Positions 1 through 64,000 of a DNA stretch of 64,000 bases are shown here, piece after piece (within the stretch, counting starts at the first letter, position 1; each line of letters starts with the position of its first letter). Location: positions 1,440,001 through 1,504,000 of the forward strand of contig CAWFGO010000001.1 of assembly GCA_963815455.1 (NCBI GenBank), in the 5' to 3' direction. The stretch is from an uncultured Verrucomicrobiae bacterium (GTDB taxonomy: Bacteria; Verrucomicrobiota; Verrucomicrobiia; Chthoniobacterales; UBA10450). Below the pieces are notes generated by a model. The model saw only the letters and a program-made list of their open reading frames with translations, was not told the DNA's origin and ran no database searches. Position numbers and translations under genes: made by a program.

Positions 1-238
1 TGTTATCAAACAGACTGCTCGGGGCCGGGCGTTGGCGAAGCTCGATCAACTTTTGCTCAAGGCATCGAAGCATTTGTTCTCGGATCAAATCTGCCTGCGA
101 GTCCGGCCGGTTGCCGCTGGACGACGGGTTTTCCAACAGTCGGCCACGACTACGATGACGTTGCATCCGCAAGCGCTTGGCCGGGTTGCCTAAGGCAGGC
201 GGCAGTCGGATGGCTCATTTCTAGCTCTCAAGAAGCTC

Positions 239-1554
239 ATGCGCCTAAATGAGCTGGAACTCAGCGCGCCCGCGGCGGTGACCTTTGGCCAAGCGACGGC
301 GCCCCCCCCGCGTCTGGAATCATCGACGCGCCAACCTTGGCTGGCCGAAATCGCACGAACATCGGGCCCCCGAGTCCTGCTGGGATCGATTATCGCCATC
401 GGGATCTTGCTCCGGCTGTTTTTGCCCAGTGGGTTCACATCTGTGGGGTTCGATGAAAATCTGTACCGCACCTATATCGGAGCGCTTGATGAAGTCGGCG
501 TCTCGAAATATCCGGCCTTGATTGATGGATTCATCACGAATCAGCTCAACCCGCATCACCAGGCGATTCTGCCTCCCACCCGCATCTTCTACATTGTAGG
601 CGGCTATCTTTACCATCACCTCTTCGGGATGGCTCCGTTGACCGCCTTACACAGCCTCTCGTGTCACTTTAGCATTTTGACGCTGGTGATTTCAGCGGCT
701 TTTTGCTGGCGCCTAACGAAGCGCTGGGATTTCACCGCGGCGGTCACCGCGTTGGTTGCGTTCGCGCCGACTCAAATCCACATCGGGCAACACGCACTGA
801 TCGACGGCGTTTTCGGCTTTTGGGCGCTTCTGGTGATCTGGTTGCTATGGGAAAACCTGAGACAGCCAAATTCTGTCCGCTGGCTGGTCGGTTATGGGGC
901 GGCGCTGGCCGCTCTGGTGATGACAAAAGAAAACGCCTTCTTTGTTTTCCTGGCTGTTCTGGGAATACTTGTCGGCAACCGCTGGCTTAAACTGGGCTGC
1001 GTTACCCGCCAGCTCGTGCTGACATCTTTTGCCGGGGCAACCATTGGTTTTGCCATTGTTGTGATAGCGGCAGGAGGTTTCGAACAATTTGTGCTGGTGT
1101 TCGAACTGCTCCGGCAAAAGGTCCCGATTTTGCCCTACACCATTCACACTGGAGGCGGACCGTGGCATCGCTATTTGGTAGATATCGTCCTAGTCAGCCC
1201 GATCATCACCGTCCTGGCTGTGGCAAACGTGCTTCGGCCCGGCCCTCCGCGGATCGCGGCCGTCGCTATTTGGCGGCGTTCTGCTGCCTGAGCTACGCCG
1301 TGTTAACCGCGTTTCCGGACGGAATGAACCTTCGATACATCGTGATGCTGGACATGCCGATGCGATTTCTCGCGGTGACCCAGTTATTCGCCTTGAGCGC
1401 AAACTGGGCGCACCTGCGAAAGCCACTGCTGACCGCCGCGGTGTTGCTCTTGTGCGCCTACGATTTGCGACAACACAATGTCCTTTTCGTCAAAGGCGGT
1501 TTGTACGAGCTGGTTACCGAAGGTTTGGTGCGCACTCAGGGAATCGTCAAATGA
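239..1554 (+). CDS. GT-C/ArnT-PMT-like (GT39-type) integral membrane glycosyltransferase, one frameshift near 1250
   Basis: Multiple TM helices, early 'GFDE' acidic motif, 'ALIDG' and 'TKE' motifs; ORF 239..1291 continues in frame of 1162..1554. Confidence 0.65.
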
Positions 1555-3055
1555 ACAGGAACATTCTCCTGCCATCCGCTTCAATTGGACAGGCCGCGCT
1601 CGCGCCCGGGCTGCACGTGTTCCCAGCGCCGGGCGAGCTGGAAACCAATCCACTGCTCGAGCGACACATCGAACAAGCCGCGACGTTTTACGACAATCAC
1701 GCTGTGCCCGAAACCTGGTTCGGGCGGCAGTACAGGCAACGCCTCGCGCATTACTACCGGGACTGGATTCCGGCGGATGCAAGCCTGTGCGAAATCGGGT
1801 GCGGCAGCGGAGCCTTGCTCGAACTTCTCCCTAACCGTGACGTTAGCGGAATAGACGTTTCGCGAGTGCAGATCGAACACGCCCGCAGGCGAATTCCCCG
1901 CGGGAGTTTCCACCGGGGCGCCGGCGAGACCTTCATCTTCAAGCGGACATTCGATTTCATTATCATATCCGAAACAATCAATTTGGCGGGCGACGTGCAG
2001 CGGATGTTCGAAAATATTCGGCAGTGCTCGCGCGGCGATACCCGATTGGTGCTGAATTTTTACAATACGCTGTGGAAACCTTTGTTGGGCCTGGCGACGG
2101 CGCTGGGCTTGAAATCCAGGCAGCCGGAATTGAACTGGCTTAGCCGGGCGGATGTTCGGAACCTGCTGGCGCTTGCTGACTGGGAGGTCGTCCGGGAAGA
2201 AGCGCGCGTGCTGATGCCGGTCCCGTTTCTTGGCCTGGACAGGCTGCTCAATCGGTTTCTGGCGCCCATACTGCCCTCATTCTGTCTAACCATTTTCATG
2301 GTGTGCCGTCCGATTTTTCATGGCTCCGGGCATGGGAAAAAAACTGTGTCGATCCTCATCCCCGCGAGAAACGAGGCCGGAAACATTGAAGCCGCCGTGC
2401 AGCGGGTCGGCCGGTTTGCGTCAAAAGGTGAGATCATTTTTGTGGAAGGGCACTCGCAAGATAACACTTGGGCCGAGATCGAGCGGGTGCGTGACAGGTA
2501 TTGTCACCTGGATATCCGGGCCGTGCGGCAGACCGGGCGCGGAAAGGGCAACGCGGTGCCGAAGGATTTGCCATCGCGCGGGGCGATCTCCTGATGATTC
2601 TCGACGCCGATCTGACAATGCCCCCGGAAGAACTGGAGAAGTTTTACGAGGTTGCAGCTTCCGGCAAAGGCGATTTCGCGAATGGCGTGCGGCTCGTCTA
2701 CCCGATGGAGGGCGAGGCGATGCAATTTTGTAATATGGTCGCGAACAAGCTTTTTGGTTATGCCTTTACATGGCTTCTCGGCCAACCGGTAAAAGATACA
2801 CTTTGCGGAACGAAAGTGCTTCCCCGCCGGGGACTACGAAAAGATTGTCCGGCACCGTAGTTTCTTTGGCGACTTCAACCCGTTCGGCGACTTCGACCTG
2901 CTCTTCGGAGCGAGCAAGCAACACTTAAAGATTGTCGATGTGCCGATCCGCTACCGGGACCGGCAGTATGGATCGACCAACATCCAGCGTTGGCGCACGG
3001 CCTCCTCCTATTGCGAATGGTCTGGTTCGCTGCTCGCAAAATCAAATTCATCTGA
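1551..3055 (+). CDS. SAM-methyltransferase + GT2 glycosyltransferase fusion (frameshifted)
   Basis: 'EIGCGSG' motif I; 'SILIPARNEAGNI', 'ILDADLT' and 'DTLCGTK' GT2 motifs spread over three frames; TGA at 3053-3055. Confidence 0.75.
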
Positions 3056-3056
3056 C

Positions 3057-3815
3057 ATGGAAGCTGTCTGTTCGCTCGCCCAGCACAATATTGAAATTCA
3101 CGAGAATCGCCGCTCGTGGGTAGGCAAGCCGGTTCTGCAAAAAATCTATAGAGGATTCCATCGTCAGATCGCGCGCGCGTGCCGCCACGACCTGACTGGT
3201 CCGACGGTCGAGATAGGCTCAGGCCTGGGCCAGATCAAAACGGTGATACCCGATTGCATTACGACCAACGTCTTGCCAAATCCGTGGCTGGACCAGACCG
3301 AAAACGCGTATCGCTTATCGTTTGGCAATGACTCGGTCGCGAATCTCATTCTGTTCGACGTTTGGCATCATCTGCGTTATCCCGGCACCGCACTCATGGA
3401 GTTCCAAAGGGTTCTCTCCGCCGGCGGTAGGCTGATCATTTTTGACCCCTGCATGAGCCTGGTAGGGCTGATCGTCTATGGTCTGTTTCATCACGAACCG
3501 CTCGGTCTGCGCAATCCAATCACGTGGTTCGCGCCGGAGAATTGGGATACTGGGAGCGCCGATTACTATGCCGCCGCCGGAAACGCATGGCGCGTTTTTT
3601 GTCGGTCGCGCCGCCGTCAGCTTTGCGGTTGGCGAACAGTGAGCGTTCGGCGTGCGGCGGCCCTTTCGTACGTCGCTTCAGGTGGGTTTCGCGCCCCGCA
3701 ACTTTATCCCTTGGTCATGTTGCCGACGCTCCAGCGCATCGATGCCATGCTGGATCATGCGCCGGCACTCTTCGCTACCAGATTACTGGTTGTTCTGGAA
3801 AAGGCGGCCCGATAA
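3057..3815 (+). CDS. class I SAM-dependent methyltransferase
   Basis: 'VEIGSGLG', 'FDVWHHL', 'RVLSAGGRLII'; ATG 3057 directly after upstream stop. Confidence 0.75.
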   Translation: MEAVCSLAQHNIEIHENRRSWVGKPVLQKIYRGFHRQIARACRHDLTGPTVEIGSGLGQIKTVIPDCITTNVLPNPWLDQTENAYRLSFGNDSVANLILFDVWHHLRYPGTALMEFQRVLSAGGRLIIFDPCMSLVGLIVYGLFHHEPLGLRNPITWFAPENWDTGSADYYAAAGNAWRVFCRSRRRQLCGWRTVSVRRAAALSYVASGGFRAPQLYPLVMLPTLQRIDAMLDHAPALFATRLLVVLEKAAR

Positions 3816-3873
3816 CGCGGTCGCGATCTTGCTGGGCTCAGCTTGGTCGTAAGAGAGGCGAGGCAAACAAAAC

Positions 3874-5901
3874 CTACTGCGAATACCGCGCGATCTCTTG
3901 CTGCAACTCGACGAATTCCGCTTGACCAGGAATAAGCTCGAGCGCCTTCGCAACTTCAGCTCCAGCGCGCTCGATGTCGCCGCCTTGAAAATGCGCTTCG
4001 GCGAGCAGGAAATAGGTTTTTGCGCTGCGCGGATTTTGTTGGAGAGCTTTGGCAAGAAAAGTCGCGGCGATGGTCCAGCGCTTTTCCTCCAGCGCGAGGA
4101 TACCGAGATTGTTGAAAGCGCCTTCGTGGTTGGGATCGAGCTGAAGCGTGACGCGGTAAAAGGATTTCGCCGCTGTTCTTTCGCTTTGCGCGAGACGCAA
4201 ATTACCTAGCGCAAAATTCGTTTCGGCGTTATCCGGCACGTAAGCGTAAGCAAGGCTGAGCTTGCGGTCCGCGGTGGCGAGGTCGTTTGATTCCAGCGCC
4301 CGCCAACCTGAGTTATAGCTATCGAGAGCCCATAGCGACGGATCGCGTTGCGGCCAACCGACGCAGATTGTCGAGCAAAGCAGCAGCGCGAGGTAAATTG
4401 CGGCAACCCGGAGCCTTTTCGTAGCGCAAGCCTGCCAGAAGATCGACAATCCGCAGGCGGCGAACAGGAGCAGGCCGGGCACGGCCGCAAGGCGGTAACG
4501 CTCGGTGACGAAAACCGGGAGCAGCGCAAACATGTGCAACAGGATCGCGGCCATAATCCATCGCGAGACCGGGAACTTGCGCCAGGCGATAAGCAGACCG
4601 GGAATGGCCAGCGCGGCGACAACTCCAAACGAAAGCCCGGGAAAAATGACGCCGTTTTCTCGCAGGGCGGTAATCATGCTGAGATCGTCGTACTGAAATG
4701 CGGCCCAAAAGTTTTTTGCCTTGGTGAGGAGCAACGTGAGCCAGTCGCCGAAATTATGCCGGATGTAATCTTTCGCTTTGCCCGACCAATAGGCCGAGAT
4801 TTCCGATCGCTTCAGTGAGTGCCCGGCGGCCTTTTCTGCTGCATCGATCGAATCGGTCAGCATGGCCTCCTGCCCGGCATGCAGGCCGGGCGGAAACCTG
4901 GGATAGCCGGTCGCGATCGGATTATTGCCGATCCAAAAATTGACGCCGCCATGGGCGGAGAGAAAGACGGGATCGCGCGCGACGAAATAATTATGCAGCC
5001 AGCAAGGCGAGGTCCCGACGCCGATTCCGGCAAAAAGAAGCGCCGCGGCAACGATGTTGGAAACGAACGGGCGCCCGCTCCCGGCTGGTTTGGGTTTCAA
5101 CAATATCGCGGCGAGCAGCAGCGGCACAAGAAAGAGGATCGTGGCCACGCCCATCGCGGCGAAACCCACAAACAGGCCGTACCCGAAACAGGCGAACCTG
5201 CCGGGTGCAAGGTCGCGTCGGACGGCGAGCCAGACGACCAGCCAGAAAACGAAAACGAGCCAGACGGTCGGCATTAGGATTACGGCGTAGGCTTGGGCGG
5301 GGGTAAAGAGCGCCCAGCCGAGGGCGGCCGAGGCCCCGACGATCGGCCCGGCCCGCGATGCGTTGCCGGGGCCATCGTTTGTTGCAAAAATTCGGACGCC
5401 TAGTTTGTAGATGATCACCGCCGTCCCCGCTTCCAGGCAGGCCTGAAGCAATCCGGGGATAAATGGGCCGTAACCGACAAGCTTGTAAATCAAGGCCAGC
5501 AGGTAGGCGTAGAGCGGCAACCCGTAGAACGCCAGGTGGTCGGTGAATTGACCTTCCAATATCCGCCGCGCCCACGCGTCGTAAAAATGCATATCTCCCC
5601 GTGTCGGCAGCAGGAAGGGAGACTCGGTCAATCGGACCAGGGCGGCGAGCCTAATGAGAAACACAACTGCGAAAATGCCATGAGCGGCCCCAAGGAAAGG
5701 CAAGAAGGCTGGCTTCAGGGATTTCACGTGGGAACTAAAGCACGAAGCGTGCGCCAGACGGGCGTAGATGAGAGGGCCGGCCACCCCGATTTGGCGGCGA
5801 TCCCGGGGGTTGCGCCGTTGTAGAAACCATAAAAACAGCTCCTGCTTGGCACTAACACTGCTCTTTAAACGCCTGTTCGCGAAAAGTATCGCGGACCGCA
5901 A
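3874..5901 (-). CDS. membrane GT-C-like glycosyltransferase with C-terminal TPR repeats (true start may be ~5730)
   Basis: 'GDMHFYD', many TM segments, 'GVNFWIGNN', 'ERYR', TPRs 'FALGNL..', 'AFNNLG..'. Confidence 0.65.
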   Translation of the reverse strand: MRSAILFANRRLKSSVSAKQELFLWFLQRRNPRDRRQIGVAGPLIYARLAHASCFSSHVKSLKPAFLPFLGAAHGIFAVVFLIRLAALVRLTESPFLLPTRGDMHFYDAWARRILEGQFTDHLAFYGLPLYAYLLALIYKLVGYGPFIPGLLQACLEAGTAVIIYKLGVRIFATNDGPGNASRAGPIVGASAALGWALFTPAQAYAVILMPTVWLVFVFWLVVWLAVRRDLAPGRFACFGYGLFVGFAAMGVATILFLVPLLLAAILLKPKPAGSGRPFVSNIVAAALLFAGIGVGTSPCWLHNYFVARDPVFLSAHGGVNFWIGNNPIATGYPRFPPGLHAGQEAMLTDSIDAAEKAAGHSLKRSEISAYWSGKAKDYIRHNFGDWLTLLLTKAKNFWAAFQYDDLSMITALRENGVIFPGLSFGVVAALAIPGLLIAWRKFPVSRWIMAAILLHMFALLPVFVTERYRLAAVPGLLLFAACGLSIFWQACATKRLRVAAIYLALLLCSTICVGWPQRDPSLWALDSYNSGWRALESNDLATADRKLSLAYAYVPDNAETNFALGNLRLAQSERTAAKSFYRVTLQLDPNHEGAFNNLGILALEEKRWTIAATFLAKALQQNPRSAKTYFLLAEAHFQGGDIERAGAEVAKALELIPGQAEFVELQQEIARYSQ

Positions 5902-5934
5902 TCAAACACAAACCAAGGAAGAAGATACAACATC

Positions 5935-6337
5935 ATGTTAAGAAATATCAATAAACGTCGCGGGGGCTTCACCCTCGTGGAAATTATGATCGTGGTCGCG
6001 ATCATCGCGTTGCTGGCAGCCATCGCCGTGCCCGGATTCCTCCGTGCCCGGAAGCGCTCGCAAGCTACGCGCATCCTCAACGATCTGCGCATGATCGACG
6101 CGGCCGTCGACCAATACGCCATCGAAACGAACCGGACCTCCGGAGCGGCGGTGCCCTTCTCCGACTGGAAGGTCTACCTGAAAAAGGGCTCAGTCGCTCT
6201 ACAACACGGGCAATAGCATTCTGGGATCGGCCTACGGTACGCAAACCGTGGACCAAATCCCGCAGGTGCCATCGGCGGACTTGGCCACATTGTCCGACGT
6301 TGCCGACACCGGTTTCTGGTCGCCCTACGGGCCGTAA
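5935..6337 (+). CDS. type IV pilin/pseudopilin-like protein (frameshift ~6195)
   Basis: 'GFTLVEIMIVVAIIALLAAIAVP' prepilin motif; the shifted frame ends '..TLSDVADTGFWSPYGP*' and is paralogous to the next gene. Confidence 0.85.
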
Positions 6338-6470
6338 CGGATTCTGACGATTCATTCTCCTGTCACCGAAATGGTTCGGTGGCAGGGAATGAGTTGTGAG
6401 GACCAGCCCGGCGCCGCCGCCAGCGCTCATCCCAACTCGCATTAATAATAACAATTAAACAAGGGGAACT

Positions 6471-6875
6471 ATGTTAAGAAAATTATCAGCAAGACGAGCC
6501 GGCTTCACGCTGGTGGAAATCATGATCGTGGTCGCGATCATCGCGTTGCTGGCAGCCATCGCCGTGCCCGGATTTCTCCGGGCCCGCAAGCGTTCGCAAG
6601 CCACCAAGATCCTGAACGATCTGCGTATGATCGATGCCGCGGTCGATCAATATGCAATCGAAACCGGCCGCACCAGCGGCGCCACCGTGGAGGTCGCCGA
6701 TTGGACCAACTACGTTAAGAAGGACTCGATTCTTTACCTAACTGGCCAGAATCTATTCGGCGAAGATTATGGAGCGCAGACGGTCGATTCGTTGCCAGGT
6801 GTGACCCAGAATGCCTGGGACACGTTGTCCGACGTCGCCGGAAGCGAGTTCTTCTCGCCTTACGGACACCCCTAA
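6471..6875 (+). CDS. type IV pilin/pseudopilin-like protein
   Basis: 'GFTLVEIMIVVAII' N-methylation motif, RBS AGGGG. Confidence 0.9.
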   Translation: MLRKLSARRAGFTLVEIMIVVAIIALLAAIAVPGFLRARKRSQATKILNDLRMIDAAVDQYAIETGRTSGATVEVADWTNYVKKDSILYLTGQNLFGEDYGAQTVDSLPGVTQNAWDTLSDVAGSEFFSPYGHP

Positions 6876-6952
6876 CCTTCGGTTTCCGTTAGCTCATTTA
6901 TGGGAGCGTCCTTTCGACGACGAAAGGACGCTCTCGATTTTAACGACAGGCT

Positions 6953-9067
6953 GTGCCAACTCCCACTCCTTCTCGCAACCCGGTGAGGATAATTTTGAAT
7001 TATTGTCGTCGCGAATGGCTACGCGTCTGTTTTCTTGCCATCGTTGCCTTCATCGTGCGCGTGCCCGCGCTGCAAGGCGAGCCTATCTGGGACGATCTCT
7101 ATCTGGCCCGCGATAATCCATTCATCAAGAGCCCGCTCCTGATCCTGGAGGCATTTCGACATTATCTCTTTTTGGATTCCCTTTCGGTCTATTACCGGCC
7201 GGTCCAAAATATTTCATACGTTTTCGATTACTTTTTTTGGAACACGGATACCTGGGGCTTCCATTTGACGAATGTGCTGCTCCATGTCGCCAGCGGAATC
7301 CTGCTTTATTTTCTGCTCCGGCAATTGTTCGCCTCTCTGCTTCTGCGCCGCGCTTCAATCGCGGTCCGGGCGCGGGCGTTAAAGCGCTTCCCCTGGATTT
7401 CGCTGGCGGCGCTTTTGGTGGCGCTTATCTGGGTTGTCCATCCCGTGCATAGTGCAGCGATCGATTACATCTCTGGCCGCGCCGACAGTCTGGCATTTCT
7501 TCTGGCCAGCTCCGGCTGGCTGCTTTTCCTCCGGGGAAGAAGGACCGTCTGGCCCATCGCACGCGGCTCGCTCTACTTTCTGGCGGCTTTTTGTGGCCTG
7601 CTCGCGTTGTGCTCGCGTGAGATCGCCTTTGTTTGGATGTGCCTCTTCGTGGCCCACCTGGTTTTTATTGAGAGAAGCGCGCCCTGGCGCTTCCGTATTG
7701 GGGCCATTGTTGCCTGCGTCACGGTTATTGCCATCTATGCCGGCTTGCGCCAATTGCCCGGGCCGCGCGTTACGCAATCCAGTGAAAACTGGGCCGCTCC
7801 CGTTCGCGCCGCGCTGATGGCGCGCGCACTCGGTGATTACGGCCGGTTGATGATCTTCCCGTCGAACCTGCATATGGAACGCACGGTCTTTGACCCCGCT
7901 GCCGTGCGTAGCGATGCCGGCTGGCGAAACGAAATCGGCGTCGAGTATCTGTCGATCCTGGGTTTGATGATCGCGGCCGCTTTTGTTTTTGGATGCGCCT
8001 GGCCAGGACCCGGCCGAACCGCGCGAATCTTCGGCGCGAGCTGGTTTATCGCTGCCTACCTGCCGATCTCGAATATCACCCAACTTAATGCCACTGCGGC
8101 TGAGCACTGGCTTTACCTGCCCAGTGTCGGATTCCTCATTTTCGTGGCGGGCTGCATCGTCGAACTTCCGCGACGGCATTGGAAATTTGCCGTTACTGGC
8201 GCTCTTTGCGCAGTCACGGGGCTGAGTTTTCGCAGCTACGCGCGCAGCACAGATTGGGTCACACCTGAGACGTTCTATCGGCGCACGCTTGCGGCCGGAG
8301 GCACCAGCGCCCGGGTTGGTCTTAACCTTGGCCAAATTCACGCCGGCCGGGGCGAGTACAAGCAAGCGGAAAAGATATTTCGCAAGGTGCTCGAGATTGC
8401 GCCGGATTATCCGATTGCCCTGAACAACCTCGCCAGTGTTCTGGCCCGGCAAGGAAGGGACAAGGAAGCGGAAGCTCTGTTTGCGCGGCTCGAAAAAACT
8501 TCGACGGAAATGCGCGGGGAATATCCGCGCACCTGGGTGGGCGCGCTGAACCTCGCCCGGATGCGACACAACGCGCACAACGATGAGTCTGCCCTGGCCA
8601 TTCTCGAGCAAGCGCGAAAAGATTATCCCGAAGTTTGGGAACTGATCAGTTTTAAGTCGGAAATCCTGCGCCAGACCCTGGGACCAGATGCTGCGTTGCA
8701 TTTGGTTGAAGACTTTTCCCGTGCGAATTGGTGGCACCACCGTGCCGCCCTTGCTCTTGGACGTTTGTATGCGCAAGCGGACCATGTCGATCTTGCCGAC
8801 GCGGCGCTGCAGCGTGCCAGTTGGCTCGACGTGCACGATACCGAGGCCCTGCGGCTCATTGTTCAGATGCGATTGGGCCAAAACGAATTCAAGGAAGCGC
8901 TCCGAACCCAGCGGCGTTCGATCGCACGTCAACCAGACCAGCCGCGTCAATATGTTTTGCTCTCCGACATCCTGGACAAAATGGGACGCAACGCGGAAGC
9001 GCGCGCCGCGTTGGCAAAAGCTTCACAACTGCGCTCACTTGTGCAGAATCAGCTAACCGCCAATTGA
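6953..9067 (+). CDS. TMTC-like GT-C membrane protein with TPR repeats
   Basis: 'WDD', 'YYRP', 'HPVHSAAIDYISGRAD', 'AEHWLYLPSVG' and C-terminal TPRs. Confidence 0.75.
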   Translation: MPTPTPSRNPVRIILNYCRREWLRVCFLAIVAFIVRVPALQGEPIWDDLYLARDNPFIKSPLLILEAFRHYLFLDSLSVYYRPVQNISYVFDYFFWNTDTWGFHLTNVLLHVASGILLYFLLRQLFASLLLRRASIAVRARALKRFPWISLAALLVALIWVVHPVHSAAIDYISGRADSLAFLLASSGWLLFLRGRRTVWPIARGSLYFLAAFCGLLALCSREIAFVWMCLFVAHLVFIERSAPWRFRIGAIVACVTVIAIYAGLRQLPGPRVTQSSENWAAPVRAALMARALGDYGRLMIFPSNLHMERTVFDPAAVRSDAGWRNEIGVEYLSILGLMIAAAFVFGCAWPGPGRTARIFGASWFIAAYLPISNITQLNATAAEHWLYLPSVGFLIFVAGCIVELPRRHWKFAVTGALCAVTGLSFRSYARSTDWVTPETFYRRTLAAGGTSARVGLNLGQIHAGRGEYKQAEKIFRKVLEIAPDYPIALNNLASVLARQGRDKEAEALFARLEKTSTEMRGEYPRTWVGALNLARMRHNAHNDESALAILEQARKDYPEVWELISFKSEILRQTLGPDAALHLVEDFSRANWWHHRAALALGRLYAQADHVDLADAALQRASWLDVHDTEALRLIVQMRLGQNEFKEALRTQRRSIARQPDQPRQYVLLSDILDKMGRNAEARAALAKASQLRSLVQNQLTAN

Positions 9068-9197
9068 AGGCGTCGGAAACAAGCTTCGGCGGGCCAATGA
9101 GCTCGAAGGGTAAAAGGCATCCGAAAACAACAACCCACTGATCGCGCCGCCGCGCTGGCCAGCGCGCCAATTTCCGCTCGGACGCAAATCGCCGAAA

Positions 9198-9485
9198 TTA
9201 ATCTTTCGGCGGTGGCCCGTTTCGGAAGATGATCATATCCGTTGCGGTGGTCGGGATCGGCCCTCTGATTCGATCGCAGGGCTGCACAATTGCAGAGTCT
9301 GAGATCAACGTATAACAGACTTTCTTGACCGTTCTTGCTTTCTTAATCGGCCGCTGCTTTTCCGAGACGATTACGTTTTTTCCCGGATCGGCGAACGCCG
9401 ACGCGCAAAATGCGAGCGCAAGCACCATGCCCACGCATCGCACCGACCAACCGAACCGGCGACCATGCCTAGTGTCAGTTGTCAT
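9198..9485 (-). CDS. small secreted hypothetical protein
   Basis: ATG 9485, signal-like 'VLALAFCASAFA'. Confidence 0.45.
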   Translation of the reverse strand: MTTDTRHGRRFGWSVRCVGMVLALAFCASAFADPGKNVIVSEKQRPIKKARTVKKVCYTLISDSAIVQPCDRIRGPIPTTATDMIIFRNGPPPKD

Positions 9486-9544
9486 GGCGCTATTATCGGA
9501 CTCGTTGCTGAAAGATACAATCAAAATGGCAGGGATTCCGGGCG

Positions 9545-11999
9545 TCAGTTCTCCCAGAGAAAATGTTCCAACCGCAGGCGGTTGAGGCGGGTCTTGGCTT
9601 CTTCGCTTCGGCTTCCTCCAGCCGACGCCAGTTTTTGGTAAACCGCGACCGCCGACTCCCATTTTGCTTCATCCTCCAATAACCGGGCGGCGTTGAATCC
9701 CGCCTTGTAAAACCAGAAAAGTTCGCGCCGCCGGTCGGGGCGCGCCTCGTTTTCCAGGACTTGATAAAAGGTGGCCAGAGCGCCGGCCCGATCGCCGTCC
9801 TTTTCCAAACAGACCCCCTTCTTGAACAGCGCCTGGTTGCGCCAATGGATTGGCGCCTCATTCTCAGAGGCGAGCTGGTCGTAGGCCTCAATCGCGCGCC
9901 GATAATTTTCGCTTCCGCCCTTCTCGAAAAAAATGTCGCCTTTGCCGCAAAGTGCCTCGCGTTTCTCCGTCGGGCGGGCATCGCCTTTCAGCACTTCGTC
10001 GTAGAGCGAGAGCGCGTCCTGCGGTTTACCCAGTTTGCGTTCGATCACGGCTTGTTCGTTGCGCGCGGCCCACTTCAGTTCGCCATTCAGCTGCACCACC
10101 CGATCGAAAAGCACAATGGCCCGGTCAAGCGAGTTCGCGCCCATACTCGACATGGCCGATTCCGCCGCGAAAAAGAGCGCTTTCTCGGTCAGCCCGCCGG
10201 CCGGATTTCGTTCTGCCAGAATTTCGAATTGGGTTTGCGCGTTCGGGAAATCCTGGCGTCGATAGTAGGTCTCGGCGAGCTTCATGCGAACGTCGGGCCC
10301 GAACGGCGAATCGGGATGGCGCTGGAGAAAACGGCCGGCCAGCTCGATAACTTTTGCGTCGTTCCCCTCGGCCAGATCTTCAATCCAAATCATGAGATAA
10401 TCGGCGCGCTCGGCCGCAGCGGCGGTCGGTTGGGCCTCCGCGGCGCGGGCCAGGTTTTTTCGCGCGTCATCGAGACGCGGGGGCACGGCGTGAAACGCCA
10501 ATTCGGCCAGGGCCACCCACGCTTCCGACACGCGCGGATTTTTGGGAAAATCGCGGACAAATTCTCGCAAGGTTTGCGTGGCTTTCTTGTCACCGTTGGC
10601 CGCCCGGGCCAGACCATCTTCCAGTCGCAATTCGACGCGTGCGATCCTCGTCGCCGCCTTGCTTTTCGAATTCGTTGTAATCGGCCAGAAAACGAGCGTG
10701 ATCGTTCATTTGCAGCGAACCGGCCGAAGCATTAAAAAACGCCAGCTTCGCAAATGGTGAAGACGAATGGGCGACTTGCTCGTAGGCGGTAGTCGCCACA
10801 TCGAAGCGTCCGGCGAGATAATTTGCTCTGGCGGCTAACAAGATCGATTCGAGCGACCATTGCCGCTTCCGGCCGCAGCTGGCGCGCATCGTTTAGAACC
10901 GCGATCGCCTGGTCGAAATGTCGATCTTCGATTGCCAGCCGGGCAAAATCCAGAAATGCTCCGGCCAGCGCGGGAGATTTTGCGCCCTCGCGGCGCAGGC
11001 CCGCAAAGAATTTGCAGCGCGCGGTCGCGGTGTCCGGCCCGAAGATCGAGCCGGGCCAGATACCACCGGGCCAGGCTGCGTCTCGGCTGGCCGGGATCGC
11101 GCGATCCACCGCTCCAGCTCAGACCGCGACGGTTTGCGTTGCGCGCGATAAAGTTCGTCCAATTTCGCGAAAATGCGGGCAAGATCGACATCGTTCGGAT
11201 GATGTTCGATAAAATCTTCCAGCACATCGTCACCGGTCTCGGCCGTTTTTAATTGCAGATGCGCATCGGCGATGGAGAAGAGCGCCGCTGTCAGGATCGA
11301 ATGACTGGCACCCTGAGGTTTCTTGAGAAGCGACTCAAACACAGGAATGGCGCGTTCGGGATGGTGGTCGACCATTTCCAGGCGACCACGCAGGAAATGC
11401 CGGGTTTTTCTTTCCGACGCCGCTTTCGGCTGCAGCTTATCGAGCAATCGCTTCGCATTCGTGGCATCGGACTTATCCAGATAAATTTCGGCGGCACGCA
11501 ATTGCGCCCGCACGCTCCACTGTGGATCGCGAAAGAGCGTCAGGAACTTGTGCAGGGCCTCGTCGTCTCGACCCAGGGCGCGCAGCATTTCACCGGCCCC
11601 GAAGACGGCGCCGGCGCGCATGGCCAAATCCTGGCCGGCGGCGACCTTCTCGTAGAGCGGGAGCGCGTCCTTCCATCGATCCAAGCCGGCCAGAGCTTGG
11701 GCGCGACAAAATTGGGCCGAAGAAACATTTCGTAAACGCGGATCCTCGAGCAGTTTGAGAGCGTCGAGCGGCTGCCGGGCAGCGATTTGAGCTTCGGCGA
11801 GCTTTTCCGCGGTTGCACGCCATTCCGGTTCAGGAAGTTTGTGGTTGAGCAACGTTTGCAGACGGGCGACGGCAACTTCCGGCACGCCCTCCGCCAGCGG
11901 CGCACTCGCTTTTGCGAGCTCGGCAGAAAACTCCGCTCGCGCAAATGGCGCGAACACCGCGAGAAGCCCGACAAGAAATGTGGCTCCGATCCGGTTCAT
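9545..11999 (-). CDS. large exported TPR-repeat protein (several frameshifts)
   Basis: Signal peptide '[22 protein letters not shown]'; helical TPR pieces in successive frames ending '..LEHFLWEN*'; ATG overlaps uvrA stop. Confidence 0.7.
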
Positions 12000-14941
12000 T
12001 TTCTGTCCAAGAGCGGCCGCAGATACGTCCCGATGTGACTCTTCGGAAGATCGACAATCTTCTCCGGCGCTCCGGCGCCAACAATGTCGCCGCCCTGTTC
12101 GCCGCCTTCCGGACCGAGATCGATGATCCAATCCGCGCACTTTAATCATTTCCAGGTTATGTTCGATCACGATGAGCGTATTGCCGGCGTCGCGAAGTTT
12201 CATCAGCACTTGCAGCAATTTCTCGATATCGGCGAAATGCAATCCGGTCGTCGGTTCGTCCAAAATGTAGATGGTGCGTCCGGTCGCTTTCTTCGCCAGT
12301 TCGGTCGCGAGCTTTACCCGTTGTGCTTCGCCGCCGGAAAGTGTCGTGCCGGCCTGGCCAAGCTGCAAATAACCCAGGCCAACATCGAGCAGCGCGTTGA
12401 GCTTGTCCGAGATGCTGGGCACGTTTCGGAAAAAGCGCGCCGCTTCATCGATCGTCAGGTCGAGCACGTCGGCGATATTTTTTCCCTTATAGGTGATCTC
12501 GAGTGTCTCGCGATTGTAACGCCGGCCCGCGACAAACTTCGCATTGCACATACACGTCCGGCAAAAAGTGCATCTCGATCTTAATCAAGCCGCCGCCTTC
12601 GCAATTTTCGCAGCGGCCGCCCTTCACATTGAAACTGAAACGGCCCGCGTCGTACCCGCGGACGCGAGCCGTCGGCAGTTGCGAGAAAAGTTCGCGGATC
12701 GGCGCAAACGCGCCGGTGTAGGTGACCGGATTCGAGCGCGGGGTGCGCCCGATCGCGCTTTGATCGATTACAATCGCCTTGTCGATTTGCTCGACGCCGC
12801 GCAATGCCCGATATGCGCCCGGTTTTTCCTTCGAATTGTAAAAGCGGCGAAACAACGCGCGCCGCAGGATATCGTCCACCAATGTCGATTTTCCGCTCCC
12901 GGAAACGCCGGTTACGCAGGTGAAACAGCCCAAGCGGAAATGCGACATCGATGTTCTTTAGATTATTTTCCGCGGCCCCTTCGAGAACCAACCAGCCTTC
13001 TTCATTTTTTGCTTCGCGATTTCGGACAGAGCGGGGTTTTGTGCGCTGCTTGGGAACCGGGATTCGTAAGCGACCAGAAAGATAATCGGCAGTCAGGGAA
13101 TTCTTCGCCGCGCAGAACATCTTCAAGTGTTCCCTGGGCCACGATCTCGCCGCCGCGCGGTCCGGCGCCCGGGCCAAGATCGATAATGTGATCGGCGGCG
13201 CGAATGGTTTCCTCGTCATGCTCGACGACGATAACGGAATTGCCAAGATCGCGCAGCCGGCGCAAGCGTCCCGAGCAGACGGGCATTGTCGCGCTGGTGC
13301 AGGCCGATGCTCGGTTCGTCGAGAACATAAAGTACACCGGCCAGGCCGGAACCGATCTGAGTGGCCAGGCGAATTCGTTGCGCTTCGCCGCCGCTCAACG
13401 TCCCGCTCTCGCGATCGAGCGTAAGATAGCCCAGACCGACCTCGACCAGGAATTGCAGCCGCGATTGAATTTCGCGGACGACGTCGGCCGCGATCTGCTT
13501 CTGTGGCGCGGTCAGGGCGAGATTGTCGATGTAACGCGCCGCCGCCTCGGTCGTTTGTTCGCTGAATTGATGAATGTTGAGCTCGCGACCGTCTCGATCC
13601 TTGATCGTAACCGCGAGGATTTCCGGCTTTAGCCGCGCACCGCCGCATTTTTTGCAGGGCACCCGCGTCATAAACGAGCGGATGCGGTTGCGGGTGAACT
13701 CGCTCTGGGTTTCTTCGTAGAGTCGCTGCATCTGCGGCACCAGACCTTCAAACGGACGGTTCTTTTCTCCGCCTGCTCGCGATTTATCGGAGTTGCCGCC
13801 GAACTTCATCTCAATCGGCTGGCCATTCGTGCCGAAATAGAGCGCATCTTTGAATTCGTTCGGCAAATTGGCGAACGGCACATCTTCATCAACGTGAAAA
13901 TGTTTCACCAGCGCGCCTTGCAAATGCCGATAGTAAGCCTGCATCCGCTTGGTGCCGCGTCGCCAGGGCATAATCGCGCCTTCGGCAATCGTTTTTCCCG
14001 GATCCGGGATCATCAACTCGGGATCGAGAACCTGCTGCGTCCCGAGCCCGTGACAGGCCGGACAAGCTCCGAGATGGCTGTTGAACGAAAAATGTTTCGG
14101 GCGTCAGCTCGCCCAGCGTAAATCCGGTTTCCGCGTTTCCATAATCGGTCGAGTAGCGCACTTCTTCCCAGTCTCCTAATTGGGCGTTGGGCGTGGATCT
14201 TCGGTTGGCTTCTCCTCTTCAGCGCCACCAATCGGTTCTCGCCCCATCTCAGCGCCGTTTCCATCGAATCGGTCAACCGCACGCGGATCCCTTCCCGAAC
14301 CACGAGTCGATCGACCACGGCCTCGATCGTGTGCCGCATGTTTTTCTTCAGACCGGATCGGATCGGGTCGATCCAGCTCGACGATTTCCCCATCCACGCG
14401 CACCCGGACAAAGCCTTCGCGTTTTGCCTTTTCGATCACATCGCGAAATTCGCCGCGTCTGATCCTGCACCAGCGGCGCCAGCAAAATGATTTTCGAGTC
14501 CGGCGCATAGGCCAGGACTTGATCCACAATTTGTTGCGGCGTTTGGCGGTGAATCGGCTGACCCGTCGCCGGGATCGTGGGGCTGGCCGACCGCCGAGAA
14601 AAGGACGCGCAAGTAATCGTAAATCTCCGTCGTGGTGGCGATTGTCGATCTTGGGATTTGCGCCCGCGCTGCGCTGCTCGATGGCGATGGCGGGAGAAAG
14701 GCCCTCGATGAAATCGACGTCCGGCTTTTCCATCTGATCGAGGAACTGCCGGGCGTAGGCCGACAGGCTCTCGACGTATCGCCGTCTGCCCCTCCGCATA
14801 CAGGGTATCGAAGGCGAGCGACGATTTCCCCGAGCCGCTCAGCCCGGTGATGACGACCAGCTTCTCCCGCGGGATTTCGACGTGGAGATTTTTGAGATTG
14901 TGCTGGCGCGCACCACTGATCTTGATAACTTGCGCAGGCAT
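11996..14941 (-). CDS. uvrA: excinuclease ABC subunit A (multiple frameshifts)
   Basis: 'GARQHNLKN', '[20 protein letters not shown]', two 'LSGGEAQR', '[10 protein letters not shown]', 'GRTPRSNP', 'LDEPTTGLH'. Confidence 0.95.
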
Positions 14942-15010
14942 TTTGACGAAAAATGTCGAACCTTTAAGTCAAGCACAGCCGCCCCGTTTCTCCAGCGAAA
15001 TTCCCCGAAA

Positions 15011-15268
15011 ATGAAGGATACCGGTCAACCCATCACCCCTGCCGAACTCGAGCAGTTGCGAAAGAAATTCAGCGAGATCAAGCACTCGATCAATAACGCC
15101 CTTGCCGTCATGATGGCGCTTTCCGAGATGTCGCAACGCCGGCCCGATTATTCCGAGAAGCTGGCCAGCACCGTCTTGAGCAAAGCGCCCCAGATTGTCG
15201 CCAGCTTGCAGGAATTTACCCAGGCCTTGAACGAGAAGGCGGGAATCAAAGCGGCCGAACCGAAGTAG
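15011..15268 (+). CDS. small helical protein resembling a stand-alone HisKA/DHp domain
   Basis: '[20 protein letters not shown]' resembles the kinase H-box HE(I/L)xNPL. Confidence 0.55.
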
Positions 15269-15291
15269 TTTCATCCCGACAGCTGCTGGGT

Positions 15292-15989
15292 ATGGAAGCG
15301 GCATCCGGCCGGAAAATCCTGATCGTCGAGGACGAGAGGGACGTTGTCGATCTTCTCACCTTGAATCTTCGTAAAGCCGGCGGGTTTGCGGTTTCGACGG
15401 CCCACGATGGCGTGACTGGGCTGAGCAAAGCCCGTTCGGAAAAGCCGGCCTTCATCATTCTGGATCTGATGTTGCCGAAAATGCCGGGCCTGGAAGCTGT
15501 GCAAGATCCTGAAGACCGATTCCGCCACGCGCCACATACCGATCATGATGTTGACCGCCAAAGCCGAGGAAATCGATCGCATCGTGGGCTTGGAGTTTGG
15601 GGCTGATGACTACGTCACCAAACCGTTCAGTCCGCGCGAAGTCGTGTTGCGCATTCAAGGCGATCCTGCGCCGGGCCGAGGTAAAACAGGATGACGAACG
15701 TCTCACCGCCGGTTCGATAACAATCGATCCGGCCCGCCACGAAGTCTCCGTTAGCGGCAAGCGGGTGAATCTCACCAGCCTCGAGTTCAAACTTTTGCGC
15801 ACCCTGATGCAGCGACGCGGCCGGGTCCAGGCCCGCGACCGTTTGCTCAACGAAGTCTGGGGTTACGAAAGCGTGATCGACACTCGAACGGTGGATACCC
15901 ATGTGCGCCGGTTGCGCGAGAAGCTGGGCAAGGCCGGCGATGTTGTCGAAACCGTGCGTGGCTTTGGTTACCGCTTGCGGGAAAAATAG
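15292..15989 (+). CDS. phoB: OmpR-family response regulator, PhoB-like (frameshifted)
   Basis: 'ILIVEDE', 'LDLMLP', '[14 protein letters not shown]', winged helix '[14 protein letters not shown]'; next to pst operon. Confidence 0.8.
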
Positions 15990-15995
15990 ACGCGC

Positions 15996-17325
15996 ATGTT
16001 TTGGATCCTCGTCTGCGCTATCGGCGCATCGGCAATTGGCCTGGTTTGGGTGGCCTGGCGAAAATCGACCGCGCCCTGGCGCCATGTCGAAAATCTTGTT
16101 GGACCAAATATCGCGCGGTGAACGCCCGCGAACGTTTTTGGTCGAAGGCGGCGCCGGATCGAAGCGGGTCGGCCTCGCGCTGGAGAATATTTTTGCGCGT
16201 CAGGAGGAACTCGAGCGGCAGATCGCCGGGCGCGAATCCGGCACGCAAACGATCCTTCGCGCGATGCAGGACGGCCTTCTGGTAGTCGATTCGAGCCGGC
16301 GCGTGATGCTGATGAACCGCGCTTTTCGTAAACTGTTCGGCCTGCCCAGAACTTCGCCCGGCACGCCGCTGCTCGATTTTCTCCGGGATGCAGATTTGGA
16401 GCGGCTCATCGCGGAAACGCTCCGGACGGGTGAAGTGATGCAGAGCGAATTGGTTCTCCCGGGTCCTACCGCCGAACGGCATGTCGAGATCAACGCCGTC
16501 CCGATGAAGGACGATGTCGATCTTACCACCGGCGCGGTGATTGTGTTTCACGACATCACCCAGCTGAAACAAGCCGACCGGGTCCGTCGCGATTTCGTGG
16601 CGAATGTTTCACACGAATTGCGCACACCGTTGTCGATCCTGCGCGGTTATATCGAGACATTGCGTGATCAACCCGAAACGTCGCCCGCGGAGCTTTCCCG
16701 GATTTTGGAAGTCATGGAGCGCCATTCCAAGCGGCTCGGATTGCTCGTTGAGGACCTGCTTTCGCTCGCCGAATTGGAATCGAGCACGCCGCATCTGCAA
16801 CTCAACGATGTGCGCCTGGCGGAATTATTCGCCAACGTCGTCCGCGATTGGGAAAGGAAGTTGGCGGACAAGAAGTTGCAAGCAGTTGTCGATCTCGCGC
16901 CGGATACGCCAGCGACCATTCGGGCCGATGAAACGCGGCTCCAGGAAGTCCTCTACAACCTGCTCGATAACGCCGTGAAATATTCTCCCGAAAACGGCGA
17001 GATTCGCCTTCAAGCCGAGCCTCGCAGTGTAGCCGCGGGTCGAAGACTCGCCGTGGAGAGCACTGACCGCGGAACGCACCCGCCCGAAATTGTCCTAAGC
17101 GTCAGCGACGACGGAGTGGGCATTCCGCAGGAAGATTTACCCCGCATATTCGAGAGATTTTATCGAGCCGACAAAGCGCGCAGTCGCGAGCTCGGCGGCA
17201 CCGGCCTCGGCCTCGCCATCGTAAAACACATCGCCCAACTCCACGGCGGCCGGGTCGAAGCCCGAAGCGAGCCGGGCAAAGGCACGACCATTCGCATAAT
17301 CCTGCCGGTTGTCACACAAACGTAA
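15996..17325 (+). CDS. phoR: PAS sensor histidine kinase, PhoR-like (frameshift near N-terminus)
   Basis: 'DFVANVSHELRTPL', 'NLLDNAVKY', 'DDGVGI', 'GGTGLGLAIVKH'. Confidence 0.85.
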
Positions 17326-17330
17326 CAGTA
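17309..17330 (+). promoter_or_regulatory. putative PHO box upstream of pstS
   Basis: GTCACA (17311) and GTAACA (17322) direct repeats with 11-bp period, overlapping the phoR stop. Confidence 0.55.
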
Positions 17331-17372
17331 AAGCCTTTGACCCCTTGGAGCCGGGTGCGGCAACTTCGTTGC

Positions 17373-18467
17373 ATGAAACTCCAAAGACCTCGCGCTTTTA
17401 CTCGACGGGAAGCTGTCCCGCCTCCGCCGGGCTACGGCGCGGCGAGCACCTTCCCCTACAGGCCAAGAATCATAGGGCTCGCGCTTCTGTTTGCACTGAT
17501 CGGTTCAGCCTGGGCGCAAAACCCGCTGATGATTAACGGCGCGGGTGCGACGTTCCCGTATCCGATCTACTCGAAGTGGTTCGATGAGTATACCAAGGTC
17601 GATCCCTCCGTCCGGTTTAATTATCAATCGATCGGTTCCGGCGGCGGGCAGAAGCAGATTATGGCGCAGACAGTCGATTTCGGCGCATCGGATGGGCCGA
17701 TGAGCGATGACAATCTGTCCAAGGCTCCCGGCAAAATTCTGCACATTCCCACAGTCGCAGGCGCGGTGGTGATGACTTACAACGTCGAGGACAATCCGGC
17801 GCTAAAACTCGATGGCGAGACGATTGCCGGCATTTTTCTCGGCAAGATAAAAAAGTGGAACGACCCGAAGATCGCGGCCACGAATCCGGGAGTAAAATTA
17901 CCGGACAAAGAAATCATTGTGGTCCATCGCTCCGACGGCAGCGGCACGACATTTATTTTCACCGATTACCTGAGCAAGGTGAGTGCGGAATGGAAAGGGA
18001 AGGCCGGGAACAACACGTCGGTGAATTGGCCGACGGGGATTGGCGGCAAAGGGAACGAAGGCGTAGCCGGCCAGGTGAAACAAACGCCGGGCGCGCTCGG
18101 TTACGTGGAATTGATTTATGCGATCCAGAACAAAATGTCCTACGCGGATGTGAAAAACGCTGCGGGCGAATTCGTTAAGCCAACATTGGAATCGGTGACG
18201 GCCGCTCTGGCCACGGCTGATGTCCCGGATGATTTCCGGTTTTCGATGACGAACGCGCCGGGCAAGGACGCTTACCCGATCGCGGGCGCGACCTGGCTGC
18301 TGGTTTACCAGCAGCAGAAGGACGCTGCCAAAGGCAAGAAGGTGGTCGAGTTTTTGAAATGGGCGCTGACCAAGGGCGAAGGAATGTCGAAGCAGCTCGA
18401 TTACGCGCCATTGCCGGCGGCGCTGCAAGAGAGGGTTCTTAAGCGGGTCGGAGAGATCAAGTATTAG
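17373..18467 (+). CDS. pstS: phosphate ABC transporter substrate-binding protein
   Basis: 'GAGATFPYPIY', 'GSGGG', 'DFGASD', 'RSDGSGTT'. Confidence 0.95.
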   Translation: MKLQRPRAFTRREAVPPPPGYGAASTFPYRPRIIGLALLFALIGSAWAQNPLMINGAGATFPYPIYSKWFDEYTKVDPSVRFNYQSIGSGGGQKQIMAQTVDFGASDGPMSDDNLSKAPGKILHIPTVAGAVVMTYNVEDNPALKLDGETIAGIFLGKIKKWNDPKIAATNPGVKLPDKEIIVVHRSDGSGTTFIFTDYLSKVSAEWKGKAGNNTSVNWPTGIGGKGNEGVAGQVKQTPGALGYVELIYAIQNKMSYADVKNAAGEFVKPTLESVTAALATADVPDDFRFSMTNAPGKDAYPIAGATWLLVYQQQKDAAKGKKVVEFLKWALTKGEGMSKQLDYAPLPAALQERVLKRVGEIKY

Positions 18468-18468
18468 C

Positions 18469-19476
18469 ATGGCGCAGGCGACTTTCGTCGGCGCACCCGG
18501 AGGTCGCGCCCTACCTTTGGCAGAAATGCGCGCTGGGGCGAAGATGGCCAGGCCGTCGCGGTATGCCGATAAGGCATTCGAGTGGCTTACGCTCGGGATG
18601 GCGATGGCCGTCATCGTGCTGGTGTTTCTTATCGGCTGGCAACTGGCGCGCGGCTCATCCCTGGCGATCCAGAAATTCGGATTCAATTTTCTGGCAACAT
18701 CGACATGGGATCCGGTGGCGGAACAGTTCGGCGCGTTGCCGTTCATTTATGGAACAGCGATCTCGTCGCTCATAGCCCTGGTAATTGCCGTGCCGCTCAG
18801 CATTGCGACGGCGATCTATCTCACGGAACTCGCGCCGCGCTGGATTCGGCAGCCGCTCGTTTCGCTGATCGAAATGCTGGCGGCGATTCCGAGCGTGATC
18901 CTCGGATTATGGGGCATCTTCGTGATGATCCCGTGGCTCCGCGATCATCCATTTCCGTTCCTGAAGGAAACGCTCGGTTGGACGCCGTTGTTTACCGGCC
19001 CGATCTACGGGCCGAGCATGCTGGCTGGCGGAATCATTGTTGCGATCATGATTTTGCCGATCATCACGTCCATCTCGCGGGAGATTCTGCGCAGCGTTCC
19101 GAACTTGCAGCGGGAAGCGGCCTACGCACTCGGCGCGACCCGTTGGGAAGTCACGCGCATCGCAGTGCTCAGTTATGCCAGGAAAGGTTTGTTCGGCGCG
19201 GTCATTCTTGGGCTCGGCCGAGCGCTGGGTGAAACAATGGCCGTTACGATGGTGATCGGCAATACGCCGCAGATCGCAGCGTCGCTCTTCAAGCCCGGTT
19301 ACACGCTGGCCAGCGTCATTGCCAATGAATTCGCCGAAGCGACGACTGATCTTTATCTGGCGACGCTGTTTGAAATCGGGCTCGTTCTTTTTGGAGTGAC
19401 GATTTTGGTGAACCTGATCGCGCAGCTTCTTCTCAAAACCATGACCAACACTTCGGCGACCCGGGCCGTTCAATAA
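18469..19476 (+). CDS. pstC: phosphate ABC permease
   Basis: 'LAAIPSVILGLWG', 'EAAYALGATRWE', 'RALGETMAV'. Confidence 0.95.
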   Translation: MAQATFVGAPGGRALPLAEMRAGAKMARPSRYADKAFEWLTLGMAMAVIVLVFLIGWQLARGSSLAIQKFGFNFLATSTWDPVAEQFGALPFIYGTAISSLIALVIAVPLSIATAIYLTELAPRWIRQPLVSLIEMLAAIPSVILGLWGIFVMIPWLRDHPFPFLKETLGWTPLFTGPIYGPSMLAGGIIVAIMILPIITSISREILRSVPNLQREAAYALGATRWEVTRIAVLSYARKGLFGAVILGLGRALGETMAVTMVIGNTPQIAASLFKPGYTLASVIANEFAEATTDLYLATLFEIGLVLFGVTILVNLIAQLLLKTMTNTSATRAVQ

Positions 19477-19478
19477 CC

Positions 19479-20336
19479 ATGGGGGCAGCTCGAGCTAACA
19501 ATCATACCTGGCGCACCATCAAGAGTGCGCTTGCCTCCGCCGGAACCTTTGTTTCGGCGATCCTGGTTATCGCGCCTCTGGCCCTGGTCTTTTTCTACGT
19601 GCTTAAAATGGGCGCCGGAGCGGTGAACCTCGATTTCTTTACTCATTTGCCGACTCCGGTAGGCGCTCACGGCGGCGGTATGGCCAATGCCATCGTTGGA
19701 ACGCTGGAGTTGCTGGCGCTCGCTTCCATCATCGGAATCCCGATTGGTGTTTTGGGCGGCGTGTATCTCGCCGAGTACGGCACAGCGCGCGCGAATTCGT
19801 TGCTCCGCTTTGTCGCCGACGTGCTCAACGGCGTGCCATCGATCACCTGGGGCGTTGTCGTTTACGGACTCGTCGTGTTGCGGTTCAAGGGGTTTTCCGC
19901 CTATGCCGGTGGGCTCGCCCTTGGGTTGATCATGATTCCGCTGATCCTGCGAACGACCGAAGAAGTAATCTTGCTGGTGCCGAATGGTTATCGCGAAGCC
20001 GCCCTCGCGCTCGGGATCGCGCGCTGGAAAACAATCGTGCACATCGTGATAAAGACCGCTTCCAAGGGGATCATTACGGGAATCCTGCTTGCCCTGGCCC
20101 GGATCGGCGGCGAAACCGCTCCGCTCCTATTCACCGCTTTCGGTAACCGCTTCTGGAACCACAGTCTGAACGAGCCGATTGCCGCGCTGCCACTGCAGAT
20201 TTTTACCTACGCGATTTCCCCCTATGACGATTGGCATCGCCAGGCCTGGGCCGGCGCCCTTGTGCTCGTCACCGGGGTTTTTTGCGTTAATGTGCTGGTG
20301 AGATTTCTCACCCGTCAGCGCGCCGCATCGGTGTAG
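19479..20336 (+). CDS. pstA: phosphate ABC permease
   Basis: 'GVPSI', 'EAALALG', '[10 protein letters not shown]'. Confidence 0.95.
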
Positions 20337-20347
20337 GAATTCTCGAA

Positions 20348-21199
20348 ATGGTTGCCTCGCTTATGCCGTCGCCAGATCCAGTCATCCTCGAACATCGCGA
20401 GGCGCGCGGGACTGATTCTACGCCGGAGCCCGAGTCGGCACTGCCCCTGGCTTTCGAGGTAAGAAATCTGTCGATGTGGTACGGCGGCAAGCGCGCCATC
20501 GATGATGTAACGCTCAACATCCCCGCAAAAGCGGTCACCGCCATTATCGGGCCGAGCGGCTGCGGGAAATCGACGTTTCTCCGTAGTCTCAACCGGATGC
20601 ACGAGCTGGTGCCGCGAACACGCATTGAAGGTTCGGTGCTGTTGCATGGCGAAAATCTTTACGCCAAGGATGTCGATCCCGCCGTTGTGCGTCGCCGAAT
20701 CGGCATGGTGTTCCAAAAATCGAATCCGTTCCCGACGATGTCGATCGGCGAAAACGTGATCATCGGGCTGCGCCTGAATGGAGTGCGCGACCGGAAATTT
20801 CTAAACGAACAGTTGGAAAAATCGCTGCGGATGGCGGCGCTTTGGGATGAAGTAAAGGACGATCTGCACAAGGCGGGCACGAGTTTGTCCGGCGGGCAAC
20901 AGCAGCGGCTGTGCATCGCCCGCGCGCTGGCGGTCGAGCCGGAAGTAGTTTTAATGGACGAACCCTGTTCGGCGCTCGACCCGATCGCCACGGCCAAGAT
21001 CGAGGAACTCATTCACGGACTCAAAGCTCAATACACCATCGTCATTGTGACTCACAACATGCAGCAGGCGGGGCGTGTGTCCGATTTCACCGCCTTCTTT
21101 TATATCGGTCGGCTTATCGAGCTTGGGCTTACCACAAGAATCTTCACCAATCCAAGCCAAAGACAGACCGAGGATTATATTACAGGGCGGTTTGGATAA
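20348..21199 (+). CDS. pstB: phosphate ABC ATPase
   Basis: 'GPSGCGKST', '[15 protein letters not shown]', 'DEPCSALDP', '[10 protein letters not shown]'. Confidence 0.97.
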
Positions 21200-21257
21200 T
21201 GCTGTAGGGGAAGCGTTGCACTTGCCGAGGCGGGAGGAAGAGTGAGAGTAAGAGCGA

Positions 21258-21962
21258 ATGGAGAGGGAAATTGAGATGACCCCACCGAAACATATTCTTG
21301 GGACATTTGATCAGGCACTGGCTTCGCTGCGCAACGACGTGCTCATGATGGCCGGCTTGGCCGAGCGCAGCCTCGACCGTGCGATCAAGGGCTTGCTCCA
21401 GCGTGACGACAATCTTTGCGCTAACGCGATCGCGGATGACGAAGAGATCGACCAGCTGGAAAAACAGATCGACAAGGACGGCGTAGATATTTTGCTGCGT
21501 TATCAACCCGTGGCGTCCGATTTGCGGCGGGTGATTGCGGCGATGAAACTTTCCCCCAATATCGAGCGCGTGGGCGATCAGGCCACCAGCATTGCCCGGC
21601 GCGCCCGAAAATTGAACAGGCATCCGGCTTTGCCCGAAGTGGAATTGATGGTTCCAATCCGAGCGCACGCGGTCTCGATGTTCAAGGACAGCGTCGATGC
21701 GTTCGTCCACGAAGATGTCAATCTTGCCCGGGACGTCGTTTCCCGCGACAACGTTCTGGACGAAATGAATCGGGCGGCCAATCGCAAGCTGACCGAACTC
21801 ATGGCCAAGAATCCGGATCACCTTCGCGGCTATCTCAATTTGATCTTTGTTGCCCGCTGTCTGGAACGCGTAGGCGATCACGCCACCAACATCGCCGAGG
21901 ACGCCGTTTACGCCGCCGCGGCCGAGGATATTCGGCATCAACCTTTCGTTGCCTCGAGCTAA
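21258..21962 (+). CDS. phoU: phosphate signalling protein
   Basis: 'QPVASDLR', two 'ERVGD' repeats. Confidence 0.93.
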   Translation: MEREIEMTPPKHILGTFDQALASLRNDVLMMAGLAERSLDRAIKGLLQRDDNLCANAIADDEEIDQLEKQIDKDGVDILLRYQPVASDLRRVIAAMKLSPNIERVGDQATSIARRARKLNRHPALPEVELMVPIRAHAVSMFKDSVDAFVHEDVNLARDVVSRDNVLDEMNRAANRKLTELMAKNPDHLRGYLNLIFVARCLERVGDHATNIAEDAVYAAAAEDIRHQPFVASS

Positions 21963-21974
21963 GACATGGGCCTA

Positions 21975-22065
21975 GTCATCCTGAGCGCAGCGCAGCGGAG
22001 TCGAAGAATCCCGTGACAATGCGTTCTGGAGCTCAACGGGATTCCTCGACTGCGCTCGGAATGAC
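21975..22065. repeat. GTCAT..GAGC / GCTC..ATGAC palindromic repeat, copy a
   Basis: Inverted arms GTCATCCTGAGCGCAG..GAATCCCGT / ACGGGATTCCTCGACTGCGCTCGGAATGAC. Confidence 0.85.
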
Positions 22066-24313
22066 AGAAACTACGGTTGCCCCTCCGAAGATTTTCGAAT
22101 CGGCCCATGAGCGCTTCGGCGATCCGAAAAATTTCATCAATCGCGAGCTGAGCTGGCTCGAATTCAATCGCCGCGTCCTGGAAGAAGCCCAGGACCCGAG
22201 CCAGCCGCTGCTGGAGCGGGTGAAATTCCTGATGATTGTCGCTTCGAATTTCGACGAATTTTTTGAGATTCGCGTCGCCGGCATCAAACAGCAGATCGAA
22301 AGCGAGACGAGCGACATTGGGCCGGACGGGTTGACCCCGACGGAGACGTTTAATCGAATCCAAAAAATCGTGCGCGAACTCGTGAGCAAGCAATACGCGC
22401 TTTGGAAGGATGAATTGGTGCCGGCGCTGTCGAAGCACGGTATTTATGTGCGTGAAATTTCTCGACTCGGCGCGAAACGGGCGGCCTGGGCCCACCGCTA
22501 TTTTCAGCAGGAAGTTCTCCCGATGCTTACCCCTCTGGCGGTGGATGCCAGCCATCCGTTTCCGCACTTGTTGAACCGGAGCCATAATTTGCTGGTGCGG
22601 GCGCGCACCCGCCGCGGTGGCGAACGTTTGCACGCGATCGTGCAGGTACCGCGAGTGGTGCCGCGGCTGATCCTGATGCCGCGGTCGGCCGGGGCGGGCG
22701 AGCCGTGGGAATACATTTATCTCGCCTCTCTTATCACAAAGCACATCGGCGAATTGTTTCCCGGGCTCATCATCGAGGACGCACACGCATTTCGTATTAC
22801 GCGTAACAGCGATCTCTACATCGACGATGAAGAGGCAGAGAACCTTCTGCGCACGATCGAGCAGGAATTGCGGCGCTCCAGCCGGGGCGATGCCGTTCGC
22901 CTGGAGGTGGAAGCCGATTGTCCGAAAGATTTTCTAGGATTGCTCCTCGAATTTTTCGATCTGTCCGAAGCGGACGCGTACAAACTCGACGGGCCGCTTT
23001 CCATGACCCATCTGGCCCCGCTGTTGGCGAACGACGCATTTGCCAAAATAAAAGATCGTCCGTTTCAGCCGGCTCGCGATCCGGCCCTGCCGCCACATGC
23101 TGATTTTTTCGAAGTGCTGCGGCGGCAGGATGTGTTGCTGCATCATCCTTATGACAGTTTCGATCAAGTGGTAGAACTGATTGAATCGGCGGCCAACGAT
23201 CCGCAGGTTCTCGCGATAAAGATCACGCTGTATCGCACCAGTGGCGATTCGCCCATTGTTGAGGCGTTGATCGATGCCGCCAATGCCGGCAAACAGGTCA
23301 CCGCCATCGTGGAGCTACGGGCGCGATTTGATGAGGCGAGCAATATTCAATGGGCCCGGCGCCTGGAGGAAGCAGGCGCCCACGTCATTTACGGCGTGGT
23401 TGGATTAAAGACGCATTGCAAGACGCTGCTGATCGTGAGACGCGATGCCGACCAGCTGCGGCGCTATGTCCATCTCGGCACCGGGAATTATCATCCGCGT
23501 ACCGCCCGCACTTATACCGACTTCAGTTTGCTCACAACCCAGCCGCAATTGACCGAAGAGGTCGCAATCGTCTTCAACACGCTTACCGGTCTGGCTGGTT
23601 ACCCGGGCCTGAAAAAACTAATGGTCGCGCCGTTCGATCTGCACAGCCGTCTGATCACGTTGATCGAGCGCGAACGGGACAACGCGCGCGCGGGCAAACG
23701 GGCCCGCATCTTCGCGAAACTCAATGCGCTGGTGGACGAGGAGATCATCGAAAGACTGTACGAAGCTTCCTGCGCGGATGTGACTGTCGATCTTGTTGTG
23801 CGCGGTATTTGTTGCCTGCGGCCGAAAATTCCGGGACTGAGCGAAAATATTCGTGTCATCAGCATTGTGGGCCGATTTCTGGAGCACAGCCGGATCTACT
23901 ATTTTGAAAACGCCGGCGACCCGCTGGTTTATCTTTCCAGCGCCGATTGGATGCCACGCAATTTCTTCCGACGCGTCGAGGTGGCGTTTCCGATCGAGAC
24001 GACGGCGTTGCGGGATCAAATGGTTAACGAGGTCCTGCCGCGATTCTTGAACGATCGGGTCAAGGCGCGCGAGCTACAGCCAGGCGGAACCTACCGGCGC
24101 TTGAAACCGGAAGGAAGCGAAGCGCGTCTCCAGGCGCAATGGCAATTCCGCGAAGTTTCCCGTGAGCGAGCAAGAAAAATGAGCGGCTCGAAGCGAAAGA
24201 AGCGCTCGGATAAATTGATCCCGATCACGGATCCAGAATCGATCGCCGCAACGGCGGATCGCGGGCCGGGATCAACGGTCCCGCCTGCACCATCGATAGC
24301 GAAGAAGCCGTGA
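22061..24313 (+). CDS. ppk1: polyphosphate kinase 1
   Basis: 'NRELSWLEFNRRVL', 'HHPYDSF', 'ELRARFDE', 'KTHCK', 'GRFLEHSR'. Confidence 0.97.
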   Translation: MTETTVAPPKIFESAHERFGDPKNFINRELSWLEFNRRVLEEAQDPSQPLLERVKFLMIVASNFDEFFEIRVAGIKQQIESETSDIGPDGLTPTETFNRIQKIVRELVSKQYALWKDELVPALSKHGIYVREISRLGAKRAAWAHRYFQQEVLPMLTPLAVDASHPFPHLLNRSHNLLVRARTRRGGERLHAIVQVPRVVPRLILMPRSAGAGEPWEYIYLASLITKHIGELFPGLIIEDAHAFRITRNSDLYIDDEEAENLLRTIEQELRRSSRGDAVRLEVEADCPKDFLGLLLEFFDLSEADAYKLDGPLSMTHLAPLLANDAFAKIKDRPFQPARDPALPPHADFFEVLRRQDVLLHHPYDSFDQVVELIESAANDPQVLAIKITLYRTSGDSPIVEALIDAANAGKQVTAIVELRARFDEASNIQWARRLEEAGAHVIYGVVGLKTHCKTLLIVRRDADQLRRYVHLGTGNYHPRTARTYTDFSLLTTQPQLTEEVAIVFNTLTGLAGYPGLKKLMVAPFDLHSRLITLIERERDNARAGKRARIFAKLNALVDEEIIERLYEASCADVTVDLVVRGICCLRPKIPGLSENIRVISIVGRFLEHSRIYYFENAGDPLVYLSSADWMPRNFFRRVEVAFPIETTALRDQMVNEVLPRFLNDRVKARELQPGGTYRRLKPEGSEARLQAQWQFREVSRERARKMSGSKRKKRSDKLIPITDPESIAATADRGPGSTVPPAPSIAKKP

Positions 24314-24999
24314 AGAAGAGAGTCCTTGTGATAGACGTCGGCGGCTCCAACGTGAAGCTGATGATCTCGCGGGCAACCAAGCGAAAATTCAAGTCCGGTC
24401 CGAAGATGACGCCGCGTGCGATGGTGGCGCAGTTGAAACCGCTGGTGCGCGACTGGAAATTCGACGTCGTTTCGATGGGATTCCCCGCGCCGGTGGGTAA
24501 CGGCCGCATCCTGGGCGAGCCGAAAAACCTTGGGCCGGGATGGACCCGATTTAATTTTGAAAAGGCGTTGGGCAAACCGCTTCGTATTGTGAACGACGCC
24601 GCCATGCAGGCACTCGGCAGTTATCGCGGCGGCCGGATGCTTTTCCTCGGTCTCGGCACCGGGCTGGGATCGACATTGATTTGGGAAACGAACGTGCTCC
24701 CGCTCGAGCTTGGCGATCTGCCCTATGGCGACCGGGAGATTATCGAAGATTATCTTGGTAAATCGGGAATGAAACAGCTCGGCGAAAAACAATGGAGGCA
24801 GGAGGTCTTGAGCGCGGTCGCGCAATTGAAGAAATCGCTCATTGCCGATTACGTTGTGCTGGGCGGCAGCGGCGCGAAAAAATTCGACGAGCTGCCTAAC
24901 GGGATGGAGCTGGGGCATAACCGGAACGCTTTTCTGGGAGGCGTTCGTTTATGGCAGGTCGAACCGCGCACAGGCAGCCGGAAGTGGAACATCATGTAA
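24310..24999 (+). CDS. ROK-family sugar kinase (polyphosphate glucokinase-like)
   Basis: 'IDVGGSNVK', 'VNDAAMQALG', 'GLGTGLGS', 'LELG'. Confidence 0.8.
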   Translation: MKKRVLVIDVGGSNVKLMISRATKRKFKSGPKMTPRAMVAQLKPLVRDWKFDVVSMGFPAPVGNGRILGEPKNLGPGWTRFNFEKALGKPLRIVNDAAMQALGSYRGGRMLFLGLGTGLGSTLIWETNVLPLELGDLPYGDREIIEDYLGKSGMKQLGEKQWRQEVLSAVAQLKKSLIADYVVLGGSGAKKFDELPNGMELGHNRNAFLGGVRLWQVEPRTGSRKWNIM

Positions 25000-25001
25000 A
25001 T

Positions 25002-25463
25002 ATGCAAATCTACTTTCTTCGACACGGCGAAGCCGACTGGCCGGATTGGAAAAAATCCGATGACGAACGTCCGCTAACGAAATACGGAAAGCGGGAAATG
25101 CGCGAAGTGGCGAAATTTCTCGGGCGCTTGAAGGTGCGGCCCGGCCTGCTCGTCACGAGCCCGTTGCCGCGCGCCGCCCAAACCGCCGAAATCGCGGCCG
25201 ATTATCTGACCACAAAACTGCGGCGGGACGAGTTGCTCGCGCCGGGATTTGGAATGAAAGAGCTGAGCACCGTGCTGAAGCGGCATCGCGCGAAAGTATT
25301 GATGTTAGTCGGGCACGAGCCGGATTTCACCAATGTCATTGCTGGATTGACCGGGGCCAGGCTAAAACTTTCCAAAGGAGGGGTCGCCCTGCTCGATGTC
25401 GATCCTGAATCGGAAGAGGGAAGACTACTCTGGTTGTTTCCGCCGAAGCTGGCCAAGAGTTAA
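25002..25463 (+). CDS. sixA: phosphohistidine phosphatase
   Basis: 'FLRHGEA', 'RPLT', 'SPLPRAAQTA', 'VGHEP'. Confidence 0.88.
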   Translation: MQIYFLRHGEADWPDWKKSDDERPLTKYGKREMREVAKFLGRLKVRPGLLVTSPLPRAAQTAEIAADYLTTKLRRDELLAPGFGMKELSTVLKRHRAKVLMLVGHEPDFTNVIAGLTGARLKLSKGGVALLDVDPESEEGRLLWLFPPKLAKS

Positions 25464-25541
25464 TCATTCTGAGCGCGGCGAAGAACCTCGCGCACGACCC
25501 CGGATGTTGCTTGTGAGATCCCTCGCTGCGCTCGGGATGAC
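25463..25541. repeat. GTCAT/ATGAC palindromic repeat, copy b
   Basis: ATCATTCTGAGCGCGGCGAAGAACCTC..GAGATCCCTCGCTGCGCTCGGGATGAC. Confidence 0.8.
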
Positions 25542-25658
25542 ATGCTTCGCTTGCATTTATGAGATAACTATCGCTTCTAATAAACATTACCTCCAACACT
25601 TCCACACAATCATTCCGAACACGGCCTGATGGGTTTTGGGACCAACTCGATTACTAAA

Positions 25659-27461
25659 ATGCCCTACCAACCAATCGAAAACTACGGCGTCATCGGGGAC
25701 CTTCACACGGTTGCGCTGGTTGGAATGAACGGCTCGATCGATTTCATGTGTTTCCCCAATTTCGATTCGCCCTCGATTTTTGGCGCGTTGCTCGACGATC
25801 GAAAGGGCGGCCGGTTTCAACTCACGCCCATTCTCACCGGAGAACGGCGCAAGCAGATTTATCTGCCCGACACAAACATTCTGTTCACGCGATTTCTCGC
25901 CGCCAATGGAGTGGCAGAGGTGTCCGATTTCATGCCGATCAAGGCGGTAGGTCACGCCCATCACCTGGTCCGGCGGGCCAAGGCAGTGCGTGGCGAGCTG
26001 AACTTCCGCATGATCTGCGCCCCGGCCTTCGATTACGGACGTGCCGGTCACCGGGTCGAAGTCCAATCGGACGGAATCCTTTTCACCAGCGAGGCGCCGG
26101 ATCGCCTGACGCTGCGATTGCGTACGAAGATTCCTGTAAAAATCGAAAATGGCGCCGCGATCGCTGAGTTCAAACTGTCGGCAGGCGAAACTGCAGCCTT
26201 TATCCTGGAGGACGCCGGGCAAAGCCACGGAGCGGCCGCAGATCCCGATTACGTCTCGGCGGTCTTTAAGGAGACAATGAACTTCTGGCGGCAATGGATC
26301 CACAAATCGTCTTACAAGGGACGCTGGCGTGAGATCGTTAACCGCTCGGCGCTTACGCTCAAGCTTCTGACGTTCGCGCCCACTGGCGCCATGGTTGCCG
26401 CTCCCACCTTCAGTCTGCCGGAGGAGCTGGGCGGGGAGCGCAACTGGGATTACCGGTTTACCTGGATTCGGGACGCTTCGTTCACGCTCTACGGTTTGAT
26501 GCGGCTCGGTTACACCGGCGAAGCAGCGGCCTTCATGCGCTGGATCGAGGATCGCTGTCACGACGCAAGCTCGGATGGCTCTTTGCAAATCATGTACGGG
26601 CTGGACGGGCGCCGCGATCTTGTCGAAGAAACGCTGTCGCACTGGGAAGGCTACGCGGGCTCGTCGCCGGTGCGGATCGGCAATGGCGCGGCCGGGCAGT
26701 TGCAGCTCGATATCTACGGTGAGCTGATGGATTCGGTTTACATTTACAACAAGTTTGGCCAGCCGATCTCATACGATTTCTGGCAAAGTCTCGTCCGGCT
26801 AACAGATTGGCTCTGCAAAAATTGGCAGCAACCCGACGAAGGCATCTGGGAGGTGCGGGGCGGGCGCCACGAATTTCTTTACTCCCGCTTGATGGCCTGG
26901 GTGGCGGTAGATCGCGCAATCCGGCTGGCGATGAAGCGATCGTTCCCCGCGCCGCTCGATCGCTGGCATCGGGTGCGTGACGAGATTTACACGGATATCT
27001 ACACTAACTTTTGGAACAACGACCTTCAGTCCTTCGTGCAATACAAAGGAGCGCGGACTGTCGATGCCTCCACTTTGCTGATGCCGCTCGTGAAATTCAG
27101 TGGCCCAACCGATCCGCGCTGGCTCTCGACCTTGCGCGCAATCGAAAACTCGCTGGTCGAAGATTCGCTGGTTCACCGATACAACATCGCCGATGCGGCT
27201 CCCGATGGCCTCTCCGGCAAGGAAGGCACTTTCAACATGTGTTCGTTCTGGTTTGTGGAATGCCTTTCCCGAGCAGGCGATCTGGAGAAAGCGCGCTTCT
27301 TTTTTGAAAAAGCAACCGGTTATGCGAATCACCTCGGCCTTTATTCGGAGGAACTCGGCCCGTGCGGTGAACACCTCGGCAATTTCCCACAGGCGTTCAC
27401 CCATTTGGCCCTGATCAGCACAGCTTATAATCTCGATCGGACGCTCTCCGGTCTAAGATAG
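25659..27461 (+). CDS. glycoside hydrolase family 15 (glucoamylase/trehalase-like)
   Basis: 'IENYGVIGD', 'RNWDYRFTWIRD', 'QLDIYGE', 'GIWEVR', 'GNFPQAFTH'. Confidence 0.92.
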   Translation: MPYQPIENYGVIGDLHTVALVGMNGSIDFMCFPNFDSPSIFGALLDDRKGGRFQLTPILTGERRKQIYLPDTNILFTRFLAANGVAEVSDFMPIKAVGHAHHLVRRAKAVRGELNFRMICAPAFDYGRAGHRVEVQSDGILFTSEAPDRLTLRLRTKIPVKIENGAAIAEFKLSAGETAAFILEDAGQSHGAAADPDYVSAVFKETMNFWRQWIHKSSYKGRWREIVNRSALTLKLLTFAPTGAMVAAPTFSLPEELGGERNWDYRFTWIRDASFTLYGLMRLGYTGEAAAFMRWIEDRCHDASSDGSLQIMYGLDGRRDLVEETLSHWEGYAGSSPVRIGNGAAGQLQLDIYGELMDSVYIYNKFGQPISYDFWQSLVRLTDWLCKNWQQPDEGIWEVRGGRHEFLYSRLMAWVAVDRAIRLAMKRSFPAPLDRWHRVRDEIYTDIYTNFWNNDLQSFVQYKGARTVDASTLLMPLVKFSGPTDPRWLSTLRAIENSLVEDSLVHRYNIADAAPDGLSGKEGTFNMCSFWFVECLSRAGDLEKARFFFEKATGYANHLGLYSEELGPCGEHLGNFPQAFTHLALISTAYNLDRTLSGLR

Positions 27462-27479
27462 CCGAAATCGCAGGCAGAT

Positions 27480-28406
27480 TTATGTAACGAGCTTCTCGGC
27501 CAGGGAAGGTGAGTTTGCCTTTTCCCAATCTTCCAGCCAGCCGGCGATGCGCTCGCCGAAATCGCGGGGGCGCTCGGCCCAAAACCGTTCGGACAGATCA
27601 GCGGCGCCCCGTTGCAAATCGCCCTGGCTCACCTCAATCACGGCCAGCAATTTGCGGCCTTCGCGTTCCCAATCCGATTTCCCGTGCTCGCTGCGAAGAC
27701 GGTCGCTCAGAAAACTCAAGTCGTGGGCGCGGCCCAGCAAATCACCCACCGAACGCAAGTCGTCGCTCAAGGTTTTCAGCACCACCGGGTTGGCCGGCCG
27801 CAGGATGCGCAATTGATGCCAGAGCGTCTTGGCCTTGGTCCGGAACGCGTGAAAGTTTTCCGTGCTCGGACTCGCCTTGGCTTTGGCGAGCGCCTTGCGA
27901 GCGTCCTTGTAGCTCGATTGCACGGCGCAACGCAGTTGTTTGCAGGTGAACTGGTCGAGCGACCAGCGATCTGCATCCGCCAAGGCCTGGTCCAGCATCG
28001 GGACGGCTTGCGTTTGCCACTCGGCAAACGCGGCCATGAAATTTTCGAGTTCCAATATCAACATCGATTCCAGTTTTTTGTAGGCATGGCGGCCCTTGCG
28101 TTGATTGATTCCTTGAAGCTGCCGCACGGTTTGCAACCGCACCTCGGCATCGCGGATGTCTGAAGTCATTCGCCCGACGTTGCGGAGGCAATGATCTGTC
28201 TTGCGGAACAGGCCGCGCCCGATTTCCTTGCGCACCAACCGTAGCGCGGCCCGGGCCTTCTTGAGATGTTTACGAGTTTCATGAACCGGCGTGTCGCGTG
28301 TCTCCATCTCACCCTTGGCAATGGCCATGGCGCCGGCAATTTGTTTCCGGCAAATCCGGCGGAGATTTTCGCCGAGCGATTCGCTGTGTCGTAACTGATA
28401 ACTCAT
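27480..28406 (-). CDS. CHAD domain protein
   Basis: 'VHETRKHLKKARA', 'RDAEV', 'HAFRTKAK', 'LGRAHDL'. Confidence 0.88.
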   Translation of the reverse strand: MSYQLRHSESLGENLRRICRKQIAGAMAIAKGEMETRDTPVHETRKHLKKARAALRLVRKEIGRGLFRKTDHCLRNVGRMTSDIRDAEVRLQTVRQLQGINQRKGRHAYKKLESMLILELENFMAAFAEWQTQAVPMLDQALADADRWSLDQFTCKQLRCAVQSSYKDARKALAKAKASPSTENFHAFRTKAKTLWHQLRILRPANPVVLKTLSDDLRSVGDLLGRAHDLSFLSDRLRSEHGKSDWEREGRKLLAVIEVSQGDLQRGAADLSERFWAERPRDFGERIAGWLEDWEKANSPSLAEKLVT

Positions 28407-28414
28407 TGTCGATC

Positions 28415-28891
28415 CTATTCGCGCGCCAATCGCACGTTGCTGTAACGTTTTTCACCGGTGATCTCACGCCCAAACCAGCGCGGCGGCTTAAACTTGCGGC
28501 AGCTCGTATGGTTCGGAAATTCCACCTCCACTACCATCAAACCATGGTTGCGCCCGTGATAAATATCGACCTCAATCTTGAGATTTTTCCACGGCATTTC
28601 GTAGCGCGTTTTGCGCAATCGGCGGCCCCTGGTCGCGGGCCAGAGCGTGGCAAACTGCTTCGCGCTTAGCCTGATCTCCCGCTCTTCCCTGGCTGTCCCT
28701 CGGCCGACCTTAAAAGTGAGTGAAGGCACCTTGCTCTTTTTTCGCAGGCGCACATGACGCCCGCCGGGTTCGTTGGCCAGGTAGCCCTGGGCCAGCTGGA
28801 AATGTCGCGACCGAAGGATCGCCGCGGGCAACAGTTTGATCAGGAATTTGCGCTCGATCTCGCGCGACGAGACATGATGCGGCCGGCCCAT
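28415..28891 (-). CDS. CYTH domain protein
   Basis: 'EIERKFL', 'QGYL', 'VRLR', 'KTRY', 'EVEF'. Confidence 0.92.
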   Translation of the reverse strand: MGRPHHVSSREIERKFLIKLLPAAILRSRHFQLAQGYLANEPGGRHVRLRKKSKVPSLTFKVGRGTAREEREIRLSAKQFATLWPATRGRRLRKTRYEMPWKNLKIEVDIYHGRNHGLMVVEVEFPNHTSCRKFKPPRWFGREITGEKRYSNVRLARE

Positions 28892-28976
28892 CCCATTTAC
28901 TCAATCGTTTTCCGCGCGTACAGCCAAGAATTATCCGTGGGAAAATTTGGCCGCAATGGCGATCTTTCGAACGCCT

Positions 28977-29115
28977 GTCATCCTGAGCGCAGCGAAGGAT
29001 CTCGCGAACGCAGGCGCGCTTGCATGCTTCGATCCTTGTTGCTGCTGGCCAAATGCCGTGAACGCTTGCGCGATAATGGACCCACTGCGGGGTCCCTCGC
29101 TTTGCTCGGGACGAC
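28977..29115. repeat. GTCAT/ATGAC palindromic repeat, copy c
   Basis: GTCATCCTGAGCGCAGCGAAGGATCTCGC..GCGGGGTCCCTCGCTTTGCTCGGGACGAC. Confidence 0.8.
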
Positions 29116-29172
29116 ACGAATGTGAGTTCGAGCGTGAAGTTCGGCTGATTTGCTTTATCATCCCGCGCGCAG

Positions 29173-32100
29173 ATGCCGCGGAACGATCACATCAAGAAAA
29201 TCCTGCTTATCGGCTCCGGTCCAATCGTGATTGGGCAGGGCTGCGAGTTCGATTATTCCGGTGTCCAGGCCTGCAAGGCGCTGCGGGAGGAGGGGTACCT
29301 GGTCGTGTTGGTCAACTCCAACCCGGCCACGATCATGACCGATCCGGAGTTTGCCGATCGGTACTTATATAGAGCCAATCACGGCCGAGGTCATCGAAGC
29401 GATCATCGAGCGCGAAAAGCCGGATGCGCTTCTGCCGACCATGGGCGGACAAACCGCGCTCAATGCGGCCATGGAGTTGAATCGCAGCGGCGCGCTCGCC
29501 CGGCACGGGGTGAAATTGATCGGCGCCAATGCCCAGGCCATCGCCAAGGGCGAGGATCGACAACTGTTCAAGGAAGCGATGTTGCGAATCGGCCTCGACG
29601 TGCCGCGGTCCGGGATTGCGCGGTCGATTGTCGATGCTAATCGCGTGGCCGATGAAATCGGAAAGTTCCCGCTTATTATTCGCCCGGCATTTACCCTGGG
29701 CGGGAGCGGCGGCGGCATTGCCTACAATCGCGACGAGCTCCAGGAAATCGCCGATCGCGGCCTGTCGCTTTCCCCGGTTACCGAAGTTCTCATCGAAGAA
29801 TCACTCGTGGGCTGGAAAGAGTTCGAGATGGAAGTGATGCGCGACCGGATGGACAACTGCGTAGTCGTCTGTTCCATCGAAAATTTCGACCCGATGGGCG
29901 TGCATACCGGCGATTCGATTACGGTCGCGCCCGTACAAACACTCACCGACAAGGAATACCAAATGATGCGCGACGCGGCCTTCGCCGTGATCCGCGAGAT
30001 CGGGGTCGAGACCGGTGGCTCGAATATTCAATTCGCCGTGCATCCGGACACCGGCCGGATGGTCGTGATCGAAATGAACCCACGCGTCTCGCGTTCGAGC
30101 GCGCTGGCTTCGAAAGCCACCGGATTCCCAATCGCCAAAATCGCCGCGAAGCTCGCGGTTGGCTACACGCTGGACGAAATCAAGAACGACATTACCCGCG
30201 AAACGCCAGCCTGTTTCGAGCCGACCATCGATTACTGCGTGGTCAAGGTTCCGCGGTTCACCTTCGAAAAATTTCCGCAAGCGGACCCGACCCTGACGAC
30301 GCAGATGAAAAGCGTCGGTGAAGCGATGGCGATTGGCCGAACATTCAAGGAAGCGCTGCAGAAAGCGTTGCGCAGCCTCGAGATCAAACGGTTTGGGCTC
30401 TGCGACGACGGCGCCGACAAACATGTCGATCCCGAAACATTGCGCCTGAAACTTTCGGTTCCGAATGCCGAGCGCATCTTCTATATGGCCCAGGCATTCC
30501 AGGACGGCATGTCGATCGATGAAGTCTTCGACCTGACGAAGATCGACCGGTGGTTTCTTCGAAACGTGGCGGAGATTGTCAAGGAAGCGCGCTCTCTCCT
30601 TCGTAGCACAGGCATCTTGCCTGTGGGGCCGGCGGGCGTCTCGCCTGCCGAACTGGAAGCCCCCATAGGCGTTTCCGCCCCTCAATTCCATGCGGTGGAT
30701 CCGCGCGACGCGGTCGTCAGGCCCCGCCGAAACTTGCCGCATTGGGAGCAAGCGGGCGCCACGTATTTCGTAACCTTTCGTTTGGCCGACGCCGTCCCAC
30801 AGGAAGTTCTTCGCCAATGGAAGGAGGAATTGCAGACGTGGATGAAATTTCATCCTGAGCCCTGGGATGCTGCAACCAAATACGAATATCAAAAGCGATT
30901 TCGGGACGATCGGGAGCAATGGCTCGATCAGGGCCGCGGTGAATGCCTGCTCAAGAAGAGTGACATTTCGGGCATTGTGATTGATTCACTGGGACATTTC
31001 GATGGTCAGCGTTATTTGCTGGACGCGTTCGTGGTGATGCCGAATCACGTGCATGTCCTCGTCCAGCCGGTGGCGGGTCAGTCCCTTTCCGATATCCTGC
31101 ATTCTTGGAAATCGTTTTCAGCCAAGGCGATTAATCGCCTCCTCGAAAGGACGGGGCCGGTTTGGCAGGAGGAGAGCCATGACCGAATCGTGCGCGATTT
31201 AGAGCATTTGATCCGCTGTCGCGATTACATCACGCGCAATCCGGAGATGGCGCGGCTGCGAGAAGGCGAATTCGTGTTGTATGCGACCGGAAGACTGGAG
31301 ACGAGTTTAGACTCGACAGGCGGGTCGCCTGCCGGCCCCACAGGCAAGATGCCTGTGCTACAACCGCTCCTCCGCGCAAAAAAGCTGGGCTTTTCGGATC
31401 GGCAACTGGCGGTAGCAGCGAACCGGACCGAACACGAAATCCGCGCCGGCCGGAAATCGGCGGGCATTCTCCCAACCTATCGGCTCGTCGATACCTGCGC
31501 GGCGGAGTTTGAGGCTTACACACCTTACTATTACTCGACCTACGGCGACGAGAACGAGCGGCGCGAGAGCGGCAAACGCAAGGTCATGATTCTCGGCGGC
31601 GGACCGAATCGGATCGGCCAGGGAATCGAGTTCGATTACTGCTGCGTCCACGCAGCATTCGCCCTGCGCGAACTCGGATTCGAAACGATCATGGTTAACT
31701 CGAATCCGGAAACGGTTTCGACCGATTACGACACGAGCGACAAGCTTTATTTCGAACCGCTCACGCTCGAAGACGTGCTCAACATTTACGATCAGGAAAA
31801 GCCGGAAGGCGTGGTCGTGCAGTTCGGCGGACAAACGCCGCTCAATCTCGCCAACGGTTTGAAAGAAGCAGGCGTGCCGATCCTGGGAACGCAGCCGGAG
31901 AGCATCGAGACCGCGGAAGATCGACAATTGTTCGCCGCCATGCTCGACAAACTCGGGCTGCGGCAAACGCCGAGCGGCTCGGCGGTCAGCGCCGATGAAG
32001 CTGTGGCTATCGCAAGCAGGATCGGCTATCCGGTGCTGGTTAGGCCCTCGTTCGTTCTCGGCGGCCGGGCCATGGAGCTGGTTTACGCCGAAGAAGATCT

Positions 32101-33121
32101 CCGTCGCTACATGGCGAACGCGATTGAAGCCAGCCCGGAGCGGCCGGTGCTGGTCGATCGGTTCCTGGAAGACGCCTTCGAGGTCGATGTCGATTGTATT
32201 TCCGATGGCGAAACGACCGTGATTGGCGCGATCATGGAGCACATCGAGCAGGCCGGGATTCATAGCGGCGACAGCGCCTGCGTGATCCCGACCTTTTCTC
32301 TGGCCAAGAAAGTGATCGACGAGATTTCATCGGCGACCAAGGCAATGGCGCGCGAACTAAAAGTGCGTGGACTGATGAACGTGCAGTTCGCGGTGAAAGG
32401 TGAGGATGTCTACGTGTTGGAAGTAAATCCCCGCGCGTCGCGCACAGTGCCGTTCGTGAGCAAGGCGATCGGCGTTCCGCTGGCCAAGCTCGCCGCCAAG
32501 GTGATGGTCGGGAAATCTTTGCGCGAGCTCGGGTTTACCGCGGAAATTGTTCCCAAACATTTTTCGGTAAAAGAAGCCGTTTTCCCCTTTCTGCGCTATC
32601 AAGGCATCGATATCTCACTCGGGCCGGAAATGAAATCGACCGGGGAAGTAATGGGGATCGATGTCGATCTTGGCCTGGCCTATGCCAAATCTCAGATGGC
32701 CGCGCCGCCGCGCTTGCCCAAAGGCGGCAGTGTCTTCGTCAGCGTCAAGGATAGCGACAAGGAAGTGGTTATTCCGGTGGTGCGCGAATTTGTCGATCTC
32801 GGCTTTGGCATCATCGCCACCAGCGGTACCGCCGCTGCGCTGGCCAAGGCGAAAATCCCGGTCCAAAACGTTTTCAAGGTTCGCGAAGGCCGGCCAAACG
32901 TTCTTGATCGGGTCAAGAACGGCGACATCACGTTCATCCTCAATACGCCGAGCGGAAAAATTCCCCGCGAAGACGAAGTCCGGATTCGTAACGCCGCCCT
33001 GGCCCAAAAAATTCCGATCATGACGACCGTTCGCGCCGCCCAGGCCAGCGCCAACGGCATTCGCTCGCTGCAAAAGAGCAAGGTCGGCGTACGAAGCCTG
33101 CAGGAATACCATGGCAAATGA
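29173..33121 (+). CDS. carB: carbamoyl-phosphate synthase large subunit with a 253-codon in-frame insertion (apparent frameshift ~29365)
   Basis: '[17 protein letters not shown]', '[19 protein letters not shown]', '[15 protein letters not shown]', 'EVNPRASRT', C-terminal MGS domain. Confidence 0.97.
30603..31361 (+). mobile_element. REP-flanked RAYT (IS200/Y1 HUH transposase) unit in frame within carB
   Basis: 49-bp inverted termini starting GTAG (30603-30651 / 31313-31361, 45/49 identical); encodes '[47 protein letters not shown]'. Confidence 0.92.
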
Positions 33122-33179
33122 CGAAATCCGAAATCCGAATAACGAATGTCGAAATAGCCCAAATCCTTTAGGCCGCTCT

Positions 33180-33210
33180 ACGGGATGTCTCGACTTCGCT
33201 CGACATGACA
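33180..33210. repeat. single arm of the GTCAT/ATGAC repeat, copy d
   Basis: ACGGGATGTCTCGACTTCGCTCGACATGACA; 30/31 reverse complement of 33849-33879. Confidence 0.8.
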
Positions 33211-33233
33211 GCGCGTTCATGCCACTTGTCAGA

Positions 33234-33839
33234 ATGAAATTGTCGATCTTGCTGGCTTTACTATTGGGTTCAGTGGTCTTCGCCGCCGAAGAAAAGAAAG
33301 AAGAGAAAAAACCAATAAATGCACCGAACGAGGTCGCGGTGATCAAAACCAGCGAAGGCGACATGGTCATCGAGTTCTGGACTGATGCCGCGCCAAAAAC
33401 GATCGAGAATTTCAAGAAACTCGCGCGAGAGGGGTTTTACAACGGCACGGCGTTCCATCGCATTGTTAAAGGTTTCATGATCCAGGGCGGCGATCCGCTG
33501 ACGAAAGATCCGTCAAAGGAAAGCAAATATGGAAGTGGCAACGCCGGTTACCAAATCAAGGCCGAGTTCAACGATCATGGCCACGACCGCGGGGTGATCT
33601 CGATGGCGCGCCAGCCCGATCCCGACTCGGCCAGTTGCCAGTTTTTCATCTGCCTCGCGCCAGTCCACCGTCTCGATCATGAATACACGACGTTCGGGAA
33701 GCTGATCAAAGGCGACGATGTCCTGGAAAAACTAGGCAACACTCCGACTGAAGCCGGCCCGGATGGCGCTCAGAGCAAACCGACCAAGCGCGCCGCGATC
33801 AACAAGATCGAAATCGTTCCGGCGAGTTCGGTGAAATAG
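33234..33839 (+). CDS. cyclophilin-type peptidyl-prolyl isomerase, exported
   Basis: Signal peptide; 'FHRIVKGFMIQGGDP', 'SMAR', 'QFFI', 'YTTFG'. Confidence 0.92.
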   Translation: MKLSILLALLLGSVVFAAEEKKEEKKPINAPNEVAVIKTSEGDMVIEFWTDAAPKTIENFKKLAREGFYNGTAFHRIVKGFMIQGGDPLTKDPSKESKYGSGNAGYQIKAEFNDHGHDRGVISMARQPDPDSASCQFFICLAPVHRLDHEYTTFGKLIKGDDVLEKLGNTPTEAGPDGAQSKPTKRAAINKIEIVPASSVK

Positions 33840-33849
33840 AATGCCTCTT

Positions 33850-33931
33850 GTCATGTCGAGCGGAGTCGAGACATCCCGTTGTAGAGCCTTAAGATAATGC
33901 CGCGGGATTCCTCGACTTCGCTCGGAATGAC
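33850..33931. repeat. GTCAT/ATGAC palindromic repeat, copy e
   Basis: GTCATGTCGAGCGGAGTCGAGACATCCCG..CGGGATTCCTCGACTTCGCTCGGAATGAC. Confidence 0.85.
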
Positions 33932-34799
33932 GGAAATTGCGCTCGTCCAGATGCGCTGCGGGCCAGACCCGGAAGCGAACTTCAAGCGCGCGGTTGAGTT
34001 CATCCGCGACGCCGCGAAGCAAGGCGCGCAGATTATCTGCCTGCCTGAGCTCTTTCGGTCGCAGTATTTTTGCCAGAGCCAGGAGCACAAGAATTTCGAG
34101 CTGGCTGAAGAGGTTCCGGGAAGATCGACATCGGCGCTGGAAAAAGTCGCGGGCGAGCTTGGCGTCGTGATTATCGCATCGCTCTTCGAGAAACGCAGCG
34201 CCGGCGTTTATCACAACACCGCCGCCATCATCGATGCCGATGGAAAATTTCTCGGCAAATATCGCAAAATGCACATCCCGGACGATCCGCTTTACCACGA
34301 GAAATTTTATTTTACTCCGGGCGATCTTGGTTTTCGCGCTTGGGAAACGACCCGCGGCAAGATTGGAGTCTGCATTTGCTGGGATCAATGGTACCCGGAA
34401 GCGGCCCGGCTCACCGCGCTCAACGGCGCGAAGATCATTTTTTATCCAACAGCAATTGGGTGGCATCCATCCGAGAAAAAGGAATTCGGCAAGGCGCAGC
34501 ATTCCGCCTGGGAAACGATTCAGCGCGGTCATGCCATCGCCAACGGTTGTTACGTCGCCGTGGCCAACCGTATCGGACACGAAACGCCCGTCGGCGGCGA
34601 CGGCATCGAGTTTTGGGGACAAAGTTTTGTTTGCGGCCCCGACGGCGAAATCATCGCCAAGGGTTCGGTGGATCAGGAAGAGATCGTTGTGGCCGACGTC
34701 GAATGGGACCGCGTAAACGAGCACCGGACGCACTGGCCGTTTTTGCGCGATCGCCGAGTTGATGCCTACGCCGGTCTCGAGAAAAGAATGATAGATTGA
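33927..34799 (+). CDS. carbon-nitrogen hydrolase (N-carbamoylputrescine amidase-like)
   Basis: 'CLPELF', 'YRKMHIPDDP', 'ICWDQWYPE' (E-K-C triad). Confidence 0.9.
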   Translation: MTEIALVQMRCGPDPEANFKRAVEFIRDAAKQGAQIICLPELFRSQYFCQSQEHKNFELAEEVPGRSTSALEKVAGELGVVIIASLFEKRSAGVYHNTAAIIDADGKFLGKYRKMHIPDDPLYHEKFYFTPGDLGFRAWETTRGKIGVCICWDQWYPEAARLTALNGAKIIFYPTAIGWHPSEKKEFGKAQHSAWETIQRGHAIANGCYVAVANRIGHETPVGGDGIEFWGQSFVCGPDGEIIAKGSVDQEEIVVADVEWDRVNEHRTHWPFLRDRRVDAYAGLEKRMID

Positions 34800-34802
34800 G
34801 CC

Positions 34803-34911
34803 GTAGCACAGGCATCCTGCCTGTGGGGAAAGCGGGCGTCCCGCCTGCTGTCTCCCTCCCATTCCGCGGGCAAGATGCCCGCGTGCCCCACAGACAAGAT
34901 GTCTGTGCTAC
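34803..34911. repeat. REPIN (inverted REP doublet) cognate to the carB RAYT ends
   Basis: GTAGCACAGGCATCCTGCCTGTGGGG..CCCCACAGACAAGATGTCTGTGCTAC. Confidence 0.9.
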
Positions 34912-34942
34912 AGTCGCGATTGCGCTGTGATAGATTGAACCG

Positions 34943-36001
34943 ATGGACTTGATGACGCTCACTGAAATTCGCCGGGCGGCGCAGGACGATTTCGTGTCGG
35001 CGCGTGTGCACGTGCAAGTCGAAGGCGCGACGCCCAAGCTGACTCGTGAGCAAAAACCCTATTGCGAGCTGAGTCTGGCCGATGCGTGCGATCGCATGAC
35101 TCTGCGCGTCTGGAGCGATCATCCCTCCTACAAAGCGTGCAGCGAAATGACCGCGGAAAGTTTTGTCGAACTCACCGCTGAATTTCGCACGCATTCGCAA
35201 TTTGGACTTGAGGCGCAGAAATGGACGGTGCGCCCGCTGACCGAGCAGGAGAAGAGCGAACTGCTGCAGGGCCCTCCCGATTTGCGCGCCAAACAGAAAG
35301 CCGATTCGGATTTCATCGGGCAAACCGTGAAATCGATTGTCGATCCCCGGCTGCGAATGTTATGCGAAGCGTTCCTAAACGAATGGGGCGAGCGCTTTCG
35401 GCGCACGGCGGCGGCGCGAAATTATCATCACGCGCGCCGTGGCGGTCTGGTCGAGCACACCGCGCAGATGATGCGGGTCGCCAAAGGGATCGGGCCGCTC
35501 TATCCGGAGTTGAATGTCGATCTTCTGCTGGCCGGAATTCTGTTTCACGACTCGGGAAAACTTTGGGAGAATCAATTGCCCGAAAGCGGTTTTGTTATGG
35601 GCTACGACGAGCGGGGCGAATTGATCGGTCACATCTCCATCGGTCTCGAACTGGTGAATTCGCTCTGGCGAAAGTTGAGCGCGGAAAACGCCGACGCGTG
35701 GAAAAATCTCATGCCGCCCTCGGAAGATGTGCGGATGCATCTTCTGCATCTCATCGGCGCGCACCACGGCGAGATGCAATTTGGCTCTCCCGTTTTTCCC
35801 AAAACACCGGAGGCGATGACGCTCCATTACATCGACAATCTCGACGCCCGTCTGGAAATGTTCGCCGCCGGATACACCACCGCCAAATCCTTGGCCGATC
35901 GAATTTTCGATCGGGTCCGCCCATTGCCGGGGAATTTGGTAAAATCGTTGGATAAATTTCAGCCGCCCGGTTCTCCAAAGGAGGAAGATCGGTTACTGTA
36001 A
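34943..36001 (+). CDS. OB-fold + HD domain protein, YhaM-like 3'-5' exoribonuclease
   Basis: 'AAARNYHHARRGGLVEHT', 'FHDSGK', 'GHI', 'HHG', 'LHYIDNLDA'. Confidence 0.85.
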   Translation: MDLMTLTEIRRAAQDDFVSARVHVQVEGATPKLTREQKPYCELSLADACDRMTLRVWSDHPSYKACSEMTAESFVELTAEFRTHSQFGLEAQKWTVRPLTEQEKSELLQGPPDLRAKQKADSDFIGQTVKSIVDPRLRMLCEAFLNEWGERFRRTAAARNYHHARRGGLVEHTAQMMRVAKGIGPLYPELNVDLLLAGILFHDSGKLWENQLPESGFVMGYDERGELIGHISIGLELVNSLWRKLSAENADAWKNLMPPSEDVRMHLLHLIGAHHGEMQFGSPVFPKTPEAMTLHYIDNLDARLEMFAAGYTTAKSLADRIFDRVRPLPGNLVKSLDKFQPPGSPKEEDRLL

Positions 36002-36022
36002 TTTTCTCGCAATGCATGCACC

Positions 36023-36115
36023 GTCATCCCGAGCGACGTCGAGGAATCCCGTTGCGTCAGCTTTAAGGTTTCGCCACGGGGTCCTTCGACTCCGCTCCGC
36101 TGCGCTCGGGATGAC
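36023..36115. repeat. GTCAT/ATGAC palindromic repeat, copy f
   Basis: GTCATCCCGAGCGACGTCGAGGAATCCCGT..ACGGGGTCCTTCGACTCC..GCTCGGGATGAC. Confidence 0.85.
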
Positions 36116-36182
36116 AGAAGGGGATTGCGCTCTGCTCCCGCCACGGCGAGCAGGCAGAACGACACACTGCATTAGCAAGGTA

Positions 36183-36969
36183 ATGCGATCTTCGTTGCTG
36201 GTTCTGCTGGCGACAGTCACATCTCAAACTGCTTTCGCAGTTTCTTTCAAGGAATCGCCCGAGCTGGGAAAGATTTTCAAAGACAACGGCGTCGTCGGGA
36301 CATTCGTCCTGTTCGATGTGGGCGCGGACACAATGTTTGTCTGGAATCGAGACCGGGTCAGGCAGCGTTTTATCCCAGCGTCCACATTCAAGATCGCGAA
36401 CTCGCTCATCGGTCTCGACGCCGGCGCGGTGAAAAATGTCGATGAAGTGCTGCCTTACGGAGGCAAACCGCAATGGATCAAGGCCTGGGGAAAACGACAT
36501 GGGATTGCGCGAAGCGATCAAGATTTCCAACGTCGCGATTTATCAGGAACTGGCCCGCCGCATCGGCCTGGAACGAATGCGCGAAGGCGTAAAGAAGCTC
36601 GGCTACGGCAACATGGAAATCGGCAACGTGGTCGATCGTTTCTGGCTGGATGGGCCGCTAAAAATTTCTGCGATCGAACAAACGGAATTTCTGAATCGGT
36701 TGACCGCCGGGAAGCTGCCGGTCAAGCCGGGCGTTATCGAAGCGGTACGGGAAATCACGCTTCAGGAAAAAACTGCCGACTATGCGCTTCACGCCAAGAC
36801 TGGATGGTGTGCGTCAACCAATCCACAAATTGGCTGGTGGGTTGGCTGGGTGGAACGGGGCGACAAGATTTATCCATTCGCGCTCAACATCGACATGTTG
36901 ACCGACGAAGACGCCCCAAAGCGAATTTCCATCGGCCGGGAGTGTTTGAAGGCGCTGGGGAAACTGTAG
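36183..36969 (+). CDS. class D (OXA-like) beta-lactamase, frameshift ~36490
   Basis: STFK, SNV, YGN, 'FWLDGPLKIS' and KTG motifs; signal peptide. Confidence 0.88.
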
Positions 36970-37069
36970 CCGCTGGCGCCGCCCGCGGCCGCTGTAGAGT
37001 CCGCGTCCTCAGCAGACGGGCGCCTTGACTGGATCCTCGCGGGCAACCGCGGTCAGCGCCCGCGGCTAC
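36967..37069. repeat. GTAG-type REP doublet
   Basis: GTAGCCGCTGGCGCCGCCCGCGG..CCGCGGTCAGCGCCCGCGGCTAC. Confidence 0.65.
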
Positions 37070-37160
37070 AACGGATTTCGTCATTGCGAAAAGATCGAAG
37101 ACGGGATTAGGTCCGGGTATAAGCGCCTTTCCCAAGAGCCCGAAGGAAGAGATACGCGGG

Positions 37161-37544
37161 ATGATCTATTTCCCGCGGATGCTGGACAAGATTCGCCGGC
37201 ACGCCGGCGGAGAGCTGCACGAGGATTATCACAAGAATCTCGGCATTCCGAGATCGGCCGATGGCGCCTGCTGTAATTTTTTGCGCATTCATTATCGCGA
37301 TCTGTGCGAGCGCGTGCGGCAAGGCGGAACGGACGAGGAGATCCTGGAATGGTGTTTTGAAAAAGGGAGAAAGCCGAATGAAGGCGACATCATGATGTGG
37401 AACTCGTTCGCCTCGAAGTTAGGCTGGCGCGATTTTATGACGCCGGTGCTGGAAGAGCAGAAGCGGAAAGCCGGGATCGCGGCTCGATCGGACATCCTGA
37501 CGATTCCGGACTTCATGGATTTCGAAGAGGGGAGAGCGAAGTAG
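37161..37544 (+). CDS. DUF5069-like protein
   Basis: 'YFPRMLDKIR', 'LHEDY', 'DEEILEW', 'DFEEGR'. Confidence 0.7.
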   Translation: MIYFPRMLDKIRRHAGGELHEDYHKNLGIPRSADGACCNFLRIHYRDLCERVRQGGTDEEILEWCFEKGRKPNEGDIMMWNSFASKLGWRDFMTPVLEEQKRKAGIAARSDILTIPDFMDFEEGRAK

Positions 37545-37562
37545 GCCCACGAAAAACACGAA

Positions 37563-39014
37563 ATGAAGCGAATTCAGATACTCTTCTTGGTATGTTCATC
37601 AGTCGCTACTGTTTTTGGTGAAACCCCGACGCCCACGCCGACCGCAACGCCGATCGTTTTTTCCACGAAAACACTGGCCGACGGCAAACGGTTGCAACAG
37701 GCGGCGTTGAATAGCGATTACGCCTATCGGCAGGTGGCGCATCTGGGCAACAACATCGGACCGCGCTTGAGCGGTTCGGCTCAAGCCGCCAAAGCGGTCG
37801 AATACGTCGCGGGCGAATTGAAGGCGATCGGCTGCGAAGTGCAGCTCGAAAAAGCGATGGTGCCGCACTGGGTGCGTGGTGAAGAAACCGCTGCGCTCGT
37901 TCAGTTTCCCGGCATGGCTGAAGGCACCACGCAGAAGATTGTTCTATGCGCGCTTGGCGGAAGCGTCGCCACGCCTTCTGGCGGGATCGCGGCCGACGTA
38001 ATTGCGGTCAAGAATTTCGACGAATTGAAATCAATGTCGCGCGAGAAAGTCGCGGGCAAAATCGTGCTGTTCAATTATCCATTCGACAAACAAATGGCGG
38101 CGGAAGGCCGCGGCGGTGAAGCCTACGGCGAGGCGGTGGTTTATCGAAGCGATGGCCCGAGCGCGGCCGCCCGTCAGGGCGCGGTCGCGTGCCTGATTCG
38201 ATCGGTCGGTGGCTCGGAATATCGATTGCCCCACACCGGGGTGACCCAATATGCCGCCGACGCTTCGAAAATTCCTGCGGCGGCGGTCACGGCCGAGGAT
38301 GCGGACATGATCGTCGATCTTGTCCGACAAGGGCCGGTAAAGATGAAATTGATTCTGACACCGCAAACATTGCCGGACGCCGAGAGCGCGAATGTGATCG
38401 GCGACATCAAAGGCAGCGAACATCCGGAACAGATCGTCATTGTCTCGGGTCATCTCGATTCGTGGGACTTGGGAACCGGCGCGATTGATGACGGCGCGGG
38501 CGTGGCCGTGTCGATGGAGGTGGCGAACCTGATTCAGAAACTTCATCTCAAACCGAAGCGGACGATTCGAGTGATCGGGTGGATGAACGAAGAGAACGGA
38601 TCGGCCGGCTCGAAGCAATACGCGAAAGATCACGAGAAAGAATGGGCGAACCATTTCGCGGCAATGGAAACGGACGGCGGCGCGGGTCATCCTCTCGGCC
38701 TTAATATTCGGGCGAAATCGGAAGTGAAAAAAATGTTCGCACCGGTTGCGGCGCTCCTGCAGGAATCGGGCGCGGGCGCGCTGGCCTTGGTCGAGCATTG
38801 CGGGGCCGATATCGAGCCGATGGAAAATGCCGGGGTGCCGACGTTCGCGCCGATCCAGGACAGCCGGTTCTATTTCAATTATCATCACACCGCGGCGGAT
38901 ACGGTGGACAAAATCGTGCCGAAAGAGCTGGCCGAAAATGCGGCGGTGGTCGCGGTCGCGGCTTACGCGCTGGCCAACATGGAGCAGGCGATGCCGAGAC
39001 AGAAAGCCAATTAG
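37563..39014 (+). CDS. M28-family metallopeptidase (carboxypeptidase Q-like), exported
   Basis: 'IGPRLSGS', 'GHLDSWD', 'GAIDDGAG', 'NEENG', 'YHHTAADT'. Confidence 0.9.
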   Translation: MKRIQILFLVCSSVATVFGETPTPTPTATPIVFSTKTLADGKRLQQAALNSDYAYRQVAHLGNNIGPRLSGSAQAAKAVEYVAGELKAIGCEVQLEKAMVPHWVRGEETAALVQFPGMAEGTTQKIVLCALGGSVATPSGGIAADVIAVKNFDELKSMSREKVAGKIVLFNYPFDKQMAAEGRGGEAYGEAVVYRSDGPSAAARQGAVACLIRSVGGSEYRLPHTGVTQYAADASKIPAAAVTAEDADMIVDLVRQGPVKMKLILTPQTLPDAESANVIGDIKGSEHPEQIVIVSGHLDSWDLGTGAIDDGAGVAVSMEVANLIQKLHLKPKRTIRVIGWMNEENGSAGSKQYAKDHEKEWANHFAAMETDGGAGHPLGLNIRAKSEVKKMFAPVAALLQESGAGALALVEHCGADIEPMENAGVPTFAPIQDSRFYFNYHHTAADTVDKIVPKELAENAAVVAVAAYALANMEQAMPRQKAN

Positions 39015-39123
39015 GAGAGCAGGAACGCAGGAAAGGGTGGTGGATCGGCCGCTCCGCGGGCGATGCTAAGCAATATCGGCGGAGCCGAGTATGACGAAAC
39101 CGCTACGAAGGTGATATTACCTT

Positions 39124-39783
39124 GTGCCTAAGACGTTCCCCAATCGCGCCGAAGCGGGGAAAATGCTGGCCCAGCAGCTGGAAAAATACGCCGGACGCGA
39201 TGATGTCATCGTGCTCGGGTTACCGCGCGGCGGCGTGCCGGTCGCTTATGAAGTGGCCCGGCGCCTGCGTGTGCCGCTGGATGTTTTCATTGTGCGCAAA
39301 CTGGGTATGCCCGGATTCGAGGAGCTGGCCGCCGGCGCGATTGCTTCCGGTGGTGTGCGTGTTTTAAATGAAGAGGTCTTTCGGGCATTGCCCAACGCCG
39401 ATGAGATCATCGAGTTGATCACGGAGCGAGAAAAGGAAGAGCTAAAACGCCGCGAAGACAGTTACCGCGGCGATCGGCCGGCGCCGGAATTGCGCGATCG
39501 TGTCGTGATACTGGTGGACGACGGCCTGGCCACCGGCGCGACGATGCACGCGGCGGTCAAAGCGTTGCGCCAGCGCGGCGCCGCCAGGATTGTCGTGGCC
39601 GTTCCGGTCGGTCCGGCCGAGACTTGCCGCGAATTCGAGGGCGAAGCGGACGAAATCATCTGCGCGATCGCGCCGCAATTTTTCCATGCGGTTGGTCAAT
39701 ATTACGAAGATTTCGCGCAGACCAGCGACGAGGAAGTGCGCGAACTTCTCGCCCGCGCAGCGGACGATCACGAATCGATCTAA
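39124..39783 (+). CDS. phosphoribosyltransferase family protein
   Basis: 'LGLPRGGVPVA', 'ILVDDGLATGATM', 'AVGQYYEDF'. Confidence 0.9.
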   Translation: MPKTFPNRAEAGKMLAQQLEKYAGRDDVIVLGLPRGGVPVAYEVARRLRVPLDVFIVRKLGMPGFEELAAGAIASGGVRVLNEEVFRALPNADEIIELITEREKEELKRREDSYRGDRPAPELRDRVVILVDDGLATGATMHAAVKALRQRGAARIVVAVPVGPAETCREFEGEADEIICAIAPQFFHAVGQYYEDFAQTSDEEVRELLARAADDHESI

Positions 39784-39899
39784 GTCACGACCAATCTTTC
39801 CGGTCGCGAGTGTACCGAAGGGTTATCGGGTGACCAATCGAATCCTCAAAGGATCCCTCGGAGGACCAATAATCGGCCCAAATATTCCGCACCCGTGCG

Positions 39900-40474
39900 G
39901 ACCCACGGGTAAGAGCAGCCCTGGTCGAATGCGCCTGGCGCATGGTCCGTTTCCAGCCGCAATATCCACCGGTCAAAAAGAGGCTGCCCGTTTTGGCCAA
40001 AGGGGCAAAGGCCACCGGAGGGCAACGCAAAAAAGCGATCGTGGCCGTGGCGCGCCGGCTGGCGATGGATTTGTGGCGAGTGCATACCGGACGGCTCACG
40101 GCGCAACAATTGGGTTTAAATATTAAATAAATGAGTTCGAGGGGAACAGGGATGAGCTAACTCGATTAACTCAAAGAGAACGCTTTGGAACGTGGCGTGT
40201 GTCCGGAGTCTAACCTGGTCCGATCCCCGAAAACGTTCGGGGCTCGCACCGTCGCTTTAGATTGGACCGCGCCCACGTTCCGCTTCAGTTGGACGGCATA
40301 AGTCACATTGCGCTGTCAGCAAAAGCATCGACATGCGCGGATAGGAGTATCAGCCGCTGAACAACTCAGTGCGCACCAGAGGCGGAAGCGTTCCAGACCA
40401 ACTCCAACCTCAAACCCCAACAAAACCATGTAATCGCCATCCCCAAAAACTCACCGTTGACACCCTTCATAGGG
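39900..40474 (+). mobile_element. 5'-truncated IS110/IS1111-type element inserted at the last attC
   Basis: Transposase C-terminus 'PRVRAALVECAWRMVRFQP..KKAIVAVARRLAMDLWR' to 40130; structured non-coding region; right end GTTGACACCCTTCATAGG resembles that of the 49-50 kb IS; abuts GTTAGAC. Confidence 0.85.
40135..40400 (+). ncRNA. putative bridge/seek RNA of the truncated IS
   Basis: Stems GGAACGTGG/CCACGTTCC, GTCC/GGAC, CCCCGAA/TTCGGGG, CTTC..GAAG; loop GTCTAACC complementary to flank; boundaries approximate. Confidence 0.65.
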
Positions 40475-40906
40475 GTTAGACGTTGTGTTGCTCGTGAAAT
40501 CTCGTGCGACATCGGGATGCCTTAACATAAGCGCAAACCAGACTGGGATCGAAGTGGTTCCGAGCGCAAGGCCCAGGGTAGACATTGAAGCAAGCACCCC
40601 GCCCTGCACGTGCACGCCCGACACCCCGAGGAAGAAGATGTCGCTGCAAACGGAGAGCGCGATGCCGACAGCAAGACAAAGACAGAGTCCGATGAGTGCA
40701 AGCCGGGCCCAATTCCGCGCGCGAAAGAGGAAATAACTCAGAGCTGCCAGCAACGCAGAAGCGACGAGAACAAGAACACTGCCAAGCTCGTCAGCCCAAC
40801 CGCGGGACGACCAGATGCCGTAGATGTACAGGTGTGCGCCGACCGCGACAACCGAGCCGCTTCCAACTGACGCCACTGCTCCTCCAATAATCGTTGGCCA
40901 ACGCAT
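40451..40906 (-). CDS. cassette 26: 4-TM membrane protein (3' end reads into IS)
   Basis: Hydrophobic ORF after attC core. Confidence 0.7.
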   Translation of the reverse strand: MRWPTIIGGAVASVGSGSVVAVGAHLYIYGIWSSRGWADELGSVLVLVASALLAALSYFLFRARNWARLALIGLCLCLAVGIALSVCSDIFFLGVSGVHVQGGVLASMSTLGLALGTTSIPVWFALMLRHPDVARDFTSNTTSNPYEGCQR

Positions 40907-40995
40907 TACGCTTTACGTCTAACGAGACAGAGATAAGCCACGGCAGGGTGTCGTGGCAAACACACTGAACGCATTTCGAAATGAAGCCGTTGGCT

Positions 40996-41454
40996 TCATC
41001 GATTTGTTAGATGGTCTGGTCTGAAGACGTGTCGGGTAAGAGAGCCGGTGAGACAAGTAGCACCGCCGACAAGTGCGGCTATGCCACAAAACTCCCAAGC
41101 ACCGTATGACCAAGAGCCATCGCCTGGATACGCTAGGAAAACGCCTGTCATGATGAGAAATCCTGCAGTCGCCCCGCAGGCGGTGCAAATGGGCCAGTGC
41201 CACAAAGAGGATGATGAGGGCACAAAGAGGTAAAGAGGAATCAGAACGAAAAGCCACACGGGAATGATAAAGTATGCCATGAACCAGCTCGTCGCTATCG
41301 TACTGCCGAACACTAAGCCCACATCCAGCGCGTGGCGCTGCCGAATCGCATCGACGAAGTAGGTGGACTCGAGAGCTACGAGCGTCACCACCCAGCCGGC
41401 AAGAACCGCAACAAGCGTTCCAACGAGCTGCTTGAAGATGGAGCGTGCGACCAT
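40996..41454 (-). CDS. cassette 25: membrane protein, identical to cassette 8
   Basis: ATG overlaps GTTAGATG; 4 TM. Confidence 0.75.
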   Translation of the reverse strand: MVARSIFKQLVGTLVAVLAGWVVTLVALESTYFVDAIRQRHALDVGLVFGSTIATSWFMAYFIIPVWLFVLIPLYLFVPSSSSLWHWPICTACGATAGFLIMTGVFLAYPGDGSWSYGAWEFCGIAALVGGATCLTGSLTRHVFRPDHLTNR

Positions 41455-41579
41455 CTAACGAGACCAAGCTCAGCGGCGGCTACCAGGAGCGCGGCTGAAA
41501 ATCTCTGGAACTGTTTTAATCATGACAAAATATGAACGCACAGCGGTCCGCCGTTCGCTCCATCGCATGGTTAGATGAT

Positions 41580-42011
41580 TTAATGATTCTCACCATGAAT
41601 TTCTTTTCCAAGTTTTTCTCCCAACGCACGGCCTTGCGCTGCCGAATCGACGAGCTTCTGATGCGTCTCAGTATCTGTAGAAACCAAATCGTCGCTCGCC
41701 GTAATCCCAAACGAATCGATGACAAGATCCTTCCGCCGATCCTCGAATAACAAAACTGTAGTGTAGCTCGATGTCGGACTCTCGGTCAGCGTAACGGAAT
41801 ATGGAAACTCGGCGGACACATCGAGTGACGAAATCTTTGCGTCTTTGACGGCAACCAAGACGCGCTTGTGTGCTGCAGCTGATATGATGAACCACGCGGG
41901 ATGCCCTTCCATCCGATGGGCCGCTGTCAATTTGAGATCACTGCGCTGATCGCCAGCGAGTGCGAATTGGCCGGTGATGACGAAGAGGAAAACGAGAACG
42001 CGCGCTATCAT
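41580..42011 (-). CDS. cassette 24: secreted hypothetical, identical to cassette 7
   Basis: Signal peptide; fills cassette. Confidence 0.75.
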   Translation of the reverse strand: MIARVLVFLFVITGQFALAGDQRSDLKLTAAHRMEGHPAWFIISAAAHKRVLVAVKDAKISSLDVSAEFPYSVTLTESPTSSYTTVLLFEDRRKDLVIDSFGITASDDLVSTDTETHQKLVDSAAQGRALGEKLGKEIHGENH

Positions 42012-42136
42012 CTAACGAGCACAAGCTCAGCCACCGCTGGCGGGAGCGAGCTTTGCTGCGGATTTTAGTGTTGAAGTCGTCGAAAATCTACTCATCGGAA
42101 CGGCCAGCGGTTGGCTGGAGCGTTTGGTTAGATCGG

Positions 42137-42442
42137 TTAGCGTCCTGGCTCTGCAATGACTTTCATGTTGTTGACCTCCACAATGACTTTCTTGTCGTTG
42201 ATCTGCCATTTCCCTTTGACGTGCTCTACCAGGTAGCCGTTCGGGCCACGAACGTCGACGTATATATAGTCGCTGGCCAATTGCTCATATGATAGGATTG
42301 CGGCCGAGGTCTTGGCGTGGATAACGCGGCTGATCTCGGCAATGTCAGTCGCTGAGATTCCGTGAAGTCGAGCCACTGTAGTCGCGCACGATGTGAGCAC
42401 CACTGATCCAATAATGGCCGCAACGCAGAGGGTGGTGTTCAC
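42137..42442 (-). CDS. cassette 23: putative lipoprotein
   Basis: Lipobox 'VLTSC'. Confidence 0.7.
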   Translation of the reverse strand: MNTTLCVAAIIGSVVLTSCATTVARLHGISATDIAEISRVIHAKTSAAILSYEQLASDYIYVDVRGPNGYLVEHVKGKWQINDKKVIVEVNNMKVIAEPGR

Positions 42443-42560
42443 GATCTAACGAGAACAAGATGAGCGACGGCGGACGAGGGCGCGCATCGCTCGGAGTGAG
42501 AGTGGGGAAGTCATCTTAAATGTGAACGCACAGCGGTCCGTCGTTCGCTCCATCGCATGG

Positions 42561-42845
42561 TTAGATCTTACGAGATAATTGCTCCTTCTTGTCGAGTCGT
42601 TCGGCAAGTTTCTCTTCGCGCCTCAGCCCCTTCTCCATACGGGGGAGAAACACGTTCTTCACCCAGTCTTTGTGAGGCGGCAGTTCTTTGCCGTTCCTGA
42701 ATTTGCTATCAAACAGAGGCCGAAAGCCGACCCAATGTGCATGCTTGCCGGTCTCAAGATACTCCTTCGCTTTAGCAATGGCTTGTTCGATCAACTTGAT
42801 GCGTTCAACGGGAGCCATTTGCTTCGTGTTCAGTCTAAACGCCAT
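42561..42845 (-). CDS. cassette 22: small basic hypothetical protein
   Basis: ORF fills cassette, stop in R'' box. Confidence 0.7.
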   Translation of the reverse strand: MAFRLNTKQMAPVERIKLIEQAIAKAKEYLETGKHAHWVGFRPLFDSKFRNGKELPPHKDWVKNVFLPRMEKGLRREEKLAERLDKKEQLSRKI

Positions 42846-42977
42846 AGCTTTGGATCTAACGAGAACAAGATGAGCGACGGCGGACGAGACCGTCCGTCGC
42901 TCGCGGTGAAAGTGTAGAAGTCATTTCAAAAGTGGAGCATGCAGCGGTCCGCCGTTCGCTCGATCGGATGGTTAGAT

Positions 42978-43334
42978 CTAGTGGTGCTGCCGGTCGAACT
43001 CGTGAAACTGCTTCGTGATATCAAAATAGACTTTATATTGTTTGCCACGCATTCGGAATGTGAAGCAATCGTAATATCTGTCCTCTTTCTCGTGCGCAAT
43101 TAAGGCGTGATCCTCGCCGACATCACTCACAGGCTGGCCAAACGCAAAGTGCTCAGGGAAATGCTTCTCCAGATACTGGCGCTCCCAGTCGTGATAATGC
43201 GCGTAATCGACCGGAACCACGACTGCCCTTGCCTCACTTGAGCCGTCTCGTGCGGATTCGCCCGCATGCACGGAGGTGACGCAGATATGCGAGAGAAGAG
43301 CCAAAGCGATTAAAAGAGCTGGAGTCGTGCGCAT
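42978..43334 (-). CDS. cassette 21: secreted hypothetical protein
   Basis: Signal peptide; C-terminal 'KVYFDIT'. Confidence 0.7.
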   Translation of the reverse strand: MRTTPALLIALALLSHICVTSVHAGESARDGSSEARAVVVPVDYAHYHDWERQYLEKHFPEHFAFGQPVSDVGEDHALIAHEKEDRYYDCFTFRMRGKQYKVYFDITKQFHEFDRQHH

Positions 43335-43455
43335 AAGATCTAACGAGACAGAAGTGAGCTACCGCCACCGAGGGCGAGCGGTGCTCGAAGTGAAGATGTT
43401 CTGGTCATATCAAAAAGGGATCGCACAGCGGGTGGCGGTTAGCTCGACTGATTGG

Positions 43456-43998
43456 TTAGGTCTTCTTCGGTTTGTGCAACATGGCTACTGCGTCCTTCGG
43501 CATGAAAGTCCAACCAATCAGTTTGCCGCGGTGAAAAACTCGCACAGCGATGAAGTCATCTGGAACGTTCCAAGGGCGCTTCTCTGGACGACTGGGAAAG
43601 TAGTCTGATTTGTCTGGATGTGCGGCTGAGGAAATCTCGACTGCGTCCGGGGGCAGCTTGGGATTTGGAGTGAACGGGTCATCCATCTTCTTTGCAGGTT
43701 CCCCCCACTGAAGCGTGTCATAACCTTTGAATACGCCACGCTCGTATGTGCGCACGAGATGATGGGTAACAGCTTTATCTTTGTGTTCGTTTTCTCTCTT
43801 TATCTCCGCTTCTTTTGCGGCGTCGTAATGAGGATCGCCTGGCTTCGGTAACTGCCAAGGTGTGGATGTCGCTGGCGGATCATTTCGCTTCAACTCGATG
43901 CTGTCCGGCGGCAATCTGTCATCGCCCACGACGGTTTGGGCGCACGCGTACTTGAGCAGTGCTGCGATGATGAGGGTGACGAAGAGTGTTGCTTGCAT
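43456..43998 (-). CDS. cassette 20: secreted Pro-rich hypothetical protein
   Basis: Signal peptide; stop in R'' box. Confidence 0.7.
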   Translation of the reverse strand: MQATLFVTLIIAALLKYACAQTVVGDDRLPPDSIELKRNDPPATSTPWQLPKPGDPHYDAAKEAEIKRENEHKDKAVTHHLVRTYERGVFKGYDTLQWGEPAKKMDDPFTPNPKLPPDAVEISSAAHPDKSDYFPSRPEKRPWNVPDDFIAVRVFHRGKLIGWTFMPKDAVAMLHKPKKT

Positions 43999-44113
43999 AG
44001 ACCTAACGAGAACAAGATGAGCCACCGCGCGAATTACGAGTGGCGTTCATAAGGATGGAAAATCTAGGCATACCGCTGGTCCGCGGTTGGCTCGATCGCT
44101 TGGTTAGACGATT

Positions 44114-44557
44114 TCATTGTGCGAGTGCGGCGACCGCCTCTTTCCTGACTTTCATCGCACGCTTCTTAGCCTCTGCTTCGCCATATTTGTTGACGGAAAA
44201 GACCCTCACCTTTCTGTTGCCACGACGGTCCGTGAAGTTGGCGCGCCAGAAGTCGTATGGTTTGCCTTTTGAGATTGTAGTGATGCGTGCAACCCCCACG
44301 ATACCAGAGGGCGACTTACGCCGCTCGACCTCGCAAGAATCGCGACGGGACATGCGAGGGAAAGCTTCGCGAATCTCTCGCCAGCATTTTTTCGCCTCTG
44401 CCAGCGCAGCGGCTTCGCTAGCGTATTTTTTGAACGGGAAATACTCTTGAAACATTGCGCCCTGTCGCAGGAGCTTTACGCGGTAACATGCGACGCTCTG
44501 GTCTGGATAAAACATGCGCTGCAAACCGCGAAATCCAGCGACCGTTGTAGTGGGCAT
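44114..44557 (-). CDS. cassette 19: AP2-domain DNA-binding protein
   Basis: 'SGIVGV..WRANF..KVRVFSVNKYGEAEAKKRAMKVR' plus a weaker N-terminal copy 'EYFPFKKYASEAAALAEAKKCW'. Confidence 0.7.
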   Translation of the reverse strand: MPTTTVAGFRGLQRMFYPDQSVACYRVKLLRQGAMFQEYFPFKKYASEAAALAEAKKCWREIREAFPRMSRRDSCEVERRKSPSGIVGVARITTISKGKPYDFWRANFTDRRGNRKVRVFSVNKYGEAEAKKRAMKVRKEAVAALAQ

Positions 44558-44639
44558 ATGCGCAATCGTCTAACGAGACGGAGCTGAGCCACCGCTGGCG
44601 ATGGCGAGCATGGCAGACACGAGGAACTGTTTCATAAAA

Positions 44640-45032
44640 TTATATGTGCGCATCGCGACGGCCGGCGGTTGGCTCGAGCGATTGGTTAGATGATGTCGAT
44701 GCGTCAGCACCAGCTTTTCTTTTCGCTTTCCACTCTCGCAGGAAGGCGATGAGAAACCCGAGCCCAAGAAACGAAGCGATGCAAATGACGACGATGGTGA
44801 TGGCGAATCGTGTTGCGGGAAGATAGCGGCCAACCAGACGACTAAGGCCGGACAGGATGATAAAAATAGTGAAATAAGCGCCTGCATATCGAAATAGCAT
44901 CTGCGCAACGGACTCTTTCTTATCATGGATCTCCACGATAGGACCTTCTGGCGAGCCATAGAGATCTTCGCGCTGCTCTCGACGCCAAAGCTCGAATCTA
45001 TAGCGAAAGCGCTCGATGAGTTCGCTCTTCAT
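44640..45032 (-). CDS. cassette 18: 2-TM membrane protein, reads into attC
   Basis: ATG at GTTAGATG. Confidence 0.7.
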   Translation of the reverse strand: MKSELIERFRYRFELWRREQREDLYGSPEGPIVEIHDKKESVAQMLFRYAGAYFTIFIILSGLSRLVGRYLPATRFAITIVVICIASFLGLGFLIAFLREWKAKRKAGADASTSSNQSLEPTAGRRDAHI

Positions 45033-45167
45033 CTAACGAGAACAAGATGAGCTACCGCTGTCTACAGCCAGCTCCGCTCGAAGTGAACATAGTTTAGTCA
45101 TGCAAAAATGTAAGCCCGTACGGGACAGCGGTTAGCTCCATCGTCTGGTTAGATGTCTTTGGTGTGC

Positions 45168-45491
45168 TCACACTTTGTCGCGGCGCAGACGATCCACTGC
45201 GGTGAAGCAACCGAAGTAGATAACACTGTAGAGTAAAGCAGGTGCTCCGAATGCGATAACTGTGCCTGCAGCGATAGACAAGGTACTCTCGCCTACCAGA
45301 TGAATGAATGCCGCGCCGGCGGAAAACCCCCAGTCGGAGAAAGGTGATAGTGCGCGACTGAGCGGTGTATCGGGGCCATTATGGTCGAAATTTCGCGCGG
45401 TCGTCCACGTGCCGACCATTAGCGCGGCGAGTGTGACGCAACCCAATACCACGCTCCACGCTACTCGACGAATTGGGAAACGCGCTGGCAT
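45168..45491 (-). CDS. cassette 17: membrane protein
   Basis: ATG at GTTAGATG; hydrophobic. Confidence 0.7.
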   Translation of the reverse strand: MPARFPIRRVAWSVVLGCVTLAALMVGTWTTARNFDHNGPDTPLSRALSPFSDWGFSAGAAFIHLVGESTLSIAAGTVIAFGAPALLYSVIYFGCFTAVDRLRRDKV

Positions 45492-45631
45492 CTAACGAGA
45501 ACAAGATGAGCGACGGCGGACGAGGGCGAGCGTCGCTCGGAGTGAAAGTGTAGAAGTCATCTCAAAAAGTGGAGCGTACAGCGGTCCGCCGTTCGCTCCA
45601 TCGCATGGTTAGGTCTGGTGTGAAGATAACA

Positions 45632-45958
45632 CTAGAACTCATAAGGCGGACCGGCGGCATGAACAAACGGCTTGCCGCGCGACTCCGGATCGTAGCCAGC
45701 AGTGATCGCCTGCTGAATGCACTCGACGAGTCGGCGATTGGGAAGGCGGAATCGCTGATGCTGCGGCATATCTCTATGGGATCGGTCGATGGAGAATTCT
45801 AGCAGTAATTGGCGTCGGCTTGCCTCTGTGGGCTCGACAAGAATTGCTAATCCACGTAAGCCGATTTGCTCGTGACGTGATGTGGCCCAAGTCGGTTGCC
45901 GGTGGACACGCCACCGATACTCATCATCTCCCACCGTGATTGTCCCCGACGATTTCAC
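45632..45958 (-). CDS. cassette 16: hypothetical protein
   Basis: AGGAG RBS + GTG; 'ITVGDDEYRWRV..IQQAITAGYDP'. Confidence 0.7.
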   Translation of the reverse strand: MKSSGTITVGDDEYRWRVHRQPTWATSRHEQIGLRGLAILVEPTEASRRQLLLEFSIDRSHRDMPQHQRFRLPNRRLVECIQQAITAGYDPESRGKPFVHAAGPPYEF

Positions 45959-46089
45959 GAAGCGCTCCTAAGACCTAACGAGAACAAGATGAGCGACGGC
46001 GGACGAGGCCGCGCGTCGCTTGGATTGAAAGTGTGGAAGTCATCTCCAATGTGAACCCACAGCGGTCCGGCGTTCGCTCCATCGCATGG

Positions 46090-46380
46090 TTAGACCTGTC
46101 GTGTGTTCGCATGTGTCCGCCTCAGCCTGATCGCTCTGACTAAGCTGAGAATAGTAAACCAAACGGCTACTTGCGCGAGCAGCATCAACGCCGCCTGCGG
46201 TGGACTCTGCGCGGGAATCCCCTCGGGCGGCAGGTGTGGAAGTGCGAGCAATATGCCTGGCATGTTGATGGCGAACACGAGCGGCGAGAACGCCGATTGC
46301 CAAGGCGCTTCCAGCAGCGCCGGCGCGCCACAAAGGAGCGCAATCCCGGCAGCGAGAATGAATCTTCGGGAGCGTGTCAC
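46090..46380 (-). CDS. cassette 15: membrane protein
   Basis: Stop in R'' box. Confidence 0.65.
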   Translation of the reverse strand: MTRSRRFILAAGIALLCGAPALLEAPWQSAFSPLVFAINMPGILLALPHLPPEGIPAQSPPQAALMLLAQVAVWFTILSLVRAIRLRRTHANTRQV

Positions 46381-46513
46381 AGCGTTCGGCTCGAGGTCTA
46401 ACGAGACGGAGCTCAGCCACCGCTGGCGGCAGCCAGCTTTGCTGCAAAGTTTAATGTTGAAGTCATGTGAAAGCTGGTCATCGGAACGGCCAGCGGTTGG
46501 CTGGAGCGATTGG

Positions 46514-46978
46514 TTAGATGTCTCCTATCTCGTCGGCGTGCTCCATTAAAGTCTTCGATGGGACGTCACCTTTGGAAAACAAGACTTTATCTTTTCGGAC
46601 GAGCGCGACACCTACAAATCGATTGTTTCCCTTGTATTCGATGTCTGGTGTCAGATCGCCCGGACCAACTTTGCTGTGCTCCGGAGGCACATGAATATAC
46701 ATATACCAAACCTGCACACCGCCGCGGAGGCGAATCCTACCGCTGCAATGCTGGCTGCTACAAATCACTCTCAAATGATCTAGGTCGCTCTTGGTGCTGA
46801 GAAATGGCGTGAGTCGCGACCAGAGGTCATACTCCTTGGTTACCGGATAACCGATAGCCTGGCGGCAGATGCGCTTAATCTGCGCGACATCACTCGATGA
46901 CAACGCTCGATCTGCTGCGTGCGAGGAGTGCGTTGCTGACGCCGAAAGCAGGAACATCAGGATGAGGTGCCGAAACAT
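46514..46978 (-). CDS. cassette 14: secreted hypothetical protein
   Basis: Signal peptide; ATG at GTTAGATG. Confidence 0.7.
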   Translation of the reverse strand: MFRHLILMFLLSASATHSSHAADRALSSSDVAQIKRICRQAIGYPVTKEYDLWSRLTPFLSTKSDLDHLRVICSSQHCSGRIRLRGGVQVWYMYIHVPPEHSKVGPGDLTPDIEYKGNNRFVGVALVRKDKVLFSKGDVPSKTLMEHADEIGDI

Positions 46979-47103
46979 CTAACGAGACAGAAGTGAGCTA
47001 CCGCCGCCGAGGGCGAGCGGTGCTCGAAGTGAAGAGGTTCTAGTCATGTAAAAATGTGAGCGCACGACGGGTGGCGGTTAGCTCGACTGATTGGTTAGAC
47101 GTC

Positions 47104-47502
47104 TCAGTCCGCGACATAGACTTTCTCAACAGGACCGTCCGGTGCCGCGAGAACACAATGGAGGAAATGTGGCCACGGACGGAAGCCAAGCTTCTTTCCC
47201 ATGTACACCTGGTAAGTAATATAGTACGCACCATGAAAATAAGGGTCCTTCGTGAAATCGGGAGGTCCAAGTAAAGCCGTGACCTCTGCTCGGCTGTGGC
47301 CGATCAGGATATGCTTATCGAGCAAGTCTGGAACCATAGTGCCGCGAAGCTTCGCATCGCCAGCGCGCCAAGCCTCCGCAGCAAACGGTTGACGCTTGTA
47401 AGAAAAATCAGTGACATAAACAAAGAGACCTCCGAGCAAAAGTCCAGCTCCGACCACAACAATTGCGATGACGATTGCAGGCGTCTTTAGGAGTTTGCGC
47501 AC
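47104..47502 (-). CDS. cassette 13: membrane-anchored SmpA/OmlA-like protein
   Basis: 'LIGHSRAEVTALLGPPD'. Confidence 0.6.
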   Translation of the reverse strand: MRKLLKTPAIVIAIVVVGAGLLLGGLFVYVTDFSYKRQPFAAEAWRAGDAKLRGTMVPDLLDKHILIGHSRAEVTALLGPPDFTKDPYFHGAYYITYQVYMGKKLGFRPWPHFLHCVLAAPDGPVEKVYVAD

Positions 47503-47671
47503 GAGGTTACGTCTAACGAGAACAAGATGAGCCACCACTGGCGAGAGCGCGCGTGGCGGCGGGATGTGAGGTTGGAGTCACGGAAAACTTGGGCGTACGC
47601 CGGCCAGTGGTTGGCTCCATCGCATGGTTAGGCGGTTCGCGTGGATGGCCCTGTGCATGCTAGTAAAATCT

Positions 47672-47908
47672 TCATCGGCGAAACTCCCACTTCCGGTGTG
47701 TAATAGTGATATCAGAAATGTCCTCGACTGAAAATGGAATGCTGTCAGAGCCGCGAACTTCTGTGATCGTGCCGCCCACGATGAGCACATCGTCGATGAT
47801 GCGGCCGTCGCGTAACGTGACCGCTGCTGTCTGATAACCCATGCCCGTCTCGCCCTGTTTGAGGAGAGATGGCGCCCACTTATCGGGCAGCTGTAGATGC
47901 GTGATCAT
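47672..47908 (-). CDS. cassette 12: small hypothetical protein
   Basis: 'GETGMGYQ..VTLRDGR'. Confidence 0.65.
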   Translation of the reverse strand: MITHLQLPDKWAPSLLKQGETGMGYQTAAVTLRDGRIIDDVLIVGGTITEVRGSDSIPFSVEDISDITITHRKWEFRR

Positions 47909-48049
47909 GACTGGCGTGCTTACCGCCTAACGAGAAAGAGCTGAGCTACCGCCACCTAGGGCGAGCTCTGCCCGAAGTGAGAGTGATTTACTCATCTGAA
48001 AAATGTGGACGCACGGCGGGTGGCGGTTAGCTCCAGCGATTGGTTAGGC

Positions 48050-48439
48050 CTATTGGGTGCGATGGTTCTTCGGGAGTCTGGGATCTATGGTCTCCTGAGG
48101 TTCTTCTCCGCGCAAGCGACGCTCGTGCGGCGTGAGAAAATCTCCCACAGGTGGTGTCGGCTGCTGAACGCGGTAAAAGCGAGGCTGGCCGGGGACCTCT
48201 TCTGATCGAGGCGTCGATGGCAGCGAGAAAGGATTGTACCGCGTAAGCCGGGAATAGTCGGAAGGCTGTTCCAGAGGTGACTCGCCGGGCATCGTGAATT
48301 GTGCAGTTTTCGGCCGTGGGCTACAGGCAAGAGAAACCAAAACAAGCAAGCCGCAAACAGAAACTGCGTATGAAGCAAAGTAACGCTGTTGATTGCACGA
48401 GTGATGATTGACTGTCATTTGCAAGAGCGCGCCTCGCAT
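48050..48439 (-). CDS. cassette 11: hypothetical, possible lipoprotein
   Basis: Fills cassette; 'SLAC'. Confidence 0.55.
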   Translation of the reverse strand: MRGALLQMTVNHHSCNQQRYFASYAVSVCGLLVLVSLACSPRPKTAQFTMPGESPLEQPSDYSRLTRYNPFSLPSTPRSEEVPGQPRFYRVQQPTPPVGDFLTPHERRLRGEEPQETIDPRLPKNHRTQ

Positions 48440-48571
48440 GGGCCTAACGAGACGGAGCTGAGCGACCGCCACCGGCGGCGAGCTTTGCTTTCGCTGGAAG
48501 TGTTTTAGTCATTTGAAATATGGACGCACAACGGGTGGCGGTTCGCTCGAGCGATTGGTTAGGCCCCTTGG

Positions 48572-48955
48572 TCATTTTGGCAGGGATAATTCTGCGACCC
48601 ATTTTCCATCCTGCTGTTCCCACGCTCTCGTAAAATGCCAGCTGTCACGCCGCGTTTTCTTCTCAACGTTATAATAATACACAACGCTCTCGCCTTGCTT
48701 CTTTAACTGGACGAGAAACGAAACAGGATAGCGCACTGGTCCACGCTCATCGAACGGGACGCAGAAGACACTTACGGCGCCATGCTCGTCAGACCTGCAT
48801 TCGGGGATGCCATCTCTGTGCAGGATAGCCGTGAAGAACTCGCCAGCCGAAATCATCGCCTTATCCCGGGATGGGTCTGTGGGGTCTTTGCCTCGGGAAG
48901 TCGAGCCTGCTATAACGAGGCAGGTGATAAACGCGAGTAATCGCAAAGTTCGCAT
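48572..48955 (-). CDS. cassette 10: secreted hypothetical protein
   Basis: Signal peptide. Confidence 0.7.
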   Translation of the reverse strand: MRTLRLLAFITCLVIAGSTSRGKDPTDPSRDKAMISAGEFFTAILHRDGIPECRSDEHGAVSVFCVPFDERGPVRYPVSFLVQLKKQGESVVYYYNVEKKTRRDSWHFTRAWEQQDGKWVAELSLPK

Positions 48956-49110
48956 AGGGCCTAACGAGAACAAGCTGAGCGACCGCCGCCGAGAGCGAGC
49001 GCGGCTTCAACTGAAACGGTTTTAATCATCTGAAATGTAAACACGCGCCGGGCGGCGGTTAGATGCCATGAAGGGTTGAAAAGCGTGGGCAAAACGGGCA
49101 CACGCGTTGT

Positions 49111-50439
49111 ATGAAAAACAAAACAACAACAACCCTTCATGGCGGAGAGAAGTTTAACAATTCAAGCGCCCCTGGCAATGGGGCAGTGAGGCGGGTGTGG
49201 AAGCTTGGGCTGGACGTGGACCTGCGTTTTATGGTGGTGGCGATCCAGTGTGGGCGGGGAACGATTGGGCCGGCGCGGAAGTATACTCGCGAGCAGTTGC
49301 TCGAGTGGGTGAAGCAAAAAGTGGGTGTAGGCGATGTGGTCTACGCGGTGTGGGAATGCTGCGGATTTGGTTATACGCTGCACGAGCAATTAACTCAAGC
49401 GGGAGCAAAGAGCGTCGGGACGACCCCGATGCGATTAAATTTGGAGCGGCGGCGGAAGAACGACCGGATGGATGCGCGCGAGTTGTGTGTGCGATTGAGC
49501 CGTTACCTGGATGGGCAGAGAGAGGAATTAAGACCAATCCGAATCCCGAGCCGGGGGGAGCAACAACGGCGGGAGCTGGGGCGGCAGCGGGAGTTTTGGA
49601 AACGCCAAGTGCGGCGGCTGGAGAATCACGGGCGAGCGCTGCGGATCGAGCACGAGCATGAGACGCTGGAGGCTGGGTGGGGCGGACCGCGGAAGTGGAA
49701 ACGAATCGGGCCGCAGTGCAGCGAGTTTGTGCGCGGGCAGCTTGAACCGGTCATGGAACAGATCCGAGCGGCCAAAGCGCAATTGGATCGGTTGACCCAG
49801 GAGATTGAAGCGCTGGTGAGGGAAGAAAAAATCCCGACGGGATTGGGTGCGCTAACGGTATCGCTGATCGACGGGGAGGTGTGCGATTGGCAACGCTTCA
49901 AGCATCGCAAAGCCGTGGGCAGTTACACTGGGTGTTGTCCTAGCGAATACAGTTCGGCCGGGATCCAGCGTTTTGGAAGCATCGACCGGCACGGCAACAA
50001 ACATTTGCGCACGCTCCTGGTCGAGGCGGTCTGGCGACTTCTTCGCTGGCAGCCTAACTGGCATGCTCGTCAGAAATATCTGGAGAAATTAAGGCACGGC
50101 GCCTCGCTGAAAAAGAAAATCGCAGTGGCCCTGGCCCGGCAACTGGCCATAGACATCTGGCGCTGGCGAACCGGCCGGGCCAGTGCCGCCGAACTGGGCT
50201 GGAGCCTGTCTAACATTCCAGGTGAAACCCTAACAAACAGATTTAACCCTCAGCTTTTACGAAACGGAACTTCCAAGCAAAGTTTGATTTGGCCGCAGGG
50301 TGGAACGCTGCTCGGCGCTGGAGCTGGTCCTTTGAAACGAAGGGATCATCGCTTAGATGGGGCGCGTTCCGCCCAAAGCGGCTTCCCAAAGTCAGGCACG
50401 ACATCATGGGCTCGCACAACAAAAGCGATGCTCGAATAG
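49111..50439 (+). CDS. IS110-family DEDD transposase/recombinase (homologous part ends ~50210)
   Basis: 'LGLDVD', 'WECCG', 'KNDRMDA', 'GCCPSEYSS', 'GNKHLRTLLVEA', 'VALARQL'. Confidence 0.92.
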   Translation: MKNKTTTTLHGGEKFNNSSAPGNGAVRRVWKLGLDVDLRFMVVAIQCGRGTIGPARKYTREQLLEWVKQKVGVGDVVYAVWECCGFGYTLHEQLTQAGAKSVGTTPMRLNLERRRKNDRMDARELCVRLSRYLDGQREELRPIRIPSRGEQQRRELGRQREFWKRQVRRLENHGRALRIEHEHETLEAGWGGPRKWKRIGPQCSEFVRGQLEPVMEQIRAAKAQLDRLTQEIEALVREEKIPTGLGALTVSLIDGEVCDWQRFKHRKAVGSYTGCCPSEYSSAGIQRFGSIDRHGNKHLRTLLVEAVWRLLRWQPNWHARQKYLEKLRHGASLKKKIAVALARQLAIDIWRWRTGRASAAELGWSLSNIPGETLTNRFNPQLLRNGTSKQSLIWPQGGTLLGAGAGPLKRRDHRLDGARSAQSGFPKSGTTSWARTTKAMLE

Positions 50440-50503
50440 GAGCTGGTGACTCGCCCCGGCGAGACAACACGACAGAGGGAAGCTGCACCCTGCGGATCAA
50501 ACC
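50280..50503 (+). ncRNA. putative bridge/seek RNA
   Basis: Closing stem GTTTGAT..CCGCAGGGTG / CACCCTGCGG.ATCAAAC; GGAACGC/GCGTTCC stem enclosing loop GCGCTGGAGCT; second domain GCTTCCC/GGGAAGC. Confidence 0.72.
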
Positions 50504-50616
50504 ACTAAAGATTGGAAAAACCGGGAAAGGAAAAAACTAAAGAAAAACAAACAATACCCGTTCCACGGTTGACAACCCTCATAGGCGCTCCAGCGCTTGG
50601 TTAGACCTATTCGTGA

Positions 50617-51159
50617 TCACGGGGTGTGCGCTGTCTTGGGCTTTACCGAGACGCTCTGAAACAAGCTTGAGCAAGGAGCGCCGCTCAGCGCCGCTTCCTT
50701 CGGGGAGAGATACATGACGACTCTCAAATCCGGCTTCATGAGAATGTAGTCGATCCGTTGAAACTGCGTCTTCAGAGCGACCACAAAAGAATGCGCTCGG
50801 CAATCACCGACCGAATAATCACGCTCCGAAATGAGCCTCGCGCCGGGCTCTCGTAACATATTGTCTTTGGCTTCGGCGAACGCACCGACAGCGCGAGTCT
50901 GCCACCATGCCTCTGGCATGACAGTGACTTTTGTTGAGATTGTGTCCGCTTTGCTCTGCCAGGCTTTCTCTTCGTAGGCGACGTTGCCCATCGGAGTCGG
51001 AAAATAGCCAGTGTTCGATGCTGTCTGCTTGAACGCGGGCGGTATCTTGAGCGTTAACTCGAACGGTGATTGCTGGAATGCTTCGGCTGGCGGCTTTTCA
51101 CCTGCCGCGAAAGCGGCAGCGGCAAAGGCGAGGAGTGTAATGGTGATGATCGATTTCAT
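50617..51159 (-). CDS. cassette 9: secreted hypothetical protein
   Basis: Signal peptide 'MKSIITITLLAFAAAAFA'. Confidence 0.75.
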   Translation of the reverse strand: MKSIITITLLAFAAAAFAAGEKPPAEAFQQSPFELTLKIPPAFKQTASNTGYFPTPMGNVAYEEKAWQSKADTISTKVTVMPEAWWQTRAVGAFAEAKDNMLREPGARLISERDYSVGDCRAHSFVVALKTQFQRIDYILMKPDLRVVMYLSPKEAALSGAPCSSLFQSVSVKPKTAHTP

Positions 51160-51240
51160 AGGTCTAACGAGACAGAGATAAGCCACGGCAGGGTGTCGTG
51201 GCAAACACACTGAACGCATTTCGAAATGGGGCCGTTGGCT

Positions 51241-51699
51241 TCATCGATTTGTTAGATGGTCTGGTCTGAAGACGTGTCGGGTAAGAGAGCCGGTGAGACA
51301 AGTAGCACCGCCGACAAGTGCGGCTATGCCACAAAACTCCCAAGCACCGTATGACCAAGAGCCATCGCCTGGATACGCTAGGAAAACGCCTGTCATGATG
51401 AGAAATCCTGCAGTCGCCCCGCAGGCGGTGCAAATGGGCCAGTGCCACAAAGAGGATGATGAGGGCACAAAGAGGTAAAGAGGAATCAGAACGAAAAGCC
51501 ACACGGGAATGATAAAGTATGCCATGAACCAGCTCGTCGCTATCGTACTGCCGAACACTAAGCCCACATCCAGCGCGTGGCGCTGCCGAATCGCATCGAC
51601 GAAGTAGGTGGACTCGAGAGCTACGAGCGTCACCACCCAGCCGGCAAGAACCGCAACAAGCGTTCCAACGAGCTGCTTGAAGATGGAGCGTGCGACCAT
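51241..51699 (-). CDS. cassette 8: membrane protein
   Basis: Identical protein to 40996..41454. Confidence 0.75.
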   Translation of the reverse strand: MVARSIFKQLVGTLVAVLAGWVVTLVALESTYFVDAIRQRHALDVGLVFGSTIATSWFMAYFIIPVWLFVLIPLYLFVPSSSSLWHWPICTACGATAGFLIMTGVFLAYPGDGSWSYGAWEFCGIAALVGGATCLTGSLTRHVFRPDHLTNR

Positions 51700-51824
51700 C
51701 TAACGAGACCAAGCTCAGCGGCGGCTACCAGGAGCGCGGCTGAAAATCTCTGGAACTGTTTTAATCATGACAAAATGTGAACGCACAGCGGTCCGCCGTT
51801 CGCTCCATCGCATGGTTAGATGAT

Positions 51825-52256
51825 TTAATGATTCTCACCATGAATTTCTTTTCCAAGTTTTTCTCCCAACGCACGGCCTTGCGCTGCCGAATCGACGAGC
51901 TTCTGATGCGTCTCAGTATCTGTAGAAACCAAATCGTCGCTCGCCGTAATCCCAAACGAATCGATGACAAGATCCTTCCGCCGATCCTCGAATAACAAAA
52001 CTGTAGTGTAGCTCGATGTCGGACTCTCGGTCAGCGTAACGGAATATGGAAACTCGGCGGACACATCGAGTGACGAAATCTTTGCGTCTTTGACGGCAAC
52101 CAAGACGCGCTTGTGTGCTGCAGCTGATATGATGAACCACGCGGGATGCCCTTCCATCCGATGGGCCGCTGTCAATTTGAGATCACTGCGCTGATCGCCA
52201 GCGAGTGCGAATTGGCCGGTGATGACGAAGAGGAAAACGAGAACGCGCGCTATCAT
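51825..52256 (-). CDS. cassette 7: secreted hypothetical protein
   Basis: Identical protein to 41580..42011. Confidence 0.75.
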   Translation of the reverse strand: MIARVLVFLFVITGQFALAGDQRSDLKLTAAHRMEGHPAWFIISAAAHKRVLVAVKDAKISSLDVSAEFPYSVTLTESPTSSYTTVLLFEDRRKDLVIDSFGITASDDLVSTDTETHQKLVDSAAQGRALGEKLGKEIHGENH

Positions 52257-52420
52257 CTAACGAGAAAGAGGTGAGCGATGGCGGCTGAGAGGGCGCGTGG
52301 CTTGCATGAGAAGGAGTCTAGCTACTCAAAGCGTGGGACACAAGGCCAGCCGCCATTCGCTCCACCGACTGGTTAGATGGTTCGCGTGGCATTACGAAGG
52401 ATAATGATAACGGACTCTCA

Positions 52421-52631
52421 TTAGAATGCCCACTTCCCCCAGAACTTCGACACAGCAGAATAACCATCAGCCAAAGCATACGTGAAACGCTGCCGATGAC
52501 GAAGCACAGAAAAGCATGCATAGATGACGATCAGCGGCGTGACCAAAACAAGAAGGACCGGCCATAAAATGAACTTCCAAACGAGGGTGAACACTGCCTC
52601 GACTACCGAACTCAGAGAGTGCCTCGATCAT
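52421..52631 (-). CDS. cassette 6: small membrane protein (one frameshift)
   Basis: 'MIEALSEF/VVEAVFTLVWKFILWPVLLVLVTPLIVIY..WGKWAF*' read by hand. Confidence 0.45.
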
Positions 52632-52761
52632 GGGTTATCGCGATAACGCTCTCTACATCTAACGAGACGGAGATAAGCTACGGCCACTGAGGACGAGCGT
52701 CGATCGAAGTGGAAGTGATTTAGTCATTTAAGCGTAAACGCGTAGCGGGTGGCCGTTAGCT

Positions 52762-53199
52762 TCATCGATTGGTTAGGCGGTTAAGGTTATCGCGAGCCCA
52801 ATGTCCTGGATCGAGTTCCAACGCGCGGCGGTATGACGACGCGGCATTCTGCGAGTCTCCCAGCTCGTTCTGCGCGTTGCCGAGCGCCGCGAGCACATCG
52901 GCAGAAAGATCAGAGGTGAGCGCTCTCTCAAAGCACGCAATAGCAAGCCGAGGCTCTCCGCGCTGACTATGCTCGAGGCCAAACTGGTAATGGACCTCAC
53001 GGACGTCTTCGGCGGTGAGCCAATCAGGGAGCGGCAGGGCGTAGCACGAATCACACACCGTGATCTCACCCACTGAAGTGTCAATGACTGCACACGGGCT
53101 TGCCGTCTTATCGATGACAAGCGATTCGCCGTCGTCAGTGGTCCAACGCTCCGCTGGCGCCTCTGGAATTTCAGCGCGACAGAGAGAACACGTGTGCAT
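52762..53199 (-). CDS. cassette 5: CxxC-CxxC (Zn-ribbon-like) + TPR protein
   Basis: 'CSLC', 'CDSC'; TPR 'AALGNAQNELGDSQNAASSYRRALELDP'. Confidence 0.7.
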   Translation of the reverse strand: MHTCSLCRAEIPEAPAERWTTDDGESLVIDKTASPCAVIDTSVGEITVCDSCYALPLPDWLTAEDVREVHYQFGLEHSQRGEPRLAIACFERALTSDLSADVLAALGNAQNELGDSQNAASSYRRALELDPGHWARDNLNRLTNR

Positions 53200-53341
53200 A
53201 TCGCCTAACGAGAATAAGCTGAGCGACCGCCACCGAGAGCGAGCGTGGCTTCGAGTGAAACTGTTTTGATCATCTGAAATGTGAACACGCGCCGGGTGGC
53301 GGTTAGCTCGAGCGATTGGTTAGATGAAGTGCGTTGCAAAC

Positions 53342-53681
53342 TCATTGTTTTGTCTCGGCTTCGTAGTGTTCCTGGCAAACTGGACAGTAAACTGCGACCT
53401 CTTTGTCGTGATAATCTGCCGAGCGAGTTCGCTGCTGAAAGTAAACAAGGCTGTTTGGGTATTTCCACTGAGCGCGATAATCTGCTTCACCGGGATCAAT
53501 GGTGCCGCGATCAAAATGACTCCAAGCATAGACGACAGCGCGTTTCAGCGGGACGTGATGAATGGAGCAGACACCCGAAGCCAACGACGCTTTGCGAACG
53601 GAGTCGAAGTAAACTTGATGTTGTGCCTCCGTCGCACACGATGCCAGGAGTACCGGCGAAACAGGCGACCGGGAACTTCAT
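53342..53681 (-). CDS. cassette 4: secreted Cys/His protein (frameshifted)
   Basis: ATG at GTTAGATG; later frame 'CSIHH..YPNS..YCPVC'. Confidence 0.55.
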
Positions 53682-53802
53682 CTAACGAGACGGAGCTGAG
53701 CGACGGCCACCGAGGGCGAGCGTGGCTCGAAGGGAAAATGTTTTATCAACTCAAAAGATGAGCGCAGAGCGGGTGGCCGTTCGCTCGAGCGATTTGTTAG
53801 AC

Positions 53803-54254
53803 GATTGGCCGTCCATGTGAAATGTGGTAGGAGACCGCAGCCCGAAGACCCATGCACGCGATGACGAGAAATGTCTTCAAATAGCGAGAGTCGCCTAAGG
53901 AATTCGTAAATAGCCAGTGTACGCTCCACGCAGAGAGCCGTCACCAAGGGGTGCTCGGAAGAAGATCGGCAGTGGATGAACAAAATAGCGCCACAACGTA
54001 AAAGTGAATAATACACATCAGTAATGCGGGCCAGGCACGACGGATGCGATAACGCAACAAAGCGATAAGGCGGCAGCAGCGAACAGAGCGATCTCAACGG
54101 AACTGGTGACGACGTATCGCCTCGCAAAGGAGCCGATGAGCGGACTGTAGGTGAATCGGGGCTGAACTGCGTGGGGTATCCACAACGCTTGCTGCACGAT
54201 GGCAATGAGCCAAAACGTGACTGTGAGAATTGTCGCGATGCGGATGATGCGCAT
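53803..54254 (-). CDS. cassette 3: membrane protein (probably frameshifted; end uncertain)
   Basis: Hydrophobic ORF 54018..54254 with hydrophobic continuation. Confidence 0.5.
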
Positions 54255-54384
54255 AAGGTCTAACGAGACGGAGCTCAGCCGCCGCTCTGGGAGCGAGGCT
54301 GCGCTCCAGTTGAGAATAGACTAATCAAAATCGACATCGACGCGCAACGCCAAAGAGCGGTTGGCTGGAGCGAGTTGTTAGACC

Positions 54385-54753
54385 TCATTTCAATATGCCG
54401 CGCTTTCTAAGGAACCAGCCGATGAAGAACATCAAGATCGCGCTCGCGAGTGAAGTGGGAACAATGAGCCTAAGTGGCATATGCTCTCCAAAATAACACA
54501 AGAGTCCGGAGATAAGGAGGCCGACAATGGCAATGGTCCCAAATAACGTCTTACTCACGGGTAAATGAAGAACTGCATGAAGGCAGTTATCGCTCCAACC
54601 AAGAAAGCCAACCCCAATGCACCAAACGAACTGCCTATAAGTCAGGCCGCGAATAAGCTCGGGCCGGTTGCGGGTCCAGAAGTAGGCAAAGGTGGTGCTG
54701 AGCATCAGCATCCCTCCAACGATAAGGTCCGAAATATTTAGCGGATGGCTCAT
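54385..54753 (-). CDS. cassette 2: 4-TM membrane protein
   Basis: Fills cassette. Confidence 0.72.
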   Translation of the reverse strand: MSHPLNISDLIVGGMLMLSTTFAYFWTRNRPELIRGLTYRQFVWCIGVGFLGWSDNCLHAVLHLPVSKTLFGTIAIVGLLISGLLCYFGEHMPLRLIVPTSLASAILMFFIGWFLRKRGILK

Positions 54754-54827
54754 GGGTCTAACGAGAACAAGATGAGCGACGGCGGACGAGAGCGCGCGTC
54801 GCTCGCAGTGGAAGGGTGGAAGTCATC

Positions 54828-55142
54828 TCAAAATGTGGATGTGGGGCGGTCCGCCGTTCGCTCCATCGCCTGGTTAGGCCTTCGGTGGCGAACCCGCTGC
54901 CCGTGTATGCAACCACCAAGATAAATGCACGCAATCACCGCGAACGCCGTCCCGAAAGAGTAGCGAGAGAGCAAGAAGCTCATAAGCGCAAGAGAGACAA
55001 ACAGCGCAATACTAAGAATCCAGAACTTGATCGAAAGCTCGTGGGTCTTCAGTGGAGGGCGTGGTCGGAGCGACTGGCCGCGGAGCCAGCGCAAAGAGAG
55101 AATCGCACCTGAGAGCACCAGCCCTGCGAGCAACCCGATCAC
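54828..55142 (-). CDS. cassette 1: membrane protein, reads into attC
   Basis: 3 hydrophobic segments; start may be ATG 55177 with a frameshift. Confidence 0.62.
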   Translation of the reverse strand: MIGLLAGLVLSGAILSLRWLRGQSLRPRPPLKTHELSIKFWILSIALFVSLALMSFLLSRYSFGTAFAVIACIYLGGCIHGQRVRHRRPNQAMERTADRPTSTF

Positions 55143-55179
55143 GGCGCATTTAATGAGGTCTGAGAAATCGGACGCATTG

Positions 55180-55236
55180 GCCTAACGAGAATTAGACGAA
55201 GGTTCGTAATTAAAGGCGAACATTTTTTCGTCTAAC
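55180..55236 (-). other. attI: attI site at the 3' end of intI
   Basis: Minus strand GTTAGACGAAAAAATGTTCGCCTTTAATTACGAACCTTCGTCTAATTCTC-GTTAGGC; a core site with no attC left half, preceding cassette 1. Confidence 0.75.
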
Positions 55237-56248
55237 TAGGTTGAGGGTTCGAAGGGGGGCGGCAGTCGACAGGGCTGCGTACCCCCAGGCCGGGTTTATC
55301 CAATACATGAGTGTAAATCATTGTGGTTGAGACATCTTTGTGTCCAAGCAGTGCCTGAACGGTGCGAATATCGGAGCCGGCCTGGAGCAAATGGGTGGCA
55401 AAACTGTGTCGAAAGGTATGACAACTGGCCGGTTTGGCAATCCCGGCCCGTTGAATCGCCAGTTTTACCGCGTTTTGGAGGTTTTTTTCCTGAACGTGAT
55501 GCCTGCGAATCTCTCCCGAGCGCGGGTCGAGCGAGAGCTTGGCGGCCGGGAACACATATTGCCACGCCCAAGAGCGATCGGCGTTGCGATATTTGCGGGC
55601 CAAGGCGAAAGGCAGGTAGACTCTGCCCCGGCCTGCGGCGAGGTCCTGCCGGTGCAGCGCTCGCACCCGGCCAAGGTGCAGGTGCAATTCTTCGCGTCCT
55701 GCTTCCGGCAGAAGGGTAACTCGATCGCGCTGGCCTTTCCCGTCGCGAACAATAATCCGGTTGAGCCCCAAATCCACATCCTTGACGCGCAAGCGCACGC
55801 ACTCCATCAGACGCAGTCCGCTGCCGTAGAGTAAAAGGGCCATGAGATGGTATTCGGCTCTGAGTTGCGCGAGCACTGCGTGCGCCTCCTCCGGGGTGAA
55901 GACGACTGGAATTTTGGCTGGCCGTTTGACCCGCTCCGCATCGATGAAGTCGAGTTTTGTATTCAGTACCTCCTGATAAAGGAACAACAGAGCGGACAGA
56001 GCCTGGTTCTGAGTGGACGCAGCCACATGTTTGTTTACGGCCAGATGAGTGAGGAAACGGGTAATCTCCTCTTCGCCCATTTCGTTGGGGTGGCGTTTGC
56101 GATGAAAGAGGATGTAACGCCGGATCCAATCTAGGTAGGCCTGCTCGGTGCGGATGCTGTAGTGTTTTACTCGCAATTGCCAGCGAACGCGGTCGAGCAA
56201 CTTGGGCGACGAAGCGACGGTGGCGGTGGAGGGCGGCACGGTCGCCAT
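55232..56248 (-). CDS. intI: integron integrase
   Basis: '[10 protein letters not shown]', '[10 protein letters not shown]', R-K-HxxR-H-Y residues, integron-specific insertion '[19 protein letters not shown]'. Confidence 0.97.
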
Positions 56249-56374
56249 TTATCCCAAATCCGTTACCGGAAGGCAAGAATTTCGAGGAAGTTCGCGAAGG
56301 CGAGGGCGCGAGCGGGGTGACTTTTTACAGAAGGCAACGAAGGAAACTAAGGGACGAACCGGGAAACACGCGGT

Positions 56375-56700
56375 CATCCGCCCTCGTGGCGACTACGGCG
56401 CGACAGGCAGGGCCGTGGCTACAGAAGAGAGGATCATTGCGGGCGACACCCGCCACGGCGGGCAGGCTCGCGCAACTAGACTAGGGAAAGGACACGGCGA
56501 CGCAGCGCCCCGCACACGGCGGGCAGGCTGTGGCTACAACAGATCGACGGTCGTAGACCGCCGCTACAGGAGAGGAAAACGATTGCGGGCGACACGCCCG
56601 CCTCTACACCGAGAGAAGGCACGGCGGCGGTGCGCCCCGCACACGGCGGGCAGGCTGTGGCTACAACAGATCGACGGTCGTAGACCGCCGCTACAGGGGG
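56375..56700. repeat. cluster of REP-like repeats upstream of intI, including a ~65-bp direct repeat
   Basis: CCCGCACACGGCGGGCAGGCTGTGGCTACAACAGATCGACGGTCGTAGACCGCCGCTACAGG at ~56508 and ~56636; several CTAC-ended hairpins. Confidence 0.8.
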
Positions 56701-56773
56701 AAGTGGGATTCCGCGAGCTGGGGAGCGGATACGAGTTTGATCTGCGTCAATCCGCGTAATCGGCGGTTTTTTC

Positions 56774-57331
56774 TTACTTCGTCTTAGCGATGCCGATTAC
56801 GCCGCAGGCGATTCGGGCTCCGGCGTCCCCGGATGGCTGCGATTTGAGGTCGTCCGGCTTGGCGTGAATGATCACGGAGCGGCCAATGACGGATTCCTTG
56901 TCGTGCGCGGGCGAGATCGAGATATGATGATCCAGATAGTCCAGGGTCGCCTTGCCGGAGGCGTCGGCTTCAATGTTGCCCATGTCGCCCTCGTGACGCT
57001 CGCTGGCATCGGGGCCGGCGTGGGGACTGTTCGTCGGATTGAAATGGCCGCCGGCCGAGCTCAAATCGGCCGCGCTGCAATCGCCAAACTCATGGATATG
57101 AAATCCGTGTTTGCCTGGAGCCAGCCCGGTGAGTTCGGCGTGGACACGGACGCCGTCGGCTTCTTCCTTCAAGGTGACGGTCCCCGCCACCTTGTTGCCT
57201 TCGGTGGCATGAAGCACGGCGATGGCGTTGGACGGGTCCGACGATTTTTCGTCCGTTCCCTGGGCCAGAGCGGTGACGCTCGAAAGGGACAGACACAACA
57301 GTGCGATTAACGATGGCGACGATGGGTTCAT
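56774..57331 (-). CDS. sodC: Cu/Zn superoxide dismutase
   Basis: 'HGFHIHE', 'GGHFNP', 'RHEGDMGN', 'IHAKPDD', 'GARIACGVI'. Confidence 0.95.
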   Translation of the reverse strand: MNPSSPSLIALLCLSLSSVTALAQGTDEKSSDPSNAIAVLHATEGNKVAGTVTLKEEADGVRVHAELTGLAPGKHGFHIHEFGDCSAADLSSAGGHFNPTNSPHAGPDASERHEGDMGNIEADASGKATLDYLDHHISISPAHDKESVIGRSVIIHAKPDDLKSQPSGDAGARIACGVIGIAKTK

Positions 57332-57397
57332 GGACCTCTTATATTCAAGTTTGTTCGGTTAGTCCATCTCAGACGCAGGGGGCTTCTTCTCCAGGCC

Positions 57398-57485
57398 GTA
57401 GTGTCCGCTGTCTGAGCGGAAAAGGGCAATGCGCTGGGGACAGCGCATGCTACAGAAATCGCGGCGTCTGACACAGACGCCCTAC
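57398..57485. repeat. GTAG/CTAC REP-like hairpins
   Basis: GTAGTGTCCGCTGTCTGAGCGGA..TGCGCTGGGGACAGCGCATGCTAC; GGCGTCTGACACAGACGCCCTAC. Confidence 0.65.
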
Positions 57486-57610
57486 AATTCCTGGCTTTTG
57501 CGCCAAAGCATTTCGTCCGATTCTATCCGCGTTATCCGCGTAATCCGCGGTTGTCGAACCAATCGACAAGCGCTCCGAATCGAAATATCGTGCCCTGTTC
57601 CTTTTATAAG

Positions 57611-58261
57611 ATGGCTACGCTGCACGACTCCGACGCTTCTCGTTACGAACACGCGGCTCACGGCCTGCGCCGCCGCGATCTCGATCCCGACCCGATCAAG
57701 CAGTTCGGGAATTGGTTTACGGCGGCGATTGAAGCCGGCATCCGTGATGTCAATGCAATGAGTCTCGCCACCGCCGGGCGCGACGCCAAGCCCTCGGTGC
57801 GGATCGTCCTCCTAAAAGGATTCGATCAGGACGGGTTCGTTTTCTTTACCAATTATGGCAGCGAGAAAGGCCGGCAGCTTGACGGAAACCCGTACGCGGC
57901 GCTCGATTTTTATTGGATTGAATTGGACCGGCAAATTCGGATCAGCGGCCGTGTCGAGAGAACTTCGCGGGAGGAATCCGACCATTATTTTCGTTCCCGG
58001 CCGGTGGGCAGCCAGCTTGGCGCCTGGGTTTCGCGTCAAAGCGAAGTGATCGATGGCCGCCGTGTGCTCGACGCGCGCCTGGCCGAAATGACCGAGCGTT
58101 TCGGCGATAAGCCGATTCCATTGCCGCCGCACTGGGGCGGTTACCGAGTTAAGCCGGACACCATCGAATTTTGGCAGGGCCGCCCGAATCGTTTGCACGA
58201 CCGATTTCGCTACACGCGACAGGCGGATGGCAGGTGGCTGATTGACCGGCTGGCGCCGTGA
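57611..58261 (+). CDS. pdxH: pyridoxamine 5'-phosphate oxidase
   Basis: 'RIVLLKG', 'FFTNYGSEKG', 'EFWQGRPNRLHDR'. Confidence 0.95.
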   Translation: MATLHDSDASRYEHAAHGLRRRDLDPDPIKQFGNWFTAAIEAGIRDVNAMSLATAGRDAKPSVRIVLLKGFDQDGFVFFTNYGSEKGRQLDGNPYAALDFYWIELDRQIRISGRVERTSREESDHYFRSRPVGSQLGAWVSRQSEVIDGRRVLDARLAEMTERFGDKPIPLPPHWGGYRVKPDTIEFWQGRPNRLHDRFRYTRQADGRWLIDRLAP

Positions 58262-58315
58262 GTGTTCCAGCGAACTAATGACGAAGCTCGATTCGTCATT
58301 TTTTGGGCGGCATCC

Positions 58316-58831
58316 ATGAAGAAGAATATCGATACCATCGACATCGTCCGCGGCGATATTACCAGGCTCGATGTCGATGCCATTGTAAACGCGGCCAACA
58401 GCATGCTGCTCGGTGGCGGCGGCGTGGATGGCGCAATTCATCGCGCTGCCGGTCCCGATTTAGTAGCCGAATGCCGCACGCTCGGTGGTTGCCGGCCGGG
58501 CGAAGCGAAATTGACTCGCGGTTATCGTTTGCCGGCGCGTTTCGTCATTCACACGGTCGGACCGGTTTGGAAAGGCGGAAATAATGGCGAGCCCGATGTG
58601 CTGGTCAATTGTTACCGCAATTCGTTGCAGTTGGCCGCCGACAACGGAATCAAAACCGTGGCTTTTCCGGCAATCAGCTGCGGTGCCTATGGTTATCCGG
58701 TTGCGGAAGCGTCACGTGTTGCCATTGAAACGACTCGAGATTTCCTGACGGCGAACAATAAGATCGACAAGGTGATTTTTGCCCTCTTCGACGAAGATAT
58801 CTACGAAGCGTACCGACAGTTGCTGCTGTAG
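58316..58831 (+). CDS. macrodomain O-acetyl-ADP-ribose deacetylase (YmdB-like)
   Basis: 'GDIT', 'VNAAN', 'GGGVDGAIH', 'HTVGP', 'FPAISCGAYGYP'. Confidence 0.92.
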   Translation: MKKNIDTIDIVRGDITRLDVDAIVNAANSMLLGGGGVDGAIHRAAGPDLVAECRTLGGCRPGEAKLTRGYRLPARFVIHTVGPVWKGGNNGEPDVLVNCYRNSLQLAADNGIKTVAFPAISCGAYGYPVAEASRVAIETTRDFLTANNKIDKVIFALFDEDIYEAYRQLLL

Positions 58832-58894
58832 CGGCGCTCTCTGACCGCCGTAATTCTCTCCAAATATATGCGACGGTCAGAGACCGCCGCCACA
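58828..58894. repeat. REP doublet of the family found upstream of intI
   Basis: GTAGCGGCGCTCTCTGACCGCCG..CGACGGTCAGAGACCGCCGCCAC. Confidence 0.65.
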
Positions 58895-58905
58895 TCTGCG
58901 ACGAA

Positions 58906-59214
58906 TCAAAAACCGCTGCGGATTCCCCGGTCCGGATCGCGGGGCCCGATGTCGTTGCTCAACTTGGCCCAGGCCGCGTGGACGGCATGCCGGGCATGAT
59001 CCCACGGAAGGGCCGAGCCTGGGCTACTCCGCTCATAATTGAGCTCAAGATCGTTCTCGATCTCATGGTAAGCCTTGCCCGGATACTCGTGGAACCCCTC
59101 ATAACCGGTGCGATAGGCTGCGGCATATTGCTCGTAACTTTTCCCCGGTTTCGCGAACGGCTGTTTCTGATGATGTTCGCGCCAATGGGCTTCTTCCTTG
59201 ATTAGATCTGCCAT
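58906..59214 (-). CDS. hypothetical protein
   Basis: AGGA RBS; 'EEAHWRE..YAAAYRTG..LPWDHARHAVHAAW'. Confidence 0.75.
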   Translation of the reverse strand: MADLIKEEAHWREHHQKQPFAKPGKSYEQYAAAYRTGYEGFHEYPGKAYHEIENDLELNYERSSPGSALPWDHARHAVHAAWAKLSNDIGPRDPDRGIRSGF

Positions 59215-59320
59215 TGTTCTTCCTTTCTTCTTGGTGTCTATTGTTTGGACAATCCAACTGCCCGGATGTTTGAGGAAATGCGATTGGGCGCCGGGCGTGA
59301 ATTTAACTGGAGGAATAGAT

Positions 59321-59809
59321 ATGAGTTTTCCTGATAACGACGATTTTGTTGAAGACCAACCCATGGCCGCGCCGTTGCGACGTTCCCGAGAAGCGAAATC
59401 TGTCCGAGGCCGGCTCCGCACCGCGAGTCGGAAGGTTTCGGCCGGGGCCGGCGACAAGTGGAAGCAAACCACCGCAAAAGCGGGTGCTGCTCGCGAACGT
59501 ACGGAACTTTTCCTGCGCCAGAACCCGGTGCCGACCATCCTCGGCGCGCTTGCCGTCGGCCTGGCGATTGGCCTGGCTATCCGTTACGCCGCGACATCGG
59601 ATGAGCGGGAAGACCGGCGGTCTGCGCTCGGCAACGCGAACTGGGGCTTTCTCTCGTTGCCGTTTCTCCTGCCGCTGTTCAAGTCGCTTAGAGAAAGATA
59701 CGAAGATTCCGCCGATGCCGTCCGGGGCGGCGTCGATCGATTGAAAAAGATCGACATCGACGATTACGCCAAGCCGATCCGCAAACGCTGGAATTCCTGG
59801 ACGCACTGA
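59321..59809 (+). CDS. DUF883/YqjD-like membrane-anchored protein
   Basis: GGAGG RBS; 'LRQNPVPTILGALAVGLAIG'. Confidence 0.6.
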   Translation: MSFPDNDDFVEDQPMAAPLRRSREAKSVRGRLRTASRKVSAGAGDKWKQTTAKAGAARERTELFLRQNPVPTILGALAVGLAIGLAIRYAATSDEREDRRSALGNANWGFLSLPFLLPLFKSLRERYEDSADAVRGGVDRLKKIDIDDYAKPIRKRWNSWTH

Positions 59810-59827
59810 GCGTCTACAACGCGCTCC

Positions 59828-60034
59828 GTCATCCCGAGTCTCGCAGACGACGAGGGACCTCACAGTTGATCGGTAACGTGCAAACGTCCAGAACGTGTGA
59901 GCCGGCACCAATTGCGTTACGAAATACAAGAAGCGGGAACGCAAGCGTTCGCAATATCAACGCAGCGGCAAGGAGCATCGGACCATTCGAGCGCAAGACG
60001 CTCTCGCGGGGTCCTTCGCTTCGCTCAGGATGAC
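59828..60034. repeat. GTCAT/ATGAC palindromic repeat, copy g (long spacer)
   Basis: GTCATCCCGAG..GAGGGACCTC..GGGGTCCTTCGCTTCGCTCAGGATGAC. Confidence 0.75.
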
Positions 60035-60202
60035 AGCAAATCTTGCGAAGGCGTTCTTACCCACTAAACACACGAAAAGCTCGAAAGTCGGGAATTCTCC
60101 ATTTCGTTTGTTTGGCATGTTTCGTGGGCCACAAAAATCCGCGCCCATCCGCCAAACTTTTTGGCGTGGAGTTCGAACGCTTCTCGATGCTAATCTCGCC
60201 GC

Positions 60203-61363
60203 GTGCTGTCGTTCAGAACATGCGCGGTTGCCTTGATTTTCCTTTGCGCCGCAACTGTTTCGGCCCAGGAAATTAAGCAGACCCGCGAAAATAGCGGGGA
60301 ATTCGTCGGCGCGATCGGTTGCAAATCATCCAGTTGTCACGGTGGCGCCGGACCGAAACGCGAGCAGTACACCATCTGGTCCCGCCAGGATTTTCACGCC
60401 AAAGCCTTCGCCATTTTGACTTCCGCGCGCTCGGCCCGAATCGCCGAAGGCCTTAAAATATCGGAAGCACAATCGAACGCGCGTTGCACAGTTTGTCATT
60501 CGCCTTTTCAAACTGTCGCGCAGACTCGCCTCGCTTCGACCGCGCATCCGGACGAAGGCGTCTCGTGCGAGAGTTGCCATAGCGCGGCCGGATCGTGGTT
60601 GCGCGGTCATACCCGGCCCGATTGGACCTACGCCATGCGCGTTTCCGCCGGAATGCGCGATCTGCGCAGTCTTTATGTGCGAGCAAATACTTGCGTGGCC
60701 TGCCACCAGAACATCGACAACGCGATTCTAAAGGCGGGTCATCCCGCGATGGCGTTCGAGCTCGACAGTCAGTCGATCGATCAACCGAAACATTGGCGCG
60801 ACGAAGATCCCTGGATCGGTCCGCGGACGTGGCTCACCGGTCAGGCAGTGGCGTTGCGCGAAGCGGCCTGGGGTTCGCGCACCGAGACCGATCTCGCCAC
60901 GGCGAGTCCGTCCACCGGCGGACCGGCGCCGGACATGCAGGAGACTTCTCTCGCGCTGGCCTGGCTGCTGGCAAAAGTGACGGCTGCGGATTCTGCTTTG
61001 CCGAAAATCGTCGAGCCGGCTTCGTCCGATCTCGAACCTTTGCAAAAACAAGCTGACGATTTGGCGCGTCGAGCGGCGCAATGGAATCCGAACATGGAGA
61101 CGACGATGTCGATGTTGCGCGCGCTGGCCGCAACCGATGGCGAGTTTGCGGCGCGCACTCGGTCTGGCGAATTTCCGTTTTATCGGGCCCGGCGCGTTGT
61201 TTTGGCGCTCGAGCGTCTGAGCGCCGCCATTAATCAGAATCGGGCCGAACCGCTCAAGATCGACAAGGAGCTGCAAATCCTTCGCGAGGATGTGCGCACG
61301 CCCGAGAATTTCGCGCCGGCCCGTTTCGCCGAACATTTGCGCGCCGTTCGGGCGAAGCTGTAG
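60203..61363 (+). CDS. multiheme cytochrome c (c554-like)
   Basis: CKSSSCH, CTVCH, CESCH, CVACH; signal peptide. Confidence 0.85.
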   Translation: MLSFRTCAVALIFLCAATVSAQEIKQTRENSGEFVGAIGCKSSSCHGGAGPKREQYTIWSRQDFHAKAFAILTSARSARIAEGLKISEAQSNARCTVCHSPFQTVAQTRLASTAHPDEGVSCESCHSAAGSWLRGHTRPDWTYAMRVSAGMRDLRSLYVRANTCVACHQNIDNAILKAGHPAMAFELDSQSIDQPKHWRDEDPWIGPRTWLTGQAVALREAAWGSRTETDLATASPSTGGPAPDMQETSLALAWLLAKVTAADSALPKIVEPASSDLEPLQKQADDLARRAAQWNPNMETTMSMLRALAATDGEFAARTRSGEFPFYRARRVVLALERLSAAINQNRAEPLKIDKELQILREDVRTPENFAPARFAEHLRAVRAKL

Positions 61364-61497
61364 GCGGGGACATGCGGAAGCCTGTACTTCCGGAGTTGGA
61401 CGAACTTCTGCGCGTCCTTTTGCATTGACTCGGCAAACTGCGCTCGAATTGGATATTTGAACGCGTCCCCATCCTCGCGGAAAGTGTCGATCTTCGC

Positions 61498-63528
61498 ATG
61501 GCGGCAACGAACACATCATCCTCGCGCCCATCCTGGCAGCGCAATCCAGTCTTCAAATTTTTTGCCTCGGTCAAGCTCGCGGTCGTTCTCCTCGCGGTCC
61601 TGATCGTCGCCGCGATTGCCGGCACGATTTACGAATCGAGCTTCGATGCGAAAGTCGCCCGCGCTTACATTTACGGCGCCCCCTGGTTTAATCTTTGGTT
61701 AATCTTGCTGGGCGCGAATCTCACGGTGTCGGCGTTGTCGCGCTGGCCATGGCGCAAACATCATGTCGCGTTTCTCATCACGCATCTCGGCATCATTACC
61801 TTGCTCGTCGGATCGCTCATCGGCCGGATTTGGGGCACCGAAGGCACGATCACGCTTTTCAAAGGCGAACCGCCTACTAACCGGCTCCTTGTCGATGAAC
61901 ATCAACTGCGCGTCCGTGACATCGACGGCATCGTCAAAGGTTACCCGGCGGAGTTTTTGCATCATCCGCCCAGCCCGGACCGTCCGCGCAACCTTGGGAC
62001 GCTGGCCAGCGGCGCGCGCCTGAGCATCATCGATTACGCGCCGGCAATTGAAGGGAAATTGAATCCGCGCCCGTTGCGCGAAGGTGGCGCACCGGCGCTG
62101 CATTTCACAATCTCGACCGCGATGATGGGCCAGCGGCTCGAGAGCTGGCTGCTGGCCGGCAATCCACAGCACGCAACTTTTTCGATGGGCCTGGCTAATA
62201 TCGAATTGAAACGCGGCAGTGCGCCGACAGCGGCTACCCAATCAGGTAGGGACGGCTCTCCGAGCCGTCCGACGACGAATGAATCAGATTCGAGCAAGGG
62301 CATGAGCATGAGCAAGAGTGAGGCGACAGATCTCGAGGAATCGATCTTTGCCTTCAGCAAGGCGCCGGAAGAACAAATCGGCCGCGTTGCCAAGGGCGGC
62401 AGCACCGGCGCCAAAGTGCGGCTCGAGCAGCAGGGAGATAAAGGCCGCGTGATAGTTTCGTTAGGCGGGAAGGACGCGAGCTTCGAGGTGAAAGAAAATC
62501 TCGGCCGCGATGTGCCGATCGAGGGCACGCCGTTCACGCTCAAGATCGACAATTACTGGCCCGATTTCCGGATTGCGGATGGAAAGCCGAGCTCGATCAG
62601 CGATCAGCCGAATAATCCTGCGGTTCTCGTGACTATTCGCGGAAAGGGTGTTCCGGCTGCGCCCCCGCCTGCCGTATCAAATCCGCACGGAACCGGTCAG
62701 GATCTTCCCACCACCGGCGGCCCGCCCACGATGCCTGCGCCCGGCCAGGAAGCGCCGAATCATCTCACGCTTTTTATCGCCGGCGACGGCGGAATTACTT
62801 ACGAATTGATTTCGCGCAAAGCCGGCAATTCCAGAGGCAAGATCGACATCGGCGCGCCGCTCGCCACCGGTTGGGCCGATTGGGCGCTGACCATCGACAA
62901 GACCATTCCGCACGCGGAGCAATGGATGGATTTTCTTCCGCCGGCCTCCACCGCGGTCACGGATAACCTCCCCGACGGCGTCCGAGTTGGCCTCGAGCAG
63001 AACGGAGAAAAATTCGAGCAATGGGTCCCGGCCGGCTGGCAGGTCACCATGCCCACTTCGCCTGACGAGACGCAAATCACCTATGGCTATAAAACCATCC
63101 CGCTGCCGATCGGACTGGAGCTTCTCGATTTCGAAGTGAAACGAAACGAAGGCAGCGACAGCCCCGCGGGATTCAAAAGCACGGTGCGCGTTTCCACCGC
63201 CGACGGCGAAACCGCCACCGGGTCATGCTGGATGAACAATCCATTCAGTTTCCCCGGCCAATGGTGGCGGACCTGGACCGGTTTCACCTACAAACTTTCC
63301 CAAGCATCGTGGAATCCGGAAAATCTTGGACAAAGCACGGTGCAAATTCTGCGCGATCCGGGCTGGCTCTTTAAATGGATCGGCTCGCTCCTCATCGTCA
63401 CCGGCGTTTTCATGATGTTCTATCTCAAGCCGTACCGGAAACAAACAATCGGCAAACCGATTACACCAACCGCTTCAGTACCACCGAAGCGCAAGCGAGA
63501 GCAAGCGTTGGCCTCGGTCGAACATTGA
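61498..63528 (+). CDS. ResB-like cytochrome c biogenesis protein
   Basis: 'FFASVKLAV', 'ITHLG', 'MNNP', 'DPGW'; N- and C-terminal TM. Confidence 0.75.
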   Translation: MAATNTSSSRPSWQRNPVFKFFASVKLAVVLLAVLIVAAIAGTIYESSFDAKVARAYIYGAPWFNLWLILLGANLTVSALSRWPWRKHHVAFLITHLGIITLLVGSLIGRIWGTEGTITLFKGEPPTNRLLVDEHQLRVRDIDGIVKGYPAEFLHHPPSPDRPRNLGTLASGARLSIIDYAPAIEGKLNPRPLREGGAPALHFTISTAMMGQRLESWLLAGNPQHATFSMGLANIELKRGSAPTAATQSGRDGSPSRPTTNESDSSKGMSMSKSEATDLEESIFAFSKAPEEQIGRVAKGGSTGAKVRLEQQGDKGRVIVSLGGKDASFEVKENLGRDVPIEGTPFTLKIDNYWPDFRIADGKPSSISDQPNNPAVLVTIRGKGVPAAPPPAVSNPHGTGQDLPTTGGPPTMPAPGQEAPNHLTLFIAGDGGITYELISRKAGNSRGKIDIGAPLATGWADWALTIDKTIPHAEQWMDFLPPASTAVTDNLPDGVRVGLEQNGEKFEQWVPAGWQVTMPTSPDETQITYGYKTIPLPIGLELLDFEVKRNEGSDSPAGFKSTVRVSTADGETATGSCWMNNPFSFPGQWWRTWTGFTYKLSQASWNPENLGQSTVQILRDPGWLFKWIGSLLIVTGVFMMFYLKPYRKQTIGKPITPTASVPPKRKREQALASVEH

Positions 63529-63587
63529 CGCGCAGAGGAATGACGAAGCACGAATACCGAATGTCGAAGGAATTCCGAATGATTCTC

Positions 63588-64000
63588 ATGAAGCCGAAAC
63601 GGTTGCCAAACACATCCGTGTTGTTCATTGCCATGTTCTTGATCGCAGCCTGCGGCTCGACGAAAAAGCCGGCCTGGCTTTTAGCTGCGGAGCGCGGACC
63701 GAACAAATGGGGTTACTACAGCGGTTACGTCGAAGCGCGCTGGGAAATGGACGGGCGCACCATGACTTTGTTGCGCGATCTCAGTTACACCGATCCGCAG
63801 GGGATGGTCTGGACCGCGCCGGCCGGATCGAAGGTCGATGGCGCGTCCATTCCCAAATCGCTCTGGTCGATCATGGGTGGACCGTTCGAGGGCAAATACC
63901 GCAACGCATCGGTTCTACACGATGTCGCTTACGACCAACAAAAACTCCCTTGGCAGGATTGCGACCGGATGTTTTACAACGCCATGCGTTGCAGCGGCGT
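63588..64000 (+). CDS. DUF1353-like lipoprotein (runs off window)
   Basis: Hand-translated 'LIAAC', 'APAGSKVDGASIP', 'ASVLHD'. Confidence 0.8.
   Translation, partial: MKPKRLPNTSVLFIAMFLIAACGSTKKPAWLLAAERGPNKWGYYSGYVEARWEMDGRTMTLLRDLSYTDPQGMVWTAPAGSKVDGASIPKSLWSIMGGPFEGKYRNASVLHDVAYDQQKLPWQDCDRMFYNAMRCSG

What the first reader, a model, noticed from the sequence alone, without database searches (positions are those of the whole stretch)
30603..31361. Intact REP-flanked RAYT transposase inserted exactly in frame inside carB
Seen: a 759-bp (253-codon) unit bounded by 49-bp inverted repeats that start with GTAG. The first 31 bp are identical, and each arm has two hairpins. It lies between '..EARSLL' and '[12 protein letters not shown]' of CarB. 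Both REP arms are translated ('[15 protein letters not shown]', '[15 protein letters not shown]') and there is no stop. Deleting 30603-31361 leaves C+AA (Gln) and an uninterrupted CarB. The HUH motif (NHVH) and the putative catalytic Tyr (YITRNP) are present. Known: RAYTs are Y1 HUH transposases normally encoded as free-standing genes beside REPs, and this part of CarB lies in the oligomerisation domain. Inference: this is a stop-free 'coding REPtron' that avoids purging by living as a domain in a core enzyme, or is removed by DNA excision, RNA splicing or ribosome bypass; the arms would form a long mRNA stem joining the two flanks.
Basis: partly seen in the sequence, partly recalled or inferred. 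Interest (0 to 1): 0.9.

Follow-up and report, generated by a model that had tools for sequence, protein, structure and literature searches.

The report
Transposase living inside a core enzyme
A hairpin-flanked DNA-cutting transposase gene sits in frame inside the only gene for an essential metabolic enzyme, and related soil bacteria gain, lose and swap such inserts at this same spot, so this mobile element seems to survive as an extra domain of housekeeping proteins.

Summary
Observation confirmed: a 759-bp REP–RAYT–inverted-REP unit lies stop-free in a loop of the only carB copy found. It is neither an artefact nor a one-off. 41 of 151 same-family genomes carry this RAYT lineage in the same loop; at least 6 carry a second lineage; others are empty or scarred. 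All 36 fully read copies keep HUH and Tyr, with dN/dS well below 1. The carB copies form one clade, yet nearly identical carB alleles hold unrelated inserts, with breakpoints close to the loop. No own start was found and the linkers are stop-free, so read-through into a fusion protein is inferred; no RNA or protein data exist here. The same genome has in-frame RAYTs in recG, alaS and metH. Best reading: an unspliced, site-faithful, horizontally swapped REPtron; RAYT-driven homing is unproven. Caveat: this assembly's carB has an upstream frameshift, probably an assembly error. The scan noted this lifestyle earlier in other genes (purH, valS, leuS, metH, pglX); my paper searches found no description.

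The parts
29173..29361 (+). 5' part of carB (MPRNDHIKK...), out of frame with the rest because of one extra base at about 29358-29361
   Evidence: contigs of relatives in soil runs also lack one base here (table 4)
29351..33121 (+). Main carB open frame (1256 aa) that contains the insert; only carB copy found in G000
30603..30651 (+). Left REP: GTAG foot plus two hairpins (30607-30625, 30630-30650), read as [15 protein letters not shown]
   Evidence: a 49/49 identical copy at G000 C2:394709
30652..31312 (+). RAYT-like HUH/Y1 transposase domain, no own start or stop found; core from RNLPH at 30728
   Evidence: Pfam Y1_Tnp 27 bits, cut-off 23; NF047646 71 bits, cut-off 80; fold best matches 4ER8
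31043..31054 (+). HUH metal-binding motif NHVH
   Evidence: aligned to TnpA-REP H59/H61; both His invariant in 36 of 36
31226..31243 (+). Catalytic Tyr motif YITRNP
   Evidence: aligned to TnpA-REP Y115 and N119; Tyr, Asn and Pro invariant in 36 of 36
31313..31361 (-). Right (inverted) REP, read on the + strand as [15 protein letters not shown]
34803..34911 (.). Free-standing inverted pair (REPIN) of the same REP family 3.4 kb downstream
   Evidence: fold z -6.3

Best explanation
An intragenic, unspliced REPtron. The unit is translated as part of CarB: the REP arms give flexible linkers and the RAYT folds as an extra domain hanging from a variable loop of the oligomerisation domain (inferred from sequence and a model, not observed). 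It uses carB's promoter and start, and because carB is essential it cannot be lost by stops or frameshifts, only by in-frame deletion (inferred). The RAYT is kept active, most likely binding and cutting its own REP hairpins on single-stranded DNA as TnpA-REP does, and spreading REP copies round the genome (activity inferred from conservation and a weak REP-abundance link). The lineage stays faithful to the carB loop but moves between strains and genera by replacing the resident allele, with breakpoints a few to about 40 nt outside the REPs (shown by phylogeny and alignments). It is lost by deletion between the repeats, often leaving REP scars (shown as end states). The most likely driver of the swap is RAYT nicking or strand transfer near the REPs helped by homology in the conserved carB motifs on each side, i.e. 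homing-like spread; this step is inferred and I put it at about 0.4.
For: Recurrence: 41 of 151 family genomes filled with clade A; 118 of the best 120 long homologues are CarB fusions. Frame: 43 of 45 filled alleles that span both junctions are in frame; 0 stops in 1491 left and 1220 right linker codons versus 29/50 and 13/35 in other frames; 0 of 42 with start plus SD-like site and 28 of 42 with no start codon in the 13 codons checked, whereas several free-standing relatives have a Met just upstream and all 14 examined stop 7-49 codons after the Tyr motif. Selection: HUH and Tyr in 36 of 36; dN/dS 0.04-0.19 where estimable among the 30 closest pairs, median 0.23 (max 0.34) in the 6 of 630 least saturated pairs. 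Site fidelity: 36 carB copies form one clade (SH-aLRT 99) against 37 copies from other genes or free-standing; the second lineage's 6 carB copies also group (87/87). Mobility: G070/G087 carB dS 0.19 but inserts 61% identical with saturated dS; G105/G115 dS 0.39 and 54%; AU tests reject keeping same-genus inserts together (p 0.0014, 2e-51, 7e-42); 20 filled/not-filled changes on a 73-row carB tree; one MAG holds filled and empty alleles differing at 2 of about 190 upstream bases. Short flank travels with the insert (G087 matches G116 30/30 but its sister G070 24/30 in the window just left of the loop). TnpA-REP is a monomer (PMC3479197, passages) and cuts and rejoins ssDNA at a distance from the REP (PMC3333891, passages). 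Model: RAYT part mostly pLDDT 82-94, linkers under 50.
Against: No RNA, protein or biochemical data. In G000 itself carB has an upstream frameshift; if real, this copy is dead. The REP-abundance link is clear in raw counts for one REP type (10 of 13 carriers vs 0 of 39 non-carriers with 5 or more extra copies) but weak for the window's own type (5 of 10 vs 5 of 39), and neither passes the independent-pairs test (median p 0.125 and 1). One TnpA-REP metal ligand (H123) aligns with Ala and the score is under the NF047646 cut-off. Naked-RNA folding pairs the two arms with probability 0.999 in this copy, so a stem that could slow or divert ribosomes is available. No fixed cut site or target motif was found. 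Ordinary recombination could also give the swaps.
Confidence: 0.62

Rival explanations
1. Translated domain, but spread passively: the RAYT is a domesticated, host-useful REP-processing enzyme that happens to be fused to CarB, and alleles are exchanged by ordinary transformation and recombination at the conserved carB motifs, without drive.
For: RAYTs elsewhere are described as domesticated and not self-mobile (PMC8266576 and bioRxiv 2021.07.10.451892, passages). G000 has a ComEC-family gene. Breakpoints lie near the most conserved carB motifs. Purifying selection fits either reading.
Against: Donor and recipient carB differ by about 20% and the co-transferred flank is only tens of bases, short for RecA-type exchange (recalled, not tested). 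Most family members do without the insert, and unrelated RAYT lineages replace each other at the site, which suits selfish turnover better than a host function. Host proteins are unrelated in function.
Confidence: 0.22
2. The insert is removed at the RNA or translation level (splicing or ribosome bypass across the 49-bp stem), giving normal CarB, with rare read-through supplying the RAYT.
For: Arm-arm stem predicted in this copy (probability 0.999) and in 32 of 42 alleles. REP-to-REP removal restores a normal 33-aa loop here.
Against: No Rfam ribozyme. Downstream linker stop-free in 42 of 42, which splicing would not require. 10 of 42 alleles lack a stem of 20 bp or more, and cutting at the predicted stem foot gives an in-frame, normal-length loop in only 6 of 32, though the feet are imprecise. 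G142 has arms of different REP types. Scar alleles keep REP-derived peptides of up to about 45 extra residues.
Confidence: 0.08
3. A neutral or decaying passenger: an old insertion trapped in frame by selection on CarB alone, with no transposase activity; or, for this genome only, an insertion in a dead carB.
For: Upstream frameshift in G000 carB. Selection on folding alone can lower dN/dS. One second-lineage copy lost a His (G081) and one allele keeps only a stub (G131). An earlier scan note reports a dead copy in PurL.
Against: Both His, the Tyr, Asn and Pro are invariant in 36 of 36 copies that are only about 50-90% identical; motifs are present in 115 and 116 of 117 database CarB fusions. 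Recent swaps between close relatives. Frameshifts are frequent in this assembly, including in alaS.
Confidence: 0.07
4. Mis-assembly joining a REPtron into carB through repeats.
For: G000 has indel errors; one relative's locus looks chimeric (G077). No read set spanning the window was available.
Against: The same architecture in 41 independent genomes and over 100 database proteins from several sources.
Confidence: 0.01

Closest known systems
REPtron: RAYT/TnpA-REP gene flanked by REP and inverted REP (E. coli, PDB 4ER8; PMC3333891, PMC3479197, PMC8266576, PMC6006769; passages read)
   Same: HUH/Y1 fold (best structural match 4ER8), catalytic motifs aligned, GTAG-footed hairpins on both sides, dispersed copies of the cognate REP, different REP types with different RAYT subclades.
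   Different: Described RAYTs are free-standing, extragenic, vertically inherited, with 'no evidence of tnpAREP mobility'. This one has no start or stop of its own, lies inside an essential gene and is swapped between lineages. It has a helical insert of about 45 aa after the first strand and Ala at the H123 position.
In-frame intragenic REPs and Rickettsia palindromic elements (PMC3733652, passages and supplement search); REPs in frame inside subclass 2.4 tnpA-REP genes (PMC6006769)
   Same: Palindromes read as peptides in loops of housekeeping proteins; reported as most frequent for GTAG repeats in the verrucomicrobium Opitutus terrae.
   Different: Those are short non-autonomous repeats (single REPs or dimers of about 7-30 aa). 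Here the whole 250-aa autonomous unit with its transposase is translated.
Inteins with homing endonucleases (recalled; no paper read)
   Same: Site-specific allele families in essential genes, patchy filled/empty pattern, horizontal exchange, short flank co-transfer.
   Different: No Hint domain or splice-junction residues; the domain apparently stays in the mature protein; it sits in a variable surface loop, not a conserved motif; the nuclease is an ssDNA HUH enzyme.
IStrons (group I intron plus IS200/IS605 element; PMC4227781, search listing and start of abstract only)
   Same: A Y1-transposase element made harmless inside a host gene.
   Different: IStrons splice out by a ribozyme; no ribozyme match here and the frame is open throughout.
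RAYT 'orthogroups' and REP 'orthoswitch' in Pseudomonas and Stenotrophomonas (PMC3686654, passages)
   Same: Different REP classes flanking RAYTs at one chromosomal site.
   Different: There the site is intergenic and the RAYT is treated as orthologous; here the RAYT itself is replaced, inside a coding loop.

Membership tests
RAYT / TnpA-REP (class 2 TnpA-Y1) | HUH motif and catalytic Tyr in a Y1 core | tested here: met
   Profile alignment to 4ER8, E 1.5e-4; residues named in PMC3479197; invariant in 36 of 36
RAYT / TnpA-REP (class 2 TnpA-Y1) | Family profile score | tested here: inconclusive
   Pfam Y1_Tnp 27 bits over cut-off 23; NF047646 71.2 bits under cut-off 80, N-terminal third unmatched
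RAYT / TnpA-REP (class 2 TnpA-Y1) | TnpA-REP-like fold | tested here: met
   Foldseek best hit 4ER8, E 2e-5, then ISDra2/IS200 transposases
RAYT / TnpA-REP (class 2 TnpA-Y1) | Other metal ligands of E. coli TnpA-REP (N119, H123, E161) | tested here: inconclusive
   N119 kept; H123 aligns with a nearly invariant Ala; the C-terminal tail with E161 did not align
REPtron | Gene flanked by inverted REPs with a 5' GTAG-type tetranucleotide before a hairpin, with copies elsewhere in the genome | tested here: met
   18 pattern matches in G000 including the two arms, 0 for the reversed control
REPtron | Free-standing, extragenic gene | tested here: not met
   In frame inside carB, no start with SD-like site in 42 of 42, no stop
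REPtron | Vertical inheritance, tree congruent with host | tested here: not met
RAYT / TnpA-REP (class 2 TnpA-Y1) | REP-dependent ssDNA cleavage and strand transfer; monomer | not testable with these tools
   needs biochemistry
TnpA-Y1 subclass 2.7 (PMC6006769) | [ND]HVH, WQ, YI[LR][NQ]NP motifs with long REPs | tested here: inconclusive
   NHVH, WQ and YITRNP resemble the table row; subclass profiles not available
Intein | Hint domain and conserved splice-junction residues | tested here: not met
   No Hint family in Pfam scan; junction residues vary freely
Intein | Site-specific allele family with horizontal spread | tested here: met
Group I intron / IStron | Ribozyme core | tested here: not met
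   Only a sub-threshold sRNA match, E 0.17
Group I intron / IStron | Removal from the mRNA | not testable with these tools
   no RNA holder listed

The most novel reading that the evidence does not exclude
A new way of life for a mobile element: a non-splicing, intein-like protein-domain parasite. Each RAYT lineage is tied to one permissive loop of an essential enzyme (CarB, ValS, PurL, AlaS, RecG, MetH, ClpB and others), is made only as part of that enzyme, and uses its single-strand HUH nuclease to home into empty or rival-filled alleles across genera. Metabolic enzymes in abundant soil bacteria would then carry a working DNA cut-and-join domain.
Probability: 0.35. Interest if true: 0.92.

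Novelty: new variant of a known kind. Interest (0 to 1): 0.78.

Why it matters
RAYTs are held to be non-jumping, vertically inherited, extragenic genes kept for an unknown host benefit. Here is a set that breaks each of those points: it is intragenic, translated through, and exchanged horizontally at a fixed site. It offers a natural experiment for the open question of why RAYTs persist, since filled, empty, scarred and rival alleles exist among close relatives and can be compared directly. It also adds a third way, beside RNA splicing and protein splicing, for a selfish element to sit harmlessly in an essential gene, and it maps loops that accept a 250-residue domain. A large published survey discarded such long proteins as fusions or annotation errors (PMC6006769), which may explain why it went unremarked.

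Tried and rejected
No RNA holder listed for the stretch; this says nothing about expression. Laying contigs of 4 DNA runs gave only short pieces from mixed relatives, none spanning the insert, and no listed joint at the precise junction (46 joints not shown): uninformative. The 1199-aa model was low confidence (pLDDT 46.7, pTM 0.28) and was not used; in the 402-aa model the CarB parts were also poor, so retention of the CarB fold round the insert is not shown. The systematic flank test (21 closer to the RAYT-nearest genome, 11 to the carB-nearest, 2 ties) is confounded because its window reaches into the REP; only the individual alignments are used. REP abundance versus carrier state did not pass the independent-pairs test; REP types were assigned by eye. 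No fixed insertion base or target motif was found. Six loci of six genomes' worth failed my junction pattern (G022 twice, G034, G163, G108, G123, G031); one search shows G022, G034 and G031 without a RAYT in this loop, G163 filled but cut by the contig end, and G108 and G123 filled with frameshifts. G006 was dropped from the carB tree for length, and two short cores from the RAYT tree. A phylum sample of 250 genomes gave no further filled carB with this query at E 1e-45, though 33 had related RAYTs elsewhere. Paper searches that found no description of RAYTs as in-frame domains of housekeeping proteins: plus in-paper and supplement look-ups; subscription papers and bioRxiv supplements are not covered. 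Intein and group I intron readings rejected.

Full report
1. Observation. The unit is as described: 759 bp, 49-nt inverted arms (92% complementary, first 31 identical, GTAG first), no stop, and a normal loop when removed in a script. Each arm folds into two hairpins. The insert matches Pfam Y1_Tnp above cut-off and NF047646 just below it (71 vs 80 bits). A model built from 24 filled alleles has a confident core with disordered REP-derived linkers; its best structural match is E. coli TnpA-REP, 4ER8. A profile alignment puts NHVH on H59/H61, the Tyr on Y115 and the Asn on N119; H123 aligns with Ala. The site corresponds to E. coli CarB 475-488. carB is single-copy in G000 (assembly about 90% complete). 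The six relatives compared lack it, G000 shows 11 apparent frameshift clusters in about 41 kb tested and alaS has one too, so I read it as an assembly indel; this is not proven.

2. It is common. In 151 genomes of the family (137 with a match), 41 carry this RAYT lineage (clade A) in the same loop, as does one genome of another family in the order (G035). Of 90 junctions read in full, 36 hold clade A, 6 hold a distinct lineage (clade B), 33 are short loops of 32-39 aa and 15 are longer, several plainly REP scars; these 90 were chosen from search results, so they are not a frequency. Of the best 120 long database homologues 118 are CarB fusions, many with an automatic JGI name joining CarB and RayT; names point to Chthoniobacterales. 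A 250-genome phylum sample gave no further filled carB with this query. G000 also has in-frame clade-B RAYTs, with repeat arms, in single-copy recG, alaS and metH. Relatives have related RAYTs in frame in valS, purL (two sites), clpB, leuS, a RarA-type ATPase, threonylcarbamoyl-AMP synthase, a type I restriction subunit and hypF, beside free-standing copies.

3. Translated through, by inference. 43 of 45 filled alleles spanning both junctions are in frame; the exceptions are G108 and G123. In 42 alleles the variable linkers have 0 stops in 2711 in-frame codons against 42 and 85 in the other frames; the downstream linker alone has 0 in 1220 against 13 and 35. The alleles are related, so these are not independent counts. 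No allele has a start codon with an SD-like site in the 13 codons before the core, and 28 of 42 have no start codon there. Free-standing relatives often have a Met at that place and stop 7-49 codons after the Tyr motif (14 examined). No ribozyme matches. Against this, the arms pair in naked-RNA folding in this copy and in 32 of 42 alleles. No RNA run was available.

4. Under selection. Both His, the Tyr, Asn and Pro are invariant in 36 of 36 clade-A copies; the motifs are found in 115 and 116 of 117 database fusions. dN/dS is 0.04-0.19 where estimable among the 30 closest pairs, and 0.23 (max 0.34) in the 6 of 630 least saturated pairs; carB itself is 0.03-0.10. No other clade-A RAYT was found in G000, yet its REP type matches 18 places, one identical over 49 nt. 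For another REP type, 10 of 13 carriers have 5 or more extra copies, against 6 of 27 carriers of other clade-A types and 0 of 39 genomes without clade A; for the window's type the figures are 5 of 10, 7 of 30 and 5 of 39. Independent-pair tests are not significant, so this is a hint of activity only.

5. Site-faithful but mobile. The 36 carB clade-A copies form one clade (SH-aLRT 99) against 37 copies from other genes or free-standing; the 6 carB clade-B copies also group (87/87), while recG and alaS each hold more than one lineage. The insert tree disagrees with the carB tree: sister carB alleles G070/G087 (dS 0.19) hold inserts 61% identical with saturated dS; G105/G115 (dS 0.39) 54%. AU tests reject grouping same-genus inserts (three tests, p 0.0014 or lower; groups were picked after seeing the trees). 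Identity between sisters stays at 93-100% to within about 40 nt left of the loop and resumes right after it; in G087 that left stretch follows the insert's relative G116 (30/30) rather than its sister (24/30). One MAG (G024) holds a filled and an empty allele with 2 differences in about 190 upstream bases, parting about 20 nt before the first REP foot; a strain mixture is the likely source. Loss leaves traces: single double-foot hairpins (G132, G050, G017), REP pairs without a RAYT (G018, G062) and arms with a RAYT stub (G131). Some filled alleles carry remnants of another REP type outside their own. The REP ends are not at a fixed base.

6. Mechanism. Shown: architecture, recurrence, open frame, conserved catalytic residues, site-specific clades, replacement with short flanks, scars. 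Inferred: translation as a CarB-RAYT fusion (about 0.85); retained REP-cutting activity (about 0.75); spread driven by the RAYT itself (about 0.4) rather than by passive recombination (G000 has a ComEC-family gene). TnpA-REP being a monomer (PMC3479197) makes life as a tethered domain plausible, and its ability to cut and rejoin ssDNA away from the REP and to capture flanking sequence (PMC3333891) offers the chemistry. A function tied to CarB is unlikely given the unrelated hosts.

7. Comparison with what is known. Parts are known: REPtrons, and short REPs read in frame in proteins, notably in Opitutus terrae (PMC3733652). RAYTs are described as extragenic, vertically inherited and without evidence of mobility (PMC8266576; bioRxiv 2021.07.10.451892). 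A family-wide survey discarded unexpectedly long members as fusions or annotation errors (PMC6006769). It works like an intein allele family in its population pattern (recalled knowledge), but has no splicing apparatus. I read passages of these papers (also PMC3686654, and PMC5581495), searched the supplements of two, and saw PMC4227781 only as a listing. Nine searches found no description of this arrangement; subscription papers and bioRxiv supplements could hold one. Earlier notes of this scan report the same lifestyle in purH, valS, leuS, metH and pglX; they are not independent support. What this case adds is the carB site, the site-specific clades, and direct evidence of replacement between close relatives.

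8. Verdict. Real, widespread in one soil bacterial family, and a new variant of a known kind: an unspliced, intragenic, site-faithful REPtron. Interest 0.78. If RAYT-driven homing is confirmed (0.35) it would deserve about 0.92.

Noticed in passing
window 29358-29361: One extra base puts the carB start out of frame; probably an assembly indel, as this assembly shows many apparent frameshifts.
   Followed up: yes
L179, L180, L181 (G000 C5:89932-92700, C2:122843-126500, C3:169636-174159): Three more in-frame RAYT domains with repeat arms in recG, alaS and metH of the same genome; 4 of its 18 RAYT-family matches lie in long housekeeping frames.
   Followed up: partly
L182:71-3235 (G000 C2:503932, 504055, 506392) and G000 C3:173267: REP hairpins without a RAYT read in frame inside a DNA polymerase III alpha-type gene and at a second site in metH; 9 of 67 copies of a broad REP pattern lie in frames open 100 codons or more on both sides.
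   Followed up: partly
window 33166-33210 and 33849-33893: A second, unrelated 45-nt inverted repeat pair flanks the cyclophilin-type gene downstream of carB; similar hairpins occur at other gene starts in the window.
   Followed up: no
window 36012-37028: A transpeptidase-fold (class D beta-lactamase-like by my recall) gene is split over two frames, 36012-37028 and 36436-36969; may be another assembly indel.
   Followed up: no
L141 and L012 (G024 C80, C314): One MAG holds both a filled and an empty carB allele, nearly identical up to the loop.
   Followed up: yes
L147 (G077 C14): A partial clade-B insert followed by a repeated carB segment and an empty loop; either a chimeric assembly of filled and empty alleles or a rearrangement.
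   Followed up: no
L004 (G035), L140 (G031): These carB genes have a further insertion later in the gene, near position 673-675 of the insert-free query in G031; not examined.
   Followed up: no
P0002, P0003: A 661-aa protein scoring as multiple RAYT domains, and a related RAYT inside a 1682-aa methyltransferase-type protein.
   Followed up: no
L165, L166, L167, L169, L173, L177: In other classes of the phylum, related RAYTs lie in frame in B12-binding radical SAM proteins (two different sites), upstream of a MurC domain and in HypF.
   Followed up: partly

What the first reader, a model, noticed from the sequence alone, without database searches (positions are those of the whole stretch)
39900..40481. 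Second IS1111-like remnant with the same RNA scaffold but a guide matching a different attC position
Seen: a divergent, 5'-deleted IS at the array end shares scaffold landmarks with the complete element (GGAACG..GG-[guide]-TGGTCC..TCGCT(T)TAGAT..CGTTCC; right end GTTGACA..TCATAGG). Its guide slot reads GTCTAACC (40208-40215), the reverse complement of its own flank GGTTAGAC (40474-40481), which is the R'' box rather than the L'' box. Inference: this is natural guide-target covariation between two elements in one integron, dividing the attC into separate niches. The deletion of its left part probably also removed the distal array.
Basis: partly seen in the sequence, partly recalled or inferred. 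Interest (0 to 1): 0.78.

Follow-up and report, generated by a model that had tools for sequence, protein, structure and literature searches.

The report
Two jumping genes share integron sites
This is the broken right-hand part of an RNA-guided jumping gene whose intact relatives always land at one spot in the gene-swapping sites of integrons, 13 bases away from where a sister element lands, and each element's guide RNA matches its own spot.

Summary
Observation confirmed. 39901-40473 is the right 38% of an IS110-family element (type B) with a downstream guide RNA. GTCTAACC (40208-40215) lies in an 11-nt loop strand that aligns without gaps to the guide of the complete element (type A, 49061-50585). 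This genome has no full type B copy, but relatives do: 94 of 98 type B right ends abut GGTTAG (within one mismatch), one base before attC R''. None of 78 type A/C ends does; these cut before L'', 13 bp away. Guide and flank covary base by base within each type. Three contigs carry both types in one attC. Both cuts differ from the published ISKpn4 position. Corrections: TCGCT(T)TAGAT is a second guide, not scaffold; the two guides are one base out of register; the A/B switch is one deep split (~40% protein identity). Adaptive niche division is unsupported (59 attC sites are empty; C shares A's site; a distant IS110 shares B's). Loss of a distal array cannot be told. attC targeting by guide RNA and natural retargeting are published, and the scan noted attC-targeting IS110s in other genomes. 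New variant of a known kind; no bench evidence.

The parts
39901..40473 (+). Type B IS110-family remnant, right 573 bp of a ~1,496 bp element
   Evidence: 86% nt identity to the full copy in L002 from 39901 on; full length 1,496
39903..40130 (+). 3' fragment of the type B transposase gene (last ~75 codons and stop)
   Evidence: translation; 91% aa identity to L002 residues 291-368
40187..40281 (+). Predicted target-binding hairpin of the guide (seek/bridge) RNA: outer stem, internal loop, inner hairpin
   Evidence: fold z-score -5.7; consensus structure with compensatory changes; transcription not shown
40205..40215 (+). 5' loop strand (11 nt); 40208-40215 is the right-target guide, complementary to 40474-40481
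   Evidence: covariation
40252..40263 (+). 3' loop strand (12 nt): weak left-target guide followed by AGAT, the first four bases of the element's own left end
40341..40347 (+). ATAGGAG, identical to the predicted circle junction (right end + first 2 bases of left end); candidate donor guide
   Evidence: exact junction 7-mer in the non-coding end of 84 of 90 B, 53 of 53 A, 5 of 11 C elements; role inferred
40456..40473 (+). Right end: TTGACA -35-like box, imperfect subterminal repeat, 3-nt extension AGG
40474..40481 (-). Surviving end of the interrupted attC: R'' box plus one base
   Evidence: same motif in intact attC sites
40451..40906 (-). Last cassette ORF (151 aa, no Pfam hit); reads through R'' and takes its stop codon from the element's end
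49061..50585 (+). Complete type A element in an attC, cut one base before the L'' box (bottom strand)
   Evidence: attC halves 48959-49060 and 50586-50606
49111..50439 (+). Type A transposase ORF; this copy runs on through the RNA region because of a one-base difference near codon 368
   Evidence: PF02371, NF033542; frame change against other copies
50302..50370 (+). Type A target-binding hairpin; guide 50316-50324, 3' loop strand 50349-50359
55232..56248 (-). Integron integrase; the cassette array (24 intact attC sites found) runs on the minus strand from ~55200 to 40482
   Evidence: TIGR02249; attC scan

Best explanation
The remnant is a dead copy of type B, one lineage in a clade of RNA-guided IS110-family elements of Verrucomicrobiota that live in integron attC sites. 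The element excises as a circle (inferred from the family) and the junction supplies a promoter (inferred; TTGACA sits 11 bp from the right end). The RNA from the right end binds the DEDD transposase (inferred). The 5' strand of its internal loop pairs with the bases right of the cut and the 3' strand with the bases left of it (supported by covariation). Type B reads GGTTAGRY and inserts one base before R'' on the bottom strand. Types A and C read the L'' box and insert 13 bp further into the site. One ancient change of guide separates the two positions. Smaller guide changes since then track attC variants, and two type B branches have left attC for other targets. The two positions do not exclude each other.
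For: Shown in sequence: 4 complete type B copies and 1 right-truncated copy in G037, all opening at the same attC position. 94 of 98 B right flanks are within one mismatch of GGTTAG (one of these, L180, is a retargeted element) and 83 of 98 are exactly GGTTAGRY; 0 of 78 A/C flanks are. Guide against own flank: B 76 of 89 match at 7-8 of 8, A 59 of 67; across types 3.6 of 8. In a blind scan of the whole non-coding end the best match fell in a slot-like position for 80 of 96 B and 51 of 68 A elements. At flank base +7 in attC-targeting B, guide and flank agree in 71 of 84 insertions (A/A 36, G/G 35). Permutation over 32 RNA clusters: 0.76 against 0.42, reached in 0 of 2000. Host control: in G264 all 6 B insertions (guide reads A) sit in GTTAGA sites, while empty sites are 13 A, 24 G, 1 C (hypergeometric 0.004). 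Type A left guide matches flank bases -1 to -5 in 56, 59, 51, 50, 44 of 62. Retargeted B elements: L206's guide matches a non-attC hairpin flank 8 of 8; L180, L254 and L258 share a third guide. Two elements in one attC, 13 bp apart: L230 and L242 (A+B), L194 (C+B). Tree: all 41 L''-site proteins lie on one side of a branch (SH-aLRT 99); 3 changes in all, the minimum.
Against: No experiment: no RNA, circle or transposition was observed. The guide is not strict: 13 of 84 B insertions disagree at +7, and one G163 guide sits at three flank variants. The B left guide is weak: only base -1 agrees well (92 of 95); -2 agrees in 60 and -3 in 41 of 95. In the single-sequence fold the remnant's guide pairs with the opposite loop strand. 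The two guides are one base out of register relative to the cut, which is unexplained. Clusters are related, so the permutation figures overstate. Copies were de-duplicated by a sequence key, and near-identical insertions from different samples may remain. The three double-occupied sites come from metagenome contigs, and two were fetched because of their B gene. The tree is a quick search with a long-branch warning for type C, and it has no usable root.
Confidence: 0.88

Rival explanations
1. Adaptive niche division: competition between resident elements for attC sites drove the guides apart.
For: A, B and C coexist in one genome. A/C and B positions can both be filled in one site. An IS1182 element sits between them in 4 of 76 A/C sites.
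Against: 59 of the 65 attC sites found in this genome are empty. A and C share one position. Type D shares B's position. The switch happened once.
Confidence: 0.15
2. The protein, or the attC hairpin shape, chooses the site; the RNA match is a relic or a structural pairing inside the RNA.
For: A and B proteins are only ~40% identical, so protein and guide change together at the deep split. The remnant's guide can pair with its own TTAGAT.
Against: The guide covaries with the flank inside each clade while the opposite AGAT stays fixed. 13 of 82 B insertions at GGTTAG have no L''-like left flank. Retargeted B members change guide and target together. Guide dependence was shown for other members of the family (PMC11187229, text read).
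Confidence: 0.08
3. The deletion that removed the element's left part also removed further cassettes.
For: The left 62% of the element and the L''-L'-R' part of its attC are missing, so the deletion crossed the attC. Two other B right-end scraps in this genome show the same one-sided loss.
Against: Nothing shows that cassettes ever lay beyond. No type B left part was found elsewhere in the assembly (90% complete). The 117 bp next to the break match nothing else of length. The one genome of the same genus has tdh after the PRTase gene and no integrase hit. The DNA before tdh in this genome is cdsA/dxr-like core genes (names read from the translations).
Confidence: 0.4

Closest known systems
IS1111-attC group (ISKpn4, ISPst6, ISPa25, ISPa21) and their seekRNAs (PMC11187229)
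   Same: Inserts in attC, opposite to the cassettes, near the R''/L'' end. Guide RNA downstream of tnp; top-strand match 5' of bottom-strand match, separated by a hairpin. 7 (or 6) and 3 nt terminal extensions; no target duplication.
   Different: Cut position: ISKpn4, ISPst6 and ISPa25 cut 6 nt before GTTAG, inside L'' (PMC13604230 Table 1, a review's rendering); A/C cut 14 nt and B 1 nt before it. The published members share one position. The transposase carries YEACGFG and YTGLCPGE motifs, unlike the ISKpn4/ISPa25 sequences seen in the supplement. Subterminal repeats are imperfect.
ISSso6 / ISCARN28 / ISEc45 branch of the IS110 family
   Same: The best named plasmid match is ISSso6 (30% over 85% of the protein) against 26% over 62% for IS5075/IS4321. 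Similar GLD-H, YEA-G-G and KTD-RDA motifs by eye.
   Different: No plasmid protein exceeds ~35% identity among the best matches. attC targeting was not found reported for that branch in the searches run.
Natural retargeting pairs ISEc11/ISXne4 and ISEc21/ISMch6 (PMC11187229)
   Same: Scaffold kept, guide and target changed together.
   Different: Those pairs are 72-84% identical and move to unrelated targets. Here the move is 13 bp along the same DNA site, between proteins ~40% identical, with a one-base register shift.
Group IIC-attC introns (PMC3001079, PMC7923331; passages)
   Same: RNA-guided invaders of the attC bottom strand at R''.
   Different: Retroelements; they cut at TTGT/T inside R'', 3 nt from the type B cut.

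Membership tests
IS110 family (broad) | DEDD RuvC domain plus C-terminal PF02371 domain with SG motif | tested here: met
   Full type B: NF033542 188.9 bits (cut-off 140), PF01548 and PF02371 above cut-off. D, E, D, D and SSG columns seen in alignment A2. The remnant itself keeps only the last ~75 codons.
IS110 family (broad) | Non-coding end encodes a structured RNA with matches to both target strands | tested here: met
   Computational only: structure and matches. The left match is weak in type B.
IS110 family (broad) | RNA is made, binds the transposase and is needed for movement; circular intermediate | not testable with these tools
   Needs bench work.
IS1111 group (architecture) | Long non-coding region downstream of tnp; top-strand match 5' of bottom-strand match | tested here: met
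IS1111 group (architecture) | Terminal extensions of 7 (or 6) nt left and 3 nt right; no target duplication | tested here: met
   7/3 in A and B, 6/3 in C. Rebuilt empty sites put R'' at +1 in 79 of 87 B and at +14 in 24 of 51 A (30 of 51 at +13 to +15). The end patterns were set from the first copies, so the lengths are partly assumed.
IS1111 group (architecture) | Subterminal inverted repeats of 11-13 bp, perfect or nearly so | tested here: inconclusive
   Ungapped matches of 11: A mostly 6-7, B mostly 7-9, C 5. Type A reaches 10 of 11 with one gap (read).
IS1111-attC group | Insertion in attC, antisense to the cassettes | tested here: met
IS1111-attC group | The shared insertion point (6 nt before GTTAG) | tested here: not met
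   1 nt for B, 14 nt for A/C against PMC13604230 Table 1
IS1111-attC group | Transposase inside the monophyletic IS1111-attC subset | tested here: inconclusive
   No ISKpn4-group protein was in the tree. Motifs differ by eye and the canonical IS1111 member IS5075 is only 26% identical, which points against membership.

The most novel reading that the evidence does not exclude
An undescribed IS110 clade reached attC independently of the IS1111-attC group and moved its cut 13 bp along the site. It recombines without an identical core (element AG against target NG), and one extra base in the 3' loop strand (12 nt in 103 of 108 B, 11 nt in 75 of 76 A) sets where the cut falls relative to the guide. 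The R''-L'' end of attC would then be a shared habitat with at least five cut positions used by unrelated elements.
Probability: 0.3. Interest if true: 0.72.

Novelty: new variant of a known kind. Interest (0 to 1): 0.52.

Why it matters
It gives a natural experiment on how an RNA-guided recombinase is retargeted within one DNA site: two positions 13 bp apart, dozens of single-base guide variants with matching flanks, and a one-base register shift tied to loop length. That bears on design rules for seek/bridge RNAs, including whether donor and target cores must be identical. It also shows that attC sites in soil Verrucomicrobiota are invaded by several unrelated elements, which should freeze cassettes in place (inference). 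The principle itself, guide-RNA targeting of attC with natural retargeting, is already published.

Tried and rejected
Rfam: no match in the window. A two-sequence DNA alignment misplaced the guides. The query was in the wrong reading frame; it still found relatives, but its identity figures are not protein identities and are not used. My first slot finder missed most B guides and the second mis-called C guides, so type C match counts are not used; C guides are read. The outgroup (type D) was too distant to root the tree (branch length 10), so which position is older is open. Synteny search for the lost array led nowhere. PDB: only weak matches to IS621 and ISCro4. Tetu and Holmes 2008 is not held and Post and Hall 2009 was not seen, so they may describe more than one attC position. 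Target logos in the figures of PMC11187229 could not be seen, nor its supplementary file 5. PMC5034289, PMC11616780 and PMC12288879 (passages) gave no usable ISKpn4 locus. An idea that occupied attC sites always lie at array ends was dropped: the C1:1,708-1,718 kb array continues past its elements. Look-ups by place and by sequence in earlier findings were empty.

Full report
1. Setting. The window holds an integron: integrase at 55232-56248 (minus strand; TIGR02249) and cassettes running down to 40482, with 24 intact attC sites found by a pattern scan. A complete IS110-family element (type A, 49061-50585) splits one attC. The finding is a second element (type B) at the far end of the array. 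Relatives with names are mostly Verrucomicrobiota (68 of 78 record titles, counted by hand).

2. Observation. All landmarks are at the stated places. The remnant is the right 573 bp of a 1,496 bp element: 86% nt identity to the full copy in L002, starting at 39901, and 91% aa identity over the last 78 residues. This genome holds five type A copies, one type C element and three type B right-end pieces, but no full type B (the assembly is 90% complete). The four type A copies with a readable right end are followed by N-GCTCCA; all three B ends are followed by GGTTAGRC.

3. Relatives. I collected loci from 300 genomes of the family (60 of the listed places were fetched as extra regions or returned as loci in part, not all), and the best 78 of 323 and 80 of 506 matches in two collections. 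This gave 275 transposase hits, 230 after de-duplication and 229 after dropping L058. G037 has four complete type B copies and one cut short in the RNA, all starting at the same attC position. Of 98 B elements with a right flank, 94 are within one mismatch of GGTTAG and 83 are exactly GGTTAGRY; 0 of 78 A/C elements are. In rebuilt empty sites R'' starts 1 nt after the cut in 79 of 87 B, and 14 nt after it in 24 of 51 A and 9 of 10 C; 21 of 51 A sites gave no R'' match, some because another element lies there. So both types cut one base 5' of an integrase box on the bottom strand, B before R'' and A/C before L'', 13 bp apart.

4. The RNA. An alignment of 53 hairpins (the two window elements and 51 cluster representatives; type C and three long or mis-called B rows left out) has no gaps across the 11-nt guide strand. 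The consensus fold is an outer stem, an internal loop and an inner hairpin; 10 of 13 pairs have compensatory changes, 91% of cells pair against 32-46% for slid controls. The guide strand is unpaired. Guides match their own flank at 7-8 of 8 in 76 of 89 B and 59 of 67 A elements, and the other type's flank at 3.6 of 8. Within B, flank base +7 follows the guide in 71 of 84 attC insertions. Over 32 RNA clusters, +7 and +8 beat all 2000 permutations; over 23 A clusters +5 does, and +8 and +9 are reached by 2 of 2000. Kin are not independent, so these numbers overstate. As a host control, all 6 B insertions in G264 are in GTTAGA sites although 24 of 38 empty sites read GTTAGG. Against: 13 of 84 disagree at +7, and position +8 tolerates C/T.

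5. Corrections. TCGCT(T)TAGAT is not scaffold. Its first part is the left-target guide, clear in A (bases -1 to -5 agree in 44-59 of 62) and weak in B (only -1: 92 of 95). AGAT equals the first four bases of the element's left end. The order, top-strand match first, is the IS1111 order (PMC11187229; parts 1, 2, 3 and 5 of 9 read, plus passages and supplement file 1 part 2). The last guide base pairs with flank base +1 in B but +2 in A. The 3' loop strand is 12 nt in 103 of 108 B and 11 nt in 75 of 76 A; a link between the two is inference. Further downstream, ATAGGAG equals the predicted circle junction in 142 of 154 elements with both ends, with one case where end and motif changed together. 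It may be a donor guide, which would make this a two-loop bridge-type RNA (PMC11208160, passages); this is inference.

6. History. In a quick tree of 90 proteins, the 41 L''-site proteins lie on one side of a branch (SH-aLRT 99), and four target classes need three changes, the minimum. A and B average 40% identity. The tree warns of long branches for type C and has no root. So the A/B contrast is one old event. The other two changes are B members that left attC: L206, whose guide matches a hairpin flank 8 of 8, and L180/L254/L258, with weaker matches.

7. Niches. Three contigs hold two elements in one attC with exactly 13 bases between them: L230 and L242 (A then B) and L194 (C then B); that is 3 of 76 A/C elements with enough flank. 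The positions are thus separate and compatible. Competition as the cause is not supported: 59 of 65 sites found here are empty, A and C share a position, and type D shares B's. 13 of 82 B insertions at GGTTAG lack an L''-like left flank, which suggests sequence rather than hairpin shape is read.

8. Distal array. The deletion took the element's left part and the rest of the attC. Whether cassettes lay beyond cannot be told: no left part turned up elsewhere, the adjacent 117 bp has no informative match, and the nearest genomes have different neighbours.

9. Known work. ISKpn4, ISPst6 and ISPa25 target attC with seekRNAs and share one position; natural retargeting is described for ISEc11/ISXne4 (PMC11187229). 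A review table puts their cut 6 nt before GTTAG (PMC13604230, passages with Table 1). Group IIC-attC introns cut inside R'' (PMC7923331, PMC3001079, passages). The present proteins are nearer ISSso6 (30%) than IS5075 (26%) and differ from ISKpn4 in motifs by eye; no ISKpn4-group protein was in my tree, so independent origin is likely but not shown. Eight literature searches (listings and abstract starts seen) showed no report of this clade or of two IS positions in one attC. The two founding papers of 2008 and 2009 were not seen and most subscription journals are not in the library. Five earlier notes of this scan describe attC-targeting IS110/IS1111 elements in other genomes, one at R'' with a CT core; they are unchecked and were not used as support. 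Box names (R'', L'', L', R') follow PMC7923331; 'REP-like', cdsA, dxr and tdh are my readings from recall.

10. Verdict. The observation and its central reading hold and now rest on about 170 elements with guide and flank. The niche and lost-array claims do not. It works like an IS1111-attC element but is not a member by cut position, and probably not by descent. New variant of a known kind; interest 0.52.

Noticed in passing
G000:C1:1708906-1710604 (L032:14-1054 holds part of the gene): Type D: a distant IS110 (422 aa, long non-coding end upstream of the gene, CT repeated at both ends) sits in an attC at the same R''-adjacent position as type B. Right ends of relatives abut GGTTAG in L193 and L251. 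Only 7-of-8 guide-like matches were found.
   Followed up: partly
G000:C1:1713594-1715195 (L032:4147-5277): Type C: third member of the clade, ~38% identical to A, same L'' position, 13-nt guide strand, 6-nt left extension.
   Followed up: yes
L043, L148, L203, L209: An IS1182-family element begins 11 bases after the type A right end, inside the same attC, in 4 of 76 A/C sites; 2 of the 4 proteins were scanned, one above and one below the cut-off.
   Followed up: partly
G000:C1:1256371-1256514 and C1:196825-196852: Two more type B right-end scraps (~166 and ~32 bp), each followed by R'' and a single cassette-like ORF away from any array.
   Followed up: partly
L206; L180, L254, L258: Type B relatives with changed guides inserted beside non-attC hairpins (REP-like).
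   Followed up: partly
window 40917-42016 and 51162-52261: Two adjacent cassettes are duplicated in the array, 1097 of 1100 bases identical.
   Followed up: no
G000 C1 ~1,495 kb and ~1,718 kb, C2 ~708 kb, C3 ~785 kb: Four integron integrase loci; the C2 and C3 arrays end in the same genes and may be strain variants assembled twice.
   Followed up: no
window 36180-36969: ORF resembling a class D beta-lactamase/penicillin-binding fold, apparently split over two frames (read by eye; not scanned).
   Followed up: no
window 50200-50439: This type A copy has one extra base near codon 368, so its ORF runs through the RNA region; may be a sequencing error.
   Followed up: no

Follow-up and report, generated by a model that had tools for sequence, protein, structure and literature searches.

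How the distal, leader-poor cassettes of long environmental integron arrays are translated is an open question, and attC sites have mostly been viewed as barriers. An earlier note on the window examined here (64,000 nucleotides, probably from a Chthoniobacterales bacterium, a member of a group of soil bacteria) proposed that the attC sites themselves encode a mini-ORF ending at the TAG of the core, and that the recombination site may in this way act as a translational starter for whichever cassette follows it. The window carries an integron in which intI and the cassette array share one orientation, with all integron parts on the minus strand. Between positions 40,000 and 56,000 we counted 26 cores, corresponding to 25 attC sites and one attI. 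The 25 attC sites have the R'' (RYYYAAC), R' (GTTRRRY) and L boxes and the hairpin by which such sites are recognised, and each of them comes after one gene. The features are as follows, mini-ORFs being listed in the direction of reading.

55232..56248, minus strand: intI integron integrase, 338 aa, from the ORF list (TIGR02249, 454.5 bits, cut-off 265)
55182..55223, minus strand: putative attI, 13-codon ORF from ATG at 55223 to core TAG at 55182, crossover G at 55186
40917..54880, minus strand: cassette array, 25 attC of one family, R'' to core 87-117 nt
54758..54826, minus strand: attC mini-ORF, ATG, 22 codons; 1 nt between this ATG and the upstream stop
54275..54337, minus strand: attC mini-ORF, ATG at 25 codons (TTG at 22), ends at TGA in L'
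53680..53802, minus strand: attC without in-frame start (TTG 1 nt off)
53205..53273, minus strand: attC mini-ORF, ATG, 22 codons
52659..52727, minus strand: attC mini-ORF, ATG, 22 codons
52257..52307, minus strand: attC mini-ORF, ATG, 16 codons
51715..51768, minus strand: attC mini-ORF, ATG, ends at TGA in L'
51164..51244, minus strand: short-type attC mini-ORF, ATG, 26 codons, ATGA overlap with upstream stop
49063..50585, plus strand (ends approximate, by eye): IS110-family element (NF033542, 160.1 bits, cut-off 140)
49111-50439, plus strand: IS110 transposase ORF inside this element
48961..49029, minus strand: attC mini-ORF, ATG, 22 codons, intact despite the IS
48444..48512, minus strand: attC mini-ORF, ATG, 22 codons
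47927..47995, minus strand: attC mini-ORF, ATG, 22 codons
47513..47581, minus strand: attC mini-ORF, GTG, 22 codons (a further in-frame ATG at 35 codons)
46979..47047, minus strand: attC mini-ORF, ATG, 22 codons, TAG-ATG junction
46413..46466, minus strand: attC mini-ORF, ATG, ends at TGA in L'
45975..46043, minus strand: attC mini-ORF, ATG, 22 codons
45492..45560, minus strand: attC mini-ORF, ATG, 22 codons, TAG-ATG junction
45033..45101, minus strand: attC mini-ORF, ATG, 22 codons, TAG-ATG junction
44570..44635, minus strand: attC mini-ORF, ATG, 21 codons
44003..44071, minus strand: attC mini-ORF, ATG at 22 codons (another ATG at 15 codons)
43340..43408, minus strand: attC mini-ORF, ATG, 22 codons
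42856..42924, minus strand: attC mini-ORF, ATG, 22 codons
42446..42514, minus strand: attC mini-ORF, ATG, 22 codons
42027..42095, minus strand: attC mini-ORF, ATG at 27 codons (ACG at 22), ends at TGA in L'
41470..41523, minus strand: attC mini-ORF, ATG, ends at TGA in L'
40919..40999, minus strand: short-type attC mini-ORF, ATG, 26 codons, ATGA overlap with upstream stop

The attC at 48961 is interrupted in its left arm by the IS110 element, which leaves the mini-ORF unharmed. A two-cassette block is duplicated within the array with different neighbours around the two copies, consistent with IntI-mediated recombination. A plasmid search for this attC family gave no match.

Our recount agreed with the earlier note: an in-frame start is present in 24 of the 25 attC sites. 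Of these, 19 run to the core TAG, and at 5 sites (54260, 51700, 46398, 42012 and 41455) a TGA ends the ORF five codons before the core. The pattern of an ATG exactly 22 codons upstream of the TAG also stood, with 17 of 25 sites instead of the 16 reported, while the supposed 15-codon variant at 44003 does have an ATG at 15 codons but a further one at 22. Start variants were as claimed (GTG at 47513; TTG at 54260, plus an ATG at 25 codons; ACG at 42012, plus an ATG at 27), and so were the 21-, 16- and 26-codon length variants and the single site without an in-frame start (53682, TTG 1 nt off frame). TAG and the next ATG adjoin at the five sites named before and additionally at 41455, 51700 and 53682, and the junction at 52659 reads ATG-TAG. 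The ORF list bears out both the ATGA overlap at 40996 and the TGA-G-ATG at 54828.

We infer that the single-core site at 55186 is the attI, based on its position, its core and its lack of an attC left arm. Its ATG lies 8 nt downstream of the intI stop, the same arrangement as in attC. Similar sequences were found beside 16 other intI copies: 15 out of the 17 sites (two of them identical) have a start in the TAG frame vs 5 and 5 in the other frames, and starts that are ATG number 11 vs 1 and 1. In 7 of the 8 loci with co-oriented intI, the gene is bridged to the core TAG through the attI ORF.

The frame tests proposed earlier (stop depletion and indel lengths modulo 3, against the other frames) were run and favour a maintained, probably translated frame. 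In 323 of 375 unique homologous attC sites, an ORF led by an ATG shares the frame of the core TAG; the figures for the other frames are 20 and 26, and these counts overstate the effect because the sites are related; after dereplication at 70% the figures were 57 of 72 vs 4 and 9. An independent set of metagenome attC, picked by the right-end pattern only and with loop information unused, gave 117 of 133 vs 2 and 6, and its 112 long sites had 2 stops at 24-63 nt upstream vs 58 and 70 in the other frames. The TAG frame had 3 stops vs 54.0 expected from column frequencies (n=189), and in the other two frames the corresponding values were 64 vs 57.0 and 117 vs 115.8. In general, many stops outside the TAG frame are single positions that were inherited (71 and 32 sequences). 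A stricter test on the tree was weak: 5 gains of a stop, against 9.6 with the site fixed (not significant) or 17.0 with it free.

The ATG-to-TAG distance was divisible by 3 in 222 of 240 sites, and the distance from R'' to the ATG was mixed (96 sites at 50 nt and 84 at 51 nt). Non-triplet length changes on the tree numbered 15 to the right of the ATG vs 54 to the left, with similar homopolymer counts on both sides; the variation on the left was mostly in one T-run, and raw nearest-neighbour gaps to the right of the ATG were mainly non-triplet (31 vs 1). The frame constraint is thus soft: frameshifts affect 18 of 240 sites, and a start is absent from 29 of 375. Where the ATG was lost in a single step, 13 of 24 changes led to GTG or TTG vs 23% expected (p=0.001), and the TT and ATGA columns had 9-23 changes vs 22-63 in the loop around them. 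Subfamilies with different loops and lengths have their ATG at 45, 48, 60, 63, 66, 69, 75, 78 or 87 nt. Every one of these positions is in frame, 66 nt being the distance in 196 of 375 sites, and the ORF ends 15 nt early in 85 of 375. The peptide, judging by substitution patterns, is not conserved: synonymous changes showed no bias (300 vs 304.9 expected), and substitutions were even by codon position (330, 334 and 325).

The mini-ORF ATG sits in the variable loop of the hairpin, outside the stem, and its surroundings resemble the starts of host ribosomal-protein genes. TTT occurs within 8 nt of the start in 86% of 220 attC ATGs and in 11 of 26 host genes of the ribosomal-protein cluster, compared to 4% of 221 cassette genes and 8% of 2000 random ATGs. 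The attC ATGs were more often predicted unpaired (0.61 vs 0.51). A Shine-Dalgarno (SD) motif preceded 35 of 314 host gene starts, a noisy set without a strong motif, vs 9.5% in shuffles, and only 1% of the 220 attC ATGs.

At the downstream junction, the first start codon was within 5, 10 and 20 nt of the TAG in 116, 140 and 198 of 260 cassettes, respectively, and more than 20 nt away in 62; none of the 260 had a -1 or -4 overlap at the main junction between mini-ORF and next gene. SD-like motifs preceded 11 of 260 cassette genes. The earlier remark that cassettes have no room for a ribosome-binding site calls for revision, since the host barely uses SD; what the cassettes lack is a leader rich in A/U and free of structure, and the attC loop would provide it. 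The idea of a relay from the upstream gene applied to a minority, with the upstream stop at the loop ATG in 18 of 260 cassettes; most upstream genes end at least about 50 nt short of it, so that ribosomes would in most cases have to load onto the loop ATG afresh. We also considered a two-step relay via a left-arm ORF, as 141 of 168 left-arm ATGs reach the loop start, the core or the L' stop; it stays a suggestion, given that 101 of 269 long sites have no left-arm ATG and that this stem-borne ATG changes freely to CTG, CTC and GTC.

Taken together, this attC family is probably a family-wide starter of the orf-11 type in an SD-poor host, delivering ribosomes to the next cassette start or unfolding it. 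The T-run followed by an ATG in the single-stranded loop would be an SD-less start of the host type. Ribosomes would load there and read about 16-27 codons along the right arm, melting the hairpin, and would stop at the core TAG or, in some sites, at the TGA that precedes it by 15 nt. The next gene usually begins 0-20 nt after the stop and could be started either through reinitiation or through new initiation where the hairpin has been opened. Reinitiation should be poor after the early stop or where the start is more than 20 nt away (PMC10666635), and deleting the left arm in the prediction raised cassette-start accessibility only from 0.40 to 0.45 (n=198). The crossover (G/TT) falls within the last sense codon, so the stop comes from the incoming cassette and each reshuffle would rebuild the starter before the arriving gene. 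The attI would provide the equivalent starter for the first cassette, fed by the stop of a co-oriented intI.

Ribosomes on the mini-ORF might instead shield otherwise naked attC RNA from Rho and nucleases, any hand-over being incidental, which we consider rather unlikely. The genome has two Rho-like genes (E 3e-150 and 1e-136, each slightly below the curated cut-off), the loop is richer in C than in G (0.31 vs 0.16), early stops and distant starts are tolerated, and untranslated 3' stretches reduce downstream mRNA in class 1 arrays (PMC11511950). Such shielding would, however, leave the left arm (about 50 nt) untranslated in the long sites that have no left-arm ATG, and the attI ORFs share the same end point though they have no hairpin. 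It is less probable still that the ORF has no function and descends from an ancestral attC with a chance in-frame ATG (1 in 3), kept by descent, homogenisation and hairpin constraints, with the TAG being simply the usual core. The dominance of the 66-nt type, the absent synonymous bias and the non-significant site-fixed test fit this origin; the placement of the ATG in the variable loop rather than the stem, the bias of its changes to GTG, the left-right asymmetry of frameshifts and the same frame being reached by unrelated loops and attI do not, nor does the drift of the stem-borne left-arm ATG.

Transcription starting at or near the loop ATG, giving each cassette its own transcript, would impose identical start and frame constraints through a leaderless mini-ORF, and internal promoters would benefit long arrays and the many integrase-less clusters. 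We regard it as improbable, since the start profile has no TANNNT at -12 to -7 and a sigma-70 scan for promoters (Pc and loop) returned 6 sites vs 7.4 expected by chance, none of them at loop ATGs. Action of the peptides themselves, as a stalling leader or small effector, is very improbable: many have Arg/Ser-rich tails, but these are set by the stem, and substitutions are even over codon positions with no synonymous excess. A wider view, which is possible but somewhat doubtful, is that the integron of this bacterial family has become a continuous ribosome track, in which intI passes ribosomes on to the attI ORF and each attC adds a fresh SD-less loop start. Every captured gene could then be translated wherever it sits in an array, and in integrase-less clusters too, with the long loop, commonly regarded as a cost to recombination, retained as a landing pad for ribosomes and the core also serving as a stop codon under selection.

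If the starter is real, a family of recombination sites holds a second, sequence-level code for translation, the long conserved loop is explained despite its expected cost to recombination efficiency, integron design is tied to SD-less initiation in the host, and a compact part is at hand as a position-independent starter for shuffled genes. A literature search returned no report of such an ORF conserved over an entire attC family. The loop starter seems mostly absent from attC of other lineages: as a general attC property it was rejected, as other phyla yielded 36 heuristic sites of which 7 had an in-frame ATG (ORF ending at a stop in 4), and an in-frame ATG was present in 6 of 60 noisy candidates (10 of 40 loci in other Verrucomicrobiota; 35 with a TGG core), numbers from a finder that yields false positives and counted some sites on both strands.

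In the 'reverse' integrons of Treponema, the integrase has the same direction as the cassettes, and intI is likewise co-oriented with the cassettes here. The homogeneous attC with a long variable terminal structure recall sedentary chromosomal integrons such as the Vibrio VCR, compared by description only; no conserved loop start is reported there in the available part of PMC8946536. As far as the accessible text of PMC8876359 and PMC11511950 describes them, the short attC ORFs of Jacquier 2009 relieve the hairpin barrier and favour translation of the next cassette; they concern few resistance cassettes ('anecdotal', PMC11511950) and are entered by reinitiation from the upstream stop. The 87- and 96-nt subfamilies have this geometry, whereas the present ORF is a trait of a whole attC family with its main start in the loop, about 50 nt into the site. 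The closest parallel is ORF-11 of attI1 in class 1 integrons (also ORF-17 and ORF-18; Hanau-Bercot 2002), which, in the parts of PMC8876359 and PMC4670013 available, is a short ORF across the crossover whose stop comes from positions 3-5 of the incoming core (TAG), whose peptide sequence is unimportant, and which has an SD and serves the first cassette only, for genes without their own initiation region. The attC and attI ORFs described here likewise span the crossover with a stop given by the incoming core, and the absence of synonymous bias suggests that their peptide is equally dispensable. Their start, in contrast, is SD-less and is found in attC as well as attI, one per array position, and intI can end on the attI ORF. 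In an SD-poor host, the present starter would thus work like ORF-11 but is not ORF-11.

The integron of the window lies on the reverse strand and comprises the following features:

55232-56248, minus strand: intI, the integron integrase gene (TIGR02249), directed toward the array
core G at 55186, minus strand: attI, directly after intI and ahead of the attC array
down to 40917, minus strand: array of 25 attC sites
49063-50585, opposite to the cassettes: IS110-family element in an attC left arm, loop ATG intact

The five best-matching integrases in a genome collection search (71-74% identity) come from Chthoniobacterales or Verrucomicrobiota assemblies, which would place the host there. Its genome carries 77 attC sites of the window's family, spread over about a dozen clusters (of 86 profile hits, 79 passed the filters and 2 of these had no core), as well as further intI copies or fragments. 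Among genomes of the host's family, 33 out of 36 carried this attC family, as did 3 out of 24 from other families of the order, a tally that takes in three unpublished genomes used for this count alone, and the core read TAG at 523 out of 533 sites, only GTTRR cores being admitted.

We found that the frame-conserved mini-ORF borne by attC, which runs from a start in the hairpin loop toward the TAG of the GTTAG core, is a real feature. As the earlier note had observed, 24 of the 25 window sites have an in-frame start; the arrangement with an ATG 22 codons ahead of the TAG also stood, its number of sites being corrected to 17, and early endings at the L' TGA were recovered at 5 sites. Within the hairpin, the AUG is placed in the terminal loop, which is large and weakly paired. 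The start and its frame stand out by position, context and evolutionary pattern.

Our first comparison joined the 77 own sites to 456 kept from retrieved loci (515 hits, 20 without a core, other discards partial or at ends), giving 375 unique sites with the left-end box R'' and a TAG core. An ATG-led ORF ran to the core TAG at 238 of these and ended early at 85, with an inner stop no more than 7 codons before the TAG; GTG or TTG was the sole in-frame start at 23, and 29 had no start. In the other two frames an ATG-led ORF occurred at 20 and 26 sites, and kinship among attC sites inflates all of our counts. Since the profile behind this set included the loop, the test was repeated on metagenome contigs picked solely by a 20-letter right-end pattern. 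Out of 169 matches, 16 were too near an end and 19 lacked a recognised R''. The 133 unique sites included no exact copy from the first set; 117 of them had an ATG-led ORF in the TAG frame (2 and 6 in the other frames), and stops numbered 2 versus 58 and 70.

Several patterns point beyond shared descent. Stop depletion, a check proposed earlier, was borne out: the TAG frame had 3 stops against 54.0 expected from column frequencies, and the other frames matched expectation; a tree-based test was modest (5 gains against 9.6 or 17.0 expected). The proposed triplet rule for indels held for the ATG-to-TAG distance, which is divisible by 3 in 222 of the 240 long sites with a central ATG (314 long sites; 18 of the 240 are frameshifted), and failed for raw gaps to the right of the ATG in pairwise comparison (31 non-triplet versus 1), some of which compensate each other. 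On the tree, non-triplet length changes numbered 15 right of the ATG versus 54 left of it, where the distance alternates between 50 and 51 nt in long sites. Subfamilies differing in loop or length put the start at differing multiples of 3. The TT and ATGA columns change as little as those of the stem, though the surrounding loop varies. Among 24 single-step losses of the ATG, 12 went to GTG and 1 to TTG (23% expected). A synonymous bias was looked for in the mini-ORF and none was found; to judge from these comparisons, the frame is kept and the peptide sequence is not.

At attI, an in-frame start lay no more than 40 codons from the core TAG in 15 out of 17 sites (the other two frames gave 5 each; two sites are identical), and ATG alone gave 11 out of 17 versus 1 and 1. 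The junction between intI and attI was compared at 8 loci with co-oriented intI (C2 and C3, contigs of the host genome; L051-L054 and L057, other retrieved loci):

Window: intI stop, 8 nt, then ATG of the attI ORF
C3: TAG-GTG
C2: GTGA overlap
L054: GTGA overlap
L052: ATGA overlap
L057: attI ORF ATG within the intI end
L051: core TAG is the stop of IntI itself
L053: attI without a start

The anti-SD tail of the host 16S rRNA is intact, and an SD-like motif preceded 35 of 314 provisional gene starts (shuffles, 9.5%); PMC10798248 describes little SD use in Verrucomicrobiales. TTT lay within 8 nt of the start in 86% of attC ATGs (n=220), 4% of cassette genes (n=221) and 8% of random ATGs. A set of 26 genes hand-picked from the cluster around an L3 hit, which we take to be ribosomal-protein genes, have A/U-rich leaders, and 11 of them carry such a TTT. 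A dominant ORF was found in 260 of 306 cassettes, its first start codon within 5 nt of the TAG in 116, 10 nt in 140 and 20 nt in 198; predicted RNA pairing joins R'' to the core plus a few following bases. A relay from the upstream gene, as earlier suggested, fits the 18 genes that stop at the loop ATG and not the majority, which stop at the R'' TAA (87) or 4-30 nt ahead of it (106). As just 18 stop at the loop ATG, ribosomes would mostly be loaded there de novo.

The array is presumably transcribed; ribosomes would load on the U-rich attC loop, open the right arm of the hairpin and halt at the core, after which they could restart at the next gene's start or leave it freed. Because crossover falls within the last codon of the mini-ORF, any shuffle would remake the unit. 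Reinitiation requires very short stop-to-start gaps (PMC10666635), so more distant cassette starts are probably served by structure opening or by protection against Rho. The host genome has two Rho-like genes (C1:648413 and C1:1665898). Long loops reduce replicative recombination, according to PMC8946536, a cost that fits a second function of the attC loop. On sequence evidence, the frame is very probably translated, in some role, and we lean, less firmly, towards the mini-ORF acting as the starter of the gene that follows.

The IS110-family element occupies the equivalent left-arm position in five places of the genome (the window, C1:1710992, C2:712536, C3:791732 and C6:21570), sparing the loop ATG, and, as we take it, resembles the attC-targeting IS1111 group; a remnant at the far array end (39785-40480) has a short ORF that by eye is like an IS110 transposase C-terminus. 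A block of two cassettes, with genes of 152 aa and 143 aa, occurs twice in near-identical form, at 40917-42011 and 51162-52256, with differing neighbours. In the first cassette (54828-55177), an ATG 4 nt past the attI TAG opens a frame of just 12 codons, and its TGA shares bases with the GTG start of a 104-aa ORF; this is either a frameshift, be it genuine or due to assembly, or a further coupled mini-ORF. At 52256-52659, possibly a gene-poor cassette, the core is followed by a one-codon ORF (ATG-TAG), and long ORFs are absent near the 5' end. One gene at 36012-37028, whose motifs suggest a beta-lactamase of class D or a transpeptidase related to it, is split over two frames, and the intI copies on C2 and C3 are frameshifted; these hint at indel errors in the assembly or decay, which may explain the off-frame attC at 53682. 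An 85-nt direct repeat lies upstream of intI (56486-56697), and a short intergenic palindromic repeat family recurs across the window (22037, 25513, 29087, 33181, 33903, 36095, 60006). In L089, another retrieved locus, one short cassette start is present six times in one array, about 300 nt from the preceding site, which suggests a repeated short cassette.

In other Verrucomicrobiota, an in-frame ATG was present in 6 out of 60 attC candidates, mostly short sites with GTTGG cores from a noisy finder, and in other phyla in 7 out of 36. Within literature coverage outside subscription journals, no paper turned up on an attC ORF conserved throughout a family, nor any on attC of Chthoniobacterales. 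Cases of short ORFs in attC of class 1 integrons are termed anecdotal in PMC11511950; for the same integrons, both attI1 ORF-11 and short attC-borne ORFs are established (PMC8876359, PMC4670013).

Follow-up and report, generated by a model that had tools for sequence, protein, structure and literature searches.

How does an insertion sequence (IS) come to lie at one exact place inside the attC site of an integron cassette? The question is raised by an element in the DNA analysed here, a stretch of 64,000 nucleotides from an uncultured Verrucomicrobiae bacterium (called the window as a whole), where the IS interrupts one attC of a cassette array. The integrase of this array matches profile TIGR02249 with 454.5 bits in a profile search (cut-off, 265), and one pattern finds 24 uninterrupted attC-like sites in the window, spanning positions 40981 to 54877. 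The cassettes lie on the strand of the integrase, and their array follows the integrase stop, an arrangement that the definition given in PMC7691350 calls a reverse integron. This layout (window 55180-56248) includes an attI-like site after the integrase stop; the genome has four integrase matches, and the one at C1:1718417 shows the usual divergent layout. The interrupted attC is a member of a 17-copy repeat family, and with the IS removed the empty site folds into an attC hairpin of -29.3 kcal/mol as DNA. Its boxes, R', L', L'' and R'', are listed in Table 1. The IS puts 1.5 kb into this hairpin and has likely lowered recombination at that cassette boundary; experimental evidence on how such insertions affect cassette arrays is described as scarce in the part of PMC11616780 that deals with them. 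Two further repeats were seen in this region: a three-cassette block occurs twice in the array (window ~40915-42040 and 51160-52285, with 1 mismatch over 41001-42000), and a REP-like 85-nt direct repeat lies upstream of the integrase (56486-56697), with an inverted relative of it in the hairpin at 58819-58902.

Table 1. Positions of the element, its parts and its surroundings in the window
Feature	Position	Strand	Remarks
Truncated clade C relative	39897..40473	+	At the array's far end; guide GTCTAACCT (40208-40216) matches a different attC position, next to R''
Interrupted attC, first part	48957..49060	-	R' box 48959-48965, L' box ~48974-48980, variable stem to the insertion point
Insertion sequence, 1525 bp	49061..50585	+	Opposite orientation to cassettes; ends from 4 fully flanked genome copies and homologous junctions
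Left terminal extension AGATGCC, 7-bp	49061..49067	+	Predicted donor core AG plus 5 nt
Left-end hairpin	49065..49143	+	Left end pairs with 49130-49143, enclosing the start codon; putative function
Left subterminal inverted repeat ATGAAGGGTTG	49068..49078	+	
IS110-family DEDD/Ser recombinase	49111..50439	+	As assembled frameshifted at ~50212, 442 aa ORF; in-register stop of the 373-aa form at 50231-50233
Predicted target-binding loop domain	50298..50374	+	Outer stem, internal loop, capping hairpin
Guide 1, GCGCTGGAGCT	50315..50325	+	Complementary to core and right target flank (L'' side); covaries with target
Guide 2	50350..50356	+	Same sense as left target flank and core AG; 186/230 matches against a null of 171.0
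Predicted handshake ATG	50357..50359	+	Matches the element's left end after strand exchange; by sequence, concept from PMC13626964
GACATCA	50400..50406	+	Candidate left-end donor guide; paired in consensus fold
Donor guide ATAGGAG (for right end and core), then handshake CT, ATAGGAGCT	50436..50444	+	Follows right-end variants
TTGACA	50569..50574	+	With CATGAA 17 nt away, putative promoter across the circle junction
Right subterminal inverted repeat CAACCCTCAT plus 3-bp extension AGG	50573..50585	+	
Interrupted attC, second part	50586..50606	-	L'' ~50587-50594, R'' 50600-50606
Integron integrase	55232..56248	-	TIGR02249; attI-like site behind stop codon

Five copies of the element, 96 to 100% identical, are present in the genome. 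Both junctions are available for four of them, and all four split attC at the same place, next to the L'' box, as an earlier note on this DNA had read from the window copy. The left junction is GTT/AGATGCC in 4/4 fully flanked copies, and the right junction is CATAGG/ followed by C, G, A and C in the four copies and then by GCTCC. These junctions move the ends of the element from 49062..50606, the interval first proposed, to 49061-50585. The fifth copy (C6) is probably the same insertion as the C3 copy, because it breaks off at a contig end and shares the left flank of that copy. Since the left junction is constant and the base after the right end varies (C, G, A, C), the A at the left junction was assigned to the element, so that a target reading GGCGGTTA/GCTCC was rejected; the empty target of the window copy is GGCGGTT/CGCTCCAGCGC, with the junction GTT/CGCTCC. 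The two subterminal repeats, ATGAAGGGTTG and CAACCCTCAT, are alike at 10/11 positions with one gap. Outside them lie the extensions AGATGCC (7-bp, left) and AGG (3-bp, right), found in 4/4 genome copies and also across relatives, and extensions of 7 bp on the left and 3 bp on the right are the rule for IS1111 as PMC11187229 describes it.

The same placement holds among close relatives, where a strict pattern finds an R''-like box in 59 of the 73 loci with guide and right flank; four of the misses are attC sites that hold a second element. The upstream half of attC is found by strict pattern in at least 47 of 79 loci, and many of the misses are attC by eye. One insertion (L002; 2400-2500 and 3960-3990) is aberrant, with the left terminal extension absent and the junction shifted 5 nt into L''. 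Joining the element ends creates TTGACA-17-CATGAA; the promoter scan gave 1 match against 0.5 expected. The left-end hairpin has a folding energy of -38.0 kcal/mol, and its internal repeat matches at 11/14 positions or more in 77/89 close relatives. It would form only in read-through transcripts, and may silence those or serve as an extra binding site.

The recombinase belongs to the IS110/IS1111 superfamily: it matches profile NF033542 with 160 bits (cut-off, 140) and has both a DEDD RuvC-like domain and a Tnp domain with the G--P----SG serine. Among 11 sequences, E82, D118, D121 and S282 are invariant and D35 nearly so, their catalytic roles being assigned by motif; the serine motif reads SA in the window element and SG in most relatives. 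The predicted structure is of moderate quality (pLDDT 64.6), and its top 10 Foldseek hits are IS621 and ISCro4; a search of PDB sequences gave no match. At 50212 the window copy carries one A more than the other copies do, giving an ORF of 442 aa that reaches into the RNA region. Two copies, on C2 and C3, keep the intact 373 aa ORF, and another is frameshifted at codon 90. Judged from its reading frame, the protein of the window copy may be impaired, and the intact sister copies could act in trans. In a plasmid collection the 40 matches listed are 25 to 29% identical, and all of the at least 5000 counted lie under 60%. None of six exact protein motifs of the recombinase occurs among the ISfinder-derived sequences of supplement 6 of PMC11187229, which is a weak comparison, by exact motif only.

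The 3' non-coding region, ~350 nt downstream of the recombinase gene, folds as a two-loop RNA of the bridge/seek type. For positions 50285-50480 the fold has a z score of -3.15, and 0/200 shuffled sequences are as stable; the stem GGTGGAACGC/GCGTTCCGCC, seen earlier as enclosing an internal loop and a capping hairpin, was confirmed. Covariance folding with homologues, which the earlier note had proposed as a check, was carried out on 46 sequences (the window and 45 of the 50 representatives). The consensus shows an outer stem, an open internal loop in which both guides lie and a capping hairpin of variable form, besides a second domain; 98.9% of cells are paired, against 34 to 46% in slid controls, and 10/36 pairs carry a compensatory change, so that the fold is conserved. 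In the single-sequence optimum the guide strands are partly paired to each other, and opening them costs 6.5 kcal/mol. Rfam gave one snoRNA match, at chance level.

What do the loops read? One strand of the first loop, GCGCTGGAGCT at 50315-50325, had been described as the exact reverse complement of the target. Sequence and position hold; the match is 10/11 and not 11/11, since the A is element-derived. From genome frequencies, the chance occurrence per 360 nt is 0.0005 for the 11-mer and 0.002 for the 10-mer. The opposite strand, CGCTTAGATG (50350-50359), had been matched to the left junction at 9/10; it is there, and its final ATG corresponds to the left end of the element rather than to the target. 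The AT of this target-loop handshake is conserved. In the second domain, the ATAGG first noticed as a match to an element end extends to ATAGGAG plus CT, and across relatives this donor guide tracks the right-end variants ATAGG, ATAGC and ATAGA. The companion match, CATC to the other end, is not supported as a left donor guide: in 26/26 representatives the best left-end match in the donor loop reaches 4-6/7, at inconsistent places, and the RNAalifold consensus pairs CATCA in a stem.

Do guide and target vary together? Genomes supplied loci for this comparison, as did metagenome relatives (the best 80 of 444), giving 94 at ~60% identity or more after two partial loci (L010, L013) had been set aside beforehand. 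Of these, 10 lacked the anchor pattern and 11 the right flank; once these 21 had been removed, the remaining 73 form 50 clusters at 97%, and 48 were scored once L002 and L005 had been removed for aberrant junctions. Guide positions were set by scaffold motifs, independently of the target. At the variable L'' base, guide equals target in 46/48 dereplicated elements and in three states (guide/target C/C 20, G/G 18, T/T 8, T/C 2). Flank matches total 389/432, against a permutation mean of 344.5 (sd, 5.2; maximum, 364 in 10,000), and for the left flank, read by guide 2, 186/230 against a permutation maximum of 183; guide 2 of the present element has a fixed mismatch (C against G in 15/46). The covariation persists when clusters are formed at 90% (42 rows). 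The relatives are not independent: the clade tree shows 7 changes of the guide base, and independent pairs on starred branches number only 3 per base, with G (3/3) and T (2.5/3) in the same direction, and the sign test (p 0.25) is without significance because 3 pairs are too few to reach 0.05.

The pattern extends to a broad set of 35 lineage representatives, drawn from 118 loci at 31 to 100% identity. These match their own targets at 7.5/9 on average, against 6.0 for 1004 foreign pairings, three own scores being only 6. The first handshake base of the donor loop equals the target base in 35/35 representatives and in four states (null mean, 11.1; maximum, 22), the second in only 8/35. Many distant relatives occupy non-attC sites that match their own guides; one of them (L032) sits in a tandem array of ~75-bp repeats, again with a matching guide. 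Within the present genome, occupied sites score 9, 8, 8 and 8 of 9, and 17/63 empty attC sites reach 8 (p 0.008). The position after the variable L'' base is C in the guides and targets of all 48 elements of this clade (clade A); we also observed G at this L'' position in 34/63 empty attC sites of the genome. The earlier note had staked its claim, that of an RNA-guided recombinase programmed for this attC family, on a guide that covaries with its target and on other copies at related sites. The guide does covary, and the other copies lie at the same attC position; neither result refutes the claim, and both lend it support.

The core dinucleotide departs from this agreement. The guides read AG, the donor core. 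Both ends could be parsed cleanly at 75 loci, counting duplicates, and their left/right cores are AG/GG in 36, AG/CG in 32 and AG/AG in 7, so the AG of the guide is present in the target in only 7/75 and the right core is GG or CG in 68/75. Since the left core is AG throughout and the right core GG or CG in 68, clade A likely recombines across a core mismatch. The junction product is nearly always that expected from a crossover just before the core, and may reflect unstaggered cuts or biased repair. IS621, by contrast, has a strong preference for core pairing in the experiments described in PMC11208160, and AG is present in 16/19 targets of non-attC relatives. Exceptions, in which the left core is target-like, occur outside clade A, in the clade B element of this genome, L037 and L018; two apparent CG left cores proved to be mis-parses, since L092 reads AG and L002 has an aberrant left end.

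The reading that we favour, with a probability of roughly 0.9, is that an IS of the IS110/IS1111 superfamily at the inner edge of L'' in attC has likely been brought there by a two-loop guide RNA encoded behind its recombinase gene. The sequences establish where the element ends, that it inserts at one position and in one orientation, that its RNA fold is conserved and that guide and target covary; the steps that follow are modelled on IS621 and ISKpn4. The element would excise as a circle, and its joined ends would form the TTGACA-17-CATGAA promoter, which would drive gene and RNA. The two guides would pair with opposite target strands, guide 1 in the right flank and guide 2 in the left one, and would overlap at the 2-nt core. 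The second loop would hold the circle junction, and the handshake bases would favour the exchanged state. A crossover just before the core would leave the element's AG at the left junction and the target's NG at the right one.

Could the recombinase instead recognise the folded single-stranded attC hairpin, as IntI does, with the guide match being secondary? The bottom strand of attC is the one that IntI recombines, and it is on this strand that all attC-targeting lineages examined insert, in one orientation; the target core base that mismatches the guide in 68/75 junctions also fits hairpin recognition. Relatives with the same scaffold nevertheless lie in non-attC sites that agree with their own guides, including one inside clade C (L016). 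Moreover, the last T of the left flank faces a variable base on the far hairpin arm (C 22, G 17, T 8 of 47), for which pairing with the complementary strand of a duplex is the better fit. We consider targeting by the hairpin improbable; hairpin or bubble structure may still contribute to guided targeting. It is far harder to believe that the match has no guiding role and arose because a scrap of target DNA was captured, or merely through common ancestry. In favour of such an origin, host attC families are inherited just as the elements are, and the test on independent pairs is underpowered. Against it, the match is divided between two loop strands in opposite senses with 2 nt of overlap, its stem framework shows compensatory changes, and one base of a separate loop 110 nt away changes with the target.

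The extent of the functional RNA is a finer point. Only the short target loop, a seekRNA of ~77 nt, might be needed, with the ends bound by protein at the subterminal repeats and the second loop dispensable. A short seekRNA is sufficient for ISEc11 in the experiments reported in PMC11187229, and the left donor guide was not found in the 26 representatives; the right donor guide, in turn, follows three different right-end sequences, and its first handshake base tracks the target in 35/35, which implies selection on the second loop. We regard a dispensable second loop as unlikely; it is in any case a variant of guided insertion and compatible with it.

How far is guided insertion into attC already known? 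Experiments of 2024 (PMC11187229) demonstrated RNA guidance to attC for ISKpn4 and ISPst6, and ISPa25 is among the published cases as well, so the finding is less of a surprise than the earlier note made it. The present element resembles the IS1111-attC group (ISKpn4, ISPst6, ISPa25, ISPa21; PMC11187229) in its single attC position, opposite to the cassettes, in its 3' non-coding region, in its subterminal repeats with 7-bp and 3-bp extensions and in guide order, the top-strand complement lying 5' of the bottom-strand match. With subterminal repeats of ~11-13 bp and a long downstream non-coding region, it has the architecture of the IS1111 group at large. It differs in kinship and in place. 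ISPa21, meaning the element so named in PMC6739498 and taken from that plasmid, shares 26% identity with our recombinase over 292 columns, compared with 46 to 86% within the IS1111-attC group, and the protein has 373 aa here against 330-350 in that group. Identity to IS1111-type references is 23 to 27% for five of seven, and there is no match to ISKpn2. A tree of 49 rows (IS1111 itself not among them) groups the IS1111-type references in a clade of their own (100/99) and places the element apart from them, in a 22-row clade (96/99) that includes many non-attC members; 90 rows give the same pattern. The deep branches are weak, and clades A/B and C may have gained attC targeting either once or twice. 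An AU test rejects a single clade of A, B and C with ISPa21 (p 3.9e-7; LG+G4, long branches, ISPa21 the sole representative of its group). The junctions of ISPa21 lie at the outer edge of L'', as do the targets of ISKpn4, ISPst6 and ISPa25 in Table 1 of PMC13604230, whereas the present element lies at the inner edge, 8 nt further from R'' than any of the four. Judged by sequence, it works like an IS1111-attC element and falls outside that group by descent and position, contrary to the membership implied earlier.

In fold and in having a target loop and a donor loop, the system resembles IS621 and ISCro4 (PMC11208160, PMC13626964; PDB 8wt6, 8wt9, 9t56). When the present element is read on the opposite strand, its layout equals that of IS621: guide 1 corresponds to target flank plus CT core, guide 2 to the complement of the core plus the other flank, followed by an AT(G) that would pair with the donor after exchange, and the donor loop has ATAGGAG and then a CT that would pair with the target after exchange. 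Two opposite-strand guides overlapping at a 2-nt core and a post-exchange handshake (first base in 35/35, second in only 8/35) are thus as in bridge RNAs; an identical core dinucleotide in donor and target, at both boundaries, is not found, and of the two guides of a donor loop the right-end one is supported and the left-end candidate reaches only 4-6/7. Unlike in IS621 and ISCro4, the RNA lies 3' of the gene, the subterminal repeats are long, the first guide is longer (11 nt), the core is neither conserved in the target nor duplicated, and identity in structural alignment is 17%. Group IIC-attC introns (PMC3001079) are likewise mobile parasites homing to attC, but as retrohoming ribozymes with a reverse transcriptase and no DEDD recombinase.

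The targeting principle is therefore known and is not a new mechanism; lineage, insertion register and core tolerance are apparently new. A literature search with most subscription journals outside it returned no paper that describes these clades, insertion at other registers or attC elements with a 5' region, and the bridge RNAs predicted in PMC11208160 may include clade members. In this large and apparently undescribed clade of guide-RNA recombinases, many natural guide-target pairs confirm IS621-style rules, handshake included, in elements with IS1111-like ends. Bridge-recombinase tools are limited by the core constraint, and the one-base core mismatch of most natural targets here has a bearing on it.

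The element is not alone in using attC: three further attC-inserted IS110-family lineages occur in the same genome, one with a 5' guide region. A clade B element (L177, ~G000:C1:1713595-1715197) has 37% identity, the same attC position, a guide that fits its own attC subtype and GG at both junctions; three different elements of the IS110 family are found here within 7 kb of a single array. The clade C remnant in the window keeps its RNA region and right end intact; its clade inserts 13 nt further on than clade A, adjoining R'', where the guide of the remnant is aimed too. A bulged guide 1 considered for clade C was rejected, since L179 shows the core simply written to match the target. Element D (L197, ~G000:C1:1708906-1710601) is of IS110 type; its 5' non-coding region is long, its CT core is duplicated, and CCATTGCAT and TAACCAG are guide-like. 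It is inserted in an attC spacer, as are its relatives L203, L221, L218 and L219; in its family attC-like flanks were found at 6/30 loci (L202, L203, L221, L218, L219, L216), and guides follow targets by eye. Lineage E (L198, L199, L200, L235) comes from 4/301 genomes, all in the family of the host, and a search of the host genome itself gave no match. Its fully flanked loci, which come from three genomes of that family, are in attC in 4/4 cases, and it has a 5' non-coding region, a CT core inside L'' next to the position of clade A and the guide-like sequences CCCGTTCGCC and GGATGGAG, identified by eye.

Has attC, then, become a target several times over? We propose tentatively, as a possibility that we ourselves find rather doubtful, that it is a convergent target. 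In one family of soil bacteria, at least four IS110-family lineages of separate derivation, 3' as well as 5' guide regions being represented, would partition the 20-bp L''-R'' arm into different registers and stack in one site, their guides being re-tuned to the variable L'' base and the G-variant attC being read by no sampled clade A guide. If true, this would be a readable arms race of guide versus site, run by a recombinase lineage without need for a matched core. The evidence for repeated origins of attC parasitism, at different registers, also makes it testable how insertions freeze or reshape cassette arrays. Two elements are found nested in one attC, A with C at L051, L053 and L063 and A with a D-type end at L066 and L074. 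In the window, the clade C remnant caps the array like a footprint.
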